Source of the DNA: a virus
Taxonomy: Duplodnaviria > Heunggongvirae > Uroviricota > Caudoviricetes
Direction: 5' to 3' (one strand)
Length of the DNA: 64,000 nt
IMG/VR virus record: IMGVR_UViG_3300011904_000029
Location: 6,312-70,311 of that record
How positions within the stretch are numbered: position 1 is the first letter of the stretch; each line of letters starts with the position of its first letter. Shown here piece after piece: positions 1 through 64,000 of this stretch. The notes under the pieces are model-generated. The model saw nothing but the letters and a program-made list of their open reading frames with translations. It searched no databases and was not told the origin of the DNA. The position numbers were made by a program, and so were the translations under genes.

Positions 1-9
1 ACATTAAAA

Positions 10-198
10 CTAATCTTTTAATTCGTCTTGCATTTCTACTGGAGCTACGAAGTAAATATTGTTTCCTAACCCATTACGATCTGCTAATTTATTGAATTTA
101 ATACAATCCTTTTCAGCATTTTCTTTTGAATAATATAAATGATCAATTGAATCTGAATCTTCCCCAATATTTTTTACTCTGATTTCATAAATCTTCAT
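10..198 (-). CDS. hypothetical small protein
   Basis: 62-aa minus-strand ORF with GGAGG-like RBS; no recognisable motif. Confidence 0.35.
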   Translation of the reverse strand: MKIYEIRVKNIGEDSDSIDHLYYSKENAEKDCIKFNKLADRNGLGNNIYFVAPVEMQDELKD

Positions 199-232
199 AT
201 TAAAATCCTCCTTTTATTTTTCTTATATGTAT

Positions 233-427
233 TTATTTAATATTTAAATCTAATTCTGAAATATGGTATATCTGAACGGGCGATGGTTGCTTGTGATTAT
301 GTTTCGGAAATCTAACTTCGTCCACTTTTAAATCTCGATAGCTCTCTTGCTCATCCCAGTAACCAAAGTCACTGTCTAAACTACCAGTCCACCTACCTAG
401 ACCATCTTTAAGTAATGCTTGTCTCAT
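233..427 (-). CDS. hypothetical small protein
   Basis: 64-aa minus-strand ORF, start overlaps stop of downstream DHFR gene (translational coupling). Confidence 0.35.
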   Translation of the reverse strand: MRQALLKDGLGRWTGSLDSDFGYWDEQESYRDLKVDEVRFPKHNHKQPSPVQIYHISELDLNIK

Positions 428-933
428 TTATTAATCCTCCTTTCGTATGTAACGAATGAATAATCATAAGGGTGGTTTGCGTCTTTCTTGTGTTTTTCGT
501 GACTAGTAATCTTAAAATCATCTAAACTATATTTAGGAAAATATACGTCAGTATCGGAAAAACGATGTGAAACAATAGTTAGATAGATTTTATCTGTATG
601 TGGCAGAAATCTCTTATAGACCTGTTCCCCACCACACACGAATAATTCTGTATCTTTGTCGGCGTGATTGTAATAGTGTTGTAGGATTAATTCTGCTGAG
701 TTATATATGTAAAGATCTGGATGAAAATCAATGTCTCCGCTTTTTGATAAGATTAAATTTGTCCTGTTTGGTAAAGGTTTTCCGATTTCCTGGTATGTAC
801 GCCTTCCCATTACTATTACATTCTGTTCAGTTAAACTCTTAAACCTCTTCATGTCATTTGGTAAGCGAATTAATAATTTACCATTGTGCCCGATTGCAGC
901 GTTAAGATCACAGCAAGCTATGATATTAATCAA
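424..933 (-). CDS. folA: dihydrofolate reductase
   Basis: 169 aa; N-terminal IIACCDLNAAIGHNGKLLIRLPNDMKRFK and VIVMGRRTYQEIGKPLPNRTNLILSK match DHFR substrate/NADPH-binding motifs. Confidence 0.85.
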   Translation of the reverse strand: MINIIACCDLNAAIGHNGKLLIRLPNDMKRFKSLTEQNVIVMGRRTYQEIGKPLPNRTNLILSKSGDIDFHPDLYIYNSAELILQHYYNHADKDTELFVCGGEQVYKRFLPHTDKIYLTIVSHRFSDTDVYFPKYSLDDFKITSHEKHKKDANHPYDYSFVTYERRINK

Positions 934-2576
934 ATAATCTCCTCCTTATATTCTCCATTATAGTATTTCTCCATTGAAAATCTGTCGTCCTTTATCTGCA
1001 CTCTATATGAATTTAATTTGCTTTTTATGTATTCATATTTCTCTTTATCGGTTGCTATATGGTAAGGAACAACAATTAGTTTAATCCCCAATTCATTGCA
1101 TAGTTTTTTCTTTAATCTATCTCTTCTTTTACTTTCTTCAAATTCTGAATAGTGTTTGTGAAAGTACTCTATATATCTATAATGCTGTTCTCCGTTATAT
1201 TCTAGTGCAACTCTTAATTCTTCGTTGTACATATCTAGTTCAAGGTAATTTTTAATACCATTATACTTATTATTTAATAGCGTTCTGTTTTTGTAAAACA
1301 CTTTATTTGTAAGTTTTTCTATAATGAATTTGCATTTTGTTTCATTTTTAAATCTGCCAGTACAAATTTGACACCAAGTACCTGAAAACACGCTATCTAG
1401 ATTTAACTCGAATATATGATCATTCGCACACACCCATTGTAGTAACTGCTTAGAATCAGTGTAATACTCATAAGGTGTTAAAAGCTTCCCGTGATTTTTT
1501 TCTAGAAAAGAAAGTATTCTTTCATAAGGAATTCTCCTTTCGTCTAAGGTACATTCTTTACAGCTTCTCATTCCCTTAAAATTACCTGCGGAGCATTCCC
1601 AATTATGATTATTAGGGCATAAAAACCTATACTTTTTAAATTGACCTTTGTATTCACTCGGAGTAGACAGTAGTTTATAACCCCTATCTACGGCAACTTT
1701 TTTTAACCTATAATACTCCAATATTCCCCTCTTATTATCATTACACTCTCTACACCATCTTTCATCTTTGCGAACCAAGTCATTAGCACTACGATCAAAT
1801 ATATGACCTCTGCCACATATCAACTTAACTCTGGTTGTACTATCTAAAAGTGTATGATTTTTTGTCAACACTTGACCACCTTTATATCTAGCCATCCGTT
1901 TAATATTCACCCATGATAACTTCTGTATTATTTTAGGACTAATCTTTGTCTCAACCAGTCTTCTTTTTTCATCTTCTTTACATTGACTACACCACGTTGC
2001 ACCAAATTTTATATTGTAAAATGAATCCTCCCATACGTGCCCATTTTCACATTTCCATAAAAGAATATCTTTTTGATTTCCTTTATAACTTTCTGATAGG
2101 CACTCACCACCTTTATTTCTTGCAAACTCTTTAACTTCTTCAATTGTATGTCTCAATTTTTGAAGATAGCATTCGTAACACCAATATCCAGACTTTAAGT
2201 TATTTAGGTTTATTTCATATTTGTGTCTCTCTCCACAAACTATCTTCAATTTCGTGTGTGCATTTTCGTAATCCTCTTTAGGAGACAATACTTCTCCACC
2301 TTTTGAACTCACTATTTCACAGAATTCGTTGTAATATTTTGTTATCAGTTTTTCTTTGTTGTTTTCTTTCCTACATTCTGGGCATCCTTTAATTTGCTTA
2401 AAAGATCCCCACGATGTTTTAAGCTCTCCATGTTTTAAACAACTGTATTTTACTACCCATTTATTACTGCCATTAAATTTCTCCCAAGAATGATTAACAT
2501 ATTTAAGACCAACACCGTTACACACATCAATGATTTTGTCTTTTTTAAGACGGGGAGCACCCACTCTCATAAGCAA
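930..2576 (-). CDS. free-standing homing-endonuclease-like protein: tandem zinc-ribbon repeats plus C-terminal PD-(D/E)XK-like nuclease module (paralog family 1 of 3)
   Basis: 548 aa; about six repeats of the pattern C-x2-C ... W-x-C-x-N/E-G-H; C-terminal LEYNGEQHY...RD..K...C.ELGIKLIVVPY block shared with ORFs 13736..14569 and 43898..45400; sits between DHFR and thymidylate synthase genes. Confidence 0.55.
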   Translation of the reverse strand: MLMRVGAPRLKKDKIIDVCNGVGLKYVNHSWEKFNGSNKWVVKYSCLKHGELKTSWGSFKQIKGCPECRKENNKEKLITKYYNEFCEIVSSKGGEVLSPKEDYENAHTKLKIVCGERHKYEINLNNLKSGYWCYECYLQKLRHTIEEVKEFARNKGGECLSESYKGNQKDILLWKCENGHVWEDSFYNIKFGATWCSQCKEDEKRRLVETKISPKIIQKLSWVNIKRMARYKGGQVLTKNHTLLDSTTRVKLICGRGHIFDRSANDLVRKDERWCRECNDNKRGILEYYRLKKVAVDRGYKLLSTPSEYKGQFKKYRFLCPNNHNWECSAGNFKGMRSCKECTLDERRIPYERILSFLEKNHGKLLTPYEYYTDSKQLLQWVCANDHIFELNLDSVFSGTWCQICTGRFKNETKCKFIIEKLTNKVFYKNRTLLNNKYNGIKNYLELDMYNEELRVALEYNGEQHYRYIEYFHKHYSEFEESKRRDRLKKKLCNELGIKLIVVPYHIATDKEKYEYIKSKLNSYRVQIKDDRFSMEKYYNGEYKEEII

Positions 2577-2591
2577 ATAACTCCCCCGATT

Positions 2592-3377
2592 CTATATGCT
2601 CACACGCATTTTAATATGCGGATGATATTTGTAATCTAGTAATTTGACATCTTGTTCAGTAAAGTTATAAAAGTTATTAATCTCGGTATTAATAAATAAT
2701 TCAGGAGCCTTATAGGGCTCACGATTAAATATTTCTTGAATTGGTTTAAATTGCTGCTCATACAAATGAGCGTTGGTAAGAACAAATATCATTTTACCTG
2801 GTTTTAATTTTGTTACTTGCGCCAACATATGATTTAATACTGCCATCTGAGCAACATTGAAAGGCAAACCAAGCGCAACATCTGAGCTACGAATTGTTAC
2901 GTGCGTATTGAGATGATCATTGTTCACATCCCATATTGAATTAAACATACATGGAGTTAATTGCATCTTATCTAAATCTTCACATTGCCACAGGTTTACC
3001 ATCATTCTTCTTGATTGATTATTATATTTGAGATCGCTGATAAGTTTATCCATTTGACTATGCTTTTCAACTTGTCTTCCATATGCCTCGCCAATAGTAT
3101 TAAATTCGTCTGTCCACTCGTCCCAAATATGAATATTTCTTTCTTGCAGCCATGTTACATCATTTGATTGAATCTGATATATCCATCTCATCTCATTTAC
3201 TAATGACTTGAAAGGTGTGTATTTTAAAGTTAACATTGGGAACTCTTCTTGCAGATCGACAGTGATCACCTTTCCAAAAACTTTTTTTGTATTGTCTGCC
3301 GTTCTATTTTCTCCATAATATCCGTTGTCTAAGATATCTTTGACTAAAACTCTATACTGTAAATCAAAATTACTCAT
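2592..3377 (-). CDS. thyA: thymidylate synthase
   Basis: 261 aa; FPMLTLKYTPFKSLVNEMRWIY, IHIWDEW, LTPCMFNSIW (catalytic Cys region) typical of ThyA family; adjacent to DHFR. Confidence 0.85.
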   Translation of the reverse strand: MSNFDLQYRVLVKDILDNGYYGENRTADNTKKVFGKVITVDLQEEFPMLTLKYTPFKSLVNEMRWIYQIQSNDVTWLQERNIHIWDEWTDEFNTIGEAYGRQVEKHSQMDKLISDLKYNNQSRRMMVNLWQCEDLDKMQLTPCMFNSIWDVNNDHLNTHVTIRSSDVALGLPFNVAQMAVLNHMLAQVTKLKPGKMIFVLTNAHLYEQQFKPIQEIFNREPYKAPELFINTEINNFYNFTEQDVKLLDYKYHPHIKMRVSI

Positions 3378-3402
3378 ATATCCATCCTCCTGTATTTATA
3401 AT

Positions 3403-3430
3403 AAAAGGTAAGAGGAATCAACCTCTTACC
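3403..3430 (-). terminator. intrinsic terminator (9-bp GC-containing stem GGTAAGAGG / CCTCTTACC, 6-nt loop, followed by U-tract on minus strand)
   Basis: perfect inverted repeat 3407-3415/3422-3430, plus-strand AAAA at 3403-3406 gives UUUUAUU on minus strand; lies between upstream small gene and thyA. Confidence 0.55.
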
Positions 3431-3433
3431 TAG

Positions 3434-3462
3434 ATAATACTAATTTATTTCATTAATGTCAA
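3434..3462 (-). promoter_or_regulatory. sigma-A-type promoter TTGACA-17-TATTAT (member of conserved promoter family)
   Basis: minus-strand reading TTGACAttaatgAAATAAATtagTATTAT; -35 at 3457-3462, -10 at 3434-3439. Confidence 0.55.
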
Positions 3463-3670
3463 TGATTATTTATAATTTATTTAATAAATTCGTTATTTTA
3501 TTTTTGGTTTTTTGATTGATGCTTTAATCTTACTTCCTAGCCAGACAAAAGTAATCTCAGTCTTTGGATTAGATCCAATATGTTCAACTTGACCAAACTT
3601 TCTAGGAATCAATGACCATAAAATAAGAGCTACTTTACCCAATTGCCACTCACCTCACTTTTATTCCGAA

Positions 3671-3895
3671 CTACGCATGAAATTCGCTATTAAAACCCAT
3701 CGACTTATAAACCCTCTTTAGTTGTTCATAAGTCATCACATCAATCGTATTTTGTAGTAACTCACGCAATTCTCTTTCTTTCAGTACTTCCAATTTTTCA
3801 AAGGATTGACTGCCGCAGCCACGGCATTTTTCACCAACATACTGCTCTCTTCCGCATCCGAGACAGCAATAATTTTTAGGCTTACTTTTATACAA
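3671..3895 (-). CDS. small zinc-ribbon protein
   Basis: 74 aa with CxxC...CxxC (CLGCG...CRGCG). Confidence 0.4.
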   Translation of the reverse strand: MYKSKPKNYCCLGCGREQYVGEKCRGCGSQSFEKLEVLKERELRELLQNTIDVMTYEQLKRVYKSMGFNSEFHA

Positions 3896-3951
3896 ATTTA
3901 CACACCCCCTTTACTTCACAGTCGTATCTTATACACAATAAATTATCTGCT

Positions 3952-4668
3952 TTATCGTTTAGATTGTCTTTCAATCTCAGCTTTCAATTTCGGTTCTGGT
4001 GGAGTCCATCCTTCAGGCTTAATGATTTTTCCGTCACTTTCTCTGAATTTAGGTTGTCCATTATGAAGTTTTGCCATATTAGCATCTTGAACAATTTTAA
4101 ATAGATTAAATGGCTTTACCCCTAAAATAGTAAATGATCCCTGGTTGAAGTATTCAACATCAGTAAGCGCATCTGCTTGAGCAGTAAGAATGTCATCAAC
4201 TGGCTTTGCTTCTGTAACTTGCTTTTCTACTGCTGCGGAAATACCACTATTAAATTCATCGACTAACTTCTTAAATTCTTCTGTATTGCCACCTACGGTA
4301 GCATATAATAATTCCACTAATTCTTCCCCTGTCCACACAGCGCGGTTTAGTGCCGTTTCTTTATCCATAGGTGTTGGTTTTTCGTTGTAAGGATGGTTGA
4401 ATGCTTTGTGAAATTCCTGCACCATCCAATACATCTCATTAGGATTGTATTTTTTAGTTCTTCTTTTAGGTTTGCGATAGGGTGAAAGGTATTTGGTTTC
4501 TACATTTCTTAACTCAGTAACTCGTCTTTGCTTTTCTCTATCAAACTCAAGAATGAATTCAACTTGTGCTGTTTTACCCATATCTCTACTAAATGAAATA
4601 AGCTTCCCTTTTCTTTTACTTGATTTATCCCAAACCAGGCTGTTTAGTTGTAGTTTTTGATTTTGCAT
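3952..4668 (-). CDS. MazG-like all-alpha nucleoside triphosphate pyrophosphohydrolase (putative)
   Basis: 238 aa; segment WMVQEFHKAFNHPY...TGEELVELLYATVGGN resembles MazG/HisE EExxE-type metal-binding helix; located in nucleotide-metabolism cluster. Confidence 0.4.
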   Translation of the reverse strand: MQNQKLQLNSLVWDKSSKRKGKLISFSRDMGKTAQVEFILEFDREKQRRVTELRNVETKYLSPYRKPKRRTKKYNPNEMYWMVQEFHKAFNHPYNEKPTPMDKETALNRAVWTGEELVELLYATVGGNTEEFKKLVDEFNSGISAAVEKQVTEAKPVDDILTAQADALTDVEYFNQGSFTILGVKPFNLFKIVQDANMAKLHNGQPKFRESDGKIIKPEGWTPPEPKLKAEIERQSKR

Positions 4669-4738
4669 TAGTATATTTCCCCTTTGTATGTAAATTTATT
4701 TTAGATAAGAGAGGAGAATTAACTCCGCTCTATGTGTA

Positions 4739-4987
4739 TTAATTTAATTTATTAATGATCTCGTCTAATCCGTTTGGATTAAAGCCAACTACACGCTGTA
4801 CCTCTTCATCATTGTCATCAATAAGGATAGTTACTGGAACTGAACCAATATCATATTGGGCTGCAATTTCTGGATTATCCATTGGATTAATTTTTTCAAC
4901 AATCACACCTTTGTCATCTAGATAATTTTGAACCATTTGACATGGTTTACAACCTGGTAGCTCAAATTTAAATAGTTTATTAGACAT
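4739..4987 (-). CDS. nrdH: thioredoxin/NrdH-like redoxin
   Basis: 82 aa with CKPC redox motif near N-terminus; immediately upstream gene order redoxin-NrdI-NrdF-NrdE. Confidence 0.55.
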   Translation of the reverse strand: MSNKLFKFELPGCKPCQMVQNYLDDKGVIVEKINPMDNPEIAAQYDIGSVPVTILIDDNDEEVQRVVGFNPNGLDEIINKLN

Positions 4988-5405
4988 ATATTTTCTCCTT
5001 TACTATTTCGTCAAATTGATAAAAGTCACTTTGCTTTGGATATCCTTCAAACTTAAATTTAAACAGTATTTGATTTTTGTCTTTTAATACCTCTTCTAAC
5101 AAATCTAATGCCCCACAGAAAAATTCAAACTCCACTCTTCCGCTTCCAAATAGTCCGATCTTTTTATGAGTAAGCATTCCAAGTTTATCCCTTATTTCAA
5201 AAAAAGGTCTTGGGGGAATACCTCTCCCCCAGGTGGATGTTCCAAAAATAATCGTATCGTATTTATCAAAATCAATATTTCTCTCTTTTCTTATATTAAA
5301 AATATCAAACTCACTTTCATTAAAATACTTTAACATTGCCCTTGTATTTCCTGTTGCAGAATAGTATATGACAGCTTTAGAGGTCAAAGTCTTCGCCGCT
5401 TTCAT
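4980..5405 (-). CDS. nrdI: NrdI flavodoxin-like ribonucleotide reductase stimulatory protein
   Basis: 141 aa; AVIYYSATGNTRAM flavodoxin FMN-binding signature; start may be slightly downstream because the first codons overlap the nrdF 3-prime end. Confidence 0.7.
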   Translation of the reverse strand: MKAAKTLTSKAVIYYSATGNTRAMLKYFNESEFDIFNIRKERNIDFDKYDTIIFGTSTWGRGIPPRPFFEIRDKLGMLTHKKIGLFGSGRVEFEFFCGALDLLEEVLKDKNQILFKFKFEGYPKQSDFYQFDEIVKEKIYV

Positions 5406-6468
5406 GAGTATAGTTAATTGCGTTAGCTTGGAGAAAATCTGTTCTTGTTACAATTTCATCTTCTCCTCCTGTTCTCTTTTTGCTTCCATATGTAGCAATC
5501 CATCTTGACTTTAATTCTTGGTTTTCAGGATAAGGTTCTTCGAGTCCTGCGTTTCTACAGATTAAGTTGGCTAGATATTCCACGTAATCATGATATTCTT
5601 TAATGGATAAAGTATCTATTCCTTCAAAAATGTAACTAGCCCATACTTTTTCTCGTTTAACAGCCTCTTTTATATAATCCATAACATAATTATAATTATC
5701 TTTTGTGGCTAACTGCGGCTCTTCTTTCATTAGAATTTGAATCAGCATTCCATAAAAAGTCGAGTGCATATTTTCGTCAGTCCGAATCATAGAAATTAAG
5801 TTATTAGAGCCAATCATTTTTTGATCCCTTGCCAGAGAGTGGAAATAAACAAATCCCCCACTAAAATAAATTCCCTCTAAGACAAGGTTAGCTACGATTC
5901 CATAAAGAATATCTTGAAGTACCTCATTAGAAACTCCACCTTCATCTTGTTCAGCCATATATATCTTCGCAGCATCGACCATTTTTTGAATCGGATCAAT
6001 TACAAGTTGATTCCTATACACTAATTCAGGAATATTTCTTGTAAATTCAAATGCTTGCTCCTTCTCTTGTTGATTTAATACAGTGGACGTTAAGTATTGA
6101 TAACTTCGATTATGCAATTGTTCAAATGATGCAATCATAGAAATTACCGATCTAACTGATGAATCGGTGCATAAATAACCTAAAACAAAATTAAAGTCTG
6201 TTGCAATAGAATCTAACCAGTTTAATTTACCTGATATAATGTTATATACTTGTCTTTCTCTTGGCGTAAGTTTTTCTCTATACTCCTCAATATCCTTAGA
6301 CAGTTTCACCTCATCTTCTATCCAGTACTCTGCAAATAAAGACTTATTAAAATCGAGCATTGTAGGATACTTGATATTATCCCAATCTCGTATCCCACTT
6401 GATTTCCCCCCAAACACTTTTGTTGCTACGTTGCTTGCTTCTCCATCGTAAATCCGAAAGTTTGCCAT
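5377..6468 (-). CDS. nrdF: ribonucleotide reductase class Ib beta subunit
   Basis: 363 aa; diiron ligand region LVLEGIYFSGGF...IRTDENMHSTFYG, acidic C-terminus ...ESGEDFDL. Confidence 0.85.
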   Translation of the reverse strand: MANFRIYDGEASNVATKVFGGKSSGIRDWDNIKYPTMLDFNKSLFAEYWIEDEVKLSKDIEEYREKLTPRERQVYNIISGKLNWLDSIATDFNFVLGYLCTDSSVRSVISMIASFEQLHNRSYQYLTSTVLNQQEKEQAFEFTRNIPELVYRNQLVIDPIQKMVDAAKIYMAEQDEGGVSNEVLQDILYGIVANLVLEGIYFSGGFVYFHSLARDQKMIGSNNLISMIRTDENMHSTFYGMLIQILMKEEPQLATKDNYNYVMDYIKEAVKREKVWASYIFEGIDTLSIKEYHDYVEYLANLICRNAGLEEPYPENQELKSRWIATYGSKKRTGGEDEIVTRTDFLQANAINYTHESGEDFDL

Positions 6469-6488
6469 TATTTTTATCTATCCCTTCT

Positions 6489-7889
6489 TTATGCTTCACA
6501 CATAATACAGTCTTCGTCACGCTCATATTCTTCTGTGTATGTATAATAAATAGTCTTAAGTTGCTTCTTCCATGCTCCAAGATCTAATCTTAGAAGTTCT
6601 GAGCCTTTGATTGATTTAGGCACGTGCATATTATGACTTACTCCCTGATCTATGAATTTTTGTGCTGCTGAAATTACATTAATTGCCCACATTTCATCCA
6701 TTTCAAATCCTGACTTATAGAACCATTTTGTTTGATTATTGTAGTTTGAAGGAACATAAATTACGTTCAGCCCAGACTTTTCTTCCCGATATATGACCTC
6801 ATATGGAGGGTCAATTGAAGGTGAAGAGTTCATAATCAATGAGTTTGAGCTTGTAGGCGCAATTGCGCTTAAATAAGCATTTCTCATTCCTTTGCTTGCT
6901 AAATCACGAAGTTCACTCCATTCATCAGAAACAAAACCTCGCTTATCAAAGAACTCTCCGGTTTGCCAGTCAGAACCTTCGAATAATGGATACGATCCTT
7001 TTTCTTGTGCTAATTTAGCTGAAGCTCTAATCATTGCTTTTAAATACTGTTTAAAAATGTCTTCAGTAAACTTAGACGCTTCTTCAGACTCCCATCTAAT
7101 ACCTCTAGAAGTCATTAGTGTAACCAATCCCATAGACCCTGCACCTACTGCTCTATAAAGCTTGTTAGTGTGCGTGGCTTGAGGTACAACAGTCCGATTC
7201 AGTGAAATTACGTTATCTAACATACGAAATTGGATATCAACAACACGTTGCAAATCAACATCCTTAGATTCATCAAATACATTATTCAAGACTAAAGATG
7301 AGAGGTTGCAAGTTACTAAACCATCTCCTATAACTTTCGTAACAACAAAGCCATCTTCATCTAAATTCTCAGATATACACCTATCAACTTCCATATTTTG
7401 TATGACCTCACTACAGAGGTTTGATCCAAAAGGCATCCCAACATGTGCATTCGGGTTCATCCTTGCTGCTGTATCATGGAAGTATAAATAAGGAGTACCA
7501 CCAGTTTTTCTTGATGTAAAAATAGACTTGTAAATATCTGTAGCATTAACCACTCGTTTAATTTCAAACGACATATCTTTTTCTGCCTTGCGATACCAAT
7601 AGGTAAAGGCATGATCTTCTTCATTCGGTTCTTCATCAGCCATTAACTTTTTCTTATCATAAAGACGATTCAAGTCAACACCCATCTTCTTCCTGAATTC
7701 ATAAGGATCAAAGATTGTCCAGTTTTGCTTAGATTCTAATCTTCTCATGTACTCATCAGGAAGAGTAACTGCTGTTTTAATTGAATGCGCCCTAAGTTCT
7801 TGAGATCCTGTTTTTAAGCGTAAGTCTAAAAAATCAAAAATATCATAATGCCATACAGGTAGGTATAATGCGATTCCTGCAACTCTTGA
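6489..7889 (-). CDS. nrdE: ribonucleotide reductase class Ib alpha subunit, exon 2
   Basis: contains AGIALYLPVWHYDIFDFLDLR, SNLCSEV active-site motif, C-terminal CxxC tail; exon start placed after intron terminal G at 7890. Confidence 0.85.
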   Translation of the reverse strand, partial: SRVAGIALYLPVWHYDIFDFLDLRLKTGSQELRAHSIKTAVTLPDEYMRRLESKQNWTIFDPYEFRKKMGVDLNRLYDKKKLMADEEPNEEDHAFTYWYRKAEKDMSFEIKRVVNATDIYKSIFTSRKTGGTPYLYFHDTAARMNPNAHVGMPFGSNLCSEVIQNMEVDRCISENLDEDGFVVTKVIGDGLVTCNLSSLVLNNVFDESKDVDLQRVVDIQFRMLDNVISLNRTVVPQATHTNKLYRAVGAGSMGLVTLMTSRGIRWESEEASKFTEDIFKQYLKAMIRASAKLAQEKGSYPLFEGSDWQTGEFFDKRGFVSDEWSELRDLASKGMRNAYLSAIAPTSSNSLIMNSSPSIDPPYEVIYREEKSGLNVIYVPSNYNNQTKWFYKSGFEMDEMWAINVISAAQKFIDQGVSHNMHVPKSIKGSELLRLDLGAWKKQLKTIYYTYTEEYERDEDCIMCEA

Positions 7890-8946
7890 CAAATTTGTTA
7901 CTACCTTATTAAAAGGCGGATAGGTCATTTCTGCCTATCTCTCTATGTCGCCATAGAGTTCAGACTATATCTTCTTGTGCGTGTGGTTATAAAAATTTAT
8001 TTTATATAATATGTATTTCTTTATTATGTAGTTCCATATGACATTCGAAGCATAATGTCTGTAAGTTTTCCTCTTTATTTGCTTCATTAATATCGTCAAA
8101 CTCCTCTATAGGAATTATGTGATGAACATTTAGTGCGTACTTTTCATAACTTTGAGTGTTGCAAATTTGACAAGTATAATTATCTTTTTTGACTTTTCTT
8201 TCTCGTATTCTTGACCACTTACTTCCATATCTATTTGGATTTTCTCTAGAAAACTGTCTATTTACACATCTATTTGAACAATATATTCTTTTATTTGACG
8301 GAACTGTAAAAGAAGGTCTTTCAAATTCCTTTTTGCAACAATAACATATTAATTTAATTGTATTTTGTTCGTTAGCAATATTGATACATTCTTGTGAGCA
8401 ATAGCTTATTTCTTTCCTATCTGCCCAAAACTCTTTATCACATACCTTACAGTTTAAATTATGTTTGTTTTTTCTACATAAATCAGAGCAATAATTACCG
8501 TCTTGTTGTATTCTCTGCTTAGCAATTTCAAACTCTTCTTTGCAATATTTACAATTAACTTTGACTTTTTTTGAGTTAATTGCTCCTAATTTAGCACTAC
8601 ACTTATGTGAGCATGTTCGTTTGGATCGCTCTCTTTTATTTTTTATATTTACTGTAAAAATGCTTTCACATATCTCACATTCCTTATCAACATATTCTTT
8701 TACTCTAGGTATTTATTATTCCTCCCTTGATCGCAACCACACGCACAAGTTTGGTTCGAGTTATAAAATTACTCTTATAACTACTTAGTCGTTGAACCTT
8801 CTACCTGGGAAACCAGGAAGCTCGGCTGCGAATTGCCCGCACTCTTGGGTTTTTAGGGTTCGCCGTGTCATTACTGCACGGTATCCTACCTTGAGATACT
8901 CGGGGTTCCCCGCAATTGACCAATTTTATACTCGGCTCATAAGTTA
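7890..8946 (-). mobile_element. group I intron interrupting nrdE, with embedded HNH endonuclease ORF
   Basis: exon 1 reads ...YVNQLG then stops; exon 2 resumes SRVAGIALYL (conserved YVNQxGxRxGAxAxYL block reconstituted); 5-prime exon end ACUCGGU pairs with internal guide GCCGAGU (U-G at splice site); intron ends with G; GC-rich structured core at 8760-8945. Confidence 0.7.
8002..8712 (-). CDS. intron-encoded HNH homing endonuclease with N-terminal zinc-ribbon repeats
   Basis: 236-codon open frame with C-terminal CQICN...HHIIP...NLQTLCFECHMELH HNH motif; preceded by GGGAGG RBS and TAATAA; no in-frame ATG/GTG/TTG near 5-prime end (first codon ATA). Confidence 0.65.
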   Translation of the reverse strand: MPRVKEYVDKECEICESIFTVNIKNKRERSKRTCSHKCSAKLGAINSKKVKVNCKYCKEEFEIAKQRIQQDGNYCSDLCRKNKHNLNCKVCDKEFWADRKEISYCSQECINIANEQNTIKLICYCCKKEFERPSFTVPSNKRIYCSNRCVNRQFSRENPNRYGSKWSRIRERKVKKDNYTCQICNTQSYEKYALNVHHIIPIEEFDDINEANKEENLQTLCFECHMELHNKEIHII

Positions 8947-9915
8947 ACCGAGTTGATTTACATATTCAGCTAGTACACTACTTAATCGTGATGGATGGAG
9001 AATTCCTGTTGCACGTCCTTTATATCCTCGAATCCATGAACCACTTGCGCGAAGGAACCCTAAATACTTCCCAATTCCTGCACCATTTTGACTAAATCTT
9101 GCTGTTTGTTCTAGGCTATTCATAATACTGATCAAATCATCATCAGGAGTAATAATGTGACATGATGACAATGTTCCGTGAGGCGCACCCGAACTCAGTA
9201 AAGTTGGTGTAGCTAATCCTACATAATGATTAGATAAAGCCCAATATGCTTCTTTTACTAACTCCATTCGCTTGGACTTCTTCTCATCTTTCATAAGATA
9301 GAGAGCAGAGGTTAAGAATCGCTCTTGTGGTAATTCTAAGACCTCGCCATTATAGCCCTTTTTAAGATAAGTATTGTTAAGCATGTAGAGTCCAGCATAG
9401 CTAAATTTTTTATCCTTTTCTTTTTCGATAAACTTTCCTGCTTTATTTAATTCTTTTTCAGTATATTGCTCCGTCAAGCTTTCATCATAAATGCCTTGCT
9501 CAACCATTTGAACAACAAAAGAGTAATAATCACCATAACCATTTTTATAATCAAAGCCCCTATTTTTAGACGCTTGCTTATACATCTTCCTCCTCAAAGT
9601 TGCTGCACTTAAATATGTGAAGTCTGGAGTTGACGGAGATATACAGTCATTTGAAAATCTAATAATCAAATCAAACAACTTGTCTGCCTCAAGTTTTTCC
9701 TTGGAATAAACGTAGTCGAATACATTTGCTCGGATTTTATTTAGAATATCTTTGTCGTATTCTTTCTCTGAATCTGTAATGATTTCATGGAAGAAGCGAT
9801 CAAACCTTTCTTCCATGAAATCTGATTCTTGAATGTGTGATTTTCTATCTTTAGTAATAACCGTCAAACAACTACACCCTTTCAGTCTTAAATTTGGTAA
9901 TAATTTATTTTGCAT
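8947..9915 (-). CDS. nrdE: ribonucleotide reductase class Ib alpha subunit, exon 1
   Basis: ATPTLLSSGAPHGTLSSCHII (radical-transfer Cys loop) and FTYLSAATLRRKMY; ends at 5-prime splice site. Confidence 0.85.
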
Positions 9916-9925
9916 ATATTATAAT

Positions 9926-10228
9926 TTATAAAAATTTATTCTCTACTAGCTCCCTCATCCCAGATATGTAGTCCTCGTCTTCATTTTGGCTTAAATCACT
10001 CATTTCTCCATAAGCCTTAGCCATATCTTCTATGTCAAACTCTCTCTTCTCAACTCTTTCCACTGGAACATCTATCGACTCTAAATACTTTTCAATCATA
10101 TTCGTTATTCGCTCATCTAAGCCCCTAATTACATACTCATTCTCTTTGGCACGTCCAACAGTAACGCAAAATTTTCGATGTGTATATAATGACACATTGT
10201 TCACCTCATAAGATTTATTTTTCATCAC
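9926..10228 (-). CDS. hypothetical protein
   Basis: 100-aa ORF upstream of nrdE in same operon. Confidence 0.4.
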   Translation of the reverse strand: MMKNKSYEVNNVSLYTHRKFCVTVGRAKENEYVIRGLDERITNMIEKYLESIDVPVERVEKREFDIEDMAKAYGEMSDLSQNEDEDYISGMRELVENKFL

Positions 10229-10446
10229 CTAAAACTGCTGAACGTGTCAACTTTACCGTTATTTCTCTTTGCAATTCTATTAAAATATGACGTTGCTTCA
10301 CTCCTAAACTTTGACTCATATTCATACAATCTATTTACACCATCAATATGAATAACCGCATAGAACCGTTTAAACGGATTTACCTTTCCTTCAAACGTGT
10401 TGCTGTATACTGTCCTTTTTAATCCTTTATTAAACGACCCTCTCAT
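10225..10446 (-). CDS. hypothetical protein
   Basis: 73-aa ORF, overlapping stop/start with neighbour. Confidence 0.4.
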   Translation of the reverse strand: MRGSFNKGLKRTVYSNTFEGKVNPFKRFYAVIHIDGVNRLYEYESKFRSEATSYFNRIAKRNNGKVDTFSSFR

Positions 10447-10458
10447 TAACCCATCTCC

Positions 10459-10662
10459 TCATTTTAAATTTAATTCATTTAATATTTGACTAAGACCCTT
10501 TTTTCTTTTAGGGTCAATCTTATAAACCTTTTCTCTTAGCTTATCAACGCATTCTTTATGTCCATAGAATTCATGCCTATTATCTTTTTTGTCTGTAAGC
10601 TGTAATACCCACCTCCCATAATGTATTAAATCCTTACACATACAACAGGTCACTACATCCAA
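10459..10662 (-). CDS. hypothetical small Cys-rich protein
   Basis: 67 aa; CCMC...H...H..C pattern; first gene after promoter at 10690-10718. Confidence 0.4.
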   Translation of the reverse strand: MDVVTCCMCKDLIHYGRWVLQLTDKKDNRHEFYGHKECVDKLREKVYKIDPKRKKGLSQILNELNLK

Positions 10663-10689
10663 AATCTCACCTCACTTTAATTTATATTG

Positions 10690-10718
10690 ATTATAGTAAT
10701 TTATTTAATATATGTCAA
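10690..10718 (-). promoter_or_regulatory. sigma-A-type promoter TTGACA-17-TATAAT (conserved family)
   Basis: minus strand TTGACAtatattAAATAAATtacTATAAT; -35 10713-10718, -10 10690-10695. Confidence 0.6.
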
Positions 10719-10747
10719 TAGACTAAATAGAATATAATCAACCACTT

Positions 10748-10945
10748 TTATATCTGATGTACTTCACTGATCATATCTTGTAGCGTCAAAAATGTTTTAG
10801 TAATATATTCATCAATTTTATACCACTCATCATCTGACAGTTGTTCATGGTTTTCTAAATGTGTTGCTAAATAACCAAGATGTTCATTTGACTTTTCAAT
10901 TAAATCAAGGAGCCTATTTCTTTGATTTTCACTTATATTGCTCAC
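10748..10945 (-). CDS. hypothetical protein
   Basis: 65-aa ORF. Confidence 0.35.
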   Translation of the reverse strand: MSNISENQRNRLLDLIEKSNEHLGYLATHLENHEQLSDDEWYKIDEYITKTFLTLQDMISEVHQI

Positions 10946-11139
10946 CTAGGTTCACCTTCACCTTTGCTCAATAAATCTCTTGCCAACAAAGCATTTCGAT
11001 AAGACTCTTTGATTAGTGACACAGCTAAATCACATTTAATTTGACTTATAGACGTATCACTTAAATTTTCTACTCCAAAAAACACTTGATCTAATAGATA
11101 CTGTGTTTTGTTAATGTCCGTCAAAATAGTATTTTTCAT
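10942..11139 (-). CDS. hypothetical protein
   Basis: 65-aa ORF, ATGA overlap with neighbour. Confidence 0.35.
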   Translation of the reverse strand: MKNTILTDINKTQYLLDQVFFGVENLSDTSISQIKCDLAVSLIKESYRNALLARDLLSKGEGEPR

Positions 11140-11459
11140 TATTTCTTCATTCTCCCTAGTATTTCCAATCTCCTTTGATGTAAATCTTTAGCATGATCAA
11201 TATTTTTTATGTCTTTTAAATTTACGTCAATCAACAATCCCATTAAACCTACTTCAAAATCAGCATTAAAATTCTCTGAATGGTCTAATTTATCTTCATC
11301 AAACCAAATAGCCCAGTTCTTATTTTCAGTAAGTACTCTATATGTATATCTTTCGATATCTCTACCATTGTTTTCTTCGATTTCATATCTACAATGTACA
11401 ACTTTACCTTTTTCTCCAGTCTCTTTGATGACCACTCCTTGCCTTAATCCAAATCTCAT
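11139..11459 (-). CDS. hypothetical protein
   Basis: 106-aa ORF. Confidence 0.4.
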   Translation of the reverse strand: MRFGLRQGVVIKETGEKGKVVHCRYEIEENNGRDIERYTYRVLTENKNWAIWFDEDKLDHSENFNADFEVGLMGLLIDVNLKDIKNIDHAKDLHQRRLEILGRMKK

Positions 11460-11503
11460 ACTCCTTTCATCTCCTTTAGACTTATTTATTGTCCAATGGC
11501 TAT

Positions 11504-11893
11504 TTACTTATCAATTTCCTCTGCTTTTAGTTGAAGGTAGTCCTGGAGCAAATCCCTCATTGCATCATCTTTTTCTGCCAAGATCTGATATAAATGAATA
11601 TCTTCCAACTCCTTCCTACGCTTGTCCATTTTTGATTTAATTTCTTTTAACTTTGCTTCTTTTTTAAGCCTTTCTTGATGCCTACTTTTATTAACTTTAT
11701 CAACAACCCATTTAAGCACATTAATTTTAGGATTAGCATTTACTTCTGTCACCTTCCCAAGCTGATAGCCTTGTACAGTATCTACAACTACTAAATCACC
11801 TATAGATAAATCTAAATCGTTCTTGAAGTAGTAGGTTTTTGCAGCAAATTTAAAATCTATATGAGTAATTCCAATAATGTTTGTCATAAGCAT
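11504..11893 (-). CDS. hypothetical protein
   Basis: 129-aa ORF with basic/coiled-coil C-terminus. Confidence 0.4.
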   Translation of the reverse strand: MLMTNIIGITHIDFKFAAKTYYFKNDLDLSIGDLVVVDTVQGYQLGKVTEVNANPKINVLKWVVDKVNKSRHQERLKKEAKLKEIKSKMDKRRKELEDIHLYQILAEKDDAMRDLLQDYLQLKAEEIDK

Positions 11894-11932
11894 ATCTCCT
11901 TTTAAAATTTATTTCACAATGAAATATTCATT

Positions 11933-12154
11933 TTATTCATCTTCTGTTGCAAATTCATTCTCAAATTCAACCTCAATTCGTGAATAATATTTTATTACAT
12001 TATTGATATGTTTGAATTTTTCTATAAAGTGATTGGCATCATTTTCCTCATTTTCTGCCAAGCAATCTGCAACAATTCTAGCGTAATTATCCCTCTGTTC
12101 TCTTAGGCATTTCAATTTAGTATATATTTCATGCAACGTCATATTTACCTTCAT
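11933..12154 (-). CDS. hypothetical protein
   Basis: 73-aa ORF. Confidence 0.35.
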   Translation of the reverse strand: MKVNMTLHEIYTKLKCLREQRDNYARIVADCLAENEENDANHFIEKFKHINNVIKYYSRIEVEFENEFATEDE

Positions 12155-12203
12155 TTAATCACCTCTTGATAACATTATCCTTTTATCACATTCCTCCTGC
12201 GAA

Positions 12204-12386
12204 TTAAATAAAACGGTAAATTTCTTCTTTAGTTAATCTGACAACATTACCATAAGGTGAAATTCCTATAAATAATGGTTTGCTAAGACCTCGATGAAAC
12301 TGGATTTCCTTACAGGCTGCGACTCTCTTAGTTCCATCAGAAACGAAATACTCAAAACCTTTACCTATATACTTCACACCTTTCAC
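12204..12386 (-). CDS. hypothetical protein
   Basis: 60-aa ORF. Confidence 0.3.
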   Translation of the reverse strand: MKGVKYIGKGFEYFVSDGTKRVAACKEIQFHRGLSKPLFIGISPYGNVVRLTKEEIYRFI

Positions 12387-12427
12387 TCCTTCACAATTTG
12401 TATCAATTTCCTAATAAAATCCCTGTT

Positions 12428-12637
12428 TTATCGAATGTTAGTGACTGGTTTAATTTGAGTGTCTTTCATACGATCTTCTAGGTCTTTTAGCTCTCTAAAA
12501 TATCTTTGCTTCACTTCTACTAAAATTCTCTTTTGATTTGTAAAGTCATGTGAATCTAGTTTTGAGTTTGCTAACTCTAATGCATCAATAATGTTTTTTA
12601 ATTCATCGCACTTGCTTACAGCCTCAAATACGTTCAT
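12428..12637 (-). CDS. hypothetical protein
   Basis: 69-aa ORF. Confidence 0.35.
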   Translation of the reverse strand: MNVFEAVSKCDELKNIIDALELANSKLDSHDFTNQKRILVEVKQRYFRELKDLEDRMKDTQIKPVTNIR

Positions 12638-12659
12638 TTTACATCTTCCTTCCTAATAT

Positions 12660-13226
12660 TTATTGACTCTTACTTTTTATCAGTTCTTTAATAACAATTT
12701 GATGAGCCTCAATTTGGGCTTGTTTTAAGTCATCATTAACAATCACATAATCAGCGTACTTCTCATTTTCCAATTCGCTAGTGTTGTTTAGATGCTCCAG
12801 CCTTTTTTTAATTTCAAATACACTGTCTCCACGCTTCATCATTCTCATCGCTAATTTATTGGGACTCGGGGGTTTTATGTATATAATCACAGCTCTGTCT
12901 CCAAGCCCTTCTTTTAATGATTTAGCTCCATTAATATCTTTTGTGCAATGATAAGGAGTGCCATTTAACATGCTTTCTATTGAGAATTGAGGAGTTCCAT
13001 AATAGTTTCCTGCATATTCAGTTGTTTCATAAAAAAAGCAACTTCTTTGAAGTTTAATAAATTTATCAAAACTGACTTGATTAATGTGGTATCCATCAAT
13101 TTCTCCTTCTCTAAGGGATCGAGTTGTATAATTTGTCATGAATCTTATAGGAAGAGAATGTTGAATTGATGATTTTCCTGAGCCACTAGCTCCCATGAAA
13201 ATAAATAATTTCAAATGTATCACCAC
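12660..13226 (-). CDS. gmk: guanylate-kinase-like nucleoside monophosphate kinase
   Basis: 188 aa; P-loop GASGSGKSS followed by TTRSLREGEIDGYHINQVSFDKF and NYYGT, the guanylate kinase fold signature. Confidence 0.6.
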   Translation of the reverse strand: MVIHLKLFIFMGASGSGKSSIQHSLPIRFMTNYTTRSLREGEIDGYHINQVSFDKFIKLQRSCFFYETTEYAGNYYGTPQFSIESMLNGTPYHCTKDINGAKSLKEGLGDRAVIIYIKPPSPNKLAMRMMKRGDSVFEIKKRLEHLNNTSELENEKYADYVIVNDDLKQAQIEAHQIVIKELIKSKSQ

Positions 13227-13726
13227 CTCTGTTGTAGCTCTGTAATTATTTCATCCATTAAATTTTCAGGAATATGATATGTATCCTCCTTTTTGTAAGG
13301 AGACAGAAACAATTTAACTAAATCTTGTTCATTGCTTTTGTTTTCACTTTTTCTTTCCATGTCGTTTTCAATCAATTGGAGTGATTCTGGTCTTTCCACT
13401 CTACACGACCCATCCTTAAATTTAACTTCAATTTGATTGTAGAGATAATCAATCTTGACAATCTCACACTCTTCACTTGTTGATTTGTATAATAATTTAT
13501 TTCCTATATTAAACATTAACAAAGGATTGTTTCTACTTATCGTACTGAGTTCAACATCTTTTACACTAATAATCCTTCCATTACAAATTAAACGAACTTT
13601 ATAGTCGTACATTGGAGTTTTATCTGTGTCAGTAATTTTCACTAACTCGCCTACATGTCTTGGAACTCCTATATCTGAATTCTCATTTAAAACAGCAAGA
13701 TCTCCTTTTTGAAAAGACATGTGCAA
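13220..13726 (-). CDS. hypothetical protein
   Basis: 168-aa ORF. Confidence 0.4.
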   Translation of the reverse strand: MHMSFQKGDLAVLNENSDIGVPRHVGELVKITDTDKTPMYDYKVRLICNGRIISVKDVELSTISRNNPLLMFNIGNKLLYKSTSEECEIVKIDYLYNQIEVKFKDGSCRVERPESLQLIENDMERKSENKSNEQDLVKLFLSPYKKEDTYHIPENLMDEIITELQQRW

Positions 13727-13735
13727 ACTCCTTTC

Positions 13736-14569
13736 TTAATTTAAGCTTATATTTAATTTACTTATGTACTCATTAATTAAATCTCCGACTCTACTAAATT
13801 CTGTGTATGGGATACGTAAAATTGAAATTCCATTTTCTTTGCAGAATGCATCTTTTCTATCATCTCTTTCTAAAACATAATCAAGAGTATTTTTAAAAAG
13901 CTCTCTTTCCTCGAAATGATGTATTCCATCATATTCAATAATAAACAAAACATTTCCATTTATATCATAAATTACAAAATCAAAGAACATTGATTCCCCA
14001 CTATTATTTTTATAATGAACCTCACGATCATATGTCACTCCTAAAGACTCCAAATGGTCAATCACTTCTTTTTCACCTAGAGAAAAATGACAATATTTAC
14101 ATCTTATGCCACTGCGTAAGTTACTAAGGAGCATTTCTGTCCTATGACCATTATTGCACACAACAGTCATTTTTTTGTGTGAGTTGACATATTCCCCTAT
14201 TCTCTTATATCCAATTGACTCAAGAAAACTGTCAACTTCCTTAATTGAAAATCTTTGTTGTACACTACTCTTTTGCAACCAACATTTTCTACATCTAACT
14301 CCTTTTAAAAAATGACTCCAATATATTTCAATTTCATGACCAGCGCTACACTTTACTTTTATTTTGGACTTAGAGTCCTTATAGCTATCTGATATAAGAA
14401 TATAATTTTCTTTTTCTAACTCCTCATTTATAAGATTAATACTCCAATTTGTTTTTCCTTTTCCATTCTTATCTTCTTTTTTGCAACTGGAGCACCTTCT
14501 TCCATTTTTATATTTTTGAAATGTCACTTTCCAATCATGCCCATAAGGGCATCTAACTATAATAGGCAC
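13736..14569 (-). CDS. zinc-ribbon / PD-(D/E)XK-like homing endonuclease paralog (family 2 of 3); annotated from GTG but frame stays open upstream to 14850
   Basis: 277 aa from GTG; C-terminal IEYDGIHHFEE...RDDRKDAFCKENGISILRIPY block shared with 930..2576 and 43898..45400; upstream in-frame extension encodes further CxxC...GH repeats. Confidence 0.5.
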   Translation of the reverse strand: MPIIVRCPYGHDWKVTFQKYKNGRRCSSCKKEDKNGKGKTNWSINLINEELEKENYILISDSYKDSKSKIKVKCSAGHEIEIYWSHFLKGVRCRKCWLQKSSVQQRFSIKEVDSFLESIGYKRIGEYVNSHKKMTVVCNNGHRTEMLLSNLRSGIRCKYCHFSLGEKEVIDHLESLGVTYDREVHYKNNSGESMFFDFVIYDINGNVLFIIEYDGIHHFEERELFKNTLDYVLERDDRKDAFCKENGISILRIPYTEFSRVGDLINEYISKLNISLN

Positions 14570-14853
14570 ATTACTATTGACAAAATCACTGACCAGTTCA
14601 TAGCCATCTTTCTCAAGACTTTTTACAACTTCGTGCTTTGTGATTTTAACCCTATTACTACAACGAGGACACCTTCTTCCTGATTTAAATTTTGAAAAGG
14701 AAGCTTCATATTGATGACCTTTTTCGCATCTTAATACGAGTTTTTCTGTGCTATTTTTATACTCATCGGAAACTAGTCTATACCCGATATTTTCTATATA
14801 CTCTTTAATATCTTTATATGCTAATCTTACCCCATGATTATGACCTTCTCCCT

Positions 14854-15570
14854 TTAATTTAAAATTTCAATTTTTAATTTCTTCCTTCCCCATTGCCAAA
14901 CTCTATCCCTATCAGCAATATATAAGTCTAGTATTTTACCTTTTATTGCTCCTCCACGATCTTGGCAAATTCTTGTCCCTACACTCTCAATGTTAATTTT
15001 TGTACCAAATGGAATATGTGGTGGGCAAGCAATAGTTACGCCTTCTTGAACATAAGCTCCACTTGCAGTTTTTCCATAACCTTTATCACCAGGACTCTTG
15101 CCAGTTGACTCATATCCAGCATGGTAAGCAGTAACTTCATAATAATCAACTTTACCAGATGAGTGACTACTTTTATTTGAGCCACTCATATTAGGGCCTG
15201 TATTGCTTTTACTCGTGTTAACACTACTAATGCTTAATCTATTAACCTTATCTTTTAGCCTATGTATTTCATCATCTTTAACTTTAATCTTTTTCCTTAA
15301 ATCTTCATTATTTTTATTTAATTCATTATTATCTTCCTTTAACCCTTTAATTTCTCCTCGCTGCTTTTCCAATTGACTGTTCTTATTGTAAACCTGATCC
15401 ATCAAAACCCTTTTATTTTTCTCTAGCTCATCAATCTCTTTCTGCTTATCTCCAATTGTCTTATTCATATCGTCCACTTTGTTTTCATATTTTACGACTG
15501 TATTCACATTTGCTCCAATCGCAACAGTTAAAGCAAGAGATATGAATATTGCCTTTTGATTAAAATTCAT
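14854..15570 (-). CDS. secreted coiled-coil protein with C-terminal 3D (MltA-like) cell-wall domain
   Basis: 238 aa; N-terminal signal/TM segment, long Lys/Glu-rich coiled coil, C-terminal YYEVTAYHAGYESTG...GKILDLYIADRD 3D-domain signature. Confidence 0.5.
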   Translation of the reverse strand: MNFNQKAIFISLALTVAIGANVNTVVKYENKVDDMNKTIGDKQKEIDELEKNKRVLMDQVYNKNSQLEKQRGEIKGLKEDNNELNKNNEDLRKKIKVKDDEIHRLKDKVNRLSISSVNTSKSNTGPNMSGSNKSSHSSGKVDYYEVTAYHAGYESTGKSPGDKGYGKTASGAYVQEGVTIACPPHIPFGTKINIESVGTRICQDRGGAIKGKILDLYIADRDRVWQWGRKKLKIEILN

Positions 15571-15628
15571 AAGTCCTCCTATTGATTTTTCGTGTTGTTC
15601 TCCGGCCTCCTTTCTATTAATTTATTTA

Positions 15629-15657
15629 ATTGTAATATTTTATTTAATATATGTCAA
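15629..15657 (-). promoter_or_regulatory. sigma-A-type promoter TTGACA-17-TACAAT (conserved family)
   Basis: minus strand TTGACAtatattAAATAAAAtatTACAAT; -35 15652-15657, -10 15629-15634. Confidence 0.55.
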
Positions 15658-15671
15658 TATGTATTTTCAAT

Positions 15672-16916
15672 TTATTTAACATTTAATAGTTGCTGAAATA
15701 ATGCTTCACAAACATTAATAACTATACTATTACCAGTCATGCGATAGAGTCTTGTCTTTGACCTGTCTCTGCCTTTGTAAAACTTATCATTTACTGCTTT
15801 TCTTGCCACTTCGTAATCCCTATCAGTGAAACCCATTAGCCTAAACGCCTCCTTGTTGGTCATTTCCCTAATGAACAAATATTCTCCCTCTGCAATCAAG
15901 TCATCCTCACTCTTGACCAACTTGTATCCATCATCTATTTTTACGGCAAGCTTTAGTCCTTTTATTTGAGTTTTTGACACATTTTCTAATAACTCACTCA
16001 GTTCAATAGGATTTTTTTTATTAAAAATAGCTACCATAAAATCCTTAGTCACAGTCGTCACCGTATTACTTACGTCATCTTTTCTAATCTCCAGTTGTTG
16101 AGGCTGTCCCATATAGCTTCTTGTCCTTAAACTACAGCCCTTAACAATTCTTCTGTCCAAGACAACGTTATATGGAACCCCTTTAGACATATTGGCTGTT
16201 AAACATCTACTAGCATCATGGTCAGAGTCACTATGGTGCTCAAAATCCCAATGGGTTCTACCACCTTTTGTTTTTCTATTCATATACTCGATTGCTTTTT
16301 CAGTATGTATATGATTTTTTAATATATCTAAATCTGTTTCCAATTTATCTGAGAGTGATTTTTGATTAGGCATTGGCTCAGGGAAATCGAATCCTTTATC
16401 AATATCTTTACGAATACTAATCATAAAGATGCGCTCTCTATTTTGAGGAATTCCAAAATCACGAGCATTTAATATTTGCCAGTAGTTGTTATATCCTGCT
16501 TTTTCTAATTCCTCTTGCATTTCTTTAAACTCATTTTCAAACTTTTTACTTGTTAGTCCTTTTACATTTTCCATTAATGCATATTTTGGACTCTTAGCTC
16601 GGATAATTCTGAGAGCATCAAAAAACAATATCCCTCTATGATCATCAAACCCCAATTGTTTACCAGCTGCCGACCATGATTGACATGGTGGAGAGTAGCA
16701 AATAACATCGCAATCCGGTACATCTTCAATGTTTAATGTAGTTATATCCGTAGCAGGAAAATTTGTATTATGTATTGAATTATAGGCGGTAATCGCAAAT
16801 TCATCATTTTCAACTGCTAAAACTGTTTCATGTTCTATATTAAGATTTTCAAGTGATTTTTTCCAGGCTCCTATTCCTGCAAATAATTCAACTACTTTTA
16901 ATTTACCAATAAGAAA
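15672..16916 (-). CDS. DNA (cytosine-5)-methyltransferase (full-length frame; 5-prime end lacks canonical start / apparent frameshift)
   Basis: open frame encodes motif I VELFAGIGAW, motif IV CYSPPCQSWS, motif VI ENV (ALMENVKGL), motif VIII QNRERIFMI; ORF-track call 15672..16655 starts after motif IV at an internal TTG. Confidence 0.75.
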   Translation of the reverse strand, partial: FLIGKLKVVELFAGIGAWKKSLENLNIEHETVLAVENDEFAITAYNSIHNTNFPATDITTLNIEDVPDCDVICYSPPCQSWSAAGKQLGFDDHRGILFFDALRIIRAKSPKYALMENVKGLTSKKFENEFKEMQEELEKAGYNNYWQILNARDFGIPQNRERIFMISIRKDIDKGFDFPEPMPNQKSLSDKLETDLDILKNHIHTEKAIEYMNRKTKGGRTHWDFEHHSDSDHDASRCLTANMSKGVPYNVVLDRRIVKGCSLRTRSYMGQPQQLEIRKDDVSNTVTTVTKDFMVAIFNKKNPIELSELLENVSKTQIKGLKLAVKIDDGYKLVKSEDDLIAEGEYLFIREMTNKEAFRLMGFTDRDYEVARKAVNDKFYKGRDRSKTRLYRMTGNSIVINVCEALFQQLLNVK

Positions 16917-16930
16917 TCATCTCCATAATT

Positions 16931-16959
16931 ATTATAATATATTTATTTTAGTTCAATAA
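16931..16959 (-). promoter_or_regulatory. possible promoter TTATTG-17-TATAAT immediately upstream of methyltransferase gene
   Basis: minus strand TTATTGaactaAAATAAATatatTATAAT, -10 only 4 nt from ATG at 16926. Confidence 0.3.
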
Positions 16960-17058
16960 AAATTTATTTTATAAATCTACGAGTAATCCCTTGTAATCTA
17001 AGATAAAATAAAACTCTTCTTTTATCGGTATCTCCATACTGTGCAACTCATCTTATTC

Positions 17059-17469
17059 TTAAGCCTCTACAATTGGGAAGTGTATACCATTTACAACAAA
17101 CGAACCTACAGAATAGTAATATCCACCATTCCCTGCATCTGCTGTCATTTCCGCCAAAGCGATTGGGTTTTGGTTGTGGAATAATGTAACTTTAACTTCA
17201 TTTACATTTGTATCACTATCTGGAATATTAATTTGTTCACCGACTTGTACGTTTGTAATAACCGCATCCAATTCAACATTGCTGAACGACCCTCCTGCAT
17301 AAGCACAACAATCACTCTCACTCATTTCAAGTGTAATGATTGTACCATCATCTAATACAAGCTTGTTTTCATTCCATTCTACAATACGTTTATAAAGTAA
17401 AAGTTTATTTAAATCATTTAAATCTCCATAGTTCATCCGTATAGCCCTCCTAATCTTTTTATCAATCAC
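17059..17469 (-). CDS. hypothetical protein
   Basis: 136-aa ORF. Confidence 0.4.
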   Translation of the reverse strand: MIDKKIRRAIRMNYGDLNDLNKLLLYKRIVEWNENKLVLDDGTIITLEMSESDCCAYAGGSFSNVELDAVITNVQVGEQINIPDSDTNVNEVKVTLFHNQNPIALAEMTADAGNGGYYYSVGSFVVNGIHFPIVEA

Positions 17470-17486
17470 TTGATAAAATTAAGGTT

Positions 17487-17861
17487 TTATTTGTCTTTAT
17501 GTTGAGGTGATACCTCACGCACCTCAACAGATACAATGATATGATTTAGATCATTTTTGCTTCTTTGGAGTCTTTCAGTGATCATTGTTAAATTATTGGC
17601 GCTCTTGTAGTTGCCATTATCCAATTCAAAGTGAATAGCTTTACTGATATTACTGTGTAGATTTTTTACTCTATCTCTATGTGCTTTCAGTATTTCATTG
17701 TGCGAATTCTCATAATTGCTTGATTTTAAGTCTGTAGTTAACTGTTTTAGAAGATTACAGTAAGTGTTCATTAATGTTTTAATAGCATTATAATGTAAAT
17801 TTCTAAATTCAAATTCTGCATTATCTAGTGTTAGTGTCATATTTTTAATTGTCTTTTCCAT
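17487..17861 (-). CDS. hypothetical protein
   Basis: 124-aa ORF. Confidence 0.4.
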   Translation of the reverse strand: MEKTIKNMTLTLDNAEFEFRNLHYNAIKTLMNTYCNLLKQLTTDLKSSNYENSHNEILKAHRDRVKNLHSNISKAIHFELDNGNYKSANNLTMITERLQRSKNDLNHIIVSVEVREVSPQHKDK

Positions 17862-17927
17862 TTTTTATTCTCCTTTGACGATTGGTCGTCACCCTATAAT
17901 TATTTAAATACTTATTTTGATATGGTA

Positions 17928-18161
17928 TTACTCATCCATCAGTGCAAAGAATGTTGCAATGTTATGATTTCCACCAGCTCGTTGCGCCACTTTAATTTTA
18001 TTTTCTTCTGAAAGAGTGTTCCAAATAGATGACAGTTCACTAATAATCTCTTCAAATGTTTTACCTTCTGTATCGACTTCAACGAAGCTAAGATCTGCGT
18101 TTACTATCGTAAAGTTTAAAGCCTCAATTACTAAAACTATTTCATTTGAGTTCAGCTTCAC
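17928..18161 (-). CDS. hypothetical protein
   Basis: 77-aa ORF. Confidence 0.35.
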   Translation of the reverse strand: MKLNSNEIVLVIEALNFTIVNADLSFVEVDTEGKTFEEIISELSSIWNTLSEENKIKVAQRAGGNHNIATFFALMDE

Positions 18162-18197
18162 TTTTATGTCTCCCTTATTCTCAATAAACCTAAAATT

Positions 18198-18443
18198 TTA
18201 TTTCTTTGTATCCCATTTAACTTTATTATTAATTTCTTTGATTATAAGTTCTGCAATTCTCTTCCCTTTAGTTTCATTTTCTAGAGTGTCAAAGCGTTGC
18301 TCTAATTTTTCTAATCGGTAATTTATATTTGTTAAAAAGCAAACAAAATCATCAAGTGAATTGATACTGGGTTCTTTTATTTCACCCTTAAACTTCATCA
18401 CAACATTTCCATTGTCATCTATAACCTTAATATTCTGATCCAT
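18198..18443 (-). CDS. hypothetical protein
   Basis: 81-aa ORF. Confidence 0.35.
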   Translation of the reverse strand: MDQNIKVIDDNGNVVMKFKGEIKEPSINSLDDFVCFLTNINYRLEKLEQRFDTLENETKGKRIAELIIKEINNKVKWDTKK

Positions 18444-18486
18444 AATTACATCTCCTTTTATTTATTGGATTAAAATAAATTCTAAT

Positions 18487-18762
18487 TTATAACAACGATC
18501 CATCCATGATTAGAATACTAGTGTCTGAGCTATTAAAATCTTCAAGTACCAAATGAGGATCGACCAGCTTTCCGTCCTCGCTTGGTGCTTGACTAAATCT
18601 TACTAATGCATAATCTTCTGGAACTAGCTTACATTCTTCAAGAAGCACTTCAAGTTCACTTTCATCACCAGCGACAACTTCAATGTACTTTTTAACTGCA
18701 TCAACATCGTCCTTAGCTTTAATTAATGCGTAATAAGGATCAACAATTTCATAGATATTCAT
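18487..18762 (-). CDS. hypothetical acidic protein
   Basis: 91-aa ORF with AGGAGG RBS. Confidence 0.4.
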   Translation of the reverse strand: MNIYEIVDPYYALIKAKDDVDAVKKYIEVVAGDESELEVLLEECKLVPEDYALVRFSQAPSEDGKLVDPHLVLEDFNSSDTSILIMDGSLL

Positions 18763-18859
18763 TTTTTTAGCCTCCTCTTAAAATTAATCTCTCGTTTACT
18801 CCGTTTTCCTTCGCTTTTCATCCTCATTTTTACAATAAAATAGTGGTTTTAATTGATTC

Positions 18860-21154
18860 TTAAGCTGTCAATAACTCCACCTCTTCTTTTTCCATCCAGT
18901 TTGTTTCCGTTATTTCTAAGTCAACCACAACTGGAACTTTCATCCATTTTACATCTTCCATAATTTTCTTAATATAAGGGAAAATCCACTCCTCTCCTTC
19001 ATATACTAAAAATTGTAGTTCGTCATGAATATTTGCTAATGGAAGTGTTTTGCAATTATGTTTACGTAGGAACTCGCCAATCTCTACTACATAACTTTTT
19101 AATAGATCAGCACAAGAGCCTTGTACTAAATAGTTCCCAACTTTATATGCTTTTTCCGTGTCAGATAAATAATAAACTCTTCCATACATGTTTGTAGCGA
19201 AGTTGTCTTTTTGAATCTTCTTTGAAACTTCTCTTTGGTACCTTGCTACTTCTGGAAAAGTATTAGACCACCCAGTGACAAGAGCGTTTGCTACTTCCAT
19301 TGAAACTTCAAGAGATTCAGAAGCTTTTTTTGCTCCACCACCGTAATTCCGCATAAAGTTAAAAGTTTTTCCGATATTTCTCCAATATCCTCTAAAAGTT
19401 TTCTCGTCAATTATTGGCTTTTCATTATGTGAGTATTTCTTATATTTTTCTTCTGTAACATATTTCAATGCTTCTAATGCATTATGAGTAGTTTCGCTAT
19501 GTACATCGGTTGGAGTCCAATGGGTACCGTCTTCTTGTATCCAAGCAGATTTTCCTTCTGGAGTTTTTTCTGACCACCTTTTACGATCAGCATCATTCTC
19601 AAATTGATACATTTCACCTGTTAAATAATGTTTGCAGTACAGTGGCATATAAGCTCTGCATAAATTTAAATCAGGTTTTCCTAATAACACACTGTAATTG
19701 GCCTGTGCTCTCAATTCAATCTGGGAAAGGTCAAAATAGGCAATTTTACTATATTTTCCACCTCGTACTACAAATGCCCTCCTGGGAGAAAATATCTCCA
19801 TTTCTATTGGTGCTTTCCCTTCCCCATGCTCTTTTTCATATTTTTCTCCTTCTTCAGTTAAAATTCTTTCTTTAGGAAATTGTTGTGCATCTGATCCCAA
19901 TCTTCCTGAGACAGTGTTAAATTGTCCATACTGGGTATAAAAGTTTCCATCATACTCTGCAACTTCCATAATCCTTGAAATATATGTAGATTGCCATTTT
20001 TCTAGACGCCTTAGCCTCGTTATAATTTGTGCAACTCGGTTATCTTTGTGTTTTTTTAAAAACGCCTTATCAGTAGAACCTATTACTTCTCCTGTAATTT
20101 TTTCAAAGTATTCTCCTATTACTTTGCTTTGTGAGACAGTAAAATACTCTCCTACAATTTCCCACATTTCCTCGTATAACTTTTGGATTTCTTGATCACA
20201 TTTTACAAAAGAATCCTGTAAATAATCCATATTTACAGTCATTCCTACACGTTCCATTCTTAATAATTCCATTAACAATTTATTTTCTTGTTGAAAAAGT
20301 TTTTGTTGTTTTCGTTGTAAAATGTTTATATAAAACTTTTCTACAATTTCTAATGTATAAATTCCGTCACTATGAACATATTCCATCATTACATTTTTAT
20401 CTACTTCTGAATAGTTTGCAAAAGGATGTTCTTCCATCCACCTAAAATAAGCTTCTTCTACTTCTTTTGGAACTTCCAGCCATCTTTGCTTACGTTCTTT
20501 TGTAAACATATCCATATCATTGCGTTTTTTGACTTTATAGGCTTCTTTTAATTTCCCTATGCCCCATCCCAGTTCTTTTAATATCTCCTTTAGGATATTT
20601 CGTTTTTGGTCATTTATTTTTCTTAATTCCTTCTTTACCTCAGATTCAAATTCTGCTGCTCTTTCATCAATGTACTTTTCTGAAACCTTTTTTAGCCCTA
20701 ATAAATCTCCACCATCTCTAGCTGAAACTGCATCGAATGAAAATCTACAAATTCCCATTGTGTCAGAAATATTTGAGAGATTGAAAACTTCCTCTTCTGG
20801 TATCCCCCCATTAATCATCATATGGAGATCGAATTTTGTGTTGTGCCCCACTGCCATTTGAAATTTTTTTATAAGCTCTACAACTTGTTTCAATATTTCT
20901 GTACCATGTTCAAATGCAAACACTCTTCCCTTAAAATTTTCCTTTTGTTTTTGTTTAGGTAAAAGCCAGCCAAATACCCACATAAACGGTTTATCTTTTT
21001 TAATATGTAATCCTGTAGTTTCCGAGTCAAATACACAAAGCTTTGGATTATCTTCATAAAAATAATTATTTATTTCACTAAAACTTGTTACCCAGTATTT
21101 CTTATATTTAAATGTTACTTCAGTTTCTAGTTTAGGAGAGATTAATATAACTTT
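18860..21154 (-). CDS. family A DNA polymerase with 3-prime-5-prime exonuclease domain (true start upstream of track ORF; no canonical start codon in frame)
   Basis: motif A YFDLSQIELRAQ, motif B RNIGKTFNFMRNYGGG, motif C LANIHDELQF; Exo II HNTKFDLHMM; Exo I VFDSETTGL lies in frame upstream of the track start 20983, frame open to 21154. Confidence 0.8.
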   Translation of the reverse strand, partial: KVILISPKLETEVTFKYKKYWVTSFSEINNYFYEDNPKLCVFDSETTGLHIKKDKPFMWVFGWLLPKQKQKENFKGRVFAFEHGTEILKQVVELIKKFQMAVGHNTKFDLHMMINGGIPEEEVFNLSNISDTMGICRFSFDAVSARDGGDLLGLKKVSEKYIDERAAEFESEVKKELRKINDQKRNILKEILKELGWGIGKLKEAYKVKKRNDMDMFTKERKQRWLEVPKEVEEAYFRWMEEHPFANYSEVDKNVMMEYVHSDGIYTLEIVEKFYINILQRKQQKLFQQENKLLMELLRMERVGMTVNMDYLQDSFVKCDQEIQKLYEEMWEIVGEYFTVSQSKVIGEYFEKITGEVIGSTDKAFLKKHKDNRVAQIITRLRRLEKWQSTYISRIMEVAEYDGNFYTQYGQFNTVSGRLGSDAQQFPKERILTEEGEKYEKEHGEGKAPIEMEIFSPRRAFVVRGGKYSKIAYFDLSQIELRAQANYSVLLGKPDLNLCRAYMPLYCKHYLTGEMYQFENDADRKRWSEKTPEGKSAWIQEDGTHWTPTDVHSETTHNALEALKYVTEEKYKKYSHNEKPIIDEKTFRGYWRNIGKTFNFMRNYGGGAKKASESLEVSMEVANALVTGWSNTFPEVARYQREVSKKIQKDNFATNMYGRVYYLSDTEKAYKVGNYLVQGSCADLLKSYVVEIGEFLRKHNCKTLPLANIHDELQFLVYEGEEWIFPYIKKIMEDVKWMKVPVVVDLEITETNWMEKEEVELLTA

Positions 21155-21165
21155 TCACCCCTTTA

Positions 21166-22866
21166 TTAAAAATACAAAACATCATTTATTTTCATTTTTA
21201 CTATTTCTATTTGAGGAATTTGCTTTCCATCCCAATTATTAATTTTAAACCTTCCTACTATATCCATGTAAAAAGTTTCTCCTTCAGAAAAATAGGATTC
21301 GAAAAGATCTTTTTTAAAGTAAAGTTTAATAAATTCAATGCAACTGTTATGTATCATTTTAAGATTCTTAACTCTCTTACCTACTAGACTAATATTTTCT
21401 ATTTGAAATCTAACATCTTTAATAGCAAACTCTGGTTCTTTTAAAACCGACCCCCATTCATCTCTGTACGATGCAATCTCAGTTATTAAATCTTTGTCAA
21501 GGTCACCTTCTTCTAAAATAAAATCAACTTCATAACTGTCTAAATCAATTTCATCTTTAAGATTTTCTTCAAAATATGAATGTAGTTTAGGTATTTCAGC
21601 TTCTTCAATTTCAACTCCAAATGCATTGGGGTGTCCTTCGCATAACTTAAATAATTTTGATCCGATAAGAAATTTTTTAAAATCTTTTATTTCGCCTTGT
21701 TCAAAACCTCTGGCAGATCCTCCATATAAGGATTCTTTTAGTTTTCGCAACAAAATAACTGGTCTTTTATATTTTTTTGCAATTTGATTGGCTGCAAGAC
21801 CTGTAAAGTTTTTATCCATTAAGTCTGTTACATCAATAATTAAAGCTTTCATTTTTAATAAATTCTTTTTTACAACGTATTCTTCAATACTTACTAAACC
21901 CTTATCTTTAGCTTTATTTTGCCTTGCTCTGGTATTTGTTGCAGCTCTTACTGTAGCAACCTGAATAGGTTCGTACTCATTTTTCCGTTTATAAAATAGC
22001 ATATCCTTTGATTCTAAAAAGGATTTCATCATATTGTTTTTCTCTTGTGCTGTTGAAGCTCGTACAATTGCATTTATCAATGGAACAACGTAAAAAGCCA
22101 CATTATGTATATTTACGATTCCTTTCATAGAAAAATCTTGTTTAAAAATAATTTCTTTTATAAAAGGGTTTTTAATTTTCTCTAACCCCTTTTTTACATA
22201 ATACCGTGTCTCTAATTCCCTTAGATCCATCATGTCACCAACATTGCCAATTGCTACTAAATCTAGAAAATCGTCTGCATAGGATTCAGAAAACTTCTCG
22301 TCCAAGGCTTGGCAAAATTTATATACAATTCCTGCACCTGATAAATTTTTATTTAAGTATTGAGGAGAAAGTTGGTTATTTACAATAATCGCATGTTCAG
22401 ATTCCTTTTCACATTCATGATGATCCAAAACAATAACATCTATTCCTTTTTGATTTAACTCTAAATGTTCCTTTTCTTGATTGGAGCCAGCATCAGGAAT
22501 AATTACAAGCGATACATCGTTTGGAACATTTTTTAGAGCAATTCCATGTTGCTTACCAGTCTGAAGACTCCAAACAATATTTACATTGGGATTAATTCTT
22601 CTAAGATAATTTATTAAAATAGCTGCTGAACAATAACCATCACAATCACTATCGACTTGTACAAAAATTTTATTATTTTCTTTCATATGTTTAACTAGAC
22701 ATTTTACAGCCCTGTCTATATTTTTTAAATATTTGTAGGGGATAATATGTTGTTTTCCAACGTTTAGTATTTCTTCAATATTTTCTGGAGCAACACCTCT
22801 ATTCCTAAATATTGTTCCAATAGGATCAAGATTAAAATTGTTTTCACCAATCAGTTTAAAGTTCAA
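21166..22866 (-). CDS. RecJ-like DHH-family single-strand DNA exonuclease
   Basis: 566 aa; DHH motifs VDSDCDGYCS, IIPDAGSN, VLDHHE. Confidence 0.65.
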   Translation of the reverse strand: MNFKLIGENNFNLDPIGTIFRNRGVAPENIEEILNVGKQHIIPYKYLKNIDRAVKCLVKHMKENNKIFVQVDSDCDGYCSAAILINYLRRINPNVNIVWSLQTGKQHGIALKNVPNDVSLVIIPDAGSNQEKEHLELNQKGIDVIVLDHHECEKESEHAIIVNNQLSPQYLNKNLSGAGIVYKFCQALDEKFSESYADDFLDLVAIGNVGDMMDLRELETRYYVKKGLEKIKNPFIKEIIFKQDFSMKGIVNIHNVAFYVVPLINAIVRASTAQEKNNMMKSFLESKDMLFYKRKNEYEPIQVATVRAATNTRARQNKAKDKGLVSIEEYVVKKNLLKMKALIIDVTDLMDKNFTGLAANQIAKKYKRPVILLRKLKESLYGGSARGFEQGEIKDFKKFLIGSKLFKLCEGHPNAFGVEIEEAEIPKLHSYFEENLKDEIDLDSYEVDFILEEGDLDKDLITEIASYRDEWGSVLKEPEFAIKDVRFQIENISLVGKRVKNLKMIHNSCIEFIKLYFKKDLFESYFSEGETFYMDIVGRFKINNWDGKQIPQIEIVKMKINDVLYF

Positions 22867-22881
22867 TTTATTCCTCCTTCA

Positions 22882-23943
22882 TCAATTTATTTTATAAATG
22901 TAATCATTGTAAAGCTTTATCCAGACTTCTTTACCTTTGTCACAGGGCGAGTCTTTTTCATTGAGTAAATTCCCCTTATCAAAAATTACATAACGCAGTC
23001 TGCCTTTTAATTTACTTACCTCGTCAATAATAAAAGCTGTATCTTTATCTTTATCCCAAGCGAATATGAATTTAACCTTTAGACCTAAGTCTTTTAATAA
23101 ACGTATTTGGTGATCTGAAAGACTGTCTCCTTCGATACTAATCACATTTTTGTACCCCCATTGGTATAAAAGCATTACAGTTTTTGCACCCTCTACAATA
23201 ATTACTTCTTGTTTTTTCTTGATTTCGGGCAATGCTCTATGTAGATTGAAGAATTCAATAGATTTGTTGCAGGGCACAAGATAAAGATATTTATACTTAT
23301 CCTCAATTTCCTGATTTTTACCACAGTACCTACCTTTTACCCCAATTAAATCCCCTTGTTTATTGTGTATTGGGAAAGTGATTCTATCACTCAGAACATC
23401 TATACCAACATTAAAATATCTTTGTGTACTTGTGGAGATACCTTCTTTAACCCACCCAAGGTAAGGAATATTCCCAAAGTATTTTAAAATATGTAATGGT
23501 TTGATTTCATTTTCTAATGTTTGAGTCATAGTTTCTTTGTCAATTTTCTTTAACCACTCATTATAACTCGGTTTTACTCTTGTTTCTTCTGCTGTATCTT
23601 TATAAAAATCATCAATAAATTCAAAATACCCTAATTTGTTACATAGCCAATATTTACTTTTGGATAAGTATTCCAGACGCTTTTCAGCCGTAACACCTTC
23701 AAAAATTATATAACTTACAATATCGAAAATACTGCCTTCTATTCCTCGAGATCTTATATGACTCGATAGGTTTTCATTGTTCTTAACTTGCACACTTCGT
23801 TTGTTTTCTCCGTCCGGAAGACCTGCTACATATAGTTTGCCATTTTGCTCAGTATCAATTCCCCAACAACCTAACAATATTAGCACTTCGTCTATTCTTT
23901 TTTCTTTATAGATTCTTAATTTAATTTGCTGAAGGTCAGTCAA
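22882..23943 (-). CDS. DnaG-like DNA primase (TOPRIM domain)
   Basis: 353 aa; VIIVEGAKTVMLL ... ISIEGDSLSD ... FAWDKDKD TOPRIM acidic motifs. Confidence 0.5.
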   Translation of the reverse strand: MTDLQQIKLRIYKEKRIDEVLILLGCWGIDTEQNGKLYVAGLPDGENKRSVQVKNNENLSSHIRSRGIEGSIFDIVSYIIFEGVTAEKRLEYLSKSKYWLCNKLGYFEFIDDFYKDTAEETRVKPSYNEWLKKIDKETMTQTLENEIKPLHILKYFGNIPYLGWVKEGISTSTQRYFNVGIDVLSDRITFPIHNKQGDLIGVKGRYCGKNQEIEDKYKYLYLVPCNKSIEFFNLHRALPEIKKKQEVIIVEGAKTVMLLYQWGYKNVISIEGDSLSDHQIRLLKDLGLKVKFIFAWDKDKDTAFIIDEVSKLKGRLRYVIFDKGNLLNEKDSPCDKGKEVWIKLYNDYIYKIN

Positions 23944-23955
23944 TTTACCACCTAC

Positions 23956-25455
23956 TTAAAAAGAGCCTCCTACTCTTGGAACTTTTACATAAGCAACCTC
24001 TTTAAATGAATTAATGTCATAATTAGCTTCATAGATTATTTGCTCTTCTTCTGATCCAAATCTATTTTTAGCTAAAAATACAACCATATATTGTTTTTTT
24101 GGATCAAGTTTATAAGGTTCTTGAAACCACTCTTCTGATATTTCGTCTTTTTTGTAATTATAGGGTTTTAATGCAAATTTTCCTCCAGGATATTCGTCAG
24201 AGAACAATAATCTTCCCATCATAACTACACTAGCAACTTCATTGATTTCCATACTTTTCCCTGTACTATCTAAGTCTAGAAAACGTGACTCTTTGCCTAA
24301 CTTTAATTGAACCGTAGCCAATGTTCCTACATTATAATTATCTTCCTTGATCAAGTCATGTAACTCTTGTGCAGAATTTGAAAAATGTTCCCAACGTGCC
24401 ATGTCGCTCTGAGAACGATCAGGCTTAAAAGTGTCAATAATCAATTTACTATATCCCTGGGGACGGTACTGTTCTACTCTGCTAAAAATATCCTCCAAAC
24501 GATATTTTTTTAATTCTAAAGTTTTAATAAGTCCTTTTCCATGTTCATTTGCCCATTCCTTAGCTATTTCTAATTTATTTAATGTTTTATCATTGAAATT
24601 ACCTTCAAACATTTTATCTCTATTAATTGGATTCTTATTTATTTTAGATGCAATTGTGGCAAGAAGCAGCGCTCGCCATTTGCTAACACTTTCTTCGTTA
24701 ATTGCTAATAATGCTTTTTCCTGATTTTCAAATAAACTAAGAATAAATTTTTCCATTGCGATTGAACTTTTTCCTACACCAGATGACAGTATTAAATAGT
24801 ATAACGCTCCATTCTTCCACCCCTTAATTTTCCTATTTAACCTTGGGGCATCGTGCAAGGGTATACCCATTGTATCTCCGGCATTTAACTCTTTTATTGT
24901 TTCATCTAAATCTTCAACTAAATCATGCTCTACAACATCTCCTGAATTTATATGAGAAAAAGCTTCTCTGTATTTAACTTGAATGTACAATTCAACTTGT
25001 TTTAAATTCATTTTTGTTAATTTCAAAATTAAGTCTTTATCGTTTATATCAATCAATGATTCTTTTTGTAGCTTTCTTAAACTCTCATACTTCTGAATTT
25101 CATTAAAGTGATACTCTTCATTTTGATCTTGTTCGATACATCTGTCCATTAATTCCTTAATTGTCTCGTATCCTCCAAAATCATTATAAGCATCTATGTA
25201 ACTCTTTTTTCCAACCTCCTTCGGGCGAGAAACTAAAAATGAGTATACAGTTTTATTATCAAAATGTCTTATTCCTTCCTCATACATTTGCCGTCCGACT
25301 GTATAGTAAAAAAACCATACTGATTCAGTAAAAGTTTCATCCGTTATTTTATGTGTTCGGTACTTTTGAAACAAACTAGGATTCGCCCACATGTAACCGT
25401 TAAATAAAGATTCATGTATAAATGAAGGTTCAACAAATTCCTTTAAATATTTCAT
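23956..25455 (-). CDS. DnaB-like replicative DNA helicase
   Basis: 499 aa; Walker A YLILSSGVGKSS, Walker B-like KLIIDTF; positioned between primase and polymerase. Confidence 0.5.
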   Translation of the reverse strand: MKYLKEFVEPSFIHESLFNGYMWANPSLFQKYRTHKITDETFTESVWFFYYTVGRQMYEEGIRHFDNKTVYSFLVSRPKEVGKKSYIDAYNDFGGYETIKELMDRCIEQDQNEEYHFNEIQKYESLRKLQKESLIDINDKDLILKLTKMNLKQVELYIQVKYREAFSHINSGDVVEHDLVEDLDETIKELNAGDTMGIPLHDAPRLNRKIKGWKNGALYYLILSSGVGKSSIAMEKFILSLFENQEKALLAINEESVSKWRALLLATIASKINKNPINRDKMFEGNFNDKTLNKLEIAKEWANEHGKGLIKTLELKKYRLEDIFSRVEQYRPQGYSKLIIDTFKPDRSQSDMARWEHFSNSAQELHDLIKEDNYNVGTLATVQLKLGKESRFLDLDSTGKSMEINEVASVVMMGRLLFSDEYPGGKFALKPYNYKKDEISEEWFQEPYKLDPKKQYMVVFLAKNRFGSEEEQIIYEANYDINSFKEVAYVKVPRVGGSF

Positions 25456-25468
25456 TCAAGCCCCCCCC

Positions 25469-26056
25469 CTACAAAAACTCAGATATATCTAATTCGTCTT
25501 TCTTTTTTTGTTTTATTGGAACTTCATAATCAGATATATTTCTTATCGGTTTTTTATCAATTTTTACTTTTTCTTGATGCTTTATAACCTGTACAACTTC
25601 ATTGACGTTATTTACCATGATTGCGAAGATATACGAAAACTCATTCCATTTATTTTGAAATGTAACATTGTTCAAGGCATATTCGATTTTTCCCTCAGCA
25701 TGTTTATAACTATCCAACATCAATTGAAAGGAGATTCCTTTTTTATACTTCTTGATCTTTCTACCCTTAATTGAGATAGAACCGTTCCTAAAATCTTGTA
25801 ATTTACCTATCATCCTGGTATTAAGAACCTCTAGATTATGAATTTTTAATAGGTAATTATATAGTTTGTCAAATTCCTCAAGTTCCTTTTGTTTTTTCTC
25901 CTTATCATTCAAATACTCAGTATGACATGCGTAGTGAAAATATCTTCTTCGCATTTTTTCTGTTCCATTTTTATTATACTTTCCAGTGGCAGTTGCTTCA
26001 CAATACATTAAACTTTTATCGTGCTTCTCTTTGCACCAAAAGCAGGTTACTTTCAT
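25469..26056 (-). CDS. hypothetical protein with N-terminal zinc finger
   Basis: 195 aa; CFWC...C...H..CH. Confidence 0.4.
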   Translation of the reverse strand: MKVTCFWCKEKHDKSLMYCEATATGKYNKNGTEKMRRRYFHYACHTEYLNDKEKKQKELEEFDKLYNYLLKIHNLEVLNTRMIGKLQDFRNGSISIKGRKIKKYKKGISFQLMLDSYKHAEGKIEYALNNVTFQNKWNEFSYIFAIMVNNVNEVVQVIKHQEKVKIDKKPIRNISDYEVPIKQKKKDELDISEFL

Positions 26057-26121
26057 AAAATTATCCCTCTTTGATAATATTGTGGGAACAGATTTTATTC
26101 TGCCCCCACATTTTTTATAAT

Positions 26122-27276
26122 TTATTTAATAATATTATTTACAATTTTTAAAGCTTTCTTCAAATTTTCAGCATTTCCTTCTTCTTGCTTATAATTTTTA
26201 ATTCCAAATTCCTTATTAAAAGCTTCTGCTGCTTGAACTTTTTGTTCACGTGACATAGAATCTACAATTTTATCAACTTCTGCTAACAAAGCAACTGGAT
26301 CATTTTCAAGTTTATCAGCCACTTCTTTCGCTTTTTCTTCACGATCTTCCTGTTCCTCTTTTTTTAACTCTTCAACTGAACGTGAGGTCTTTTTAAGCTG
26401 TCCTTTTACCGCTTCTTCAAACACTTCTAAAAATTTCTCTGCACTATATTCTACCTTATCTGGAAGGTTAGTGTATCTTCCTCCTGCAATTTCAACGTAT
26501 TCAGAAGGCCGGAAGTACATATAAGTTTTAGTTTCATGGAAATTACTTGCAATCTCACGTTTCTTTTTATCTTGTTTATTATCTTCGAGAATTGTACCGT
26601 CTTTATCTTTTACATATGTCTCATTATGCAAGCAGCAGATTAGACTCGCTTGTGATTCGAAAACTTTTTTTCCTGAATTTGACATCATTAATTGAATTGA
26701 ATTGTATTTTAACCCGTTATGCAAAGTTGTTTCTTTTTCTTTAGTCCATGCTAAGTAGACAAGCCCGTATCCTGCATTTTTTAAAGTATCAAAAGGTTTC
26801 TTAAGTTCTTCATACAGAGCGACCCATCCATTTTCTTTTCCATTGGTGGATTCTGAAATATCTTGTAAGGAATCAAAAGTTTTTCCATACTTTCTCCCAC
26901 GATCATGCATAATCCATGCTGTACAAGCATCAATGGCCCTATCTGCCGTATCTACTCCGATTAATTTTGTAATTCTTCCTTCTTTAGCCTCTTTGACAAG
27001 GGCTGGTACAACTTCTTTCTTAAAGTATTCCCAAACTTTCCATAAATCGCTATCTGTTCCCTCTTCATGTAATGGGACAATGTTATCCAATTCCCACGTC
27101 TCATATCCGTCCTCAAAAGCAAGTAATAAAGATTCGTCTGGTGATTTATAATGAAGTTCTGTTATTTCTTTCCATAACCTGGTTTTTCCGCTTTTGTACC
27201 CCCCAACAATAAGTGTAATAATACTTTCCAATTCCACTTTAGGTACATTTTTTACAACTCTTTTTCTAAATGACAT
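26122..27276 (-). CDS. P-loop ATPase (RecA/AAA-like, replication/recombination associated)
   Basis: 384 aa; Walker A IVGGYKSGKT, Walker B-like LIGVDTAD. Confidence 0.4.
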   Translation of the reverse strand: MSFRKRVVKNVPKVELESIITLIVGGYKSGKTRLWKEITELHYKSPDESLLLAFEDGYETWELDNIVPLHEEGTDSDLWKVWEYFKKEVVPALVKEAKEGRITKLIGVDTADRAIDACTAWIMHDRGRKYGKTFDSLQDISESTNGKENGWVALYEELKKPFDTLKNAGYGLVYLAWTKEKETTLHNGLKYNSIQLMMSNSGKKVFESQASLICCLHNETYVKDKDGTILEDNKQDKKKREIASNFHETKTYMYFRPSEYVEIAGGRYTNLPDKVEYSAEKFLEVFEEAVKGQLKKTSRSVEELKKEEQEDREEKAKEVADKLENDPVALLAEVDKIVDSMSREQKVQAAEAFNKEFGIKNYKQEEGNAENLKKALKIVNNIIK

Positions 27277-27345
27277 ACTACAACATCTCTCCTCGATTTA
27301 TATTTATTTAATTTTAGGTAGACTGATTACATGCTTTTGCATCTA

Positions 27346-28695
27346 TCAAAACGGAAGATCGTCCTCACTTATTTCTACACTAGCAAACGGACTATCTTCA
27401 GGATCTTTTTCTGTTTCTGGCATAATTTCTTCTTCTGTTAAAAGGTTCTTTTTATATGTACCTGTTACATAGTTTAAAATCTCTAACCCTTTTTTAGTTC
27501 CAGTAGATACCTGTTCATAATCAGTAATTTTTTCCCCTACATCTTCAAAAGGATTATCATCTTCTTTCTCTTCAACTTCTACAAGAGTAAATTCGGCACG
27601 GTTATTGTCAATTCCCTCAACCACTAGAAAAGATAAAGGTTCCAATCTTGAAAAAGCATCTGCTAAAGCTGTTTTACCTTCTTCTGGCTCTGTGTAGTAG
27701 ACTTTTAATTCAACATCTTTTGGTATAGATCTTTCTTTACCGTAGTCAAGATAAACAGCATTTACTTTTGTATCTTTGTTTTCTTCTTGATATGTAGATT
27801 TAATTCCAATTTGCATTTCGAATGAATTAATTTCTTTGAAATTTTCATCCTTAAAATCTCTGATATATGGGATATACTCAAAACCACCATCTTTTTTAGG
27901 AACACGTACTTGGCTTTCGGTATTATTACGAACGGTAATTCTTTCACTTTCCACTACATTTTCCGTATATTCTTGCTTGATCCGTTTACCTTCTTTATCA
28001 TCTTCAACTTTACAGATATAAAGTGTTCCTCCTTCGGGTTGCAGCCATCCTACCCGAATTAAAGCGACTCCTTCTTTATTCGCTTTTCCCATACCTAAAT
28101 AATTTCCTTCGGATTCTGAATCATAAACTCTAAATGTTTCGCCCTCTTTTAATCCTTTAATTTCAACTTCACCATTTTTTAACGGATTTACAAAATCAAT
28201 AATTCGTTTTACCGTGTTAATTTCTTCTCCGTCATCATTTACAAATGAATCAAATTCATAGTGACCTCTAACCTCTGCCCACATATCTTTTTTAATAAAT
28301 TTGGATAAACGCTCTGTCTTGTCCCAATCTGTTTCAATAAGATGATAAGTTTCATCAGGATACTGTGCTTTGTCAAAACGATCTTCCCATTCTAAACGAT
28401 GTGTTTTTTTATGTGTAGAACTGTATGCAAACGCTTGGGGCATTTCCATTCCTGCCAATTCCACTTTCAGTTCGTTTCTAAAAGCTGTTTCAATGTTAAA
28501 TTGTAATACTCTACGATCTTTATCTGTTCGTGTTTTGGTTGTATCAAAAATTTCTACATCATACCAACTGTCAGTATCCTGATCTTTTTTTCTTACAGGC
28601 TTCACTAATCCCACAAATTGAAAACTGTTTGAAAACTCCTTACCTTCATGGTTTTTGTTTAATTTGATATCTCCCTTATTCCGCTTTTTCGCCAT
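27346..28695 (-). CDS. putative single-strand DNA-binding / recombination protein with SSB-like acidic C-terminal tail
   Basis: 449 aa ending ...ISEDDLPF, resembling the SSB C-terminal D-D-D-I-P-F protein-interaction tail. Confidence 0.3.
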   Translation of the reverse strand: MAKKRNKGDIKLNKNHEGKEFSNSFQFVGLVKPVRKKDQDTDSWYDVEIFDTTKTRTDKDRRVLQFNIETAFRNELKVELAGMEMPQAFAYSSTHKKTHRLEWEDRFDKAQYPDETYHLIETDWDKTERLSKFIKKDMWAEVRGHYEFDSFVNDDGEEINTVKRIIDFVNPLKNGEVEIKGLKEGETFRVYDSESEGNYLGMGKANKEGVALIRVGWLQPEGGTLYICKVEDDKEGKRIKQEYTENVVESERITVRNNTESQVRVPKKDGGFEYIPYIRDFKDENFKEINSFEMQIGIKSTYQEENKDTKVNAVYLDYGKERSIPKDVELKVYYTEPEEGKTALADAFSRLEPLSFLVVEGIDNNRAEFTLVEVEEKEDDNPFEDVGEKITDYEQVSTGTKKGLEILNYVTGTYKKNLLTEEEIMPETEKDPEDSPFASVEISEDDLPF

Positions 28696-28756
28696 GCGTA
28701 TTCCTCCATTTATTATTTATTTTATATTTATATGTATCAATAAAATTCCTCTTTTA

Positions 28757-28948
28757 TCAATTTAAATATTTTTGGACAACTTTATTCCAATTAGCTTTTC
28801 TGGTTTTATAGTCTGTGTGAACTTTTTCGACTGTATAAAATTCACTTTCAATACTACTATTCATTTGCGATGCATTTTCTCTTTGCAGACTTCCAAATAA
28901 CACCTCCAAATCACTCACTCTTTCCTCTAAAGTCTTCATCATCCTCAC
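28757..28948 (-). CDS. hypothetical protein
   Basis: 63-aa ORF, first gene after promoter 28983-29011. Confidence 0.35.
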   Translation of the reverse strand: MRMMKTLEERVSDLEVLFGSLQRENASQMNSSIESEFYTVEKVHTDYKTRKANWNKVVQKYLN

Positions 28949-28982
28949 CTCCTTAAAGTTTATAAATCAATATTACTCTTCT

Positions 28983-29011
28983 ATAATACTAATTTATTTA
29001 ATATATGTCAA
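28983..29011 (-). promoter_or_regulatory. sigma-A-type promoter TTGACA-17-TATTAT (conserved family)
   Basis: minus strand TTGACAtatattAAATAAATtagTATTAT; -35 29006-29011, -10 28983-28988. Confidence 0.55.
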
Positions 29012-29015
29012 CCGT

Positions 29016-29273
29016 TTAAATGAAATTTATTTTATGTAATTCTTCAGTAGCAATATCAAAACTTTTATAACCGTCTACAACAATAAATTTGCATCCATCA
29101 GGTTCTCTAAGACCAATTACTAAATTTGATCCGGCACTGGCACACTTAAACTCTCCCACATTCGCATCCATTAATTCCACTCTTATTTCTTCCAACCATC
29201 TCTTGATCTGCCATTCACTAAATAACATACCTTCACTGTAGTCGTAAAACTTTCCTGGATAAATGTCACTCAA
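29016..29273 (-). CDS. hypothetical protein
   Basis: 85-aa ORF. Confidence 0.35.
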   Translation of the reverse strand: MSDIYPGKFYDYSEGMLFSEWQIKRWLEEIRVELMDANVGEFKCASAGSNLVIGLREPDGCKFIVVDGYKSFDIATEELHKINFI

Positions 29274-29513
29274 TTATTTCGCCTTCTTTATATTTAAGTT
29301 TACTACCCTATGAAACACTTCGGCCATTGCTGACCCACCAAGTATAAATATGATCAATGCTTTGCCTGACAAATTCAACATATTATATATGTTCATTAAA
29401 TCCTCGATCTCATCCGGCACATTATCCGTATGTTTCATTATTAAATCCATTAATATCATCAAGATAATGCCGAGTAGCCAGGTTAAACTTATAATTAATG
29501 ATAAGTATTCCAT
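29274..29513 (-). CDS. small membrane protein
   Basis: 79 aa with two hydrophobic helices. Confidence 0.4.
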   Translation of the reverse strand: MEYLSLIISLTWLLGIILMILMDLIMKHTDNVPDEIEDLMNIYNMLNLSGKALIIFILGGSAMAEVFHRVVNLNIKKAK

Positions 29514-29552
29514 TACTCAACTCCTTTTGTATTAAAACACTCATTTTATCAC

Positions 29553-29834
29553 TTAAAAATAATAATTTGGCAATCTTTCTCCACATGTTTTCACTTGATC
29601 AGAAAGAAGAAAGTCCTCTTCGCTGCTCACTTTGGTGTAAGCACAATAGTATACAGGCGATTTGCAGGGATGCTCTTCACCATTGTTATCTACTAAAGCA
29701 TCATCAACATATCCAATAATTTTATAATGTGGGCATTTTTTAGTTTTAATTATTCCATTTTCAATGCGCCCAGTGATTTCATAACAATAATCAGTGTCTT
29801 TCGGAATAAGTTTTTTCTTTTGTCGCTTATTCAT
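29553..29834 (-). CDS. hypothetical Cys-rich protein
   Basis: 93-aa ORF. Confidence 0.35.
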   Translation of the reverse strand: MNKRQKKKLIPKDTDYCYEITGRIENGIIKTKKCPHYKIIGYVDDALVDNNGEEHPCKSPVYYCAYTKVSSEEDFLLSDQVKTCGERLPNYYF

Positions 29835-29870
29835 ACTATCCCTTCTCTCATTTAATCTCCGTACTGTGAA

Positions 29871-30128
29871 CTAAGATAAAATTAAAAGTTCTTCCATTTT
29901 TTCCTCTGAAATAGACACATCAATTTCACTATCATCTTGTTTGAAACAAATATCATAACTAACAACAAAATTATTAACACTACTCCATCCCATTGATTCA
30001 ACTACGCCTTCAGTGCCTTTTCTAATAACAACCGTTTCGGTTATTTCGATATTCTCATCATGCTTATACACTTCGAAATCTTGTTTAGCAACTACGCTTT
30101 CAACGTCTGGATATTTGTATTCAACCAT
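29871..30128 (-). CDS. hypothetical protein
   Basis: 85-aa ORF. Confidence 0.35.
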   Translation of the reverse strand: MVEYKYPDVESVVAKQDFEVYKHDENIEITETVVIRKGTEGVVESMGWSSVNNFVVSYDICFKQDDSEIDVSISEEKMEELLILS

Positions 30129-30188
30129 TTCTTACATCCTTTCTTTACTTCACATTTGTATCTGATCCACAGTAAAATCACCATTTCA

Positions 30189-30404
30189 TTAAAAATTCTT
30201 ATGTACATTAAGACCATGAGGATCATTATAAATAATGACTTTATGATAATTTAAGCTATCCAATACTTCTTTATCTGAAACATAAACACTTCCAGAAAAT
30301 AAGTCCTTTCTATCTTTAAAAACCTTGAAGATTGTTTCGGTAACTTTCAAAAATCCTAAATCTGCCGTTTCTTTATATTGATTACTTGTTATTTTTCTTT
30401 CCAT
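30189..30404 (-). CDS. hypothetical protein
   Basis: 71-aa ORF. Confidence 0.35.
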   Translation of the reverse strand: MERKITSNQYKETADLGFLKVTETIFKVFKDRKDLFSGSVYVSDKEVLDSLNYHKVIIYNDPHGLNVHKNF

Positions 30405-30429
30405 ACTACATCTCCCCTTTTTAATCTAA

Positions 30430-30627
30430 TCACTCTCCATGAATCCCATCTCTATATCCCTTATCATAAATTTCTTTAATGGTTTCATTATCAATAATAT
30501 CTAATAGCTGCTCCAATTCTTCTTTGTTTAATCCACCATTTTGATCTTCACGGTTGAAAAATAGCCATCCTAGTTTATTCAGACACTTCCAGTTACTGTC
30601 CATCAATTTATTTACTTTAAGTATCAT
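30430..30627 (-). CDS. hypothetical protein
   Basis: 65-aa ORF. Confidence 0.3.
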   Translation of the reverse strand: MILKVNKLMDSNWKCLNKLGWLFFNREDQNGGLNKEELEQLLDIIDNETIKEIYDKGYRDGIHGE

Positions 30628-30877
30628 CTCTAATCATCCCCTTTCCATGCAATATCAGATAAGTTATAACTATAGCAGCTACTCCTATACCGATCATCCC
30701 TACTCCAAATAGCGCACCTCCTTGGCCAGTAGATAAGGCTGTATATCCTAAACCTATAAAGAACAAAGATACCAACGCTATGAAGGAGAGAATCAGAATC
30801 TTTTCTGAAGGATGTAAATTAACCTTGCTTGGTTTAAATAGATTCATTTCTATCTCCTTTTGATAAATATTCTTCAC
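30617..30877 (-). CDS. small membrane protein
   Basis: 86 aa with two predicted TM helices. Confidence 0.4.
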   Translation of the reverse strand: MKNIYQKEIEMNLFKPSKVNLHPSEKILILSFIALVSLFFIGLGYTALSTGQGGALFGVGMIGIGVAAIVITYLILHGKGMIRDDT

Positions 30878-31088
30878 TCATATGTGTTACACTATTTTCT
30901 CTACCCAAGTAATTTCATCGTTGCTTATTCCTGCGCCCCAGTAACCACTCAAATTATCATTAAGTTCTTCTAAAACCGCACCTACGTCTTCATTGTTTAC
31001 TGATCCTTCACCTGAGTAGTAAATATGTAAAGGCTTTTCTTTGATTCTATCCATTATGTTCTCCTCTCAATGAAACCTACAATTTATT

Positions 31089-31481
31089 TCAATCTATTTT
31101 TACTTTAACTGTAAATTTATTGTTTTTGAGCAGTCTTCTGATTTCATCTTCCTTAGACTTTCTGGCAATCTGTCTATCAGTTACTCCCATTGATTTTTTA
31201 ACCATCTGTTCCACTGCCTGTTCTATATATTCTTTATTAGATAATACATTTATTACATCATCATAGAACTCATTTTCATTCTCATATTCATCTCCAATCC
31301 AACCTTTGCTACATAAAACCATTGACCTTTTAGTTTTAGCAATCTTACCTGGTTTTCTAAAATTTATATCAAGTGTCAGTTTTAGATAATCAAAAGAACG
31401 TGCCATATAATTTAATTTAGCATTAACAGTTAATTCCATTGTTAGCTCCTTTATTAGAGTCCTCTCACAGTGTAAAACCAT
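31089..31481 (-). CDS. hypothetical protein
   Basis: 130-aa ORF. Confidence 0.4.
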   Translation of the reverse strand: MVLHCERTLIKELTMELTVNAKLNYMARSFDYLKLTLDINFRKPGKIAKTKRSMVLCSKGWIGDEYENENEFYDDVINVLSNKEYIEQAVEQMVKKSMGVTDRQIARKSKEDEIRRLLKNNKFTVKVKID

Positions 31482-31504
31482 GAGAGGCTGTATGTATTTA
31501 ATTA

Positions 31505-32461
31505 TTATTTGTCTTTTTTATTATCATTGTCGATATTCAACATGAAATTTTCTGATCCGTTACCGGAAACAACAGAAGGTACTTCACCATTCCACTTCTT
31601 AATCCACTCTTCTTGGATTTCAAGCTCACGCAATTTAATAGATTTCTCAAGTGTTGCTTGACGCTCTTCAATGGCCTTTCTGTCTGCTTTTGCTTTTTCA
31701 ATTTCTCTTTTGTTGTCAATGTCTTGAGACTTTTTCTTCTCTTCTGCAATGAAAGCAGCATTAATTGACTCTTGGACATCTTTATCTACATAGTCTAAAT
31801 CTCCAACATATCCAATATTTGAAAGAGTAATTCCTCTCTTTTTAAAATAAGGAACGACATCATTGCGAACTGTTTCAATTACTTTCTTTTTGTTCTCTCT
31901 AATTTCTTTCATACTCATTGATCCATATGTTTCTAGGAGAATAGTTCCAATTTTATTTCGAATTTCGTAGTCCATAATCTTCTCTAATGTTTCACCTTTG
32001 TATTGATAAAGGAATTTAGCAGTATCCTCTTCATTAATACTTGCTGTAGCGCTCATTCCAACATAAAACTTGATTGAGTCTTTAGATTCACCAATGAATC
32101 CTTCGGCTTTATTGGATGTTCCTCTTGTAGTATCTGACAGCCACTCTCTCGTTTCTGGAGCACGATCAACAACTAGTACAGCTACATCATCCCTATACTT
32201 TCCTTTCCACCATCCCCATCCAGTTTTATACCATGTGCGGGTAACTTTAATACGCTTTGCAGCAACTTGGTTTTTTGCCAAATACTCTTCACTTTGAAAT
32301 TTATCTTGATCGCCAGTTTTTCCCTCTAATGGAATAACGAAAGCAGTCTGATTAGACTGAATCTCTACAACTTTTGGTTTGTTGTATGGTTTTACACACC
32401 CTGATAAAGTGATTCCTGCTACTAAAACTACTGGTAAAATTGCTTTTGATTTAATTGACAT
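31505..32461 (-). CDS. putative lipoprotein (lipobox LSGC) with SPFH/band-7-like C-terminal coiled-coil region
   Basis: 318 aa; signal peptide ...AGITLSGC; C-terminal EKAKADRKAIEE... coiled coil. Confidence 0.35.
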   Translation of the reverse strand: MSIKSKAILPVVLVAGITLSGCVKPYNKPKVVEIQSNQTAFVIPLEGKTGDQDKFQSEEYLAKNQVAAKRIKVTRTWYKTGWGWWKGKYRDDVAVLVVDRAPETREWLSDTTRGTSNKAEGFIGESKDSIKFYVGMSATASINEEDTAKFLYQYKGETLEKIMDYEIRNKIGTILLETYGSMSMKEIRENKKKVIETVRNDVVPYFKKRGITLSNIGYVGDLDYVDKDVQESINAAFIAEEKKKSQDIDNKREIEKAKADRKAIEERQATLEKSIKLRELEIQEEWIKKWNGEVPSVVSGNGSENFMLNIDNDNKKDK

Positions 32462-32489
32462 ATTCTCATTTCTCCCTTTTGATATGATT

Positions 32490-32759
32490 TTATATTACTT
32501 TTGTTAATAAGTTTTTAATGTTGTTAGCGAATAGTACTACAACAAACAATACATAACCAATGAGCCAATTATTTTTGAATAATAGCCAAAACTTAACTCC
32601 TGCATGTGATGAATAATCATCGTTTAATTGCTCTATTGCAAACTGCGCTCCAACAACAGGTTCATATATAGACGTGATCATTATACATGCGATTAACACC
32701 AGTGTTGCAATTGATGCTTTGGCTGCCAGTCCTGAACTTATTCTCACACATTTCACCAC
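32490..32759 (-). CDS. small membrane protein
   Basis: 89 aa, two hydrophobic segments. Confidence 0.35.
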   Translation of the reverse strand: MVKCVRISSGLAAKASIATLVLIACIMITSIYEPVVGAQFAIEQLNDDYSSHAGVKFWLLFKNNWLIGYVLFVVVLFANNIKNLLTKVI

Positions 32760-32777
32760 CTTAATTACAGTTGTAAT

Positions 32778-33068
32778 TTATTTCCTAAATGGCTCAATAA
32801 ACTGCCACATAAACCAATTTTTAATACTATTCCACTCCGCTAAAACAGGAATAATAACAATTAAAACAAAAAACCACCACATTGCATAATCACCTATAAG
32901 AAATTCCAACAACCAAATGGGCAAAACAACTATTAAAGCAACTACCAATAAGATAAAAATCAGTACCCCGATCAAAGCGAAGATAAAACCCATAACATTT
33001 AAACAACTTTCTTTCAATCTATTTAAAAACTCCTTCAAATCATCACCTCTTTTCACGATAAAAACCAA
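32778..33068 (-). CDS. small membrane protein
   Basis: 96 aa, strongly hydrophobic. Confidence 0.35.
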   Translation of the reverse strand: MVFIVKRGDDLKEFLNRLKESCLNVMGFIFALIGVLIFILLVVALIVVLPIWLLEFLIGDYAMWWFFVLIVIIPVLAEWNSIKNWFMWQFIEPFRK

Positions 33069-33199
33069 GATTCATTGATATTTATTTTAAAAGAATTTCC
33101 AATCCGCCCAAGTATGTATTTACAAATTCTTCAAATGTTATGTTAAGTTTTTCCTCCATGTTTCTATTTACAAAATAATCTCCTAGGTATTCTAATAGC

Positions 33200-33430
33200 T
33201 CATCGTTCATCATATTCTTTCCTCACTCTCTGCATCTCTATAATTTTATTGGCTTTTAGCCTTGATAGTTTATTCATTGTTTTGTTACATGATGGACAAT
33301 ACAAATCACAATAATTATCAAAGCTATAATACTCATTTGCTATTTTATACTCACTTACAACATGCCACTCATGAGGACATTGAGACTGAATTCTTCTTAA
33401 CTCTCTCTTTTGTCTCCATTCGCTAAACAT
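33200..33430 (-). CDS. hypothetical Cys-containing protein
   Basis: 76-aa ORF. Confidence 0.35.
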   Translation of the reverse strand: MFSEWRQKRELRRIQSQCPHEWHVVSEYKIANEYYSFDNYCDLYCPSCNKTMNKLSRLKANKIIEMQRVRKEYDER

Positions 33431-33812
33431 TTATTTTATCCTTTAGGCTTTTGGGCAATTTGCTATTAATTTTTCTTATTCGCTTATCTCTGTTCATCAT
33501 CCAATCTTGTATCTCCATAGTTTCAAAATAGTCATTGGCATTTGGTATGAAGCCCAAATCTTCTAATATATGTTGCTCTCCAACATATCTAGTAAAAACA
33601 GTCCTACCATCAGAATTTATAAAAGACTCTCCAAAAATTTTTGCGCATTCAAAAATACCTTCTGAATGATGTCTCATGGCTCGATGTCTCATATCTGGAA
33701 TCCAAGCTTTTGTTACATCAAACCAATTATGGATTTCAATATAGTCTTTTGGCTGGCCTCCAAATCTTCTTGCAGAACTTTTAGCATGAATTTCTGGGTG
33801 TGACATTATCAC
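33423..33812 (-). CDS. hypothetical protein
   Basis: 129-aa ORF. Confidence 0.4.
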   Translation of the reverse strand: MIMSHPEIHAKSSARRFGGQPKDYIEIHNWFDVTKAWIPDMRHRAMRHHSEGIFECAKIFGESFINSDGRTVFTRYVGEQHILEDLGFIPNANDYFETMEIQDWMMNRDKRIRKINSKLPKSLKDKINV

Positions 33813-34425
33813 TCATCTCCTTTTTTACTATTATATGCTTCCAAGTCATACCGTTTTTAATTTGATAAAGCATAGATGGGGTAATATCGTGCTTTTTTCT
33901 TATCTCTTTGCTGCTAGCTCCGTTGAATATCATATTTTTTATGTCTATAACTTGTTCAGTAGTTAGTCTTGCCGTTGGATTATTCTCGCCTCTCGCTTTT
34001 TTACTTAGCATTTCCCTGTTTTCTTTTGTGTGAGTTTTCCCGTAAAAACTGTTATTTTCCCCAGCTTGAGATTTTCTTATTTTCTCTTTTGATTCTTTTG
34101 AGTGCTTATAATCAAGTAGCGAATATGAATTTGGTGCTAAATTGTATTTGTTCTTTATTTTGTCAAGAAAGTATTGCTCTCTTTGACTAAGCTCATCTTT
34201 ATCTTTAACTTCTTCGAGTATTTCGAATGTAAATGATGATTCGCCAAATTGATCAAAGTCTTGTTGAAGCGATCCGTTATGATGAACCCCTTTCCTCAAT
34301 GCCCACCTATGAGTTAACCATCTTTCATATGTGTCTACCGTGCTTCCTATGTAAACCATGTTATTTTCTTTGCATATAATTTGATATATTCCTAGTTTTC
34401 TCTCTGCTTTTTTAGTGATTGGCAT
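33781..34425 (-). CDS. GIY-YIG homing endonuclease (I-TevI-like, with NUMOD-type linker repeats and C-terminal HTH)
   Basis: 214 aa; GIYQIICKENNMVYIGST...YERW GIY-YIG core; repeated KxxxGExNxxYGKTH modules. Confidence 0.75.
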   Translation of the reverse strand: MPITKKAERKLGIYQIICKENNMVYIGSTVDTYERWLTHRWALRKGVHHNGSLQQDFDQFGESSFTFEILEEVKDKDELSQREQYFLDKIKNKYNLAPNSYSLLDYKHSKESKEKIRKSQAGENNSFYGKTHTKENREMLSKKARGENNPTARLTTEQVIDIKNMIFNGASSKEIRKKHDITPSMLYQIKNGMTWKHIIVKKEMSDNVTPRNSC

Positions 34426-34437
34426 ATATCCTCCTCC

Positions 34438-34857
34438 TTAAAACACCAATTCTTCAATATCATACTCATATAAATCAGAGCTATATCCATGCAATTTATC
34501 GCTGACATATTCGAAAATATCATATGTGAAAACATAGTCACTATAGGTAGATTTTTCTTTAATCACGATGTTTTCAATTTCCTCTGAACCTTCTTCAATT
34601 TCTCCATTCTTACTGAAGATTTGAATGTATGAAGGCCAGTAGTCTGTTCCACCTTCATCATCATATTCACCCTGAAACTCCCAAGTGATTTTATCTAATT
34701 TCCCAATCCCATGTTGTGTAAATGCTTTTTGTATTGTTTCCCTTAATTCACTTGTGATAGATTCTACTACCACTTTCTCCAGTTCCTCTTCTAATGCCTT
34801 ACGTCTTTCTTTTAAATCTTCTACAGGTAATGTCAATGTTTCTTTAAATTTGCTCAT
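34438..34857 (-). CDS. hypothetical acidic protein
   Basis: 139-aa ORF. Confidence 0.4.
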   Translation of the reverse strand: MSKFKETLTLPVEDLKERRKALEEELEKVVVESITSELRETIQKAFTQHGIGKLDKITWEFQGEYDDEGGTDYWPSYIQIFSKNGEIEEGSEEIENIVIKEKSTYSDYVFTYDIFEYVSDKLHGYSSDLYEYDIEELVF

Positions 34858-34903
34858 ATTTGACTCTCCTTTGTATTAGTTTATTTAAGATAAAAGATTT
34901 GTT

Positions 34904-35131
34904 TTACTCGGTTGGAAATAAACCAACAATATCAGAATATTTTACTAACAACATTTGTTCGCTATCTTTATTCCAAAAAGCGTTTATATTAGTTGGGTTT
35001 GTAACAAAATTTTCGCATACACCAATAAACTTACAGATTTTTTCACTGTTTGGTTTTTTATAATAAACAAAATACTCTTTGTCTCCTATGTAATACGGTT
35101 CTCTCTTCATAATTTTCACCTCGCATTTCAA
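34904..35131 (-). CDS. hypothetical protein
   Basis: 75-aa ORF. Confidence 0.35.
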   Translation of the reverse strand: MKCEVKIMKREPYYIGDKEYFVYYKKPNSEKICKFIGVCENFVTNPTNINAFWNKDSEQMLLVKYSDIVGLFPTE

Positions 35132-35740
35132 GATAAAAAGATTCTTTTATCTTGTTTATTAGTCCTTATATTCTTCATCGTCTTCGCTGTCATAGTTATT
35201 CATCCAACAATCGCATCCACAACATGGGCAATATGAGAAGCCGCATATCCCACAAATTGGATCGCCAAGGAAATCATCTTCATACTCATATTCATCAAAC
35301 TCTTCATTTGAATCATTCATACCAAAAGCCTCCTCAATAAATGAAATATTTTATTTAATTATTATTGATCAATAACCCTTCATTCCTGATTGATTTATAT
35401 TCGTACTCATTAACCCATTTTTCTTTATTTGTGTTGATATTTTTTAATAAATAAAACTTGTGCATATATGGCTGTACCCCATCAGTCGAATGTTCAATAT
35501 CAAAGTCAATCATCTTAAACATTTAATCTTCCCTTTCAGTAGATACATAGTTACTTATATAATCTAATGCATCTTCTTTTTTATTAAATTTAACTGGGAT
35601 CGGAAGGTCTCCCTTTTCTAATAATAAAACCTTGCCAAAATCATCTGTAGCTACTTCAATATACCACTCGCCTTCTATTAGTTTAGGAACCATTATATTT
35701 ACACCTCTTTTTCTAAATGAAAGAACTCTTTTATTGTGCT

Positions 35741-36058
35741 TTAATAGTTTTCGTGTTGATATTCAGGCAATATACTTTTTAATGTCTCAACAATGTATTT
35801 AATTGGTTCCTTGTCAGATCGAATGTGTGTATCAATTTCTCTTAAAGCATCAACATAGTACTCAATATCATCGCATCTATCTTGATACACGTCTTTCAAT
35901 CTATCTATTTCTTTCTGTTGCTCAAAAAATACTACTAATAGTCTTTTTGTGTACTCAATAACTTGGCCTTCCCATTCTTTATTGCCATGTCTTTCAAACA
36001 TTGCAGATGATTGTACTAGCGAACTTAGGAATACTTTATATACTTTTTCAGTTGTCAC
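35741..36058 (-). CDS. hypothetical protein
   Basis: 105-aa ORF. Confidence 0.4.
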   Translation of the reverse strand: MTTEKVYKVFLSSLVQSSAMFERHGNKEWEGQVIEYTKRLLVVFFEQQKEIDRLKDVYQDRCDDIEYYVDALREIDTHIRSDKEPIKYIVETLKSILPEYQHENY

Positions 36059-36090
36059 TTGATCACCTCACTGTGAACTAATAGCACATA

Positions 36091-36285
36091 CTATTTACCT
36101 TCAATTAAAATCTCACATGCACTTTCTAAAACCTGTTCTTTAGACAATTGAAATTTTTCTTTATTTTTATCATAGTACACACAAAACATTGGATATAATT
36201 GCATTTCATTGTGGCCTTCTTTTTTGAGTTTCATTCTAAAAAGTTTTAAATGTCTACTGAGTCTTTCAAGCGAATCTATATTCAT
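36091..36285 (-). CDS. hypothetical protein
   Basis: 64-aa ORF. Confidence 0.3.
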   Translation of the reverse strand: MNIDSLERLSRHLKLFRMKLKKEGHNEMQLYPMFCVYYDKNKEKFQLSKEQVLESACEILIEGK

Positions 36286-36313
36286 TTATACCTCTCCTAT
36301 TAAAATAGTAATT

Positions 36314-36963
36314 TTATAGATTTTCTCTTATATAAATCTTATAGTCTTCGTTAAGCCACCTATCTATTTTATTCAATCTATCAGCACTATAAAAATTTAA
36401 TTCTTTTGTATACCAGTCAGTATAGTCATATGCCCACTTTTTACTATTGCAATACCTGCATGAAGGTACACAATTACTTAAATCATTTAATCCGTCATTT
36501 ATAGCATGTTCCATATGTAGATGATGTCCTTGCTCTTGTTTCGCAGTCTCCTCCTCGACTCCACAATAAGCACACTTGTAGTCAAAATACGCCTTGCACC
36601 TTTCCCATTCTAAAGGTGAAATGTCATGCTGCTTATGCATGTGTTTATAATTATACTCCTTGAGTTTTTCTTTATTATCTCTTCTCCATCTTCTTTGATA
36701 TCCCCTCTCTCTCTTTGTTGTTTCCCATATTCTCTATTCTTTTTCTGCCAATCTGGACTAGACATATATCTATTAATCTTATTTTGTACAAGCTCTGCAT
36801 ATCTTTCAGGATTCTCCTCTTGCCATCTCATACTTCTCTCCACAGCACAGTCTTTACAATAGGGCTGATAGTAAATATACTCATCTCCAGACGATTTCTT
36901 TTTATTTTGAGAATAAAATGAGTCTAGGCTTTTTTCTAAGTTGCAATCTGAGCATACTTTCAC
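36314..36963 (-). CDS. HNH endonuclease, apparently split by a frameshift (two overlapping ORFs 36610..36963 and 36314..36640)
   Basis: downstream part has HNH core GHHLHMEH...NCVPSCRYCNSKK; upstream part has zinc finger CSDC...CKDC and W..N.E..Y repeat modules that continue in the other frame; frames switch inside (CT)5CCCC tract at 36702-36714. Confidence 0.5.
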
Positions 36964-37004
36964 CTCTTTGATTTCACCTCCAAAAACACAATATAATTGT
37001 ACTT

Positions 37005-37364
37005 TTATTGATCTAAGTCGTAGTCTTCATAAATGTTATAGGCCACAAAAATTTCAGTATGTTTATTAAAATACTCGTGAGCATTCCAAGCACCAAACAT
37101 AAAGCAGCCATTAAGAAAAGTAACCTCCTGCTCTAGCTTCTCTTCTGTAATTCTATTAGTGCCGATAACGATATCTCCTTCGTATATCTCTTCTCCAAAC
37201 CTGTCTTTTAAACCTGAGAATAGACATACGGTATTGAAATAAACTTCTTGTGAGCCTATGTACGCTTTTCTATCATCGTAATTTATGTAAATTTCACTTC
37301 CATATAGCCAATCATCTTCTTTTACTAATGGCTCGATACTAATACCACGGAATTTAAGCTTCAT
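37005..37364 (-). CDS. hypothetical protein
   Basis: 119-aa ORF. Confidence 0.4.
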   Translation of the reverse strand: MKLKFRGISIEPLVKEDDWLYGSEIYINYDDRKAYIGSQEVYFNTVCLFSGLKDRFGEEIYEGDIVIGTNRITEEKLEQEVTFLNGCFMFGAWNAHEYFNKHTEIFVAYNIYEDYDLDQ

Positions 37365-37376
37365 TTTTAATCTCCT

Positions 37377-37577
37377 TTAGTCTTCATCATAATTAAAAAA
37401 TTTATGTCCAGTATATCCTTTAAAAAATAGCTTCTTTTTAGGGTGGTCTGAGCACTCAGCATCAAAGAATATTCCGCCAGTTTTAATTAGCTCACAAGTC
37501 GAACACTCTGGCTCATGAACTTTTGTTCCGTTCATATAGTCCTCAGAACGCTCCATGATAATCTCTTCAATTGGCAA
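37377..37577 (-). CDS. hypothetical Cys-rich protein
   Basis: 66-aa ORF. Confidence 0.35.
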   Translation of the reverse strand: MPIEEIIMERSEDYMNGTKVHEPECSTCELIKTGGIFFDAECSDHPKKKLFFKGYTGHKFFNYDED

Positions 37578-37914
37578 TCCATTTCATTTTTTGATTTTTC
37601 ATAAATAATAAGGCAGATACTACCGTGCAAGCTATTATCAAGAACATTAACAGAAATGCTAGCGCAAGCACTTAATCACCACACTTTCTTTATTTTTATC
37701 TTCCTCAACTATCACTCATTTTAGTTGTTCTCTCAATAAATTCAGGAATTTATTGAGTTATTTGCTCTTTAATTCCTCTTCGATATCTTTAAGAATGTCT
37801 TTTGCCTGATCTTTTGTATAACCATATAATGTTAAAAGACAATATGCTTCAAGGTATTCCTCTGGAGACAATGTTTTCCCTCCTTAATATTTAGATAAAA
37901 TTCGCATTTTATAA

Positions 37915-38388
37915 TTAAATAATTTGCATTGGAAATTTAAAACCTTTCGACAATAACTCTTCTTCTGTATGCAATTCAACAACTTGAAAGTTTAAATCAA
38001 TATCTAATTTTCCAATAAAGTTATACTCATCATCTAAGAGTCCGATTTCAGCAAAATAATCTAACAAATCAAAGAGAAATGTATTCTTTGGAACTTTAAA
38101 ATTTCCTTTATTAGAGCACCTTAATATCATTTTCTTCATTATTTCATACCCGTTTAATGTTGGCTCTGCGTATTCAATATAAACATGTCTATTTGTAACA
38201 TTGTCAAATTTATAAGGGTTTACTCTTTTATAGTTGCTACCTTTCCCTATTAGAGATAGCTCTTTGGCCAGTAAGGGGATAACTGTTTTTGGCAACATAC
38301 TAGTTTCAACATTCCATCTATTGTCAACTACAACTGATCGCTTTTGAAACCCACCTTTTTCATATCGGAATAACTTATTATATTTCAT
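37915..38388 (-). CDS. hypothetical protein
   Basis: 157-aa ORF. Confidence 0.4.
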   Translation of the reverse strand: MKYNKLFRYEKGGFQKRSVVVDNRWNVETSMLPKTVIPLLAKELSLIGKGSNYKRVNPYKFDNVTNRHVYIEYAEPTLNGYEIMKKMILRCSNKGNFKVPKNTFLFDLLDYFAEIGLLDDEYNFIGKLDIDLNFQVVELHTEEELLSKGFKFPMQII

Positions 38389-38434
38389 TTTTCATATCTC
38401 CTTTCTTTATGAAGAACTGTGTATAATTATTTTT

Positions 38435-38716
38435 TTATTTATTTTCCTTTTCAAATAGCAGATTTTTTAAATGATCAATCTCTTGATTTTGTTTAATTAT
38501 TGCTCTTCTATATGAATCTATAACACGCTCAAAAGTGATGAAGACATATGCAGCCATGAAGAAAATAGGAGTTGTTATTACCCACTTAGCAACATTATTA
38601 CCTTGAAACATGTTATTCTCATTAATTTCTATTAATACTCCCGAAAGAATAATCGAAAAGAAAACACTAACCAATACTGCTTCTGCACCTTTATTTTCTT
38701 TCAAGAACTTAATCAT
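38435..38716 (-). CDS. small membrane protein
   Basis: 93 aa, two TM segments. Confidence 0.4.
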   Translation of the reverse strand: MIKFLKENKGAEAVLVSVFFSIILSGVLIEINENNMFQGNNVAKWVITTPIFFMAAYVFITFERVIDSYRRAIIKQNQEIDHLKNLLFEKENK

Positions 38717-39056
38717 CTTTTACCTCCCTTAGTTTCTTTCTTAGTGTAACTACCTTCCCTTCTTGCCCTGTAATCTCATATCCGCCCTTATGTACTTCAT
38801 TGTAATCTGTAATAATAACCTTATATTCCACATCTGGGCCATTCTTATAGGTAAAATACCCACCAAGACTAAAAGCAACGGCAAATAGAAAGATAATGGC
38901 TCCGGGCGCTATGTATTCACCAACGCTCTGTTCCTTCTTGATTAGATCAACGGCAATACCAACTATAAGAAGAAGTGCCAATGCCGCTATTGTGGTGAAA
39001 AGACCCACAAGACCGTAATACTCAAAATTCAAAACCTGTTCTGAAAGAATTTCCAT
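38709..39056 (-). CDS. small membrane protein
   Basis: 115 aa, two TM segments. Confidence 0.4.
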   Translation of the reverse strand: MEILSEQVLNFEYYGLVGLFTTIAALALLLIVGIAVDLIKKEQSVGEYIAPGAIIFLFAVAFSLGGYFTYKNGPDVEYKVIITDYNEVHKGGYEITGQEGKVVTLRKKLREVKDD

Positions 39057-39086
39057 ATACTATCTCCTCTCATTAAAACTCATATT

Positions 39087-40031
39087 TTATTTTGAATACT
39101 TTCCCGCTTCTAGGTCAGAAATGAAACTCTTAATCTCTCTTATTGCTGTATTATAGTCATCATAGGATTTAACTTTGTAATCAATTTTTTGAACCATCTC
39201 TGAAATACGTTTCATCTTATTGACAACATCTTGAACTGATGGGTTTTGCATAGTGGTTCTAATATAAGTATCAATCTTATCCTCAATCCACTTTTTATCT
39301 TCTTGATATTTCTTTTCAACAATATGGAGTTCGTCACTAAAGCTATGTACTGTTATATCAAACAACTGTTTACCCTCAATAAACAAATTAACCATGCCTT
39401 GGTTATATTCATACAATTTAAATGTTCCTTTACCGGATTTACCAAATCCATCTGATTCGTCTTCAAATCCTTTATCGCTAAGATATTTTCTTATGTATTG
39501 TTTATAGAATTCCCAACGATCATATGTAGCTGCTTGAGATGTGATGTCCTTACCGATATGTCTATACAAAGATATAAAGGGTTTATCAGATTCTAATTTT
39601 TTAATAATATTTAACTGTAATGTTTGAATATACTCTTCATCTGTTCTGTTAATAATTTCGTAATCCCTGAGAAATTTTCTGTATTCAAATTCTTCTTCCA
39701 GGCTCTTAAAAATCCTTGTCTCGTTATATTCATCCAACTCTCTTTTTGACTCTAGCCTCTCTTTTTCTTTTTCATATTCTTCTATGGTCAAATCGGGACG
39801 ATCTGCGTTCAAACTTTTTGCTTTTACTTTTACTGAATGAGTTGAGTAGATTTCAATCACTGGCTCAGTTTCAGTTGTGTATGTCTTATTTGCTTCAGAC
39901 TTTTCTCCATTTACTTTATAGTATTTATTTGAACTGTATGTATATCCTATAGATGGAAGTTTAAATATAAAACCTTTTTCACTTTTTAACACGTCTATAA
40001 TCATATCTGTTCTTTTGCTTGGCCCACACAT
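39087..40031 (-). CDS. hypothetical protein
   Basis: 314-aa ORF, no recognisable motif. Confidence 0.45.
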   Translation of the reverse strand: MCGPSKRTDMIIDVLKSEKGFIFKLPSIGYTYSSNKYYKVNGEKSEANKTYTTETEPVIEIYSTHSVKVKAKSLNADRPDLTIEEYEKEKERLESKRELDEYNETRIFKSLEEEFEYRKFLRDYEIINRTDEEYIQTLQLNIIKKLESDKPFISLYRHIGKDITSQAATYDRWEFYKQYIRKYLSDKGFEDESDGFGKSGKGTFKLYEYNQGMVNLFIEGKQLFDITVHSFSDELHIVEKKYQEDKKWIEDKIDTYIRTTMQNPSVQDVVNKMKRISEMVQKIDYKVKSYDDYNTAIREIKSFISDLEAGKYSK

Positions 40032-40465
40032 TTTACCTATCTCCTTTTATCTCAGTTTTTCTCTTGCTTATTCCGTTTTTCACCGTCAATTTCTCATTAA
40101 AATAATTGTTTTATACATAAATTTATTTTCCTTTTGATTCTTGTAATAAATGATCTGTTAATAAATAAATAATTTCCTGTGCATTCTCAAGTATGTAATG
40201 TATATCACCTACAACTGCTTTGTTATTACCATCTTTATAATTTATTATTCCCCTATGACAACTATCAATAATTTTCAAAAGTTTATCTTGAACAATCACA
40301 TTATCAACCTCCTCCTTAACTATAAGTCACATTATTTTAATTGTCAACAATATTTTATTTTATATTTAATAGACGTTACAATGAGCACTCTAGGCATCTT
40401 TTACTTAATAATTTCTAAAAGATGCCTAATAAAATTCGATAGCAGGCAAGTTAATTTTCATGATT

Positions 40466-40798
40466 TTATGATGATGCTGCTTTAAGTGAATAAGAAGTGT
40501 TTAATGACACCCCTTCACTTTGTGGCAACTTAACTCCTAGTGTTTCCAATAAAAACTTTCTCATAATATTCTTTTCAGTCTTATGTAAATCAAATCCAGA
40601 ATCATCAAAACCATAATCAATCTCTTCTACTGGGTGCATTGTTATTTTATTTTGTATAAAATCTATATGTGTGTAGACATAATGCTTACTATCGACAAAT
40701 CCTCTAGTGATAAACTTAACTGGTATAATTGCAACTAACTCCTCTTCGTCCCATTCTTCAATGTAATCAAAAAATTCCTTCTCTAAGTTGATTTTCAA
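40466..40798 (-). CDS. hypothetical protein
   Basis: 110-aa ORF. Confidence 0.4.
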   Translation of the reverse strand: MKINLEKEFFDYIEEWDEEELVAIIPVKFITRGFVDSKHYVYTHIDFIQNKITMHPVEEIDYGFDDSGFDLHKTEKNIMRKFLLETLGVKLPQSEGVSLNTSYSLKAASS

Positions 40799-40957
40799 GA
40801 CAATATCCCCTTTTTCATTTATTTTTCTCTAGCCCATCAAACAGCAATTAAATTATTTCTCCTTTCTTTAATATCAAAAAACAGAACGAATGTTCCCTTT
40901 AATTATATGGCTTGTTCTGTTTTTATGCAACAGTCAAAGTTTTAATATTTTTATCTA

Positions 40958-40986
40958 TTGCCAACACTTACCAGAACAAATAAAAT
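40958..40986 (+). promoter_or_regulatory. plus-strand promoter TTGCCA-17-TAAAAT for XRE regulator
   Basis: -35 40958-40963, 17-nt spacer, -10 40981-40986, AAAGGAG RBS 41009-41015, ATG 41023. Confidence 0.5.
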
Positions 40987-41022
40987 TAAATTGTACGTCT
41001 AATAATAAAAAGGAGCTTTCCG

Positions 41023-41235
41023 ATGAAAAAGATAGAAGTCGGAAAGTGCTTACTTCCTGAACTTTTGTATGAGCGTAAAATGACACAAGTTGATCTTGAA
41101 ACTAAAACCGGAATTGATCGTAGACAAATTAATTCCTATATCAAAGGTCATAGGAGGATGTCTCTAGTTAATGCGAAAATTATTGCTACCGCATTAAAGT
41201 GTGTCATTGATGACTTATACGAGTGGAAAGGGTAA
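41023..41235 (+). CDS. XRE-family helix-turn-helix transcriptional regulator (YopS-like position)
   Basis: 70 aa; LLYERKMTQVDLETKTGIDRRQINSYIKGHRRMSLVNAKIIATAL is a classic Cro/CI-type HTH; divergent from the repressor-like operon. Confidence 0.65.
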   Translation: MKKIEVGKCLLPELLYERKMTQVDLETKTGIDRRQINSYIKGHRRMSLVNAKIIATALKCVIDDLYEWKG

Positions 41236-41466
41236 GTACGGTGGCTGAATGCCACTGGTTGCTAATCATCGAAAACGATGATTTAACACTACCTTTTTCC
41301 TATAAATTATACAACGCTTATATAGTATTTACTATATAAAATTCCAAATTATACTAGTTATTGTTCGTTGTACAATTTATACAAAAACCACTTCATATAT
41401 TTATTTAATTTTTATGTATAAATCTTAACCTATTCTATACAGTAGGTCAAGATTTAGAAGCATATA

Positions 41467-42462
41467 TTACCCATATAATTTTTCGACATTTTTTTCATTT
41501 ACAAACTGTTTTATATATGCCGTATTGTAATAAGTGTAGTCCTTCACAGTTATGGGGCTTAAATTGTACTTAATTGCTATCTTTTCAAATTCTTCATATT
41601 CGATTTCATTTGAGAACCCTTTTTCTTTTTTATCTTGAAGCAGCTTATATGCCATATAAATCATCCCTGATCTTGTCAATGACTTTGGTGTTATATCTTG
41701 AAAGTCGAAAAGTTCCGCAATCATTTTTATTCTATTCAATATTGTTATCTGACTAACTCTTTCTCCTTCCTTAACTCTGCCTCTTCTAACGTTTTTAATT
41801 ACATAATCACTCTCAACGATCTGAGAAGTTGAAAATCTCCCTTCTTCAACTGTTCCATTCCTGTTTAAATATTCATCATTACTATAATGAGCCTGTCTTA
41901 TTAACTCAATAACATCGTCTTCAAAATAGACAAATCTTTCTCCTTTTACATCATCATATAATCTCACTTTCCCAGTTTCTTCTTCTACATCAGCCCATCT
42001 TAAGTTTCTTAACTCACTGCTCTCTGTGCCATAAACTCCCTCAAATAATAAACGTAAAACCACTCTATCTTGAATATTTACTAAGTTGTTATATATATAA
42101 TCGAGTTCCTGTTTTGAAATAAACTGCTTAATGTCTTTATCAATAAACTGTCTATACCATTCTCTGTCTAAATTCTGCATAGGATGAATGTTGCTTGTTC
42201 GTAAATTATTCTTAATAGCCCACGCTATATATTGTGAAATAAAATTTCCTCTTGTTACTGCTACATTTAACGATTTGGGGTTTGAGTTAGCAATTACAGA
42301 ACCAATTTGATCTAGTGAAAAATCATACAAATCTTTCCCTAAAGGGACTTCATTCCCATAGGCATAATAAAAAATATACTCTACAACGTTTCTTGTCGTT
42401 TCACTATCATAGGCATCATTTAAAAATCTTTTTTTGATATCTTCATTATACATTTTATGCAT
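41467..42462 (-). CDS. tyrosine-recombinase-fold protein with degenerate active site (YopR-like repressor candidate)
   Basis: 331 aa; box I-like VLRLLFEGVYGTESSELRNLRWADV retained but box II reads SLTRSG (His replaced by Ser). Confidence 0.45.
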   Translation of the reverse strand: MHKMYNEDIKKRFLNDAYDSETTRNVVEYIFYYAYGNEVPLGKDLYDFSLDQIGSVIANSNPKSLNVAVTRGNFISQYIAWAIKNNLRTSNIHPMQNLDREWYRQFIDKDIKQFISKQELDYIYNNLVNIQDRVVLRLLFEGVYGTESSELRNLRWADVEEETGKVRLYDDVKGERFVYFEDDVIELIRQAHYSNDEYLNRNGTVEEGRFSTSQIVESDYVIKNVRRGRVKEGERVSQITILNRIKMIAELFDFQDITPKSLTRSGMIYMAYKLLQDKKEKGFSNEIEYEEFEKIAIKYNLSPITVKDYTYYNTAYIKQFVNEKNVEKLYG

Positions 42463-42463
42463 A

Positions 42464-43828
42464 CTAAGATTTCACCATACCCTTTACGTCTATTTCTTTA
42501 AAGTAATTTGCAATATTTTTTCTTAATTGATTTGTGTCTCTTTCAATATTACCTTTCTCATTTAACACACCAATATCTTTCCATAATGGATTGTCTTTTG
42601 AGAAATCAATGCTCTTTACAACCTTTCTGATTTCTTTTGCTTTTATATCAGATTCATACATACGTCTTGCTATGACAATATATCCCACAAACACGTTATT
42701 GTCATTAATCAATGAATTCTTTCTTGTTTCTTCAACTTTAAAAATAAACTCGTCTTGATAAGACCCAATTAGCATATTGAAAAATTCAACAAGAAAATCT
42801 CCTACATCCGCTGCGTCTGCACGGGTATTCATGATAAATTCTTGATCTATTGTATCTGCCAACACGTTATACGAAACTAATTCGTTTGCAATTGTTCTTA
42901 CTCTATTCGTTTGAGAAATCCTACCCTCTAGATCGCTTTCCGTCTTAAGCTGCTGAACAACACTGTCCGAGTACCTTTTCGATTCCCACTCTTGAACTCT
43001 TACGGTAGAGATAGGGGTAGCTTTTGCTACCTGAGCCTGTTCAGCTCTAAATTTCTTTTTTGTAAAATTACTTATGACAACAATGAAGTCATGCTGAATA
43101 TCTTTGTTGTTCATCAAAGCGTTTCTAATGGCAGTAATTCTGTGAAACCCATCACCAATCGCAAGTTCAGTTCCTTTATTTATCTGTAATGTCTGATGCG
43201 TGGGATCATACTCTAATTCATTTCCGGTTTCACTACTTCTTACTAACGCATTCCAAACTAATGGAGGAGTTGTTTTTGCTAATGTTCCATTGATGAGATG
43301 TTGCTCAATTTCTCTTACATTTGTCATCATCAACTTTGGCTTTTTTCTTACTGTCCCATCTTTGCCCTTCACTAATACAGCCTCTCTTTGTAATTCGTAA
43401 TCGTAAATTAATAATTGATTTTCAACTAACTCATTAATAGTATGCATATCGATCCTTACAGAAAATACGCCATCTCCCTCTACTCTAGCGTTTTTCAAAA
43501 CTATAGGAAAGTCAACTTCTTCACGATAGACAGATGCATCATATGTTTTTGCTATATCTTTTTCAACATCAGTAAAATAATCACTTGGATTTATATTATA
43601 AGTAACGCCGCATTTTGCGTAAATCTGCTCAGTAATTAAATATAACTCCCTAATATCTAAATTAGATAGCGATTCTTTCGCATTACTGATCCATGTTTGA
43701 ACTTCTCCAGCTAATATATTGTGTTTGCTTACTAAGTGTAATTTAATATCATTAATAATTTTCTTATCTCTTTTAATAGCTTGGATAGCTTGAGTAAGAT
43801 TTTCTTCTAATAACTCTCTATCATTCAT
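42464..43828 (-). CDS. DGQHR-domain (DndB/ParB-like nuclease superfamily) protein
   Basis: 454 aa; motif ELAIGDGFHRITAIRNAL corresponds to the DGQHR signature of DndB-like proteins. Confidence 0.5.
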   Translation of the reverse strand: MNDRELLEENLTQAIQAIKRDKKIINDIKLHLVSKHNILAGEVQTWISNAKESLSNLDIRELYLITEQIYAKCGVTYNINPSDYFTDVEKDIAKTYDASVYREEVDFPIVLKNARVEGDGVFSVRIDMHTINELVENQLLIYDYELQREAVLVKGKDGTVRKKPKLMMTNVREIEQHLINGTLAKTTPPLVWNALVRSSETGNELEYDPTHQTLQINKGTELAIGDGFHRITAIRNALMNNKDIQHDFIVVISNFTKKKFRAEQAQVAKATPISTVRVQEWESKRYSDSVVQQLKTESDLEGRISQTNRVRTIANELVSYNVLADTIDQEFIMNTRADAADVGDFLVEFFNMLIGSYQDEFIFKVEETRKNSLINDNNVFVGYIVIARRMYESDIKAKEIRKVVKSIDFSKDNPLWKDIGVLNEKGNIERDTNQLRKNIANYFKEIDVKGMVKS

Positions 43829-43897
43829 CTATTTCACCTCATTTATATATTACATTAAGCAATGACACCTGTAAAACAGTTATTAATATAAATTTAT

Positions 43898-45400
43898 TTA
43901 CCCAATTTGATCATAGTCTTCTTTATACATCCATCTGTATCCACCAGCTGATTTTCGGCGACCTTGGCAAACTAGTGATATTCCATTAGCACTTTTCATA
44001 TTTAAATGCTTTCTTGCTTTTCCCATACTTTCCCATGATTTGATAAATCTTCCATCATGTGTCAGCTGAACAATTTCTTTTGATTTTATTAGCGCCCCTG
44101 TATTTTTCTTTGAATCATAATCACACCAACCGATTTTGGCTCCCTGTTTTAAGAATTTAATTGCTGTATTTCTTCCTATATTAAGTGTTTTAGATATCTT
44201 TAATGAGCACCTTACTCCCATATTCCATAAATCACTTGCATCTTTTACTAATGTTGAACAAGCAAATTCGTGACACTTTAACCACTCAATATTGGAAAAA
44301 TTGATTAGATTTATAATATCGCTATTTAGAATACCTACTTTTATCCAGTCTATATTTGAATATCTACAATCCAATACAATATAATTAGCAATTCCGTTTT
44401 CTTTAGCTAATTCTTTTTTTAATTTGTCGTTCTTTTTAACTTCAATTAGGCTACCTCCTTTAAATCCTTCTTCATAATGCTGTAACCCATGTGTCTCTAT
44501 TATCATATTTAAATCAGGAATATAAAAGTCATACCTCTTATATCCAACAATATCCTCATCTTTAAGTTTTACATTTTTTGACCAACTAAATATTTTCTGT
44601 GTTTCAAATTCCATGTTTAATTGCATGAATATGCCAATAACGAATTTTTCTGGATAACTAAATCCATCAGAACATCTTGAGCAGCTAAATCCTTGATTGA
44701 CAACATTATCTATAAATTTCATTTCTGAGTTACTACATTTTGGACAAGTAAACCTTAGTTTTCTTTGACTCCCTTTAGATACTTCATATCCTATGCGGGG
44801 ATCAGATAAAAGACTCGCTACATCAGGATTAGTCGCCCATAGGCAATTCGTATGATTTACTTTTTTTCCAGTACAATATGGGCAATTATTACCATTAACT
44901 TTATTAGCTATTGTCATGGAATATTCACTTTTGCATAATAAACAATTCCACTTATACTTGATTCCAGAAGACTTAAATATCTTGTCTGGCGTACAATCAT
45001 TTTTATTACTAAACTCAAGCAATATATAGTTTTTATTATTTTCTTTTACCCAATATTCTAAAGTGTGTTCATACGACATAATTTCTCTTTTAGTTATTTC
45101 GGCTTTTATACTACCACATCTTCTACACCTATCAATTCCATCTCCAGCTTGTCGACTTGAGATAATTTTAGAATAACTTTGATTCTTAATCACCTCATTA
45201 CAGTCATCACAAATCTTAGTAACCTTTACATTAGAATTTTTAGGTAGATCGCTGACGCTTATTAGTATTTTTGTATTAGGTGGAACTGTTAGTCTTCCTT
45301 GATTATTTTTACGTCTTGGTATGTGATACCCCAATAATTCATAATATTTATCAGTTTTTAATCCACATCTTACCCATATTTCTTTCTCTAATATAGCCAA
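43898..45400 (-). CDS. zinc-ribbon / PD-(D/E)XK-like homing endonuclease paralog (family 3 of 3) with C-terminal NUMOD1-like DNA-binding tail
   Basis: 500 aa; CxxC...GH repeats; YDFYIPDLNMIIETHGLQHYEE...KENGIANYIVLD nuclease block; C-terminal ...SAGGYRWMYKEDY. Confidence 0.55.
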   Translation of the reverse strand: MAILEKEIWVRCGLKTDKYYELLGYHIPRRKNNQGRLTVPPNTKILISVSDLPKNSNVKVTKICDDCNEVIKNQSYSKIISSRQAGDGIDRCRRCGSIKAEITKREIMSYEHTLEYWVKENNKNYILLEFSNKNDCTPDKIFKSSGIKYKWNCLLCKSEYSMTIANKVNGNNCPYCTGKKVNHTNCLWATNPDVASLLSDPRIGYEVSKGSQRKLRFTCPKCSNSEMKFIDNVVNQGFSCSRCSDGFSYPEKFVIGIFMQLNMEFETQKIFSWSKNVKLKDEDIVGYKRYDFYIPDLNMIIETHGLQHYEEGFKGGSLIEVKKNDKLKKELAKENGIANYIVLDCRYSNIDWIKVGILNSDIINLINFSNIEWLKCHEFACSTLVKDASDLWNMGVRCSLKISKTLNIGRNTAIKFLKQGAKIGWCDYDSKKNTGALIKSKEIVQLTHDGRFIKSWESMGKARKHLNMKSANGISLVCQGRRKSAGGYRWMYKEDYDQIG

Positions 45401-45424
45401 TATTACACCCCCTGTAAAACTTTT

Positions 45425-46465
45425 TCAGTCGCCTAATTGTGTCATTTCTTTTAGTTTTAAATTTAACAATAATATTTGATCCTTAGTAAGAGATGAAATG
45501 CCTTTCAACAACTCTTCATGAGAAACTTTTTTAAATAATTGATCATCAATATCACCCTTGCTAGACACAGCTCCCAATACACCCAAATCACGTTCGCCAA
45601 TATATATCAGCAGATTCTCCATATTCTTATGTCCAGAAGCCTTTTTTGCTTGTAGTAAGTCATTTGTCAAGCGATACTGGAACGTTACTCCGGCTTTACG
45701 AAATGAATGGAAGACCACATTTCTCTTATCTTCAAATTTTAATTGCCTTTTTATATAATTCATCATACTTTGAATTGAGGTATCACTTATATCAAATACT
45801 TTATTTGTACCTGATTCATTTTTTATTTGAACTAATTCTTCATAAAACTCTTTAGAGATTCTTAAATTCCTCTCTTCATTCCCCTTATCAACTGCCCTAA
45901 TCTCAACCTCATCATCATGTAAAATAAAATCATCCCAAGTCAAATTTAATAATGCACTTTTACGTAGGCATGTATCCATTGCAGTAAGGATTAGATAATA
46001 TTTTGTTAGACGCTTTCTACCTCTAGGTTGATTTTTTACTAGTTCTGCTGCCTGAAAAACCTCCTCAACTGTTAACACTCCATGATGATTTTTTCCTTCC
46101 TTAAGCCTATCTGCCTCATCAAATGCTGCCAGATTTTCTATATAACCTCTTCTATATAGCTGTCCATAAAATTGATTAACCGTTGAAATTTTCCTGTTTA
46201 TAGATTTATTTAATAATCCTCTGTCATTCTTTAGATAAATTTGAAACTTTACTATATCATCATCATTTAATTTAACATCATTTTTATTTAAAAATTCAAT
46301 TTCTTTTTTAGCTTTAAACTTAAAAAAATCTCTAATGTCGCTATCATAAGCTTCTCTTGTTTTTAGACTCTCACTTCTCATTGTTTTCTTTTCTAAGAAT
46401 AATATGATCTGTTCGTATATTTCTGATCGATTAATTTCAACGACCTCAGCCAACATTATAACCAC
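45425..46465 (-). CDS. tyrosine recombinase / integrase-family protein (catalytic residues intact)
   Basis: 346 aa; box I AMDTCLRKSALLNLTWDDF, box II VVFHSFRKAGVTFQYRL, GHKNMENLLIYIGE with candidate Tyr nucleophile. Confidence 0.65.
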   Translation of the reverse strand: MVIMLAEVVEINRSEIYEQIILFLEKKTMRSESLKTREAYDSDIRDFFKFKAKKEIEFLNKNDVKLNDDDIVKFQIYLKNDRGLLNKSINRKISTVNQFYGQLYRRGYIENLAAFDEADRLKEGKNHHGVLTVEEVFQAAELVKNQPRGRKRLTKYYLILTAMDTCLRKSALLNLTWDDFILHDDEVEIRAVDKGNEERNLRISKEFYEELVQIKNESGTNKVFDISDTSIQSMMNYIKRQLKFEDKRNVVFHSFRKAGVTFQYRLTNDLLQAKKASGHKNMENLLIYIGERDLGVLGAVSSKGDIDDQLFKKVSHEELLKGISSLTKDQILLLNLKLKEMTQLGD

Positions 46466-46682
46466 TCCTTAATAATTTAATTCCTTCTCAAGAATCATTA
46501 CAATATTCTTTGCTTCCCTATAAAGCCTTTGTTTGTCCTTTTTAGTCCATTTCTTAAGGTTTCTCTTTATGTATCCAAACGTATTTGACGACACTTCTCC
46601 CATCCTCTCCATTCATTATATATTATTATGTTCAAAAGTACAAATTATAACTATTATATAAATTTATTTATCTTTAGTTCTT

Positions 46683-46710
46683 ATTATAGCACAAATTGTT
46701 CTTAATTCAA
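46683..46710 (-). promoter_or_regulatory. promoter TTGAAT-16-TGcTATAAT (extended -10) upstream of recombinase operon
   Basis: minus strand TTGAATtaagaacaatttgtgcTATAAT; -35 46705-46710, -10 46683-46688. Confidence 0.45.
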
Positions 46711-46741
46711 TGCAAAAATGCCAGTTTTTTAATTTATTAAA

Positions 46742-46767
46742 TAAAAAAGACCTGTATTAAACAGATC
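46742..46767 (-). terminator. intrinsic terminator (7-bp stem with one G-U, U-tract)
   Basis: minus strand GAUCUGUuuaauACAGGUC followed by UUUUUUAUUU. Confidence 0.45.
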
Positions 46768-47007
46768 CATTACTATGCATTAAAAGAGAGTTTTTATTTA
46801 GTATTCTAAGTATTCAATGTCAATTGAAATTAGATCCCCCCCTAAAATCCTCAATTCGATAGCAATTGTCTCCATCATAACTAATTACAATTCCTTTCGT
46901 CTCCCACCACATAGCATCATATGGATACATTACTTTAACTTTTTCGCCTTTTGCCAACATATTTTCAATACTCCCTCCAATAAATGCATGATTTTATTAT
47001 TGATTTG

Positions 47008-47340
47008 TTAAAGCTCTTTTATTATCTTCTCGATTGTTTTATACGGTATTGGATATAATGCAGTTAAAGTATTTTTAAAAATATCTTTATTCGAATCATA
47101 GATCTTTTTTATTCCTGACTCCGGAGAACAAGGACATTTTACTCTGCTGCAATATCTAATATCGTTAACAAACTTAGTGACTTCAATAATCATACTGTTC
47201 GTCACTTGTTTGGCTCGCTCAACGTCAAATTTTGAATAGTGTGTAGCATCAGTAGCTGCAACTAAATCATTTTCATAATAACCAATTAGCTGTCTCAATA
47301 AATTCACATATTCTGTTTTATCATTACTCATTATCTTCAT
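47008..47340 (-). CDS. hypothetical protein
   Basis: 110-aa ORF. Confidence 0.4.
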   Translation of the reverse strand: MKIMSNDKTEYVNLLRQLIGYYENDLVAATDATHYSKFDVERAKQVTNSMIIEVTKFVNDIRYCSRVKCPCSPESGIKKIYDSNKDIFKNTLTALYPIPYKTIEKIIKEL

Positions 47341-47393
47341 CTCCTCAAAAATTTTATGAATTTATTTAATGTTTTATCCAAACTACGCATTAA

Positions 47394-47666
47394 CTACTTA
47401 ACATATTCAACAAACTCTTGTCCTCTTTCACAAAATTCTCTTACCATAGCACAAACTAGTCCAAATGACATTCCCGAATGGCCTTGATTTTCGATTATTG
47501 TTTTTGCTTCATCAAGTGTTCCGTTACTATTTAACACACTTACTATATCTAGGCAATTTCCTAATTCCATACCATGATACAAATCATCAAGTCTGACAGG
47601 AACAATTTGATCCCAATAAGCCCATTTGTCTTCTGTTAAGACTTCTCTGCCTTTTTTTTCATCCAC
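47394..47666 (-). CDS. hypothetical protein
   Basis: 90-aa ORF. Confidence 0.35.
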   Translation of the reverse strand: MDEKKGREVLTEDKWAYWDQIVPVRLDDLYHGMELGNCLDIVSVLNSNGTLDEAKTIIENQGHSGMSFGLVCAMVREFCERGQEFVEYVK

Positions 47667-47941
47667 ATTTTTGCTAACTCTGGTATTTTTTCTTTATGCT
47701 CTTTTTCTTTTCTATCGTATTCATCACGCCAATTTTTCTGATCTCTGTCAAATTCCGCTTTTGTTTTGCCAGTTATATCTTTATAAGCACCGTCCATAGT
47801 TACAGTATCTGAATATAGGGTGACTCCATTAAATTCCCCTTTTACTAACAACCCTTTACTCTTGTAATTTAACAATTCTTTTACGGCTTCTTCGATTGTT
47901 TCACCTGCTAAAAAACTTATATCCTTATAATTTTTAACCAT
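47636..47941 (-). CDS. hypothetical protein
   Basis: 101-aa ORF. Confidence 0.35.
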   Translation of the reverse strand: MVKNYKDISFLAGETIEEAVKELLNYKSKGLLVKGEFNGVTLYSDTVTMDGAYKDITGKTKAEFDRDQKNWRDEYDRKEKEHKEKIPELAKMWMKKKAEKS

Positions 47942-48003
47942 CTCAATCCCTACTTTCTACATAATTTGTATTTTTTATATGATAAATTCCATATTTTATT
48001 TAT

Positions 48004-48546
48004 TTAGTTAATCTCACATGTTTTAGGGTGTAGTTTTGTTATTGTTCTATTTTTCTTCTTGGCATAATTTACACAGTTTGCTGTGCCACCCTTTGTTCCA
48101 TCCCAAACTGCTATAACATAATTAGAGTTATCCACCATCCACTTATTTCTCTCCTGCATACACCAGGGAGTGTATTCATCTTCTGATACATAATGGACTG
48201 TATCGGCCCTGTCTATTATTGATTGCCATTCATCTTGAGATTTTTTAGGCCATTTATTAGGGTGATTTTTACATGGAACTGCTGCAATCAGTTTAATATG
48301 AGGATATTTTTCCTTTAGTTTCAAAACAATTCTTGCTGCCCACATATCAATTCCTAATGCCATCCCAGAGATAAATGTATCAACATTATGTAACTCTATA
48401 TGATTAATAATTATTTCTCTAAGAGTGAACAGCATCTCTTTATTTCCTTCTGAAAACGGATCGTATCCATGTAATTTATTAGGTCTATGTCCAGTAAAAC
48501 AACAAACATACTCTCTTTCCAATATTGCAATCTCCTCCTCACACAT
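48004..48546 (-). CDS. DUF1273 / YpsA-YoqJ-like SLOG-family protein
   Basis: 180 aa; CCFTGHRPNKLHG, TFISGMALGIDMWAARIV and VIAVWDGTKGG align with the YpsA/YoqJ family pattern as recalled (ITGYKPFELG, ISGQLGVELWAAEAA). Confidence 0.5.
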   Translation of the reverse strand: MCEEEIAILEREYVCCFTGHRPNKLHGYDPFSEGNKEMLFTLREIIINHIELHNVDTFISGMALGIDMWAARIVLKLKEKYPHIKLIAAVPCKNHPNKWPKKSQDEWQSIIDRADTVHYVSEDEYTPWCMQERNKWMVDNSNYVIAVWDGTKGGTANCVNYAKKKNRTITKLHPKTCEIN

Positions 48547-48796
48547 TTAATTTGCTTACAATAAACTTCTCAATACGCTCTAAATCCTCTACTAGCTCTT
48601 TTAATGTGGTTGCAGTTGTTTCCATTACCTTCTTCTTAATCAGCCCATTCATAGCTGACTTAACGGTGCTGTAGTTCCCATGTACCTTCGGAATTTCTTT
48701 ACCGTCTTTATTAAAGTTCTTTCCTGTATACTCTCGAATAGAAAAAGCAGTTCCATCTGATTCCAAGTAAATATTTTTCTCAATATGCACTTTCAC
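48539..48796 (-). CDS. hypothetical protein
   Basis: 85-aa ORF. Confidence 0.35.
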   Translation of the reverse strand: MKVHIEKNIYLESDGTAFSIREYTGKNFNKDGKEIPKVHGNYSTVKSAMNGLIKKKVMETTATTLKELVEDLERIEKFIVSKLNV

Positions 48797-48865
48797 TTTC
48801 GTATCTCCTTTATTAATTTATTTCAATAAAACCAAACCATTAACTATTTGTACGTATTAATTTAA

Positions 48866-49648
48866 TTAATCTTTATCAATCAATGCCTCTATCCCTTTGC
48901 TGGAAAGAATGCTATGTATAAACAGCCTGCCTTTTTGCGTCCACTTTGTGTTCATTCGTGAATTTCCATGCTTATCTACATGTGTATTTGACTTTGTATA
49001 TCCCTTGTCGGCATGTTCAGCGTATAATAACCATTGCTTACTAAGTTTATATTGAACTTTTTCATTATGTAAAATCTTATTGAGTTTTTGAGCAGTAAGT
49101 CCATAATCTTTTGCAATCTGACTAATAGTTATTGTTCCCTTGGATTTTAGTATCTCATCATAATATGTAACTTTAGGCTCATATTCTTTAACCTGCTGTT
49201 CAAGCATTAGCTTTTCAGTTTCTATACGTTTCTTCTCTTCTTGTTCTTTAATCCATTGCTTTGCTCGTTCGATTGGATCTTCAATCATGTACGAATGTAA
49301 AACTACGCCTTGTTTTAATGTTTTCTCCATTTCCTCAAACTTTGTAACGTAAGTAGCAGTGAATAAAATCCCTTTTTCTCCAGTTAATTTATTTGCTACC
49401 ATATCGCAGCCTTTTTTAGTCAATAGATAATGTGGCTTCTCTCTTTTATAACTATCTAAATATGTGCTTTCTTTGAAGAAATTAGATGGGTTCAATTTTG
49501 TACCCATGTTAGAATTAGTCAAATAACCAATATATGTTCTAATATCCCTCATTAAGATTTTGTGCTCTTTACCAACCATATCTGCAACTTCTCTACTATC
49601 CACTAACAACTGACCATTTCGCTCCATAATTTCTAATTCTTTTATCAT
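48866..49648 (-). CDS. phage regulatory protein Rha / antirepressor (Rha N-domain plus Ant C-domain)
   Basis: 260 aa; N-terminal RNGQLLVDSREVADMVGKEHKILMRDIRTY matches the Rha family signature. Confidence 0.55.
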   Translation of the reverse strand: MIKELEIMERNGQLLVDSREVADMVGKEHKILMRDIRTYIGYLTNSNMGTKLNPSNFFKESTYLDSYKREKPHYLLTKKGCDMVANKLTGEKGILFTATYVTKFEEMEKTLKQGVVLHSYMIEDPIERAKQWIKEQEEKKRIETEKLMLEQQVKEYEPKVTYYDEILKSKGTITISQIAKDYGLTAQKLNKILHNEKVQYKLSKQWLLYAEHADKGYTKSNTHVDKHGNSRMNTKWTQKGRLFIHSILSSKGIEALIDKD

Positions 49649-49728
49649 TAAATCAATCTCCTTTTATCTTCTGTTTACTCCATTTTTATCTATCACACTT
49701 GCAATAAATCCAGTCATTTATTTAGAAT

Positions 49729-49983
49729 TTATTTAACAGTCCACATAAAATGCATACAATTATCTATCACATAGTCTTTTGTTTCATATGGCTTATCTTT
49801 AAATTCCCAAAAGTACCCATATTTTAGTATACTTACAAAGTCGTGGGTTCTACTAAATGCATCTAAACGTCTATCATTGTCAATTGCACTATGTAACTCT
49901 TCTATCGTATCACCTATATAAGCCCCGCTAAGACTACCTGTGGTACCAAACTCAACACGATATTTAGTCCATACTGTCTTCAT
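49729..49983 (-). CDS. hypothetical protein
   Basis: 84-aa ORF. Confidence 0.35.
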   Translation of the reverse strand: MKTVWTKYRVEFGTTGSLSGAYIGDTIEELHSAIDNDRRLDAFSRTHDFVSILKYGYFWEFKDKPYETKDYVIDNCMHFMWTVK

Positions 49984-50102
49984 ATTTCATCCCCTAATGA
50001 AAGATTTATTTTACTAATTTATTTTTTTTACAATAACTTACCAACATCAATATCCATGACTCAATTAATCTCAACGTGATAAAATTCACTTGAGGTGTTT
50101 AT

Positions 50103-50927
50103 ATGTTTATTTCTCCTATGTTATTGCATAAATCCGATAAACCATTCGATAATGACTCCTGGATAACAGAACTTAAATTAGATGGATTTCGCTGTATATG
50201 GACAAAGTTTAATAACAAGGTCAAAATTTATACACGACACAACAATGAGATAACTGCATTATTCCCAGAGCTTCAATCACTTGATATCCCCGATGGCACT
50301 ATCCTTGATGGTGAATTAGTAGTAACAGATCATCAAGGGAAGCCAAACTTTGAATATCTCTTAGAACGTTTTAAATCAAAGAAGTCACAACACAAAATAA
50401 CATTTTGTCCATTTGATATAATTTATTTAAGTAATGATAATCTATGTAGACTTCCTCTTATTGAAAGGAAAGAAATTATAAATGAGCTAATACCAAAAGA
50501 CACGCAATTACTCACAAAAGTTAGTTGGTTAAGTGGTAATGGTATAGTTTATTTTGAACTAATTAAACAACACGATCTTGAGGGTATTGTCCTTAAGAAA
50601 GCAAATTCTACTTATCAAGTAAACAAACGATCACAAAATTGGATAAAAGTAATCAATTATAAATATGAAAATGTGCTTGTTTCCGGCTTACGAAGAGATA
50701 AATTTGGCCTTCTATTATGTTATGAGAATGGCAATTATGCTGGATTGTTAGAGTTCATGCCACCGCAAAACCGGAAACAATTTTATAGAGTCTATAGAGA
50801 TTGCACTATTAAGGAAGATGATAAGTATTTTTATTTAGACCCAAAAATTAAGATGAAAGTTAAGTTTCGCAATTATACAAGTAAAGGTTTGCTTAGAATT
50901 CCTAGTTTTGTGGAGTGGGTGTCATAG
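50103..50927 (+). CDS. ligB: ATP-dependent DNA ligase (minimal adenylation + OB domain type)
   Basis: 274 aa; motif I ELKLDGFR (KxDG), further nucleotidyltransferase motifs; GAGGTG RBS. Confidence 0.8.
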   Translation: MFISPMLLHKSDKPFDNDSWITELKLDGFRCIWTKFNNKVKIYTRHNNEITALFPELQSLDIPDGTILDGELVVTDHQGKPNFEYLLERFKSKKSQHKITFCPFDIIYLSNDNLCRLPLIERKEIINELIPKDTQLLTKVSWLSGNGIVYFELIKQHDLEGIVLKKANSTYQVNKRSQNWIKVINYKYENVLVSGLRRDKFGLLLCYENGNYAGLLEFMPPQNRKQFYRVYRDCTIKEDDKYFYLDPKIKMKVKFRNYTSKGLLRIPSFVEWVS

Positions 50928-50953
50928 CTCCACACATACATAAAAGATCATCC

Positions 50954-51307
50954 CTAAGACAATTTCACATCAATAATTTTTTCTATTGAAATCTTCTCAG
51001 ATTTACCATTCAATACTATATGCAATTTCTTTTCAATATGGTCATACTTGTTAATATGGCACTTCTTCTCAGTAATGCTTCCCAAATGATAAACGGACAA
51101 GTATACAGGAACATAGTCTTCAATAGCAATTGTCAACAAATCATTTATCTCCATCCATTTTTGCTCATCTAAAATTGGCTTATTAATCAGCTTTTTATTA
51201 GAATTATGGGAAATGATTTTCTCTGTATGTTCAGGCAACATCATCCTACTTGATTCCCACCTTAGATTTTGATTTTTTGTTAATTTATTGATTTTCATTG
51301 CAATCAT
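50954..51307 (-). CDS. YolD-like protein (accessory to Y-family polymerase)
   Basis: 117-aa ORF immediately downstream of and co-oriented with the Y-family polymerase gene. Confidence 0.45.
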   Translation of the reverse strand: MIAMKINKLTKNQNLRWESSRMMLPEHTEKIISHNSNKKLINKPILDEQKWMEINDLLTIAIEDYVPVYLSVYHLGSITEKKCHINKYDHIEKKLHIVLNGKSEKISIEKIIDVKLS

Positions 51308-51310
51308 CCT

Positions 51311-52546
51311 TTATTTATAGTGACCACCAATTTTTGAAGCTCTTTCGGATGCTTGACCTGCTTTAGTTAATGACGATGCCCTATATAATGCTGTACGTCC
51401 GTATTTATCCCAAATTTCATCTAGTGCTGTATTCAGTTGCTCCCTATATGAATAGTTATCAAATAAATCAATCTGGTAGTTGTCTGCTGGCTGTAAGTTA
51501 GAAATACTCACACCTAAACTGCGTATTGGCTCTTTATTCCAAAACTTTAACAGTAATTTATAAGCTGCATTAAAAATATCTAGATCATAATTTGTTGGCA
51601 CTGATAAAGTAACTTGTCGATTAAATCCGGTTGGAAAATCAAAATCCGCACCTCTAACGCCACAAGAAATTGTTGTTCCCATGTATCCTTTCTTTCTACA
51701 TCTTCTAGCTACTTCAGTACATAGTTCTAATAGTACAACCTTAATTTCATCTAAATCCATATAATCTCTGGGCAAAGTCATATGATGGCCAACTGCTTTT
51801 TGTTGATTGTGCGTCTTAACAGTGACTGGCGAATAGTCGATACCGTTGGCTGTCTGCCATAATACCTCTCCATTAATGCCCCATCTTTTCTTCAGCAATT
51901 CAACTGGAAATTTAGCCAGTCCTCCAATTGTAAAGATGCCCATCCCGTTTAAATTACGTTTCATTCGTTTGCCTACACCAAACATTTTTTCTACTGGCAG
52001 CTTCCATAACTGGTCAATGTTGTTTTGATCTAGACGGAATATGCCTTCTTTGTTCTTTTTAGCAAAGTTATCACAAGCCATTTTTGCTAATATCTTATTT
52101 GATCCTATACCTACTCTGGCATATACTCCAGTATCATATAATATTTTTTCCTGAACTTTTTTAGCTATTTCAAACTGATTACCAAATAACTTTTGACTAC
52201 CAGTTACATCCATAAATTGTTCATCAATACTAAACTGCTCAACTAAATCAGTAAACTCTTCCATAATTTTGCTAATTTGCATAGAAACATTAATATATAA
52301 CTGCATATGAGGTTTAACTACCTCAACATTAGGACATTTCAATAAAGCAGATCCCAATGTTTCGGCTGTTGTGATGCCAAATTTCTTTGCAATTGGACAT
52401 GCAGCTAGGACTATGCCACTTCTACGCTCAGGGTCTCCCGCAACAATAACAGGCTTATCCTTTAATGAGTTATTATTAACTTTTTCAACTGAAGCATAGA
52501 ATGATTGCATATCAACTAAGAAAATCACTTTTTCTGCCAATGACAA
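51311..52546 (-). CDS. Y-family translesion DNA polymerase (UmuC/UvrX-like)
   Basis: 411 aa; N-terminal VIFLVDMQSFYASVE, FSIDEQFMDVTG, GVGKRMKRNLNGMGIFTIG motifs. Confidence 0.85.
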   Translation of the reverse strand: MSLAEKVIFLVDMQSFYASVEKVNNNSLKDKPVIVAGDPERRSGIVLAACPIAKKFGITTAETLGSALLKCPNVEVVKPHMQLYINVSMQISKIMEEFTDLVEQFSIDEQFMDVTGSQKLFGNQFEIAKKVQEKILYDTGVYARVGIGSNKILAKMACDNFAKKNKEGIFRLDQNNIDQLWKLPVEKMFGVGKRMKRNLNGMGIFTIGGLAKFPVELLKKRWGINGEVLWQTANGIDYSPVTVKTHNQQKAVGHHMTLPRDYMDLDEIKVVLLELCTEVARRCRKKGYMGTTISCGVRGADFDFPTGFNRQVTLSVPTNYDLDIFNAAYKLLLKFWNKEPIRSLGVSISNLQPADNYQIDLFDNYSYREQLNTALDEIWDKYGRTALYRASSLTKAGQASERASKIGGHYK

Positions 52547-52562
52547 TCACCTCAATTAATAA

Positions 52563-52574
52563 GAACGTTCGTTC
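52563..52574 (-). promoter_or_regulatory. LexA (Cheo) box GAACN4GTTC downstream of polY promoter
   Basis: GAACGTTCGTTC exactly fits GAAC-N4-GTTC; second near-match AAACACTTGTTC at 52590-52601 inside spacer of TTGCAT-18-TATAAT promoter (52581-52610). Confidence 0.55.
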
Positions 52575-52845
52575 CCTAATATTATATACAAACACTTGTT
52601 CTTTATGCAAGGTGATTTTAATTGGTAAAAATTTTACACTTTATTCCAGCGATATTCTAATACGTCTGTTATGTATTTATGTATATTCACTATTAATCTC
52701 TCTTGGTTCTATAACACCTTCATAGTGAAGTCCTTCATTTTTTAAGCTTTTCATGATCTTATGTATAAGTTCCTTGGCATCTATTTCTTCTTCTGTCCTC
52801 AACTCCCCATTTATCCTAAAAGTTTTCAACACAAATACACCTCCA

Positions 52846-53046
52846 TTACTTTATTTCATGGCTAAGAAGCTTCAAATAACCCTTAATCATTTTCTTGCGA
52901 ATATCTCTAGCTTCTTTCTTGTTACTATGTGCGTAAGTATCTGCTGTCAAGAAATCAAAATTAGCACACTTTTGATATGCTTTAGTATATCTATGTTCTT
53001 GTAAAGATAATACTCTCCTCTCCATACCCAAATATCCCCCATGCAT
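52846..53046 (-). CDS. hypothetical small basic protein
   Basis: 66-aa ORF (possibly starting at internal MERR...) downstream of TTTACT-16-TGcTATAAT promoter near 53060-53090. Confidence 0.35.
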   Translation of the reverse strand: MHGGYLGMERRVLSLQEHRYTKAYQKCANFDFLTADTYAHSNKKEARDIRKKMIKGYLKLLSHEIK

Positions 53047-53269
53047 TATTTTATTTAACTATTATCATTATAGCACATGGAGGATTAAAGTAAACATTTT
53101 TACAATAAATATTTATTTTGTTTTTGATTTTCTTTAAATCTATACATAACAAATCCATCATCCAGGTTAATAATTAGCCCCTTTCCAAATTCATTTCTTA
53201 AATCCTTAATAATTTTATTTTTTTGTCTATAAGTATTGAATGGAACGCAACCAGTAATAAACACCTACC

Positions 53270-53413
53270 TTACTCACCCTTTCTTTTATCAGTTTTATCA
53301 ACCGAACTTAAAAACTCTCTTATGTCATCTACACTCATCCCCAATTCTTTAGCAGTCACAATTAATTCATACCATTCCTGATCTAATTGTTCTCGCTGAG
53401 ATTCCAATTCCAC
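53270..53413 (-). CDS. SinI-like (Sin-domain) small protein
   Basis: about 46 aa from GTG/TTG after GGAGGTG RBS: ESQREQLDQEWYELIVTAKELGMSVDDIREFL resembles SinI LDQEWVELMVEAKEANISPEEIRKYL. Confidence 0.45.
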   Translation of the reverse strand: MELESQREQLDQEWYELIVTAKELGMSVDDIREFLSSVDKTDKRKGE

Positions 53414-53595
53414 ACCTCCATTTATTCATATGTATTTATTTTATTAATAGAAGCTATAAATTGATCTTGCTGTTATTTCAAATTGAAGTGAGTGATTTTT
53501 ATGTTTGGCTGATATATGACTGTTTTAATTTTAAAACTTATCTCTAAATGAATTGACTGTTTTATTGAATTAATCTTCAATAATATTTTTTCGCA

Positions 53596-53772
53596 CTATG
53601 CATTAACCAATTTGGAATATGCTACTTTCAATCCGTCCACTTCATCAACGCTATATCCTTCAAAGGCTTTGCTTCCTGCATCTAATAACATTTCATCTTC
53701 TGTATCGTATTTAATAACTAACTTCTCTTTGTGCACAGTCTCCATCGACAAGGTTTTGCTGATTTGCTCCAC
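53596..53772 (-). CDS. hypothetical small protein
   Basis: 58 codons from GTG with AGGAGGG RBS; coupled to upstream ORF. Confidence 0.4.
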   Translation of the reverse strand: MEQISKTLSMETVHKEKLVIKYDTEDEMLLDAGSKAFEGYSVDEVDGLKVAYSKLVNA

Positions 53773-53784
53773 TTTTAAGCCCTC

Positions 53785-54021
53785 CTATTGCTCCTTCTCA
53801 TACCAGGTAAATTGTTCTCCAACTTGCTCAAAAACCCACTCAATATACTCTTTTGTTATTTCTTCTTCAGTATCATCATCTTCAAATTCAAATTCCTCTT
53901 CATAAACATGGTGATCTCCTAATCCGTATCTGTGACGAAAAACAATTGTTCTCATTTTATTTCCTCCTTGTTCCATTAAAATCAGATATTTATTTAGTTG
54001 CCTATTTATATTAACGTTCAT
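53785..54021 (-). CDS. hypothetical acidic protein
   Basis: 78-aa ORF. Confidence 0.4.
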   Translation of the reverse strand: MNVNINRQLNKYLILMEQGGNKMRTIVFRHRYGLGDHHVYEEEFEFEDDDTEEEITKEYIEWVFEQVGEQFTWYEKEQ

Positions 54022-54320
54022 CCAATTCTTACCCTTGTTACAGCCTCTCCATATCCTTTTAATGACCCATCAATTTCACTTCGTTCTTGATTGAACAGGT
54101 TAATTTCCTCTAGCGTGGCTTTGCGTTGTAAGAACTCTGAAAGCCAGTCATTTGAATATAAGTCCCCTATTTTACCATCTGTAATCCAAAGTGTTTCAGT
54201 TTTAAATGAACCTTCAAGATTATTTTTTGAGACAACTAGAATAATATTTTTTTCAGCCTTACCATCTTCATAAATAAAGTCATTAGCATAAAATCTGCCG
54301 ATTTCAATTTTACTCTTCAT
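54018..54320 (-). CDS. hypothetical protein
   Basis: 100-aa ORF. Confidence 0.4.
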   Translation of the reverse strand: MKSKIEIGRFYANDFIYEDGKAEKNIILVVSKNNLEGSFKTETLWITDGKIGDLYSNDWLSEFLQRKATLEEINLFNQERSEIDGSLKGYGEAVTRVRIG

Positions 54321-54360
54321 TTATATCATCCCTCCATACATTGATAAAAGTCGCATTTTA

Positions 54361-54552
54361 TCAATACTCTTTTCCCTTTTGTTCACACTCAATAAATTTT
54401 ATAGATTCATTAACTCCTTTTTTAAAACCATAATTGTGTGATTTAATTATTAGCTTTGCTATACTTTCAATTTTCATAACATTTTCATCAATGCCTTTTA
54501 ACATTTCAATATCAACATTACTTAGTCCTGCTTCTTTTAATTCATCATACAT
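54361..54552 (-). CDS. hypothetical protein
   Basis: 63-aa ORF. Confidence 0.3.
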   Translation of the reverse strand: MYDELKEAGLSNVDIEMLKGIDENVMKIESIAKLIIKSHNYGFKKGVNESIKFIECEQKGKEY

Positions 54553-54591
54553 ATAAATGCCTCCCTCAATATATGCAATACTTTATCTTAC

Positions 54592-54801
54592 CTAGATTCC
54601 ATACATTTCTCGTTCTTTTTCTCTTATCATTTCTTGAAATTCATACGGCATTTCCTCAGCAAAATTACTAATGATTGTAACATCTTCTTTTGACATTCCT
54701 TTTTCAATTCTTGATATTACCTCAAAAGCTTCCTTAATAATTTTTACACCTTCTTCAGTGTATATGTTCATATTTTTAACTACTTGATACAAATCTCTCA
54801 T
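54592..54801 (-). CDS. hypothetical protein
   Basis: 69-aa ORF. Confidence 0.3.
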   Translation of the reverse strand: MRDLYQVVKNMNIYTEEGVKIIKEAFEVISRIEKGMSKEDVTIISNFAEEMPYEFQEMIREKEREMYGI

Positions 54802-54817
54802 TTAGACCATCTCCAAT

Positions 54818-55123
54818 TTACATTTTATAGTGTAAATTAATATTAAAATCTTGTTGTAATTGGTAAATCATATATAAACCATCTAAGCCAAACTCTTTCG
54901 CATATTTAAAGGCCAAATCACGTTCAAATCCATAAGCAATATATTTAGCAGCAGTCTTGATGATTAAAGGAGAGTGTTTTGTGAAGTCTATATCTTTATG
55001 ATCCGTACACACTGCCATAAACTCATTAATTGCACTTTGGAATTTGTTCTCTTTATGCATACGTGTATCCAATGCCTTGAAAGCTTCGGACAGTAATTTT
55101 GCATTACTCATTTCTTCAGTCAA
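54818..55123 (-). CDS. hypothetical protein
   Basis: 101-aa ORF. Confidence 0.4.
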   Translation of the reverse strand: MTEEMSNAKLLSEAFKALDTRMHKENKFQSAINEFMAVCTDHKDIDFTKHSPLIIKTAAKYIAYGFERDLAFKYAKEFGLDGLYMIYQLQQDFNINLHYKM

Positions 55124-55325
55124 CTTAGTCCCTCCCCTCCATAAAATTAGAATTTTACTGTGAAATCCAGTGATAATTTTCTAATGCTGTTATATTAAAA
55201 TCTCATTTTGCAGATCTTTTTCTCTCTTCTTTATATATGTTGATTGCAATCTCTACCATAGATCTGTAAAACTCATCAATTTACTGTAAATACCTGGCGA
55301 TAAAGCCATTATGCTGTTATATAAA

Positions 55326-55673
55326 TTATAACCCCTCTGCCATCCCCAGGCTTACCATAATAGCATTATCAACTTTATTCATTGTGAATTGATCCAAGGC
55401 GGTTATTTTGCCTTCTAATCGCTTCTTATCAATGGTTCTTATCTGCTCTAATAATACCACGGAATCTTTAGAAAGACCGTATCTTTTAGCATCTAATTCA
55501 ACATGAGTAGGCATCTTCGCTTTTTGTATTTGACTAGTCACAGCAGCAACAACGGTTGTTGGACTATAGTGGTTCCCAATATTATTTTGAATTACGAGTA
55601 CAGGTCTATATCCACCTTGTTCACTTCCTCTTGTAGGACTTAGATCTGCGAAGTAAATGTCACCTCTTTTCAC
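55326..55673 (-). CDS. mazF: MazF/EndoA (PemK-family) mRNA interferase toxin
   Basis: 115 aa from GTG; [66 protein letters not shown]... closely matches the Bacillus EndoA sequence as recalled. Confidence 0.85.
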
Positions 55674-55798
55674 CCCTGAACACTCCCTCTTGTTTATAAT
55701 TTAATTTATTTTTATCTCTAATTACGCCAGCGATTTTAAGCTAATGCTGATATATGTATTTTTCAATCACTGGCCTGGTTAGAAATAGAAACATTGTT

Positions 55799-56173
55799 TT
55801 ATTGATTTATGATATAACCATGCATCAAGCTTGCCAATTTAGCTGCTCTTTTTACCGATAACTCAATCCAATTATCATCATTTTTATCTGTGTAGCAAAT
55901 CAAAGATAATTTCATATTTCCGTTCATGTCTTTACCAATAAATAGTGATCTCTCTACATCTTTGGAGTAAGTGCTAATTTCTTCATTATAAGCCTTATCT
56001 TCTGGGATTACCTTTTCAATTTTGTTAATACCATTTAAATGTTTTTCAATTTTATTTAATATATATAAAGCTTCATTGTCATCAAGAATCGCTCTATAAT
56101 AACCTCTCTTATCAGAATCACTGGTGAATCTCATTATTACTGATTTCCCTTTTGTTTGAAGTTCAATGCTCAT
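55799..56173 (-). CDS. hypothetical protein
   Basis: 124-aa ORF. Confidence 0.4.
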   Translation of the reverse strand: MSIELQTKGKSVIMRFTSDSDKRGYYRAILDDNEALYILNKIEKHLNGINKIEKVIPEDKAYNEEISTYSKDVERSLFIGKDMNGNMKLSLICYTDKNDDNWIELSVKRAAKLASLMHGYIINQ

Positions 56174-56268
56174 GTTAGACCTCCTAAATATCTCAATATA
56201 TTTATGTATTTGTTGTAATAAAACCCTTCTTTTATTAAATTATTAACTACATACTTTCTCCGTACTGT

Positions 56269-56460
56269 TCACCAAATTCTTTTACCGTTGGGTTCTCCTA
56301 ATAGCCTATTTGCTTTGCAATACAAGAAGTATTGGTCATTGTGCGAAATACGCATATTCTCATTGGTGCGCCTAGATTCAAGGAATACTCTGTAATATGT
56401 TTTGGCAAACTCCTCAAGCTCGGAAAGTCTCTTCTCTAAGTCCTTTGTCAAAAAAATCAC
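56269..56460 (-). CDS. hypothetical protein
   Basis: 63-aa ORF (probable TTG start a few codons in). Confidence 0.3.
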   Translation of the reverse strand: MIFLTKDLEKRLSELEEFAKTYYRVFLESRRTNENMRISHNDQYFLYCKANRLLGEPNGKRIW

Positions 56461-56490
56461 TCCTTCACAACTTATATCTAAACTTGTTTA

Positions 56491-56589
56491 TTAAAACCAT
56501 CCAAATTCAGATGCTAAAATTTGAATAATAATCCATAGAAATGCCAATGTGAATGGGACTTGTATGATAGCTATTATAACCCAGAGCAT
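56491..56589 (-). CDS. 32-aa hydrophobic peptide (small membrane protein)
   Basis: GGAGTG RBS 7 nt before ATG; MLWVIIAIIQVPFTLAFLWIIIQILASEFGWF. Confidence 0.3.
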   Translation of the reverse strand: MLWVIIAIIQVPFTLAFLWIIIQILASEFGWF

Positions 56590-56622
56590 ATCTTCACTCC
56601 TTCACAGTTTCTCGGTACTGTT

Positions 56623-56808
56623 TTAATCAAAATGCAGTAAATTAGTCTTTATCACATGTTCCTTTTCTAAAGAGTATAGTTTTGCATTATGTTTTTCAGC
56701 ATATTCTTTTGCCAATTTGATAGCATCCTCATCATTTTTAGCTTCGTGAAGTATTTTTACTGAATTGGATTTTTGTTTATGTTTTCTTATCAGCAACCTA
56801 TATTCCAC
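56623..56808 (-). CDS. hypothetical protein
   Basis: 61-aa ORF. Confidence 0.3.
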   Translation of the reverse strand: MEYRLLIRKHKQKSNSVKILHEAKNDEDAIKLAKEYAEKHNAKLYSLEKEHVIKTNLLHFD

Positions 56809-56861
56809 ATATTCGATTTTAATCCCTCCTTTTATTCTTTAATAAAAACCCTTCTTATACG

Positions 56862-57053
56862 CTAATCGTGTAATTTATATTGCTCCAGTTTTACCAGATC
56901 GCTTTTAAGTTCATTTAACCTTTTTTCTAATAAGTTTCTACTGGCGTTCAGTAAATGATCGTTTGTCAGGCTTTTCGTAATTGCATTGATTTCATTTTGT
57001 ATAAATAAAACCGCATACTTGAACGCCATACGTTCGTGTTGTATTGGAATCAT
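56862..57053 (-). CDS. hypothetical protein
   Basis: 63-aa ORF. Confidence 0.3.
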   Translation of the reverse strand: MIPIQHERMAFKYAVLFIQNEINAITKSLTNDHLLNASRNLLEKRLNELKSDLVKLEQYKLHD

Positions 57054-57140
57054 TCCTCTTTCACCCTCCTACACCTGTATTATTCTAAGATAAATCGCTC
57101 GTTTATCTCATATAAAAGAATAGCCTAATATCATTGTTAA

Positions 57141-57335
57141 TTAATTTTTATTTGATATTTTAAATTGCACCTTTTCAAAAGTAGTGCCATCTGCGACTCC
57201 GACATAGCCATCGTTAGCATTTTCATAATATTCTTTTGCCTGTTTTAAAGCTTTTGCTTGGCTATCTGCTTTTACATCAATCTCATAAGTGTATGTTTCA
57301 GTGATTTTAACTTTAAAATCTTTCATTTTCTCCAC
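57141..57335 (-). CDS. hypothetical protein
   Basis: 64-aa ORF. Confidence 0.3.
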   Translation of the reverse strand: MEKMKDFKVKITETYTYEIDVKADSQAKALKQAKEYYENANDGYVGVADGTTFEKVQFKISNKN

Positions 57336-57341
57336 CTCTTT

Positions 57342-57533
57342 CTATGAACTATAAGTAAAAAGTTTAACGCCAATAACATTATTTCTTTCGCTTGATTCTA
57401 ATTTATTCAAAACCATATTCATAGCAGTTATGTTGTCGTTGGATTCAGCTATTATTTCTCTAGGAGGTTTACTGATAAAAGATATTTTAATCATAAATTT
57501 TTTCATTTCGATTTTTCCTTTCTTTGTTTGCAC
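57342..57533 (-). CDS. hypothetical protein
   Basis: 63-aa ORF. Confidence 0.3.
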   Translation of the reverse strand: MQTKKGKIEMKKFMIKISFISKPPREIIAESNDNITAMNMVLNKLESSERNNVIGVKLFTYSS

Positions 57534-57566
57534 AAATTGTATCTATCGCTTGATAAATCGCTCGTT

Positions 57567-57944
57567 TTATTCATTTCTATAAAGATCGTTCAATAGTTCT
57601 CTTGCTATATCAGCTAACTTTGAAATATCACCTGTATACACACACTCATTAATTAATTGTCTAATCTCTTCCTCGTTCATATGCTCCAACATTGTTAAAC
57701 CCACATCTTCTCCTGTCTTATTTACTTCTTCCTGCTTTTCAAAAGAATCGTCAAATGTAATCAATTCATCTTCATCAATTCTACCTTCGTTCAAAATATA
57801 TGGATTCCAGTCTTTATATTCACATACTTTTTCCCATAGTCCTAAATTCATTATTTGTCTTGCTGTCATTGTAATTTCCGACATTATGCATACCCCTCTA
57901 TAAATTAAATGTACCAGACTTCGAAAGACTCTCAATTTGATCAA
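57567..57944 (-). CDS. hypothetical protein
   Basis: 125-aa ORF. Confidence 0.35.
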   Translation of the reverse strand: MIKLRVFRSLVHLIYRGVCIMSEITMTARQIMNLGLWEKVCEYKDWNPYILNEGRIDEDELITFDDSFEKQEEVNKTGEDVGLTMLEHMNEEEIRQLINECVYTGDISKLADIARELLNDLYRNE

Positions 57945-58143
57945 TTGCTTCTTGAAACTTTTTATACTCTCTTGGCAATATTCCCAAACTACCCATTAAA
58001 ACTGCTGAGTCATGATTATATCTATTAGCCTCGCAAATGGTTTTAAACTTGTATAACAATTCATCTACAGAATCACTACTCTCAATATACGCCTGTGTCG
58101 ATCTAATATTTGAATGGTCTGCTTGACTCATGTTTTTATTCAC
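57898..58143 (-). CDS. hypothetical protein
   Basis: 81-aa ORF. Confidence 0.3.
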   Translation of the reverse strand: MNKNMSQADHSNIRSTQAYIESSDSVDELLYKFKTICEANRYNHDSAVLMGSLGILPREYKKFQEAIDQIESLSKSGTFNL

Positions 58144-58345
58144 TCCTGACTTTCTCTATTCCTTTAAATTCATAGGTATAAATTAGTTCGCTTAAAAACT
58201 TATCTTTATCCCAAACTTCAATTCTATTTTCATTTTCTTCAACATCTTTAACTTCTACAATGTCACCATTAGACCACAAGTAGTCTCCTTGTGCTATGCA
58301 GGATACATCAACGATCTTAATTAAGTCTCCTTTTTGTACTTCCAA
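58136..58345 (-). CDS. hypothetical protein
   Basis: 69-aa ORF. Confidence 0.3.
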   Translation of the reverse strand: MEVQKGDLIKIVDVSCIAQGDYLWSNGDIVEVKDVEENENRIEVWDKDKFLSELIYTYEFKGIEKVRSE

Positions 58346-58769
58346 GCTAATCCTCCCTTATTAAGTCAATCTCTAATTCTACTGTGCCGTTAATTATCTC
58401 TCCACAATTATAAACTTCTGCCTGTGAACCATCGGTAAAATTTATTATCAAGCCATCATCATTGTTTGTTATTTCTGAAATTATTTTCCCCTTAAATTCA
58501 TCGTACATTTGGTTATTTCTCCTTATTTCCTTAGTTGTCCCCGACTTATTGATATACTTCTATTTCATTATAGGTTTGTTTTAAATCTCTTATTTTTGGC
58601 TCAGTATAGCCAGCATTCCTAGTTTCGATTATTGCATCAGTTAAACTTATATAATCCCATCTTGACAGCCAAAATGCTTTTATTTGATTCTTCATGTGTT
58701 TTGTCATTGTTTATTCCTCCCGTTTCTTTTTTAAGATTTTATTGCATCACGTTAAGATGTCTATTTTAT

Positions 58770-58961
58770 TTAGATATCGCTATTCTGACAATTGTTACAA
58801 AATAAGTGATAGCTTTCTCCGATAACATTATCCTCCTCATCACATAATTCATGGTCAAATATACTGCAATCTGTACTTCCACATTTCAAACATTTAATTT
58901 GAAATAAATCATCATTATATCCTTCTATATTACTCATACTAATCTCCTTTAAAATGCTCAC
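58770..58961 (-). CDS. hypothetical Cys-rich protein
   Basis: 63-aa ORF with CxxC pairs. Confidence 0.3.
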   Translation of the reverse strand: MSILKEISMSNIEGYNDDLFQIKCLKCGSTDCSIFDHELCDEEDNVIGESYHLFCNNCQNSDI

Positions 58962-58962
58962 T

Positions 58963-59250
58963 TTATCTATATTTTCCTATCAGAAACTCAATGTACCTAT
59001 TCATCTCATCTTTAACTGCCAGTCTTGATTGAATAATTCCATGTCCAATTTCAACATGACTAATTTCTGTATTGATTTTTGTCTTGTATGGCTCTTCGAC
59101 ATTTGATCTAATCTGTAACCATCTCCTCCTGCCTTTTGCAAAAGAATGAGTCGACCAAATATTGTTTAATATATAATCAAAATGATTTGCAGTCTCCCAA
59201 GCTTCACTAACCTTTTTTAGTTTTTCTTCATAATCTTTAAATTGATTCAT
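58963..59250 (-). CDS. hypothetical protein
   Basis: 95-aa ORF. Confidence 0.35.
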   Translation of the reverse strand: MNQFKDYEEKLKKVSEAWETANHFDYILNNIWSTHSFAKGRRRWLQIRSNVEEPYKTKINTEISHVEIGHGIIQSRLAVKDEMNRYIEFLIGKYR

Positions 59251-59275
59251 ATTTCACCTCTGTGTAAAAATCATT

Positions 59276-59617
59276 TCATTCTGAAATAATTTCCATAATT
59301 CTTTTTAACTGATCTAGTGTTAAATCTTTTTTAGCCCACATACTAAACTTACTTTCTATTCGAGAAAATAACTGCTCATATTCTCGTTCGTCTAAAATTT
59401 CTTGCCTTGAAAAGTATAGTTCATAATCTGGAGCATAGTCTGTTGCTTGTTTAAGAGTCTCAATGTAATATTTCTTTGCTCTAGCTATGTCTAACTCAAA
59501 ATATTTTCTCCCCACTTTTACAATCTCTGCCTCTAGTATTTCTTTGTTTCCCCATCTTTCCGCATTATTCACTGGCTTTAAATAGACTTTTCTTCCAACT
59601 TTAATTTTCTCTTTCAT
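59276..59617 (-). CDS. hypothetical protein
   Basis: 113-aa ORF. Confidence 0.35.
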   Translation of the reverse strand: MKEKIKVGRKVYLKPVNNAERWGNKEILEAEIVKVGRKYFELDIARAKKYYIETLKQATDYAPDYELYFSRQEILDEREYEQLFSRIESKFSMWAKKDLTLDQLKRIMEIISE

Positions 59618-59635
59618 TTTTATTAGTCTCCTTAT

Positions 59636-59878
59636 TTACTTCTTTTCTAAATCATCTAAATCGATCCCGTAAATGCTTTGAATCCAATCTTTAATAGTAT
59701 AGTCCCATCCACCAAGTAAACCATTCCAAGATAACACTTCTTTAAACACTTTACTACTTGTTATATGTAGAAATTTTCTATCCATTGAATTATCATCTTT
59801 TTCAAGACCTGCACGTTGTCTTAAATATTCGACAATTTCCATCGGATACCTTTTCTCTAATTGCTTCGTATAATCCAT
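59636..59878 (-). CDS. hypothetical protein
   Basis: 80-aa ORF. Confidence 0.3.
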   Translation of the reverse strand: MDYTKQLEKRYPMEIVEYLRQRAGLEKDDNSMDRKFLHITSSKVFKEVLSWNGLLGGWDYTIKDWIQSIYGIDLDDLEKK

Positions 59879-59970
59879 TAGCGTCGTCCTCCTGTTTCAG
59901 TTATTTTCGATCAGATAAAAAGATCATTTTATTAAATAGGCAGCTTAGTTCATCACTTATTTAAATATTA

Positions 59971-60252
59971 TTATTTTCTAATTTCCATTTCATCAATGGT
60001 CAGCCATTTTTTACCTTCAATTTCAGAGTGATAGCCATTAATATGTTTAATAATTTCATCGGCAATTTCATATTCATCACTTGTTCTTAGTTGCCATATT
60101 GATTGGTGAGTCCCATATCCACCAAAAATTAATACATCCTCATCTTGAATTTCCATACGTGTTAAACCAAAAGCAAATGTACTAGTATCAAACATTATCT
60201 CTTCGTCTAGCTCAATATTTTCTATTGCTTTCACCAACTGATCATATGTCAT
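59971..60252 (-). CDS. hypothetical protein
   Basis: 93-aa ORF. Confidence 0.35.
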   Translation of the reverse strand: MTYDQLVKAIENIELDEEIMFDTSTFAFGLTRMEIQDEDVLIFGGYGTHQSIWQLRTSDEYEIADEIIKHINGYHSEIEGKKWLTIDEMEIRK

Positions 60253-60375
60253 GATAAAACCTCCTAAATGTTTGTGTTTAATTTTACCATATTACAATCT
60301 TTATTTACCTTTCTAAATAGCGTTTCTTTTTAGTATTTAACACACCTCTCCTTTCTTAATGAAAGATGGATATTA

Positions 60376-60573
60376 TTAATTTATTAGATGTTCATTTTCA
60401 GTGTAGCATGTTGAGGCTTCAAAGAAATTACTGCCTTCATACAATAGTTTGTGAAAGTGGTCATTGTTGTTTATGATAACTTGATAAAACATTCCTTGAT
60501 CGTCCATTCCACTTTCAAATGTAATATAAGTCCCTTTCTTAATTCCTTCTTTTTCTTTAATTGTTGAAATCAT
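60376..60573 (-). CDS. hypothetical protein
   Basis: 65-aa ORF. Confidence 0.3.
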   Translation of the reverse strand: MISTIKEKEGIKKGTYITFESGMDDQGMFYQVIINNNDHFHKLLYEGSNFFEASTCYTENEHLIN

Positions 60574-60644
60574 CCAACTTACTCCTCAGCGATATTTTTC
60601 ACTTTCTGTTATGTAACTTAAATTAATTATACTATTTTATTTCA

Positions 60645-60923
60645 TTAATGTAAAGTGTTTTCTTGATTATCTTCCCAAATACATCCTTCAACTGTCCAAC
60701 AATTTTTTATTAATGTATACTTAATATCTTTAACCTGGATTACTTCAATAGTACATGATGCAGCTACTTCATAGCCATTGTAAATAATTAATTCTTGATT
60801 CTCATACACTCTGTACTCTTCTCCAGTGATTAAAGTCTGTATGACATTCTCCGGTAGTTCATTCCAGTTATGAATCAATCTTGGCAAGTCTTTGACCTTT
60901 CCAGTTAGATGGTAAACTAACAT
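60645..60923 (-). CDS. hypothetical protein
   Basis: 92-aa ORF. Confidence 0.35.
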   Translation of the reverse strand: MLVYHLTGKVKDLPRLIHNWNELPENVIQTLITGEEYRVYENQELIIYNGYEVAASCTIEVIQVKDIKYTLIKNCWTVEGCIWEDNQENTLH

Positions 60924-61006
60924 TAATATCCTCCTTTTTAGCGATAATTGAAGGCGACTGTTATATAGTGAAATGCAGTGATATTTTCAGTCGCCTGTTA
61001 TATGCT

Positions 61007-63964
61007 TTAAACTACCTTCTGAGTATTCCATTGAATGTAGCTTTTGCCTTCTTCATCTTTTTCTTTAATTAGAAGCATGTTTAAAATATCAAAATCAACT
61101 CCAAACCTTTCTAAGATTTCATCATCATCTATGGAATCATTTTTCATAAAGTTGTTTAGTTTCTCTTTATTCATAATCAACTTAAGTAAATTAGACTCAA
61201 TACTGTTTCTAATTGTTAAAAAGTGTATTTCTTTTTGCTCTGTAGAGGTATATCTTATAAACCTTGCAAAAAACTGATGCATTGCTGCAAAGTTCCATTG
61301 TAGCTCAATAAGTAATACACGGTTCACAAAATCAATATTCATGCTGCTTGATAAAGATTGTTGAGTACAAATAAGTATTCCATTTTTTGTTTCTTTTAGT
61401 TTCTTTATTATCTCTTTTCTCTTGCTCAATGTTGTGCTGTCACCAGTAATTATAAACAATGGCCTTTCAGGGAATTTGTTTTTAATATAACTTGCATACA
61501 TATTAACTGTTTTAATGTGAGTACACCCTATTACAACATGCTCGTTATCCCATTCATGAAGCATATTAACCATTTCAATTGCTTTGGAAGGTGTTTGACT
61601 TGAATAGTAATCTTTAAAGATATTAGGTGTTACACATGCTTTTAACAGGCTGTTAAGTTGTTGTATAATCCTCAACAAAGCATCTTTTCTGCTGTTCCCT
61701 GTTGATCTGTACATATGAGTGAGTTTATAGAATTCTTCAATTACAATTCTATAAAGTTCTTTTTCAGCATGGTTAAACTCTGTTGTTTTCTGTATGATTT
61801 TATAAATATTCTTGCCGCTAACCTCTTCAAATGTTCGAGTTATCATTGTTTTATTAATTAGTTCGCTTAATTCTTCACTGTTATATATATCTTGATTCAT
61901 TTTCCCTACACCAAATACTGTTGCTTTCTCCGGTGAAAATGATCTTTTAAAATGTGTATGGCCTTTCTTATATGCAGGAAACGGCCACATATAAAATTTA
62001 TTAAATTCCTCCTTAATCTCTTTTGTCTTTTTATCCTCAATAAATATAATGTCATTCTTTGACAGCATATTAACTGAATTATTATAGAGCAATTCAAATG
62101 CTGTAAACGATTCTGGAATGTTATTTCTGGTACTTGTAGCACTCATAAGCAATTTAAACTTAACTCTTCTAAAACAGTTTAAAATGGCCTTTGTACGTTT
62201 AGATGATGGATTACAAATACCATCTGCTTCATCTAGTACCAACATAACTTTTTGACTTTGCATTTTTACAAACTTTTTAATTTGCTTTTGATATTTAGTT
62301 ATCATTCCAAAAGTCATAATTACTATTTGTCCATGTTTAATATTGTCAATATCTTTAAGTGATTTGATCCTAATAAAATCTATATCGTATGCCTTTAGAA
62401 TTTCGTCCCAATTGTTATTAATTGCAATTGCAGGTGCAATAAGGAATATATTTCTAATGCTGTTATGCTGCTTTCTATATAACATCTGTGCAATGGCCGA
62501 TAAACTTTTCCCTGCTCCTGTTCCCCATTGCAGATAACCATAATTTTTAGATAGCATTTTTATTGTATCTTCTTTTTGAATATTATTTAGTTTAATCTCC
62601 TGGCTATTTTCTTTATCATAAATCACCAAGTTTTCAAGAAAAGATTTTATTTTTTCGTCTTGTTTTATATTTTTAAATGAGCAATTCTGCTTCTGATATT
62701 CCTTGCTTTTCTTTTCAAATAATTTTATATACTTATGATCTTGAAAAGGATAGTTATCATTAATAATCATGTCATTAAAGCTTATCTCTTTGACTCCATT
62801 ATATGATTTTAAAAATTTTCTCTCCTTTGTGCTGTATGCTTTTAGCTTCAGACCATAGCGATTTTTTACAAGTCTTGTTATATGAACTTCTGGTTTTTTA
62901 TGCTGCTTTTTTAAAGTGTTTTTAAGATACCGAATAACTTTGTTTTTTGTTATCCTTACTTTCTGCCATTCCTCATAAGTCATTCCCTCTGGCTGCTCTT
63001 GTGTATAATACCTATTCAAATAGGCTTCACATTTAGAATAGTATTTATTGATTTTCGGATTACTCTTGATATCAAATAACAACTTATTTACTTTATAATG
63101 AAATTCATTTTCATCTTTATTTTGTGACATTGTTTCAAGAATAATTTTATTTTTAACTTGCTGCTTTTCATCAAGAATTGGTTTTATGTAATTGTTATAA
63201 ATATAATTTGATTCTGATTCAATTATTTCTAGCGATTTTATAGTATTGCTTTTATATGGCCTCTCTGTTACATGTTCGCTCTTTTTCTGGAAAAACATAA
63301 TCTTTGTTTCAAAATTATTGACCCCGACATGATTAAATGAGTCTGAAGGCAAAGTGAATTGTGACACAAAATTGAACATCTTATTAATCTCTGTTATCAT
63401 TCCACCGTCTACAAAGTCATCGCTTAGAAAGGATCTAGGTACAATTAATGCCATGATCCCACCAGGTTTTAATACTTCATATGATTTAATACAATAATAC
63501 AGTTGACTTAAATATTCATCATTTCCAACATCCCATTTTAAATTAAATGGTGGATTCCCTAAAACAATGTCAAACTGGATATCAGTTTTATAATTTCTAA
63601 TATCTTGATTTGTTATATTTGCATGTGGATATAAGTATTTTGAAACTTTATAAGCCTTTATATCTAATTCATTGCCATATACATTTAACTCGTTTGGAAG
63701 ATAGTTAAAAAAGTTACCCATCCCACTTGTTAAATCAATAATTAAATCATGCTCATTAGGTTTTAAACAGTCTATAAGAAATTTAGAAATTGTATGAGAT
63801 GTAAAGAATTGACCATTTTCTAATTCCTTTTTGGCTTCTGTATAATCATGAAAAGATGAATAGTCTTTAAAATCTAACCCATGCAGCCCACCATCACCAG
63901 TATAAGAATTAAATATATCCTCTTTTGAAATATTGTGTTGATCACATAAGTTATTATCAATCAA
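61007..63964 (-). CDS. N6-adenine DNA methyltransferase fused to SF2 (DEAD-box-type) helicase
   Basis: 985 aa; N-terminal amino-MTase motifs FFTSHTISKFLID, DLTSGMGNFF (motif I) and NPPFN (motif IV); C-terminal helicase motifs GTGAGKS (Walker A), LVLDEAD (motif II), LMSATS (motif III). Confidence 0.75.
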   Translation of the reverse strand: MIDNNLCDQHNISKEDIFNSYTGDGGLHGLDFKDYSSFHDYTEAKKELENGQFFTSHTISKFLIDCLKPNEHDLIIDLTSGMGNFFNYLPNELNVYGNELDIKAYKVSKYLYPHANITNQDIRNYKTDIQFDIVLGNPPFNLKWDVGNDEYLSQLYYCIKSYEVLKPGGIMALIVPRSFLSDDFVDGGMITEINKMFNFVSQFTLPSDSFNHVGVNNFETKIMFFQKKSEHVTERPYKSNTIKSLEIIESESNYIYNNYIKPILDEKQQVKNKIILETMSQNKDENEFHYKVNKLLFDIKSNPKINKYYSKCEAYLNRYYTQEQPEGMTYEEWQKVRITKNKVIRYLKNTLKKQHKKPEVHITRLVKNRYGLKLKAYSTKERKFLKSYNGVKEISFNDMIINDNYPFQDHKYIKLFEKKSKEYQKQNCSFKNIKQDEKIKSFLENLVIYDKENSQEIKLNNIQKEDTIKMLSKNYGYLQWGTGAGKSLSAIAQMLYRKQHNSIRNIFLIAPAIAINNNWDEILKAYDIDFIRIKSLKDIDNIKHGQIVIMTFGMITKYQKQIKKFVKMQSQKVMLVLDEADGICNPSSKRTKAILNCFRRVKFKLLMSATSTRNNIPESFTAFELLYNNSVNMLSKNDIIFIEDKKTKEIKEEFNKFYMWPFPAYKKGHTHFKRSFSPEKATVFGVGKMNQDIYNSEELSELINKTMITRTFEEVSGKNIYKIIQKTTEFNHAEKELYRIVIEEFYKLTHMYRSTGNSRKDALLRIIQQLNSLLKACVTPNIFKDYYSSQTPSKAIEMVNMLHEWDNEHVVIGCTHIKTVNMYASYIKNKFPERPLFIITGDSTTLSKRKEIIKKLKETKNGILICTQQSLSSSMNIDFVNRVLLIELQWNFAAMHQFFARFIRYTSTEQKEIHFLTIRNSIESNLLKLIMNKEKLNNFMKNDSIDDDEILERFGVDFDILNMLLIKEKDEEGKSYIQWNTQKVV

Positions 63965-64000
63965 ATATAAAATTTTATCGTTTATCTCCTTCCTGTTCTC

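Follow-up and report, generated by a model that had tools for sequence, protein, structure and literature searches.

The sroE homologue and its operon

The gene considered here encodes a 454-residue protein and lies in a viral DNA stretch of 64,000 nucleotides, the whole of which is referred to below as the window. It belongs to a run of minus-strand genes that matches yopP-yopQ-yopR of phage SPbeta in order and orientation, with a convergent yopS (Table 1). Both the open reading frame and the motif IGDGFHRITAIRNAL, which an earlier sequence-only reading of this DNA had singled out, are real: the frame opens with an ATG, a Shine-Dalgarno sequence (GAGGTG) stands 7 nt 5′ of it, and the protein is matched by Pfam PF14072 (E 6.6e-11) and, end to end, by PHROG 5732 (residues 2-448, E 6e-101), a family to which no function is assigned. 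A word-indexed search collected 141 relatives; alignments with relatives begin at residue 1, with a coverage of 98-100%, which supports the start codon and makes the gene model sound.

Table 1. Genes and sequence elements of the sroD-sroE-sroF region (positions are those of the window).
Feature	Position	Strand	Remarks
sroE/yopQ homologue, 454 aa	42464..43828	minus	ATG-started ORF
Motif IGDGFHRITAIRNAL	43115..43159	minus	residues 224-238; 'Q' position of DGQHR is F228
Invariant Q147-R148 pair	43385..43390	minus	invariant in a 52-sequence alignment; about 76-79 residues before DGxHR
sroF/mrpR/yopR homologue, 331 aa (integrase-fold master repressor)	41467..42462	minus	directly downstream of the sroE homologue
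sroD/yopP homologue, 346 aa (tyrosine-recombinase fold)	45425..46465	minus	upstream of the sroE homologue
Homing-endonuclease-like gene, 500 aa	43898..45400	minus	between sroD and sroE
yopS-like Xre-family HTH gene, 70 aa	41023..41235	plus	convergent with sroF; same position in SPbeta
47-aa ORF, possibly first gene of the operon	46469..46612	minus	directly upstream of sroD
110-aa ORF, candidate Sar-type antirepressor	40466..40798	minus	one gene downstream of sroF
LexA/SOS-box-like GAACGAATGTTC	40884..40895		promoter region of the 110-aa ORF

The neighbours identify the setting. The stop codon of the sroE homologue and the ATG of the sroF homologue are separated by 1 nt (TAG-T-ATG), a spacing that makes translational coupling of the two genes likely. 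The sroF product carries both Pfam domains of MrpR (MrpR_N_CB, PF22822, E 5.7e-25; MrpR_C_cat, PF22823, E 5.1e-23) and is 33% identical to SPbeta YopR by BLASTP (E 2e-32). The sroD product has a Phage_integrase domain (Pfam, E 6.4e-10) together with a SAM-like N-terminal domain and is 30% identical to SPbeta YopP (BLASTP, E 1e-29); in the alignment it keeps an HxxR element, HSFRKAG, where YopP has HSFKGVG. The convergent HTH gene matches Pfam HTH_26 and HTH_3 and shares 43% identity with YopS (E 7e-18). With an MrpR-type gene adjoining it and an SPbeta-like gene order around it, the location in a repressor operon, which had been put forward as putative, is borne out.

The operon of the window differs from that of its relatives by the 500-aa gene that separates sroD from sroE. 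Its product contains zinc-ribbon DUF4379/CapR repeats (Pfam DUF4379, E 7.5e-18), gives a weak I-HmuI NUMOD-like match at the C-terminus (E 0.011; 15.7 bits, below the cut-off of 27), and matches PHROGs 4538, 559 (HNH endonuclease) and 9084 (homing endonuclease); several further homing-endonuclease-like proteins are encoded elsewhere in the window. A tblastn search found no match to it in the related loci described below, leaving aside the three distant relatives L017-L019, and the sroD-sroE spacer of the loci searched is short, e.g. 51 nt in that of Robertmurraya (L001). The gene tables of L017-L019 likewise place no gene between sroD and sroE. The 500-aa gene is foreign to the ancestral operon, an insertion, and interruption of the operon by this 1.5-kb endonuclease gene upstream of sroE might alter sroE expression.

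Upstream of the 47-aa ORF lie a promoter-like sequence (TTGAAT-16-TG-TATAAT, 46710-46683) and a terminator-like hairpin (46768-46748), both of them consensus matches only. Since matches in a promoter scan were not above those in shuffled sequence in this AT-rich window, the operon promoter is a candidate only.

At the other end of the region, the 110-aa ORF occupies the position that the SOS-controlled antirepressor gene sar/yopT has in phi3T and SPbeta. It is a candidate Sar-type antirepressor by this position and by the SOS box of its promoter region only, and its product shows no similarity to YopT and no PHROG match. Where 0.36 occurrences of GAAC-N4-GTTC would be expected, the window has three, a number that none of 100 shuffles reached. 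Another of these boxes precedes the gene of a Y-family polymerase. A solitary MazF is also encoded in the window.

A DndB-like domain with a signature of its own

The sequence-only reading had taken the protein for a DGQHR-type, DndB-like member of the ParB superfamily and had proposed a search with the corresponding profiles, which gave a divided answer. The Pfam DndB model covers residues 159-440 at 42.3 bits, above its gathering score of 29.1, and the PADLOC DndB model gives a weak match (E 2e-5). In contrast, the two more specific NCBIfam models score far below their cut-offs: the DndB equivalog TIGR03233 reaches 19.4 bits where 328 are required, and the DGQHR domain model TIGR03187 reaches 18.5 where 58.85 are required. 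Membership of the broad domain and fold, i.e. the DndB-like/DUF262 branch, can therefore be retained, whereas the designation as a canonical DGQHR or DndB protein cannot, in view of these scores and of the phenylalanine that stands in place of the glutamine.

Nor was that glutamine found elsewhere in the family. Among 268 family sequences collected, 263 contain a DGxHR motif, in the form DGFHR (120), DGYHR (79), DGWHR (34), DGMHR (17), DGAHR (9) or one of four single variants, and the name-giving DGQHR was found in none of the 263. Because 233 of the 263 have an aromatic residue at this position, we take DG[F/Y/W]HR as the signature of the SroE family. In an alignment of 52 homologues, no variation occurs at D226, G227, H229 and R230 of the motif or at Q147, R148 and N193; the commonest distance from the QR pair to DGxHR is 76 residues, found in 120 of the 263 members.

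When 1.84 billion representative sequences were searched exhaustively with a profile, 1303 clusters (50% identity) were obtained at E values up to 1e-3, of which 1137 lie below 1e-10, and nearly all of the best 150 of the 1303 have a length of 430-460 aa. These E values and lengths indicate a sharply bounded family with no gradual transition to the wider DndB superfamily. Automatic annotation calls many of its members 'DNA sulfur modification protein DndB', a name that is misleading for this family.

An AlphaFold2 model built on the 52-sequence alignment (mean pLDDT 89, pTM 0.56) has an N-terminal helical domain (residues ~1-101), a central alpha/beta domain (~105-270) and a C-terminal helical domain (~275-454). 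The central domain is, according to the model, a ParB-N/Srx (ParB/sulfiredoxin-like) fold. Foldseek searches with the model returned DndB-like, DUF262/GmrSD-N and ParB/Spo0J proteins from BFVD and nothing significant from the PDB; neither the protein nor the family profile, used as a sequence query against the PDB, gave more than noise. The model matches PadC, KorB, sulfiredoxin and proteins of the DUF262 type modestly. The match to TIGR03233 begins at residue 213 of the protein and at position 97 of the profile, an offset that implies about 100 additional N-terminal residues relative to DndB, in agreement with the extra helical domain of the model. The DGxHR element is presumably the counterpart of the GCHR element of sulfiredoxin and of the phosphate-binding GERR element of ParB, and by this analogy the invariant H229 and R230 would fit a retained capacity for nucleotide binding.

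Conserved linkage to the repressor gene

By BLASTP, the protein is 28% identical to SPbeta YopQ over 444 aa (E 2e-47). When phage records were searched by tblastn, 36 matches were obtained, all of them in large SPbeta-like phages, with hosts in Bacillus, Geobacillus, Psychrobacillus, Staphylococcus, Mammaliicoccus and Clostridioides; the best was Psychrobacillus phage Perkons (48%), while phi3T (E 3e-46) and SPbeta yopQ (E 2e-36) both gave 28%. At the nucleotide level the region is distant from the phage collection, in which a megablast search with 24 kb around the gene found no match. The window is part of contig DAMDKB010000005.1, assembly GCA_032100165.1.

To place the gene among its relatives, we assembled loci from genomes and metagenomes and re-detected their neighbouring genes by tblastn or from precomputed Pfam annotation. 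The 16 independent loci comprise Robertmurraya (L001 = L006), SPbeta, Perkons, Sporosarcina, Bacillus sp. T33-2, Cytobacillus, Fictibacillus, Virgibacillus, Bacillus sp. FJAT-22090, Brevibacillus, three short Heyndrickxia fragments and three metagenomic contigs (38-39% identity), and the related loci cover a range of 28-62% identity. An MrpR-type gene directly follows the sroE homologue, within 100 nt or overlapping it, in all 14 loci that include downstream DNA, and a recombinase-fold gene precedes it in all 15 that include upstream DNA.

The remainder of the SPbeta operon and the arbitrium genes are a different matter. Unlike in SPbeta, homologues of yopM, yopN and yopO were not detected in the window. 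A tblastn search with SPbeta AimR, a query that finds the AimR of the Robertmurraya locus at 32% identity, gave no match anywhere in the window, and none of its ORFs with at least 300 aa matched the Pfam AimR model. The operon lies downstream of aimR-aimP in those arbitrium phages from which SroE was defined, whereas the window has no upstream aimR or aimP. In Robertmurraya, the closest named relative, AimR and a gene for a 47-aa peptide are found upstream, and no AimR was found within 6 kb in the distant relatives L017-L019.

Pfam scans, or Pfam annotation computed beforehand, took in every one of the 32 window ORFs with at least 150 aa. Among these are genes of nucleotide metabolism (dihydrofolate reductase, thymidylate synthase, ribonucleotide reductase, guanylate kinase) and of replication and repair (family-A DNA polymerase, RecJ, primase, DnaB-like helicase, Y-family polymerase with YolD, ligase), and the sole modification genes seen were a C5 and an N6 methyltransferase. 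None of the 32 matched a dnd or dpd family, dndA, dndC, dndD, dndE and the queuosine-pathway families included, which confirms the earlier remark that such partners are missing from the window; the conserved linkage of sroE to the repressor gene explains their absence. Likewise, the Pfam-annotated flanks of the Robertmurraya locus (±8 kb) and of L017-L019 (±6 kb) contain no dnd or dpd genes.

The search for operators gave no repeated operator-like or parS-like sequence beyond chance in the window. When an SPBRE-like repeat was sought, exact 12-15-mers recurred at most four times in the window and without an operator-like pattern; intergenic 11-mers with one mismatch allowed yielded Shine-Dalgarno sequences and one coding-sequence artefact only; and the two copies of TTGTA-N7-TACAA that a dyad scan revealed, one of them between sroF and yopS, are no enrichment over the 0.77 expected. 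A role as a partition ParB, named earlier as the outcome that would speak against a DndB-like assignment, was rejected, as no ParA/CbiA-type ATPase family was present among the window ORFs scanned and no repeat motif recurs.

Probable role in lysogeny control and comparison with known systems

The role of the protein, which the sequence-only reading had left open, can be narrowed by its being the counterpart, in sequence and in position, of SPbeta YopQ/SroE, a protein described as a second repressor. YopQ possesses a ParB_N_Srx domain and is encoded in the yopM-yopR operon (PMC8612738), for which the name 'SPbeta phages repressor operon', sroABCDEF, has since been adopted (PMC10769878). In the work of Kohm et al., yopQ belongs to the core genes of SPbeta-like phages and is transcribed with yopR in the lysogen; its deletion from the SPbeta prophage rendered colonies translucent and did not cause induction (10.1101/2021.11.22.469490), and that the gene can be deleted in this way counts against an indispensable role in the maintenance of lysogeny. 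In a 2025 preprint, SroE is described as a second repressor, needed for establishing lysogeny in SPbeta and phi3T, and stabilisation of SroF on DNA and modulation of other regulators are considered as ways in which it might fit the model (10.1101/2025.11.27.690993). We regard it as very probable that the gene of the window is an SroE/YopQ counterpart with a role in lysogeny control, and the explanation that best accommodates the whole of the data, namely that this counterpart works in the lysogeny-repression module of an SPbeta-like phage or prophage, is in our judgement probably correct. Counting against it, besides the deletion result, are the lack of a repeated operator-like motif in the window and the absence of AimR, which the arbitrium phages used to study SroE possess.

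According to this explanation, the carrier would be a temperate phage or prophage of the SPbeta-like kind whose host is low in GC and of the Bacillaceae type. The sroE homologue, which follows the gene of the recombinase-fold auxiliary protein SroD, would be co-transcribed, and probably translationally coupled, with the master repressor gene sroF, and the three products would together form a repression module that establishes and keeps lysogeny. A 2023 study in Cell Host Microbe reportedly identified SroE and SroF as two master repressors that bind multiple sites of the phage genome, and SroD as an auxiliary repressor. DNA would be bound through the ParB/sulfiredoxin core of SroE, which is DndB-like and holds the invariant QR...N...DGxHR residues, and at phage promoters SroE would work together with SroF or next to it; its DNA binding may be modulated by nucleotide, as is that of DndB. 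DndB has been described as a ParB-like repressor of transcription that depends on ATP, and both ATP and GTP are bound by a DndB-like protein (PMC12704722). Because DndB is a DNA-binding repressor of this kind, the mode of action of SroE may well be similar.

The main rival to this explanation differs from it in mechanism and not in the lysogeny role. SroE could be a cofactor rather than a sequence-specific repressor, one that stabilises the complex of monomeric SroF with DNA or modulates another regulator, in the style of KorB-KorA or of an accessory clamp. MrpR, the integrase-fold master repressor of SPbeta, has lost recombinase function, and the study that described it suggested extra factors as the source of its specificity in vivo; the constant adjacency of sroE and sroF, and the stronger conservation of SroE than of SroF in 7 of 10 locus comparisons, point the same way. 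Against this, SroE and SroF are both reported, in the 2023 study, to bind several sites of the phage genome. DndB, the nearest characterised relative, also binds DNA directly (PMC12704722). We consider the cofactor role possible, though clearly the less probable of the two. A more elaborate proposal would make sroD-sroE-sroF a self-contained, arbitrium-free unit in which SroE is a nucleotide-gated ParB-fold clamp or loader, recruited by or licensing monomeric SroF and extending repression from a small number of sites over a genome of ~130 kb, with the aromatic residue of the motif marking an altered nucleotide pocket. We think this unlikely; if true, it would constitute a phage analogue of the long-range silencing by KorB-KorA.

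The remaining alternatives depart from lysogeny control altogether. One is a prophage-borne nuclease of the ParB/DUF262 type, or a nucleotide-dependent protein for defence or exclusion of the kind of GmrSD, BrxU and SspE, but behind the ParB-like core there is neither an HNH/DUF1524 nor any other nuclease domain, the all-helical C-terminal half belongs to the DndB profile, and the strict linkage to the repressor gene and the expression in lysogens fit regulation; this alternative is accordingly very unlikely. We give as little credence to the idea that SroE serves as an architectural DNA accessory to site-specific recombination carried out by the recombinase-fold proteins that flank it, and not as a transcription factor: its gene lies between two recombinase-fold genes in 13 of 13 loci with DNA on both sides, and SroD of the window keeps its HxxR element, but MrpR acts as a repressor and not as a recombinase. 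Finally, a true DndB/DpdB-type regulator or sensor of phosphorothioate or 7-deazaguanine DNA modification, for which the Pfam match, the weak PADLOC match and the automatic names of relatives might be cited, is scarcely credible in the light of the two failed NCBIfam models, of a glutamine found in no family member and of window ORFs and annotated flanks devoid of dnd and dpd families, and it is already largely refuted by context. In its present setting, the protein would appear to be unrelated to either modification.

The result corrects the annotation of a family whose clusters at 50% identity number over a thousand, in which the DndB name could make a prophage repressor gene pass for a phosphorothioation or defence gene. 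It also shows that the SroD-SroE-SroF module reaches well beyond the arbitrium phages of Bacillus subtilis, here without AimR. Although the finding itself will not surprise a specialist, the family signature and the arbitrium-free context provide small but usable leads on mechanism: DG[F/Y/W]HR, together with the invariant QR and N, points to residues worth mutating, and divergent natural variants of SroE are useful material for comparison.

Set beside the characterised ParB-fold proteins KorB, Noc and PadC, the SroE homologue has no detectable sequence similarity to solved ParB structures, its domain order and C-terminal domain are unlike theirs, and no ParA or parS-like repeat accompanies it. 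With DndB/DptB, the regulator of the dndBCDE phosphorothioation operon, it shares the PF14072 domain and the succession of a ParB/sulfiredoxin-like core and a helical region, but it fails both NCBIfam models, has phenylalanine in place of glutamine, and is linked to an integrase-fold repressor gene rather than to nearby dnd genes. The closest likeness is to SPbeta YopQ, which at 460 aa is of similar size, is similar over its full length, carries DGYHR where the window has DGFHR, so that DG[aromatic]HR is common to both, and is likewise encoded between the genes of a YopP-like and a YopR-like protein with a convergent yopS-like gene downstream; the phi3T counterpart lies in the phi3T_92-97 operon. 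As the identity to both of these characterised proteins is only about 28%, the transfer of function spans a long distance, and the gene of the window is a divergent new member of the already known SroE/YopQ family.

Repressor operon outside arbitrium phages

The sroDEF trio, which belongs to the SPbeta-type repressor operon in which sroE (the DndB-like yopQ homologue) lies, also occurs outside arbitrium phages and is not confined to them, because AimR was detected neither in the window nor within 6 kb in three distant relatives. Searches of the window for AimR and AimP by tblastn, covering the stretch upstream of sroD (46466-61000), gave no match, nor did the Pfam AimR profile among ORFs of at least 300 aa, and none of the three distant loci (L017, L018 and L019) carries AimR within 6 kb. 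In the Robertmurraya relative (L001, 62% identical), AimR and a gene for a 47-aa peptide lie 3.7 kb upstream of sroD. The window also encodes a MazF/PemK toxin homologue, with no obvious MazE-like ORF directly upstream, where a 125-bp gap is followed by a 124-aa ORF of no assigned family. Host MazF is acted on by the arbitrium effector AimX of phi3T (PMC10769878), so it may be of interest that a relative lacking AimR carries a MazF gene of its own.

Features of the window outside the sroDEF genes, with coordinates and strand
Feature	Coordinates	Strand	Remarks
DUF4379/CapR protein, 548 aa, mobile-endonuclease-like	930-2576	-	between DHFR and thymidylate synthase genes
Ribonucleotide reductase large subunit, two ORFs	6489-7928 and 8944-9915	-	split, ~1 kb between
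Second TTGTA-N7-TACAA	11771-11787		inside a 292-bp intergenic region
CapR+DUF2726 protein, 277 aa, mobile-endonuclease-like	13736-14569	-	
C5 cytosine DNA methyltransferase ORF	15672-16655	-	Pfam profile matched from position 82 on only
GIY-YIG+NUMOD3 protein, mobile-endonuclease-like	33781-34425	-	
LexA/SOS-box-like site	37517-37528		near start of small gene
LexA/SOS-box-like site	40884-40895		precedes 110-aa ORF 40466-40798
Near-palindrome TTGTACAATTTATACAA	41368-41384		between sroF and yopS-like gene
Homing-endonuclease-like gene, 500 aa	43898-45400	-	DUF4379 zinc ribbons; PHROG HNH/homing endonuclease families
LexA/SOS-box-like site	52563-52574		precedes Y-family polymerase/YolD pair at 50954-52546
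MazF/PemK toxin homologue	55326-55673	-	Pfam E 9e-37
N6 DNA methyltransferase domain fused to DEAD/ResIII helicase, 985 aa	61007-63964	-	ends near window edge

Mobile-endonuclease-like and interrupted genes

The 500-aa homing-endonuclease-like gene is an insertion within the repressor operon itself, sitting in the short sroD-sroE spacer, and was found there in none of the other related loci examined. Its product shows a CapR-like match slightly under the cut-off and a weak NUMOD-like C-terminus, and the 548-aa DUF4379/CapR protein is a distant paralogue of it (27% identity). The split of the ribonucleotide reductase large subunit into two ORFs with about 1 kb between them suggests interruption by an intron or an intein-type element. 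The gene for the C5 cytosine DNA methyltransferase may be split, interrupted or N-terminally truncated; the 403 bp upstream of its ORF (16656-17058) hold no called gene. Among the sroE homologues, cluster P0072 (540 aa, 16 member sequences) joins a DndB domain to an I-HmuI NUMOD-like domain; either a fusion or an error in calling the junction with a neighbouring homing-endonuclease remnant could account for this arrangement.

Candidate regulatory sites and comparison with SPbeta

The LexA/SOS-box-like sequence GAAC-N4-GTTC occurs three times in the window, against 0.36 expected. By position, the 110-aa ORF behind one of these sites is a candidate for the SOS-controlled antirepressor Sar, and it has no sequence similarity to YopT. 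The TTGTA-N7-TACAA pattern is not statistically enriched in the window (two occurrences, 0.77 expected); the near-palindrome beside sroF is reminiscent of the SPbeta palindrome TTGTAATGCATTACAA, which sits upstream of yopM. In the alignment of the SroD-like protein (gene 45425-46465, minus strand) with SPbeta YopP, the HxxR element is kept in the former (HSFRKAG), whereas YopP reads HSFKGVG; compared with its SPbeta counterpart, the window's SroD may have lost less of the tyrosine-recombinase catalytic set.

Follow-up and report, generated by a model that had tools for sequence, protein, structure and literature searches.

Whether a phage places its translesion DNA polymerase under the DNA-damage response of its host can be asked directly at the promoter of the polymerase gene. 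In the phage DNA analyzed here (a stretch of 64,000 nucleotides, hereafter called the window, which is identical to part of the 164-kb contig DAMDKB010000005.1 of the third-party assembly GCA_032100165.1), the question is raised by positions 52547-52640, immediately upstream of genes for a Y-family polymerase and a YolD-family protein on the minus strand. On the evidence of the motifs and their conservation, this segment is very probably a sigma-A-type promoter with two predicted operators for the host LexA (DinR) repressor, heading the polymerase-YolD operon. The specificity of the host LexA was assumed from Bacillaceae relatives, the closest being Siminovitchia, Lederbergia, and others.

All elements of the promoter were read directly on the minus strand. 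The -35 hexamer TTGCAT (52610-52605) is followed by an 18-nt spacer, aaaGAACAAGTGTTTgta (52604-52587), and by the -10 hexamer TATAAT (52586-52581). Within the spacer lies the distal LexA (Cheo) box, GAACAAGTGTTT (52601-52590; AAACACTTGTTC on the plus strand), which has one mismatch and ends 3 nt before the -10 hexamer. The proximal box, GAACGAACGTTC (52574-52563; GAACGTTCGTTC on the plus strand), is exact and begins 6 nt past the -10 hexamer, and it therefore covers the inferred transcription start. The full host consensus for the Cheo box is CGAACATATGTTCG, with the core pattern GAAC-N4-GTTC; the proximal box matches this core at 8/8 specified positions and the distal box at 7/8. A ribosome-binding site, GAGGTGA (52553-52547), stands 6 nt before a TTG codon at 52540. 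Read 5' to 3', the minus strand is TTGCAT aaaGAACAAGTGTTTgta TATAAT attagg GAACGAACGTTC ttattaatt GAGGTGA ttgtca TTG. The original prediction of a TTGCAT-18-TATAAT promoter, with an exact Cheo-type box just downstream (52563-52574) and a one-mismatch box inside the spacer (52590-52601), thus held in every letter and position. However, the -35 hexamer is a weak match to the consensus: it agrees with TTGACA at 3/6 positions, with the TTG retained. For this reason, the promoter was missing from the list produced by a consensus promoter scan. The same promoter and terminator scan found no terminator in 50000-54000, and 50500-53500 had no Rfam match at E <= 1.

The first gene of the operon (51311-52540, minus strand) encodes a translesion DNA polymerase of the YqjW/PolY2 type, with 409 aa and a TTG start. 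Pfam matches of the 411/409-aa open reading frame (ORF) comprised IMS (E 3e-45), IMS_C (E 1e-29), and HHH. Both catalytic motifs, DMQSFYASVE and SIDE, are intact, and a clamp-like motif, QIDLF, is present. The start of the ORF had been placed at 52546, where it abuts the ribosome-binding site, and was moved here: translation almost certainly begins at TTG 52540, given that residue 3 is where the homologs start to align and that the NCBI record is the 409-aa form. The YolD-family gene (50954-51307, minus strand; PF08863, E 4e-20) is the second gene of the operon and is separated from the stop codon of the polymerase by 3 nt; an alternative start at ATG 51298 (114 aa) appears among the gene calls. 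The identities proposed earlier for the two genes were thus borne out by their Pfam families. YolD proteins have been proposed as counterparts of UmuD (PMC6511836), and the requirement for YqjX is unproven (PMC13335488).

On the other side of the YolD gene, and converging on it, lies a gene for an ATP-dependent DNA ligase (50103-50927, plus strand; 274 aa, DNA_ligase_A_M domain only), whose strand is opposite to that of nearly all other genes. The polymerase-YolD-ligase trio is syntenic in locus L003 of Siminovitchia, and in Psychrobacillus phage PVJ1, too, the polymerase operon has a ligase next to it. The three genes may form a mobile repair module.

To what extent the operators are shared by homologous operons was assessed in loci that encode relatives of the polymerase, 88 of them from genomes or viruses and 80 from metagenomes, with 77 of the metagenome loci counted. 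At least one box (<=1 mismatch) was present within 100 nt of the start codon in 71/88 genome or viral loci, with two boxes in 47 and an exact box in 49. Most of the 17 genome or viral loci without boxes this close have one or two additional small genes before the polymerase, with tandem boxes upstream of these at distances of up to 1 kb. The metagenome loci gave a similar picture, with boxes within 100 nt in 55/77 and within 1 kb in another 21 (76/77 in total). In the same loci, exact boxes occurred at 6.5 per kb upstream of the polymerase gene versus 0.016 per kb elsewhere, a difference of approximately 400-fold. YolD follows the polymerase directly in most of the homologous loci.

The arrangement of the boxes is conserved along with their presence. 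Homologs carry them at approximately -55 and -25 from the start codon, and the window, measured on the same scale, at -55 and -28. The start-to-start spacing of the boxes has modes at 27 nt and at 29-30 nt among the homologs, and it is 27 nt in the window. A TATAAT-like -10 hexamer (<=1 mismatch) lies between the boxes in 102 of the 108 loci with a tandem pair; 92 of these 102 promoters leave 2-4 nt between the end of the distal box and the -10 hexamer, as does the window (3 nt). From the -10 hexamer to the proximal box, a gap of 6 nt, that of the window, is the commonest (21 loci), followed by 8 nt (18 loci) and 19 nt (15 loci). The box geometry conserved in nearly all of approximately 165 loci, together with the published analogues in SPβ and at yqjW, supports the proposal that the phage polymerase would be wired to the host DNA-damage response.

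The closest relative, the syntenic Siminovitchia locus L003, is 87% identical in the polymerase, 76% in YolD, and 83% in the ligase. It retains TTGCAT, TATAAT, and the exact proximal box, and its distal box has decayed; the second operator may therefore be dispensable. TTGCAT was also found in the viral contig L088. When further relatives with the exact promoter of the window were sought, a pattern scan of IMG/VR gave only unrelated coding matches. A metagenome scan gave two matches of >80% identity, both belonging to a variant with an inserted upstream gene and not to the promoter of the window, and three loci examined for this promoter (P0026, P0008, and P0013) all proved to carry other promoter variants.

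Operons of a variant kind, with extra small genes behind the SOS boxes, were observed in L008, L002 (PVJ1), L188, L189, L190, L004, and L006, and likewise in L009, L010, L012, L093, L094, and L187. One of the extra genes encodes a WYL-like protein of approximately 73 aa with a conserved KAYCY...FRTF. Another encodes a protein of approximately 70 aa that has only the DNA-binding domain of LexA (PF01726), without the cleavage domain; such a protein could be an uncleavable LexA mimic giving feedback shut-off. In L187 (3290-5890; GCA_032100265.1, DAMDJW010000002.1), a related contig that by its adjacent accession looks to belong to the assembly series of the window, the polymerase homolog (86% identity) is interrupted just past DMQSFY by an insert of approximately 2.6 kb, which encodes a 621-aa reverse transcriptase (RVT_1) and is probably a group II intron.

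The origin of the cassette was examined through its protein identities. The polymerase is 87% identical to the copy in a Siminovitchia genome, 75-84% identical to those of other Bacillaceae, and 62-63% identical to a ubiquitous chromosomal protein of the Bacillus subtilis group (a 412-aa cluster with 435 members), which we take to be YqjW/PolY2. Its identity to SPβ UvrX is 41-42%, and that of its YolD partner to SPβ YolD is 28%. Given the higher identity of the polymerase and the gene order of polymerase then YolD, the cassette is, as far as sequence comparison goes, of the host-chromosomal YqjW/YqjX lineage and not of the SPβ UvrX/YolD lineage. The cassette and its promoter design look to have been captured from a Bacillaceae chromosome rather than inherited from SPβ UvrX/YolD.

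The nearest chromosomal system, yqjW (polY2)-yqjX of B. subtilis, shares with the window the order of polymerase then YolD and tandem boxes that flank TATAAT at the same offsets. It differs in that it is chromosomal and has no recognizable -35 hexamer but a conserved CCAGTAT instead, whereas TTGCAT is present in the window, whose promoter is also enclosed by an inverted repeat. The B. subtilis-type yqjW promoters as a group (L005, L007, L011, L014, L048, L084, and others) lack a recognizable -35 hexamer and carry a conserved TT(N)CCAGTAT immediately 5' of the distal box. In the window and L003, a related motif, TTACCAAT/TTTCCAGT, lies 11 nt further upstream, within the upstream arm of the inverted repeat. 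YqjW, UvrX, and YozK have been predicted to be LexA controlled, and yqjW/yqjX is SOS induced (PMC6511836).

In SPβ, two SOS boxes precede yolD and are shared with yolC, and LexA binds there with a Kd of 3.9 nM (Au et al. 2005, in PMC8270828). Counted from the end of the -10 hexamer, their positions are -17 and +14 (PMC8270828), and both exact boxes were confirmed here directly in the sequence. The yolD-uvrX (yolE) system resembles that of the window in belonging to a large temperate phage of the SPβ type, in combining a Y-family polymerase with YolD, and in having two promoter-overlapping Cheo boxes approximately 30 nt apart. However, the order in SPβ is yolD then polymerase, the polymerase is approximately 42% and YolD 28% identical to those of the window, and the divergent yolC uses the same boxes, with the cassette beside the sublancin genes. 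In contrast, the cassette of the window stands among same-strand genes of the early region and adjoins the ATP-dependent ligase.

Phage PVJ1 is similar to the window in its dinB-YolD order, in the adjacent ATP-dependent ligase, and in the Cheo-like boxes that head the operon; it differs in having genes for the WYL-like protein and the LexA-DNA-binding-domain-only protein between the boxes and the polymerase, and its polymerase is 34% identical. The LexA motif of Escherichia coli, CTGT-N8-ACAG, is unlike the Cheo box. A functional analogy to E. coli umuDC (Pol V) nevertheless exists, as both pair a Y-family polymerase with a small accessory subunit under known or predicted LexA repression (PMC6511836), although UmuD and YolD are not sequence homologues and the requirement for YolD/YqjX is unproven.

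The predicted proteins identify the window as an SPβ-like phage region. PHROG matches included a helicase (24008), a DNA polymerase, a RecJ-like nuclease, a DnaB-like helicase, and ribonucleotide reductase, and the other matches of SPβ type were an integrase, YopX, and PHROG 5732. The gene order of SPβ is kept, with a yopP-like integrase, a yopQ-like gene, a yopR/MrpR-like gene, a divergent yopS-like helix-turn-helix (HTH) gene, and a YopX-like gene. The YopR-like protein is 33% and the YopS-like HTH protein 43% identical to its SPβ counterpart. Protein identities to SPβ were 28-43% overall, and nucleotide-level similarity of the kind that marks membership of the genus Spbetavirus was not found. 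Megablast of 50900-53100 against 50,697 phage records gave no match, and the segment has no close sequenced relative among them.

This SPβ-like region contains a second SOS-type promoter (40884-40930, minus strand), which consists of TTGCAT (40930-40925), a spacer of 17 nt, TATAAT (40907-40902), and, 6 nt further on, an exact box, GAACATTCGTTC (40895-40884), that scored 18.2 bits, the second best in the window. It lies between the yopS-like HTH gene (41023-41235, plus strand) and an ORF of 110 aa without a family match (40466-40798, minus strand), and the yopR/MrpR-like gene (41467-42462) is beside it. Its position is that of the SOS box between yopS and yopT in SPβ, a phage in which SOS boxes are known at yopS-yopT and at yorB in addition to yolD (Lazarevic 1999, Au 2005, in PMC8270828). 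As this promoter is of the same design, LexA wiring appears to extend to at least two promoters of the phage.

Several other features of the region were observed. Upstream of the YopX-like gene (37005-37364) lies a further exact box (37517-37528), GAACTTTTGTTC; it is inside an ORF of 66 aa, scored 7.7 bits with the weight matrix, and is probably not an operator. Near the polymerase operon, an ORF of 47 aa (53270-53413, minus strand) has a SinI-domain match in precomputed Pfam results, and a Rha/KilAC (ANT) antirepressor-type protein is encoded at 48866-49648 (minus strand); the two are candidate regulators of lysis and lysogeny. A toxin gene of the MazF/PemK family (55326-55673, minus strand; E 9e-37) is flanked by ORFs without a recognizable antitoxin family, among them an ORF of 124 aa upstream (55799-56173) without a Pfam match. 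HNH and homing-endonuclease ORFs (930-2576, 6489-7928, and 43898-45400) were found among ribonucleotide reductase fragments and beside the yopQ-like gene, which suggests intron- or intein-type insertions in the region of the replication genes.

Capture from a chromosome raises an alternative in which the boxes are a passive relic of the captured yqjW-yqjX, the operon is transcribed mainly from early or middle genes lying upstream, by read-through, and LexA is irrelevant. The promoter is separated from the same-strand ORFs upstream of it by no predicted terminator, and read-through during the lytic phase could thus bypass LexA control; in addition, the polymerase is much nearer to its chromosomal homologs than to SPβ UvrX, and the decay of the distal box in L003 is what a relic might show. 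The proximal box, however, has stayed exact in both the window and L003 despite diverged spacers and flanks. The -35 hexamer, the -10 hexamer, and the box offsets of the window have the modal functional geometry, and a second, unrelated promoter of the same phage follows the same design. We therefore consider the relic explanation improbable, and it would be weakened further by the inverted repeat around the promoter, which, if real, would disfavor the translation of read-through transcripts.

The upstream arm of this inverted repeat, TTTTTACCAATTAAAATCACCT (52631-52610, minus strand), contains the anti-Shine-Dalgarno sequence AATCACCT (also given as AAUCACCU), and the downstream arm, AGGTGATTGTCATTGGCAGAAA (52552-52531, minus strand), covers the ribosome-binding site and the start codon. 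The arms are 22 nt long and 82% complementary, and the energy of their duplex ranks second among the 103 minus-strand ORFs of the window. The upstream arm lies ahead of the promoter, and read-through transcripts would thus be the only ones to contain it. Minimum-energy folding of read-through RNA pairs the two arms in a helix (z = -1.9 for the window and z = -4.9 for L003). The helix is also the consensus structure of the window and L003, the only two sequences that share it, with two one-sided changes that preserve pairing and no two-sided compensatory change. In the short RNA initiated at the promoter, a local AU-rich hairpin is likewise predicted to pair part of the ribosome-binding site. 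An anti-RBS fold-back common to homologous operons was rejected, as the mean z over 89 loci was -0.39.

For IS10 and IS50, fold-back inhibition of externally initiated transcripts was reportedly described by Davis, Simons and Kleckner in 1985. The window resembles these elements in having, 5' of its internal promoter, a sequence complementary to the ribosome-binding site and start codon, with a helix that only read-through RNA could form. The difference is that the predicted fold-back of the window was seen in two related sequences only and that the short transcript is also predicted to pair part of its ribosome-binding site. By analogy with IS10, read-through RNAs might be translationally silent for the polymerase, with only transcripts from the LexA-controlled promoter being translated; on the folding predictions, we regard such insulation as a tentative and rather unlikely possibility. 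If true, it would keep the error-prone polymerase strictly SOS dependent inside a densely co-transcribed phage region.

A different repressor was considered as well. The palindromes might serve as operators for a phage-encoded LexA-like protein, or for a regulator with the LexA DNA-binding domain only, rather than for the host LexA; small proteins of the latter kind adjoin the polymerase in PVJ1, L008, and L188/L189. In the 64-kb window, which is part of the 164-kb contig, however, no ORF for a LexA-like or mini-LexA protein was detected by tblastn; the queries were two mini-LexA proteins, the PVJ1 small protein, and B. subtilis LexA (approximate sequence). Many genera without such genes have the same boxes at chromosomal operons, and the motif is the canonical host consensus. 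A phage-encoded regulator is accordingly very improbable, and control by the host LexA is the preferred reading.

The boxes were finally evaluated against chance. Three exact matches to GAAC-N4-GTTC were found in the window versus 0.36 expected, and none of 100 shuffled sequences reached this number. One-mismatch boxes, at 16 versus 14.2 expected, were not enriched, and the distal box is therefore meaningful by its position alone. With a weight matrix trained on 118 boxes upstream of homologous genes, from which the window was excluded, the proximal box ranked first in the 64 kb (18.9 bits), the site at 40884 second, and the distal box third (14.7 bits); the best score per simulated window averaged 12.4 ± 2.1 bits (n = 200 windows). 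A site at 34949 scored 12.6 bits, which is not above the simulated maximum, and it was rejected as an operator. We estimate the chance of an exact box in the 136-nt leader together with a second box at most 40 nt away at approximately 1e-5. That the boxes are chance AT-rich palindromes in a phage of 32% G+C is scarcely credible: AT-rich DNA is indeed rich in promoter-like hexamers and the one-mismatch boxes show no excess, but the shuffles, the weight-matrix ranks, and a position and geometry kept in more than 150 homologous loci effectively refute it.

Under host LexA control, the operon would work as follows. In an undamaged lysogen, one LexA dimer would occupy the spacer between the two hexamers and a second would cover the transcription start, and the two together would exclude RNA polymerase. 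Upon DNA damage, RecA filaments formed on single-stranded DNA would trigger the self-cleavage of LexA, the operators would be vacated, and the polymerase and YolD would be produced. The phage, or its host, would thereby gain lesion bypass when the SPβ-like prophage is induced. In this scheme, we infer LexA occupancy, a transcription start near 52576-52573, and induction by damage.

The finding at the polymerase promoter is real but ordinary, since both SPβ and the Bacillus chromosome provide earlier examples of this design. Its regulatory logic goes back to the work of Lazarevic 1999, Permina 2002, and Au 2005, and no new question is opened by it. What the window adds is that, beyond the B. 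subtilis group, SPβ-like phages would also appear to put a polymerase-YolD cassette under the SOS repressor of the host, and that SOS control is likewise predicted for a second promoter, next to the lysogeny genes that resemble yopR and yopS. The presence of a YqjW/YqjX-lineage cassette in a phage suggests that temperate phages have captured SOS-wired mutagenic polymerases repeatedly and independently, which has a bearing on damage-induced mutagenesis in lysogens (compare PMC13335488).

Follow-up and report, generated by a model that had tools for sequence, protein, structure and literature searches.

The 64-kb stretch of viral DNA analysed here (hereafter the window) carries at 55326-55673, on the minus strand, a mazF gene with a GTG start codon that encodes a 115-aa protein of the PemK/MazF endoribonuclease family. 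A Shine-Dalgarno sequence, AGAGGGAG, can be read from the sequence at 55683-55690 (minus strand), 9 nt 5' of the GTG. The protein matches the Pfam family PemK_toxin (PF02452) over the whole domain (residues 2-108 of 115, E 9e-37) and the chains of the solved B. subtilis EndoA/MazF structures with an E value of 5e-50 and 79 of 111 residues identical (71%), which bears out the initial annotation of the gene as a MazF/EndoA homologue; it also falls in PHROG 1936 ("MazF-like growth inhibitor"). On alignment Arg23 and Thr46 fall at the positions of the catalytic residues, Arg25 and Thr48 in B. subtilis numbering, and relative to EndoA the RNA-binding segments are kept in full. The alignment had been proposed as a check for inactivating substitutions at the catalytic residues, and there are none; in B. 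subtilis MazF the T48A change kills activity (PMC10769878). The phage mazF is hence a real and, as predicted from these residues, apparently active MazF/EndoA homologue. The segment 55013-59834 came out identical in a second assembly made independently from the same run, and megablast of the mazF locus against phage records matched nothing.

In B. subtilis the corresponding genes form the type II operon mazEF (ndoAI-ndoA, encoding EndoAI/EndoA), the toxin of which is of equal length and shares 71% identity and both catalytic residues, Arg and Thr, with the phage protein; mazE ends a few nucleotides upstream of mazF in most of the 80 chromosomal loci that are closest. The phage gene differs from this arrangement in that no mazE ends a few nucleotides upstream of it and in that it forms a phage-borne single-gene cassette; with no antitoxin gene directly upstream the locus is not a type II mazEF operon. 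Same-strand ORFs of at least 20 aa are absent both from the 125 nt upstream of mazF (55674-55798) and from the 202 nt downstream of it (55124-55325). The neighbours on the minus strand, ORF124 upstream (55799-56173) and ORF101 downstream (54818-55123), belong to no Pfam or PHROG family and have no relatives in viral contigs or in a set of 5.8 billion proteins; ORF124 is an orphan protein with a poor structure model (pLDDT 45). No antitoxin of the RHH or AbrB type was found in the window and about 27 kb of flanking sequence (together about 91 kb of the prophage). Over the same ~91 kb, a six-frame search with a MazE profile derived from 63 chromosomal neighbours gave no convincing match. A 47-aa ORF outside the window was considered as mazE and rejected (weak profile match, E 0.1; the toxin-binding part is missing). 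Both the earlier statement that no antitoxin lies adjacent and the profile search for MazE/EndoAI homologues that had been recommended with it come out, for these ~91 kb, in favour of a solitary toxin gene. The label "orphan" is valid for adjacency alone, since a candidate MazE mimic of the YosL family is encoded 45 kb away (see below).

Repeats lie on both sides of mazF. There are exactly three copies of the 12-mer ATGCTGWTATAT in the 64 kb (0.02 expected), at 55184-55195, 55311-55322 and 55744-55755; the count and the first two positions agree with those given initially, and the third is corrected by one nucleotide. The full repeat around the 12-mer is 29 nt long and bipartite. Read on the gene strand it belongs to a wider family, ATAWCAG-N12-ATCRCY, with eight exact copies in the window compared to 0.01 expected, all eight on the sense strand and all eight intergenic; two more copies lie outside the window, nine in a sister prophage from Siminovitchia and three in loci of the Psychrobacillus phage Perkons. 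Repeat S3 (ACATATATCAG-N12-ATCGCTGG in the sense direction; 55727-55758, minus strand) ends 53 nt 5' of the mazF start, S2 (55294-55322, minus strand) begins 3 nt past the mazF stop codon, and S1 (55167-55195, minus strand) ends 43 nt 5' of ORF101. Other exact copies, likewise on the minus strand, were located 5' of uvrX-yolD (52648-52672), 5' of a SinI-like gene (53491-53515, beside a one-mismatch copy at 53452-53476) and 14 nt 5' of a 65-aa ORF (60588-60612), and as a tandem pair (60940-61001) right after a methylase-helicase gene, at the head of a cluster of small genes. Thus at least ten copies are spread over the early region, and three of them, in a family that two related phages share, do not make a private mazF operator or sRNA signal as had been proposed.

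The spacer between S2 and S1 (55196-55293, minus strand) is an "empty cassette" without an ORF. The leader that follows S1 resembles the first ~14 nt of this spacer and, weakly, the remainder (p about 0.03); the spacer has no Rfam match and is absent from the sister prophage. Predicted RNA folds in the spacers or repeats were no better than those of shuffled sequences and the pairing was not consistent. Dispersed repeats with no fold and no Rfam match do not fit a type III (ToxIN-like) or type I RNA antitoxin. A scan for sigma-70-type promoters gave no match on the repeats, and its total number of matches equalled chance. Two further leads were dropped: the long form of the repeat gave 11 single-copy matches in viral contigs, compatible with chance, and S3 as an AimR box (AGCGAT-N31-ATCACT compared to ATCACT-25-AGTGAT in SPbeta; PMC9232636) has its half-sites the opposite way, occurs only at S3 and is accompanied by no AimR in the ~91 kb of window and flanks.

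The sister prophage encodes a MazF with 91% identity to the one studied here. DNA homology with it is limited to 55755-55312 (85% identity), a block that spans S3 to S2: on the left the common DNA stops at S3, and on the right between the two boxes of S2. The genes that flank mazF in the sister prophage are unrelated to ORF124 and ORF101, neither of which is present beside it, and the gap downstream of mazF is 58 nt. Since the homology ends at S3 and S2, mazF is a repeat-bounded cassette that moves on its own, and since nothing beyond this block is shared, neither neighbouring gene is likely to be its antitoxin. A ParE-type pair is also present in the sister prophage's early region. In both the sister prophage and Perkons, the closest sequenced phage (57% identity for MazF and 44% for MrpR), a solitary mazF is present upstream of the mrpR operon. 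The Perkons gene (ORF37, annotated as PemK/MazF) lies in the early region about 13 kb upstream of an mrpR-like operon and is not discussed in the Perkons paper; Perkons differs in having few repeat copies near mazF and a promoter-like repeat of its own. Judged from these genomes, a solitary mazF is a conserved trait of this phage lineage.

Gene content places the window in an SPbeta-like, temperate prophage from a member of the Bacillaceae; at one end of the prophage a serine recombinase lies beside host comG genes. The prophage contains matches to the Pfam domains MrpR_N_CB (5.7e-25) and MrpR_C_cat (5e-23), homologues of yopP, yopQ, yoqD, yoqJ, ligB and yonV, and phmmer matches to yopP, yopQ and yopR. 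Homologues of MrpR (SroF), YopQ and YopP occur together in an SPbeta-like sro repressor (lysogeny) operon at 41467-46465 (minus strand), which comprises an mrpR-like gene (41467-42462), a yopQ/DndB-like gene (42464-43828), an ORF of 500 aa (43898-45400) and a gene for a yopP-like integrase (45425-46465). Neither aimR nor aimP was found in the ~91 kb of window and flanks. A 66-aa YopM/SroA-like protein, ORF66 (52846-53046, minus strand; C-terminal RKKMIKGYLKLLS), matches the MazE profile (E 0.004) and YopM (E 0.005), and could be a second protein that acts at the MazE/MazF interface.

With many oriented copies in the intergenic gaps of early genes, the repeats have the layout of operators. They are like SPBRE, the MrpR operator of SPbeta (PMC10516654), in being repeated, oriented, intergenic and 5' of early genes in a phage with a member of the MrpR family. 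Their sequence is unrelated to it (AYAAAWAATATGTAT in SPbeta compared to ATAWCAG-N12-ATCRCY here), and the SPBRE motif of SPbeta is not enriched in the 64-kb window. Asymmetric repeats in short intergenic gaps, oriented with transcription, also include the stoperators of mycobacteriophage L5 and the PeSL cassettes of T4-type phages, and the PeSLs mark points at which genes are shuffled between related phages, a property that the S3-to-S2 homology block resembles. Stoperators and PeSLs belong to other phage groups and have other sequences, and the repeat described here has no evident stem-loop and no evident sigma-A promoter. Their distribution suggests that the repeats are regulatory gene-boundary elements of this phage lineage, most likely operators of an MrpR-like master repressor; the alternative is a phage-specific promoter.

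A candidate for the missing inhibitor is ORF100 (9926-10228, minus strand), which lies directly upstream of a split nrdE. YosL and AimX of SPbeta and phi3T are MazE mimics that neutralise the host MazF (PMC10769878; bioRxiv 10.1101/2023.04.27.537455). Within the window ORF100 is the best or second-best match for the MazE profile, YosL and AimX. Alignment with SPbeta YosL using hhalign gave a probability of 89% (E 2.3e-6, 76 columns), and a bridge protein, P0006, matches both ORF100 (E 5e-4 library-wide) and the yosL loci of SPbeta-like phages (E 2e-3, 87% coverage). The position of ORF100 directly 5' of nrdE in the lytic replication operon is as in SPbeta. Its C-terminal MazE-like MazF-binding motif, DMAKAYGEMSDL, includes Met69 and Tyr73, which are invariant alignment columns and match M14 and Y18 of AimX and Y82 of YosL; those AimX/YosL residues are required for MazF binding or neutralisation (PMC10769878; bioRxiv 10.1101/2023.04.27.537455). 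The similarity to YosL is modest, being a chain of weak-to-moderate matches together with synteny, the motif reads KAYGEM and not KGYMEM, and the single-chain structure model is poor (pLDDT 52). Having the YosL N-terminal domain, a C-terminal MazE-like helix (M-x3-Y-xEM) and the place 5' of nrdE, ORF100 is assigned to the YosL family on its predicted features and is, in our opinion, a candidate trans-acting antitoxin that would bind the phage MazF. The system differs from those of YosL and AimX in that MazF is here supplied by the phage as well and in that aimR, aimP and aimX were not found in ~91 kb. In Perkons, where mazF is present, the positional YosL counterpart (ORF141) keeps the N-terminal domain and is missing a clear MazE-like motif. 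At the head of the ORF100 operon there is a conserved sigma-A-type promoter, TTGACA-TATATTAAATAA-N5-TATAAT (10689-10718, minus strand), with three copies in the window.

The strict cleavage site of B. subtilis MazF is UACAUA (bioRxiv 10.64898/2026.08.06.743204), and on the basis of the 71% identity to EndoA we assumed the same specificity for the phage enzyme. The site occurs 65 times on the sense strand of the window compared to 30 times on the antisense strand. Sense-strand genes contain 50 sites, while synonymous-codon shuffles gave 29.6±4.4 and none of 500 reached 50. The excess was also observed in Perkons (49 compared to 30.0) and in the S. fordii prophage (20 compared to 9.8); in the early region of the sister prophage the sites are depleted, not enriched. 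The sro-like repressor operon has no UACAUA (about 5 expected) and lies in the largest UACAUA-free interval of the window, and the Perkons repressor operon is also free of it (4.8 expected); taken for this window alone, the site-free interval is marginal (p about 0.03 for UACAU and about 0.3 for the 6-mer). One UACAUA is located in the mazF leader (55753-55758, minus strand), where it overlaps S3; the sister prophage has not kept this site, and autoregulation through it was discarded. A self-immune host-shutoff nuclease that relies on motif avoidance was rejected because UACAU/UACAUA is enriched rather than depleted on the phage sense strands.

Host MazF steers lysogenisation in phi3T and SPbeta and is tuned by AimX, YosL and SroA/B. 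Our evidence points to this SPbeta-type MazF circuit as the context of the phage gene, to which the roles suggested initially (growth arrest, superinfection exclusion or anti-defence) had no tie. With moderate confidence, we favour a phage-owned MazF that acts in a lysis-lysogeny circuit of the SPbeta type, is neutralised in trans and is carried on a repeat-bounded single-gene early cassette. The repeats would be operators bound by the MrpR-like repressor, a functional counterpart of SPBRE, and would double as recombination junctions at which genes are swapped between related phages. Silencing of MazF would be due not to a neighbouring gene but to ORF100, acting in trans as a MazE mimic of the YosL family and expressed from the operon for replication and nucleotide metabolism that lies 45 kb downstream of mazF; host MazE may contribute. 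Made early, MazF would cut the UACAUA-rich lytic transcripts of the phage, by analogy with phi3T and SPbeta, where it is the host MazF that acts. The UACAUA-free repressor operon would be spared and the decision tipped toward lysogeny; the lytic programme, by making the YosL-like protein, would silence MazF. It looks like the phage has taken up the host toxin that its relatives use for the choice between killing and dormancy.

Other roles for the gene have to be weighed against this circuit. MazF could be a defence or addiction module, switched on in the lysogen, restrained by host MazE and freed on superinfection or prophage loss, the outcome being growth arrest, exclusion of other phages or stabilisation of the prophage. 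MazEF is part of the Bacillus core genome (bioRxiv 10.64898/2026.08.06.743204), and identity between the phage MazF and Bacillaceae NdoA is 70-73%, so that cross-binding by host MazE is plausible; the ParE-type pair of the sister prophage and the filing of such genes under morons by PHROG are in line with this. We consider the module unlikely, however: mazF is located in an early cluster of lytic type, away from the repressor and the attachment site, it stands behind a repeat common to other early genes, the enrichment of the presumed site in the phage's own transcripts fits self-regulation better, and a candidate MazF inhibitor is encoded by the phage as well.

Alternatively, the phage MazF may be a decoy that titrates host MazE and frees the host MazF, as SroA/SroB do in phi3T, its own RNase activity being secondary. 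SPbeta-family phages activate host MazF via MazE sequestration (PMC10769878; bioRxiv 10.64898/2026.08.06.743204) and the YopM/SroA-like ORF66 is at hand, but a pure decoy would have no need of the fully conserved catalytic residues and RNA-binding segments, which makes this distinctly improbable. We give even less credence to a host-takeover nuclease, i.e. an early lytic weapon against host mRNA that frees resources while phage messages are protected, since the phage sense strands are enriched in UACAU/UACAUA beyond the codon-shuffle expectation and the phage is temperate with a full repressor operon; the early position of mazF and the PHROG category "host takeover" are what speaks for it. Least probable of all is an unrecognised adjacent antitoxin, be it ORF124 (upstream, the usual antitoxin place), ORF101, an sRNA encoded in the ORF-less 202-nt spacer or antisense transcription that begins at the repeats, for although the gaps around mazF are unusually large and the repeats read TGnTATAT on the plus strand (an extended -10 at S1), both neighbours are replaced by unrelated genes around a sister mazF with 85% DNA identity, the downstream gap there is only 58 nt, the invariant -7 T of a -10 box is missing in S2 and S3, the repeats follow the gene strand at ten or more sites, and there is no significant RNA fold, conserved pairing or Rfam match.

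The phage-owned circuit that we favour may extend to the lineage. Tentatively, we suggest that this prophage, the Siminovitchia prophage and Perkons could have internalised MazF as an effector of the lysis-lysogeny decision, with the inhibitor split off into the replication operon and timed separately from mazF on its early cassette, the phage transcriptome tuned to the toxin, and the repeat both moving the cassette between phages and acting as operator of the MrpR-type repressor. A relative that carries mazF is a compact natural system for testing how MazF promotes lysogeny, as it combines lytic genes rich in UACAUA with a repressor operon that has none and with a candidate inhibitor encoded in trans. 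A toxin-antitoxin pair split over 45 kb and over temporal classes would be missed by finders of such systems that are based on adjacency. Finally, the repeats are candidates for both the operator and the recombination junction of a whole group of large phages of Bacillaceae.

The solitary mazF gene described in the initial annotation is real. The minus-strand ORF (55326-55673) encodes 115 aa from a GTG start, with a Shine-Dalgarno sequence (AGAGGGAG) 9 nt 5' of the start codon. The product matches Pfam PemK_toxin (E 9e-37), PHROG family 1936 ("MazF-like growth inhibitor") and the solved EndoA/MazF structures from B. subtilis and B. anthracis (E 5e-50). The suggested close match to EndoA was thereby upheld, with 79 of 111 residues identical (71%). 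In the alignment the catalytic Arg25 and Thr48 of EndoA correspond to Arg23 and Thr46 of the phage MazF; no inactivating catalytic substitution was present, and nothing in the sequence suggests inactivation.

Of the 80 chromosomal mazF loci closest to this one, most have an RHH-type mazE that ends within ≈14 nt of mazF. Here, the flanking gaps (125 nt upstream, 202 nt downstream) have no same-strand ORF of at least 20 aa, and the neighbours ORF124 (upstream, 55799-56173) and ORF101 (downstream, 54818-55123) have no family and no relatives among 5.8 billion proteins or viral contigs, in keeping with the earlier claim that mazF lacks an adjacent mazE. A profile of 63 MazE proteins from the closest chromosomal mazF loci, run on all six frames of the window, gave as top match a 66-aa ORF, ORF66 (52846-53046, minus strand; E 0.004), confined to the linker (...KKMIKGY), followed by ORF100 (9926-10228, minus strand; E 0.23); no MazE was found in the window or in ≈27 kb of two flanking stretches. 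By position mazF is an "orphan", but in functional terms the word probably does not apply, given a YosL-family protein, ORF100, elsewhere in the prophage. Approximately 15 of the 80 chromosomal loci, in Clostridia MAGs and Isobaculum melis (L028, L030, L032, L035, L039, L051, L076, L079, L085, L093 and others), have alr, 70-180 nt and then mazF without a MazE-like ORF detectable by the profile, and solitary mazF is therefore not limited to phages.

The window is part of contig DAMDKB010000005.1 (assembly GCA_032100165.1; 164 kb), and 55013-59834 is identical in an independent assembly from the same run. Nearly all genes are on the minus strand, the GC content is 31%, and homologues of the SPbeta genes yopP, yopQ, yopR/mrpR, yopS, yopV, yoqD (Ant), yoqJ and ligB are present together with yolD-uvrX, a SinI-like gene and a block for replication and nucleotide metabolism; a yonV homologue is positioned immediately outside. 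The mrpR-like product matches Pfam MrpR_N_CB (5.7e-25) and MrpR_C_cat (5e-23). At one end of the prophage, in the contig flank past window position 1 (L127 15511-20510), a 577-aa large serine recombinase adjoins the host genes comGC (fragment), comGD, comGF, yqhG and a SNF2 helicase gene, which suggests integration inside or next to the comG operon. On the basis of the SPbeta homologues and the recombinase beside host genes we conclude that the element is an integrated SPbeta-like prophage of a Bacillaceae genome. Two large paralogous proteins (930-2576 and 43898-45400) carry DUF4379 zinc-finger and CapR-homology domains, and the gene for one of them is inserted in the sro-like operon, where it separates the homologues of yopP and yopQ. 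Moreover, GGACC and GGTCC (GGWCC) are absent from the whole 64 kb (about 7 and 6 expected), suggesting that the phage avoids an AvaII-type restriction site.

Judged by MrpR (44% identity, E 1e-80), the nearest sequenced phage is Psychrobacillus phage Perkons. Its modules are in the same order, and its mazF (57% identity) likewise stands alone, with mrpR ≈13 kb downstream as in the window; this gene goes undiscussed in the Perkons publication. A closer relative is a Siminovitchia sp. 179-K prophage (sister prophage, L123), where an integrase-DndB-MrpR operon follows 4 kb downstream of the gene for a 91% identical MazF. Its early region also has, between repeat copies, a gene for a ParE toxin preceded by one for a 73-aa partner (6036-6522), and appears to gather toxin genes.

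Comparing 14 kb of the window with 16 kb of the sister prophage revealed a single shared nucleotide block, 444 bp with 85% identity (55755-55312). The block extends from one half (box 1) of repeat copy S3 (55727-55758) through mazF to box 1 of copy S2 (55294-55322), and the genes flanking it are unrelated on both sides. From these boundaries we conclude that mazF travels as a single-gene cassette with its junctions within the repeats. Since the flanks are unrelated and the downstream spacer is 202 nt in the window vs 58 nt in the sister prophage, ORF124, ORF101 and the spacer are ruled out as a co-inherited antitoxin. The interval between S2 and S1 (55167-55195) is without an ORF, is weakly similar to the leader after S1 (p about 0.03) and looks like an emptied cassette. 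Short-homology recombination at the repeats would account for this exchange of cassettes.

The initial annotation had also noted three copies of a 12-mer around mazF. These exist and occur nowhere else in the window (0.02 expected), but they are not specific to mazF. They extend to 29 nt (plus strand, CCAGYGAT-N9-ATGCTGWTATAT), and similar elements are present on both sides of the sister mazF and upstream of the gene before it. The common gene-strand pattern, ATAWCAG-N12-ATCRCY (wider consensus AYATAACAG-N10-AWTATCRCTG), has eight exact copies in the window (0.01 expected), all intergenic on the sense strand between 52.6 and 61.0 kb with the next start 14-172 nt downstream, and none on the antisense strand; two more are immediately outside, nine are in the sister prophage (eight intergenic) and three in the Perkons loci. 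The three copies around mazF are thus the most alike members of a lineage-wide, oriented gene-boundary element. In the tandem pair at 60940-61001 the spacers GGCGACTG and CAGTCGCC are mutually complementary and could fold as a 9-bp hairpin directly after the methylase-helicase gene.

We prefer to read the repeats as the predicted operator of the MrpR homologue. SPBRE, the SPbeta operator for MrpR, which we recovered as AYAAAWAATATGTAT immediately 5' of early SPbeta genes, is alike in position and orientation but differs in sequence, and its motif is not enriched in the window; the two MrpR proteins share only 28-33% identity. Alternatively, the repeats may represent a phage-specific promoter; no convincing sigma-A hexamers were detected in them, and the distance of only 14-17 nt between some copies and the start codon argues against a promoter with box 2, the second half, as -10. 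No RNA pairing is conserved among the repeats. In Perkons, an exact 16-nt promoter-like repeat, TATACTATAATTAAGT, precedes the Spx-like ORF36 and mazF (L001 3409-3424 and 3885-3900), and the mazF leader has two UACAU sites.

The host MazF favours lysogeny or stops lytic growth in phi3T and SPbeta; the phage proteins AimX and YosL, which imitate the MazE C-terminal helix, bind and neutralise MazF, and yosL immediately precedes nrdI-nrdE within a lytic operon (PMC10769878; bioRxiv 10.1101/2023.04.27.537455). ORF100 (100 aa), immediately upstream of a split nrdE, is the best match in the window for both YosL and AimX, with a MazE-like motif (DMAKAYGEMSDL; SMAQGYMEMGDI in YosL and EEMAKGYEEMAAI in AimX). 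A library-wide HMMER search identified the homologues P0003, P0005 and P0006. P0003 (79%), from a Siminovitchia fordii prophage, is also encoded directly upstream of nrdE, while P0006 matches SPbeta YosL in pairwise BLASTP (8e-7); among phage records totalling 2.3 Gb, its hits fall exclusively at the position of yosL in SPbeta-like phages (87% coverage, E 2e-3). A 76-column alignment joins the profile of the ORF100 family to YosL (E 2.3e-6, probability 89%), and Met69 and Tyr73 of ORF100 are invariant, corresponding to AimX M14 and Y18 and to YosL Y82, mutation of which abolishes MazF binding or neutralisation (PMC10769878; bioRxiv 10.1101/2023.04.27.537455). The HMMER chain through P0006, the profile alignment and the invariant residues together assign ORF100 to the YosL family, and it may neutralise the phage's own MazF. 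The YosL argument generalises only so far, since the gene upstream of the ribonucleotide reductase in Perkons, ORF141, has the YosL N-terminal pattern without a clear MazE-like motif.

The ORF100 operon is headed by a conserved promoter, TTGACA-TATATTAAATAA-N5-TATAAT. Its three near-identical strong copies in the window (10689-10718, 15628-15657 and 28982-29011, minus strand; TTGACA-TATATTAAATAA-N5-TAtAAT) head replication and nucleotide-metabolism operons, and their conserved spacer may act as an operator in its own right. The split nrdE (6489-9915) consists of ORFs at 8944-9915 and 6489-7928, ≈1 kb apart; an intron or intein is likely because an HNH/NUMOD homing endonuclease occupies the same place in the S. 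fordii relative. ORF66 is similar in size and C-terminus to SPbeta YopM/SroA (RKKMIKGYLKLLS vs RKQLTKGYMKLLS; E 0.005). SroA is reported to bind MazE (bioRxiv 10.64898/2026.08.06.743204), although the tie between ORF66 and this interaction is weak.

The strict B. subtilis MazF site, U^ACAUA, is common to the Listeria and S. aureus enzymes (bioRxiv 10.64898/2026.08.06.743204), and MazF sites are reportedly enriched in phi3T and SPbeta transcripts. UACAUA occurs 65 times in sense and 30 times in antisense in the window, with about 28-30 expected for each (first-order Markov). Within the 119 window genes there are 50 sites vs 29.6±4.4 in within-gene synonymous-codon shuffles (0 of 500 as high), with a similar excess in Perkons (49 vs 30.0±3.6) and the S. 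fordii prophage (20 vs 9.8±2.6). The sites are thus enriched and not avoided, and MazF as a self-immune host-shutoff nuclease is thereby ruled out. The longest site-free sense-strand interval, 41418-46573, covers the mrpR/yopQ/yopP-like operon (0 vs about 5 expected); taken by itself, the window gives only marginal significance (p about 0.03 with UACAU and about 0.3 with the 6-mer). The homologous Perkons operon (L109 6787-10220) has 0 vs 4.8 expected, and sites are depleted overall in the sister early region. Site-rich lytic genes and a site-free repressor operon fit, as a correlation, the published proposal that MazF promotes lysogeny through preferential cutting of lytic messages.

The best-supported reading is that a phage-owned MazF is embedded in an SPbeta-type circuit of MazF and MazE mimics: mazF would sit on a cassette between regulatory repeats, and the antidote, ORF100, would be supplied in trans from a later operon. 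Taken singly, phage-borne mazF, YosL and repression of the MrpR type are all known; the papers we read contain no description of all three in one lineage, of the split arrangement or of the repeat family. As Perkons is in culture, this reading is directly testable.

Follow-up and report, generated by a model that had tools for sequence, protein, structure and literature searches.

What does a phage gain from a single gene that encodes both an adenine methyltransferase and a DNA motor? The question is raised by a gene at one end of a 64,000-nucleotide stretch (the window; positions 6,312 to 70,311 of IMG/VR record IMGVR_UViG_3300011904_000029), which an earlier note, made from the letters alone, had described as a 985-residue methyltransferase–SF2 helicase fusion of DarB-like architecture. 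Few modules are commoner on phages and conjugative elements than methylase–SNF2 dyads, and P1 DarB has been known since 1987; to our knowledge, no dyad has a demonstrated mechanism, P1 DarB included. Our analysis suggests that the gene should be annotated as accessory and as probably serving counter-restriction, within the early arm of an SPbeta-like prophage. The dyad module itself is of an already known kind, for which a role in shielding incoming DNA from restriction has been suggested; the addition beyond the earlier note is its linkage to a partner gene.

The gene is longer than it appears in the window. The 985-codon open reading frame listed on the minus strand at 61007..63964 is real, but its length and start are wrong: re-translation found no in-frame stop from 63965 to 64000, which excludes the TTG at 63964 as the true start. 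On the source contig, the gene starts at an ATG 36 nt past position 64000 with an AGGAGG ribosome-binding site before it, and a database protein of 1009 residues (P0001) is 100% identical to the fusion protein. The 5′ end of the 985-residue version is an artefact of the window edge, and the full protein has 1009 residues. As the ATG lies 36 nt outside, codons 1–12 are absent from the window; the next 12 (63965–64000) were omitted from the earlier note, in which truncation of the frame by the window end was overlooked. All of the quoted motifs (DLTSGMGNFF, NPPF, GTGAGKS, DEAD and SAT) are present, each re-translated at exact coordinates.

Table 1 Predicted features of the methyltransferase–SNF2 fusion gene within the window.
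Feature	Position	Strand	Remarks
CDS, methyltransferase–SNF2 fusion, in-window part	61007..64000	-	codons 13-1009 of 1009; stop 61007-61009
LPD36-like helical N-terminal domain	63812..64000	-	residues 13-75 in window; AF2 secondary structure, motif conservation
YTGDGG (GxGU) signature	63887-63904	-	between predicted helices 2 and 3; conserved in 41 homologues
Gamma-class N6-adenine DNA methyltransferase core	63251..63811	-	residues 76-262
FFTS cap	63797-63808	-	FFTP in most homologues
Motif I DLTSGMGNFF	63707-63736	-	methyltransferase core
Motif IV NPPF	63545-63556	-	methyltransferase core
Central connector	62597..63250	-	residues 263-480; four long helices and small beta element (AF2 model)
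SWI2/SNF2-type ATPase/translocase	61142..62596	-	residues 481-965; two RecA-like lobes with helical inserts
Walker A GTGAGKS	62504-62524	-	SNF2 motor
DEAD (motif II)	62222-62233	-	SNF2 motor
Motif III MSATST	62129-62146	-	SNF2 motor
Motif VI QFFARFIR	61253-61276	-	SNF2 motor
C-terminal tail	61010..61141	-	residues 966-1009; short helices and small beta sheet; W1003 and Q1006 family-conserved

Profiles, an AlphaFold model (AF2; pLDDT 85) and fold searches give the order of the domains: an LPD36-like N-terminus, an HsdM/TaqI-type N6-adenine DNA methyltransferase, a helical connector and a SWI2/SNF2 double-stranded DNA translocase. The Pfam matches to N6_Mtase (7e-10), DEAD (5e-10) and Helicase_C (5e-9) are far above what chance would give. 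PDB profile matches were HsdM and TaqI for the methylase half and SNF2/Rad54, Ino80 and ZorD for the motor half. The HsdM/TaqI-like identity, seen by both profile and fold search, thus disposes of the possibility, named in the earlier note as contrary to its reading, that the N-terminal domain is not a DNA methyltransferase. Its ‘SF2 helicase’ survives as a superfamily assignment; the motor is not a generic helicase but, by PDB profile and fold matches, specifically a SWI2/SNF2 double-stranded DNA translocase. Across 41 homologues (49–100% identity), the catalytic motifs of the methylase and of the motor show no or almost no variation. Motif III reads SAT in this protein and TGT or SGT, the SNF2-type form, in many family members. 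The cap motif, which precedes a predicted helix at residues 81–91, is FFTP in most of the 41 homologues and FFTS here and in 3/41. At the N-terminus, YTGDGG (residues 45–50) lies between predicted helices 38–44 and 62–73; the LPD36 assignment was tested by motif and secondary structure only. The connector has no Pfam or PDB sequence match, and its conservation (0.565 versus 0.65–0.69 elsewhere) is slightly lower without being hypervariable. No hypervariable block resembling a target recognition domain (TRD) was found, with per-region conservation of 0.57–0.69 and with the folds of the connector and the partner lacking a match, and family and fold searches detected no nuclease or other effector domain in the fusion protein or its partner.

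By sequence, the predicted protein falls within the existing family PHROG 24008 (‘helicase’), of which it is an ordinary member. The match is full length (E = 0, 1426 bits, residues 2–984 against profile positions 26–1005/1006), the family is large (1987 homologues at E ≤ 1e-10) and its length is conserved at about 1000 residues. Whole-length relatives include the putative helicase of Clostridium phage D-1873 (52% identity) and BPT24_034 of Tenacibaculum phage pT24 (40%), both PHROG 24008 members with no architectural difference from the fusion protein. Among phages, relatives are present in one of Clostridium botulinum, in lytic jumbo phages of Tenacibaculum and on contigs of gut phages. Bacilli, Clostridia and Bacteroidales also carry relatives, on integrated elements; at a Phocaeicola locus, the cassette occupies the extreme edge of the element, adjoining hisB and rlmH. 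This stand-alone form of about 1000 residues is abundant in Bacillus-type prophages and in elements of gut Clostridia and Bacteroidales, and the family is confined to mobile elements in two phyla, Bacillota and Bacteroidota. In the literature searched, we found no study of a PHROG 24008-type methylase–helicase family.

Near-identity DNA searches of the phage collection with the gene and with the replication block returned no match, and the element was placed by protein similarity. On that basis it is an SPbeta-like prophage, with the fusion gene in its early/replication arm. The gene, which stands at the head of a long cluster that continues into replication genes, follows a yonV homologue at a distance of about 2.4 kb and is preceded by two terminator-like hairpins and two 11/12 matches to sigma-A-like promoters. 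Promoter-like sites are not enriched over shuffled sequence (63 versus 63.3), so the promoter scan carries little weight and early timing is based on gene position only. Neighbours comprise small early genes, the yonV homologue and several counter-defence or ‘polyvalent’ proteins (an LPD29 protein, a DUF4942/methyltransferase-like protein, an SprT-like protein and Tad4); a PemK toxin gene is also nearby, and the search for structural genes across the 64-kb window detected none. The fusion gene is absent at the corresponding place in SPbeta, phi3T and the Goe phages, and is accessory.

Just outside the window, and overlooked in the earlier note, lies a conserved partner gene. Of 81 loci, 79 have a gene of about 270 codons adjoining the fusion gene; in 72 it is directly upstream, and the median intergenic distance is 13.5 nt. 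This tight linkage is accompanied by co-divergence, with a correlation of r = 0.94 between the pairwise identities of the partner and those of the enzyme. The partner evolves fast and its fold has no match; no third gene is conserved across the loci, the partner alone being universal. In some elements, longer forms of the partner carry fused LPD29 and LPD25, domains whose definition comes from proteins for which delivery alongside DNA has been proposed. In Tenacibaculum phages, a weaker homologue of the partner is found about 2.3 kb downstream, not directly upstream; the gene directly downstream of the pT24 fusion gene was considered as a partner and ruled out, as it is not homologous to it. 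A partner profile found no match in positions 1–30000 of P1, which hold the dar regions.

We favour, with moderate confidence, counter-restriction by an early-expressed dyad that would couple translocation to adenine methylation and would work with its partner. The enzyme would be synthesized early, from the head of the SPbeta-like phage’s long early gene cluster, and, bound by the product of the gene immediately upstream, would load onto the element’s own duplex DNA, its putative substrate in vivo. ATP-driven SNF2 translocation along the DNA would then deposit N6-methyladenine, with a specificity that is probably fixed or low because no TRD-like hypervariable segment was found. In addition, the motor may displace restriction or BREX-type complexes from the DNA, and either route would let phage DNA that is incoming or newly replicated evade restriction by the host. 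A bolder proposal, possible but doubtful in our judgement, is that partner and enzyme form a two-protein, early, trans-acting counter-defence machine of an uncharacterized kind. In such a machine, the partner would direct the motor to the element’s DNA or to host restriction/BREX complexes, or license it there, and the enzyme would either paint N6-methyladenine in a processive manner with little dependence on sequence or dislodge defence complexes. If true, this would provide a testable model for the action of DarB-type proteins. We counted against counter-restriction by the dyad, as the best explanation, the TS in place of TP in the cap and the weak, sub-threshold similarities to DrmD, DpdE and MAD2.

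The same two activities could instead serve defence or exclusion: the methylase would mark self, and the SNF2 motor and partner would act on unmethylated incoming DNA, in the manner of a nuclease-less restriction–modification, BREX or DISARM-like system. Prophage accessory regions often carry defence genes, the pairing of an adenine methyltransferase with an SNF2 motor recalls class 1 DISARM (DrmMI and DrmD), ZorD is among the structural neighbours, and both the nearby PemK toxin and the weak matches to the DrmD, DpdE and MAD2 models point the same way. Every defence-model score is, however, far under its cut-off. Membership of DISARM was rejected at 23.6 bits for DrmD against a cut-off of 610 and that of MAD2 at 42.6 against 720, over 39 residues; matches to DpdE and generic methyltransferase models in the defence libraries and PADLOC were partial and far under threshold. 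Neither protein supplies a nuclease or effector, no drmABC, pglZ or brxC-type neighbour is conserved beside the universal partner, the gene occurs in lytic jumbo phages, and the linkage to LPD domains and Tad4 also argues against a defence cassette, which we regard as unlikely. Distinctly unlikely, too, is a true functional analogue of DarB, in which the protein, perhaps with its partner, would be packaged in the virion, enter with the DNA and shield it in cis from type I or BREX-like systems, with or without methylation. It would account for the domain order and N-terminal signature common to both proteins, for the fusion of the partner domain to LPD29 and LPD25 and for the recurrence of LPD29 proteins nearby. 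It fits poorly with a gene in the early/replication arm, preceded by sigma-A-like promoter matches and distant from structural genes across the window and 10 kb upstream, with the lack of linked Dar-gene relatives, with a protein of half the DarB length and methylase-confined identity, and with the presence of the family in Bacteroidales integrated elements, which may have no capsid.

A housekeeping role in DNA metabolism, with a UvsW- or RapA-like SNF2 remodeller acting in recombination, replication restart or transcription and a methylase for gene regulation or packaging control, was also considered. The gene is not conserved among SPbeta-like phages that have the same replication genes, the two-gene cassette is mobile and scattered over phages unrelated to one another and over integrated elements from two phyla, and the motor is always fused to a restriction–modification-type methylase, all of which makes this role very improbable. 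An RNA-acting pair, an m6A RNA methyltransferase with a DEAD-box-like RNA helicase, was considered because of Pfam MTS and DEAD matches and some source names; we rejected it on the structural matches to SNF2 and HsdM/TaqI, and give it almost no credence. Counter-restriction by the dyad and its partner is the reading we retain. Because the protein is compact, abundant and intact at both active sites, and has a single obligate-looking partner, it should be easier to work with as a model than the giant virion proteins, and could address whether translocation-coupled methylation protects incoming DNA, which defence systems are targeted and what the partner contributes.

Among known systems, those that join adenine methylation to a motor differ from the fusion protein in several respects. 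Type I, ISP and III restriction–modification systems have an endonuclease domain or subunit, which was found in neither the fusion protein nor its partner. The type ISP enzymes LlaGI and LlaBIII differ from the fusion protein, in which no nuclease domain or variable region of TRD type was found, by the opposite order of their domains and by a motor of the type I HsdR-like class, not the SNF2 class. Class 1 DISARM shares the pairing of an adenine methylase with an SNF2 ATPase, to which the weak model matches correspond; it differs by its DrmA, DrmB and DrmC neighbours, none of which was found near the fusion gene, and by its location in chromosomal defence islands, whereas the fusion gene is carried by phages and integrated elements. 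Polyvalent proteins unite several effector domains of unrelated function in a single large chain, whereas the fusion protein holds only the dyad modules and LPD-type domains are found in separate neighbouring genes.

The comparison with P1 DarB is closer. Both proteins are phage-encoded, share the same domain order and carry related N-terminal signatures (SYTGDGG...FFTS here and GYTGEGG...YYTP in DarB). Architecture and signature therefore bear out the term ‘DarB-like’, whereas orthology does not hold. BLASTP gave 19% identity over 209 residues of the methyltransferase (E 1e-8) and no significant alignment in the helicase region (E 0.067 over 54 residues). The family profile matches DarB at 89–275 only, and the DarB-like PHROG 10089 matches only residues 80–259 of the fusion protein. 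DarB has 2255 residues with a long C-terminal extension, against 1009 here, and NVPF in place of NPPF. The P1 Dar genes adjoin head-morphogenesis (portal) genes; the fusion gene lies in an early arm and has no linked darA, hdf, ddrA, ddrB or ulx. DarB is a cis-acting virion head protein that depends on DarA, Hdf, DdrA, DdrB and Ulx, and its mechanism and any role of methylation are still unsettled (EcoSal review, PMC12707154). The fusion protein is not a DarB orthologue.

The best correspondence is with the ‘DNA methylase–helicase dyad’ of phages, plasmids and conjugative elements (Iyer, Burroughs, Anand, de Souza and Aravind 2017, J Bacteriol; PMC5512222), whose archetype is P1 DarB. In the passages retrieved from that paper, section 14 defines LPD36 by about four helices with GXGU between helices 2 and 3, followed by an EcoKI/TaqI-like methyltransferase with NPP(Y/F) and an N-terminal helix with a TP cap, and by a C-terminal SWI2/SNF2 module. 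Set against these passages, the fusion protein has the NPPF gamma-class methyltransferase, the helix and cap at its core (FFTS here instead of TP), an LPD36-like N-terminus with the GxGU motif, as judged by motif and secondary structure, and a SWI2/SNF2-clade SF2 module C-terminal to the methyltransferase, as well as carriage on mobile elements with LPD-domain proteins nearby. It departs from the same passages in that the dyad makes up the entire 1009-residue protein and is not embedded in a giant polyvalent one, in that the gene belongs to an early cluster and does not lie beside packaging or transfer genes, and in that it has a separate, strictly linked partner gene. The fusion protein is a stand-alone DNA methylase–helicase dyad.

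The earlier note had described a 985-aa fusion protein at 61007-63964, and an ORF listing of the window recovered its open reading frame on the minus strand (61007..63964); re-translation returned every motif quoted there at exact window coordinates. The 5′ end assigned to that frame, a TTG at 63964, was wrong. The frame continues without a stop to the end of the window, and the 36 bases from 63965 onward encode ENRKEINDKILY in frame. A protein database search found a 1009-aa protein (P0001) that is 100% identical to the product, and on the source contig (L003, DAMDKB010000005.1, assembly GCA_032100165.1) the gene begins with an ATG eight bases after AGGAGG. Because the frame is open to 64000 and this start lies 36 nt further, the TTG is an artefact and the first 12 codons are cut off by the window. 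Residue numbers are those of the 1009-aa protein, except for the Pfam N6_Mtase span. The 77-nt spacer between the gene and its upstream partner gene, outside the window, holds an inverted repeat (ACAGGGC...GTCCCTGT) just ahead of the ribosome-binding site; no T-run follows the repeat, which may form a processing or attenuation hairpin.

Pfam placed N6_Mtase at 45-293 of the 985-aa version, together with DEAD, ResIII and Helicase_C; in a PHROGs profile search phrog_24008 'helicase' was matched over the full length (E=0), the DarB-like phrog_10089 only in part (residues 80-259). A profile built from 41 homologues and searched against PDB sequences matched the C-terminal half to the Sulfolobus SWI2/SNF2 core (4e-18), Ino80, Snf2, Rad54 and ZorD, and the N-terminal part to the HsdM subunits of StySJI and EcoKI and to M.TaqI; an AlphaFold2 model on the 41-homologue alignment reached a mean pLDDT of 85. 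These profile matches and the model therefore identify a gamma-class, DNA-directed methylase, and the HsdM, M.TaqI and N6_Mtase matches uphold the earlier assignment of the N-terminal domain. By the same evidence the SF2 helicase is, more exactly, a SWI2/SNF2 double-strand DNA translocase.

Alignment of the homologues showed invariant residues in both the methylase (D101/G105/G107, N161-P162-P163) and the motor (G507/G509/K510, D602-E603-x-D605, Q921/R925/R928). Motif III is SAT in this protein, whereas many relatives have the SNF2 form, TGT or SGT. Residues 263-480, where long helices accompany a small beta element, match no family. A hypervariable block marks the target-recognition domains of type I, IIG and ISP enzymes. 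Conservation here varies little along the chain (0.57-0.69 per region), the per-region profile of the protein and its homologues shows no hypervariable block, and no nuclease domain was found in the protein.

The window corresponds to the early/replication arm of an SPbeta-like temperate phage, as indicated by a RecJ-like YorK (48% identical to that of Spbetavirus Goe12), the MrpR/YopR-YopQ-YopP set, genes for DNA polymerase, DnaB-type helicase, RNR and homing endonucleases, and further genes for an ATP-dependent DNA ligase, a Y-family polymerase with YolD and an antirepressor. Nearly all genes lie on the minus strand; negative GC and AT skew, otherwise uniform, is locally weaker in the 50-52 kb bin. 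The SinI-like, PemK-family and Y-family polymerase/YolD genes all sit among small early ORFs, and the three scattered homing-endonuclease ORFs suggest intron or intein-less mobile insertions near RNR and the repressor region. An antirepressor gene also directly follows the methylase-SNF2 gene in Clostridium phage D-1873.

Features of the window and of related loci (positions in the window unless a locus is named)
Feature	Position	Strand	Remark
DLTSGMGNFF, methylase motif	63707-63736	-	re-translation
NPPF, methylase motif	63545-63556	-	re-translation
GTGAGKS	62504-62524	-	re-translation
DEAD	62222-62233	-	re-translation
MSATST	62129-62146	-	re-translation
SPbeta lysogeny-control trio	41467-46465	-	HNH endonuclease ORF (43898-45400) between members
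MrpR/YopR-type repressor	41467-42462	-	trio member
YopQ-like DndB-domain protein	42464-43828	-	trio member
Tyrosine-recombinase-like YopP homologue	45425-46465	-	trio member
YpsA/SLOG-family (DprA-like) protein; Rha/KilAC antirepressor	48004-48546; 48866-49648	-	early cluster
ATP-dependent DNA ligase	50103-50927	+	sole large plus-strand ORF of window
Y-family (IMS) polymerase, then YolD-like gene	51311-52546	-
SinI-like small protein	~53270-53413	-	converted from L003
PemK-family toxin	~55326-55673	-	converted from L003
Homing-endonuclease-type ORFs (two HNH, one GIY-YIG/NUMOD3)	930-2576, 33781-34425, 43898-45400	-
615-aa LPD29 protein	L003:753-2600		gene order 1; upstream of window
535-aa protein, methyltransferase-like N-terminus and DUF4942	L003:2669-4276		gene order 2; upstream of window
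Small ORFs, then YonV homologue			L003 gene order 3-4
Two terminator-like hairpins, then two 11/12 sigma-A-like promoter matches			L003 gene order 5
Three small ORFs, 274-aa gene, methylase-SNF2 gene			L003 gene order 6-8
274-aa partner (P0121)	~64114-64938 (window-equivalent)		outside window; directly upstream of methylase-SNF2 gene
Inverted repeat	L003:~9941-9977		in spacer
Further LPD29-locus coordinates	L005:14182-16017; L067:13558-14601
DUF4121 protein	L067:4133-4963		Bacteroidales
1506-aa ORF	L057:1325-5845		Oscillospiraceae MAG

On the source contig, the LPD29 and methyltransferase-like/DUF4942 genes head the same cluster as the methylase-SNF2 gene, in a layout that looks like a polyvalent protein split over separate genes. 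In Goe12, yonV heads a long cluster diverging from the yonO late-RNA-polymerase cluster. The methylase-SNF2 gene is absent after yonV in that phage and no full-length homologue occurs in the SPbeta-type phages of the phage collection, which marks the gene as an accessory insertion close to where the presumptive early cluster begins. Because promoter-like matches were not enriched over shuffled sequence in a promoter scan, we infer its early timing from position.

The gene directly upstream emerged as the sole universally conserved neighbour in an all-against-all clustering, the other neighbour families all being lineage-specific. Its adjacency was first seen in four Firmicute loci, and in six phage records it is always upstream in the same orientation. 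Of the 81 loci whose upstream sequence was long enough, a partner-profile search found it in 79; in 72 of the 81 it sits immediately upstream in the same direction (median gap 13.5 nt). Pairwise identities of partner and enzyme are correlated (r=0.94), and the partner diverges faster (mean identity 32% versus 51%). Exhaustive profile searching recovered 937 cluster representatives containing the partner domain, which in longer proteins (500-1000 aa) is always C-terminal; such long forms join it to LPD29 and LPD25 (P0189) or only to LPD25 (P0208). About 20 of 85 loci, among them the source contig and the majority of Bacteroidales loci, also encode an LPD29 protein within 6 kb of the methylase-SNF2 gene. 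The papers searched hold no description of the partner linkage.

Relatives found by a protein search at E<=1e-10 number 1987; their length is conserved at ~1000 aa, and their sources include Bacillus, Lysinibacillus, Paenibacillus and Clostridium botulinum. The annotated phages that carry full-length relatives are represented in D-1873 (52%), in the lytic jumbo Tenacibaculum phages PTm1, PTm5 and pT24 (~40%) and in human gut phage contigs. A scan that took one genome for each GTDB species confirmed 155 loci, and the 80 best of these fall in Bacilli, Clostridia (Lachnospiraceae, Oscillospiraceae), a Treponema MAG and many Bacteroidales, the last full length at 38-39% identity. A DUF4121 protein always precedes the pair in Bacteroidales (17 loci); at L067 this trio abuts chromosomal housekeeping genes, which places the cassette at one end of an integrated element, an ICE or a prophage. 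A Phocaeicola cassette has the housekeeping genes hisB, rlmH and a glucosaminidase gene within ~1.5 kb, at the edge of an integrated element. The Oscillospiraceae ORF joins a RecD2-like helicase (OB, HHH, AAA_30) to a methylase-SNF2 part without its first ~130 residues, at a locus with no partner gene, and represents either a genuine alternative fusion or an artefact of assembly or frameshift.

By its sequence motifs, one chain holds both an adenine-DNA-methylase centre and a SNF2 ATPase centre, each of them intact. Its gene is restricted to mobile elements, lytic phages included, the partner looks obligate for it, and linkage to polyvalent-protein domains recurs, with one locus also carrying SprT-like and the Thoeris inhibitor Tad4. 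We hold with middling confidence that the cassette is a counter-restriction device acting by motor-carried methylation with the aid of the partner, a reading that follows the dyad proposal in the section of Iyer et al. on this class (PMC5512222); a recent review calls the mechanism of Dar itself unclear (PMC12707154). The SNF2 motor would carry the methylase along the element's duplex DNA, leading to fast and broad N6-methylation of that DNA; the motor may in addition push off restriction or BREX-type complexes, and the partner could aid loading, targeting or regulation.

An element-borne defence or exclusion system, akin to a nuclease-less DISARM or R-M, is unlikely, given model scores far under the cut-off, the absence of an effector domain, the gene's presence in lytic phages and the linkage to LPD domains and Tad4. 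Genomic context and the absence of Dar partners make a virion-packaged, cis-acting analogue of DarB quite doubtful. The sporadic, cassette-like distribution leaves only a slim chance that the protein is a remodeller for replication, recombination or transcription, and an RNA-directed enzyme is highly improbable, as the structural matches point elsewhere. Nothing in these findings is at odds with current expectations. The dyad module is common and its mechanism unsolved, and the compact two-gene form offers a good experimental handle.

The kind of protein is already known from comparative genomics, and its family is catalogued as PHROG 24008 and carries generic names at NCBI. Section 14 of Iyer et al. 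2017 (PMC5512222) takes P1 DarB as the archetype of a 'DNA methylase-helicase dyad'. In that description an LPD36 domain stands at the N-terminus and bears a GXGU motif between helices 2 and 3; next comes an adenine methylase of the EcoKI/TaqI-like type, which has a TP-capped helix at its N-terminal side and an NPP(Y/F) motif; a SWI2/SNF2 ATPase forms the C-terminal part. All features listed in that section are found here: YTGDGG occupies residues 45-50, flanked in the AlphaFold2 model by predicted helices 38-44 and 62-73, FFT(P/S) at 77-80 supplies the cap, and NPPF and the SNF2 module are also present. P1 DarB (NC_005856) carries GYTGEGG...EYYTP at the equivalent position, but identity is 19% over 209 methylase residues only, the motor parts give no significant alignment, DarB has 2255 aa versus 1009, and it reads NVPF where the phrog_24008-type family has NPPF. 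The DarB-like architecture claimed earlier was right in domain layout; remote similarity and missing Dar partners speak against membership of the Dar system. The protein is a stand-alone member of the dyad class rather than a DarB orthologue. To earlier knowledge of that class the analysis adds a corrected set of gene boundaries, the assignment of the motor to SNF2, the LPD36 signature in common with DarB, the setting in an SPbeta-like early cluster, and a partner gene that is nearly universal, has an unmatched fold and occurs in fusions with LPD domains.
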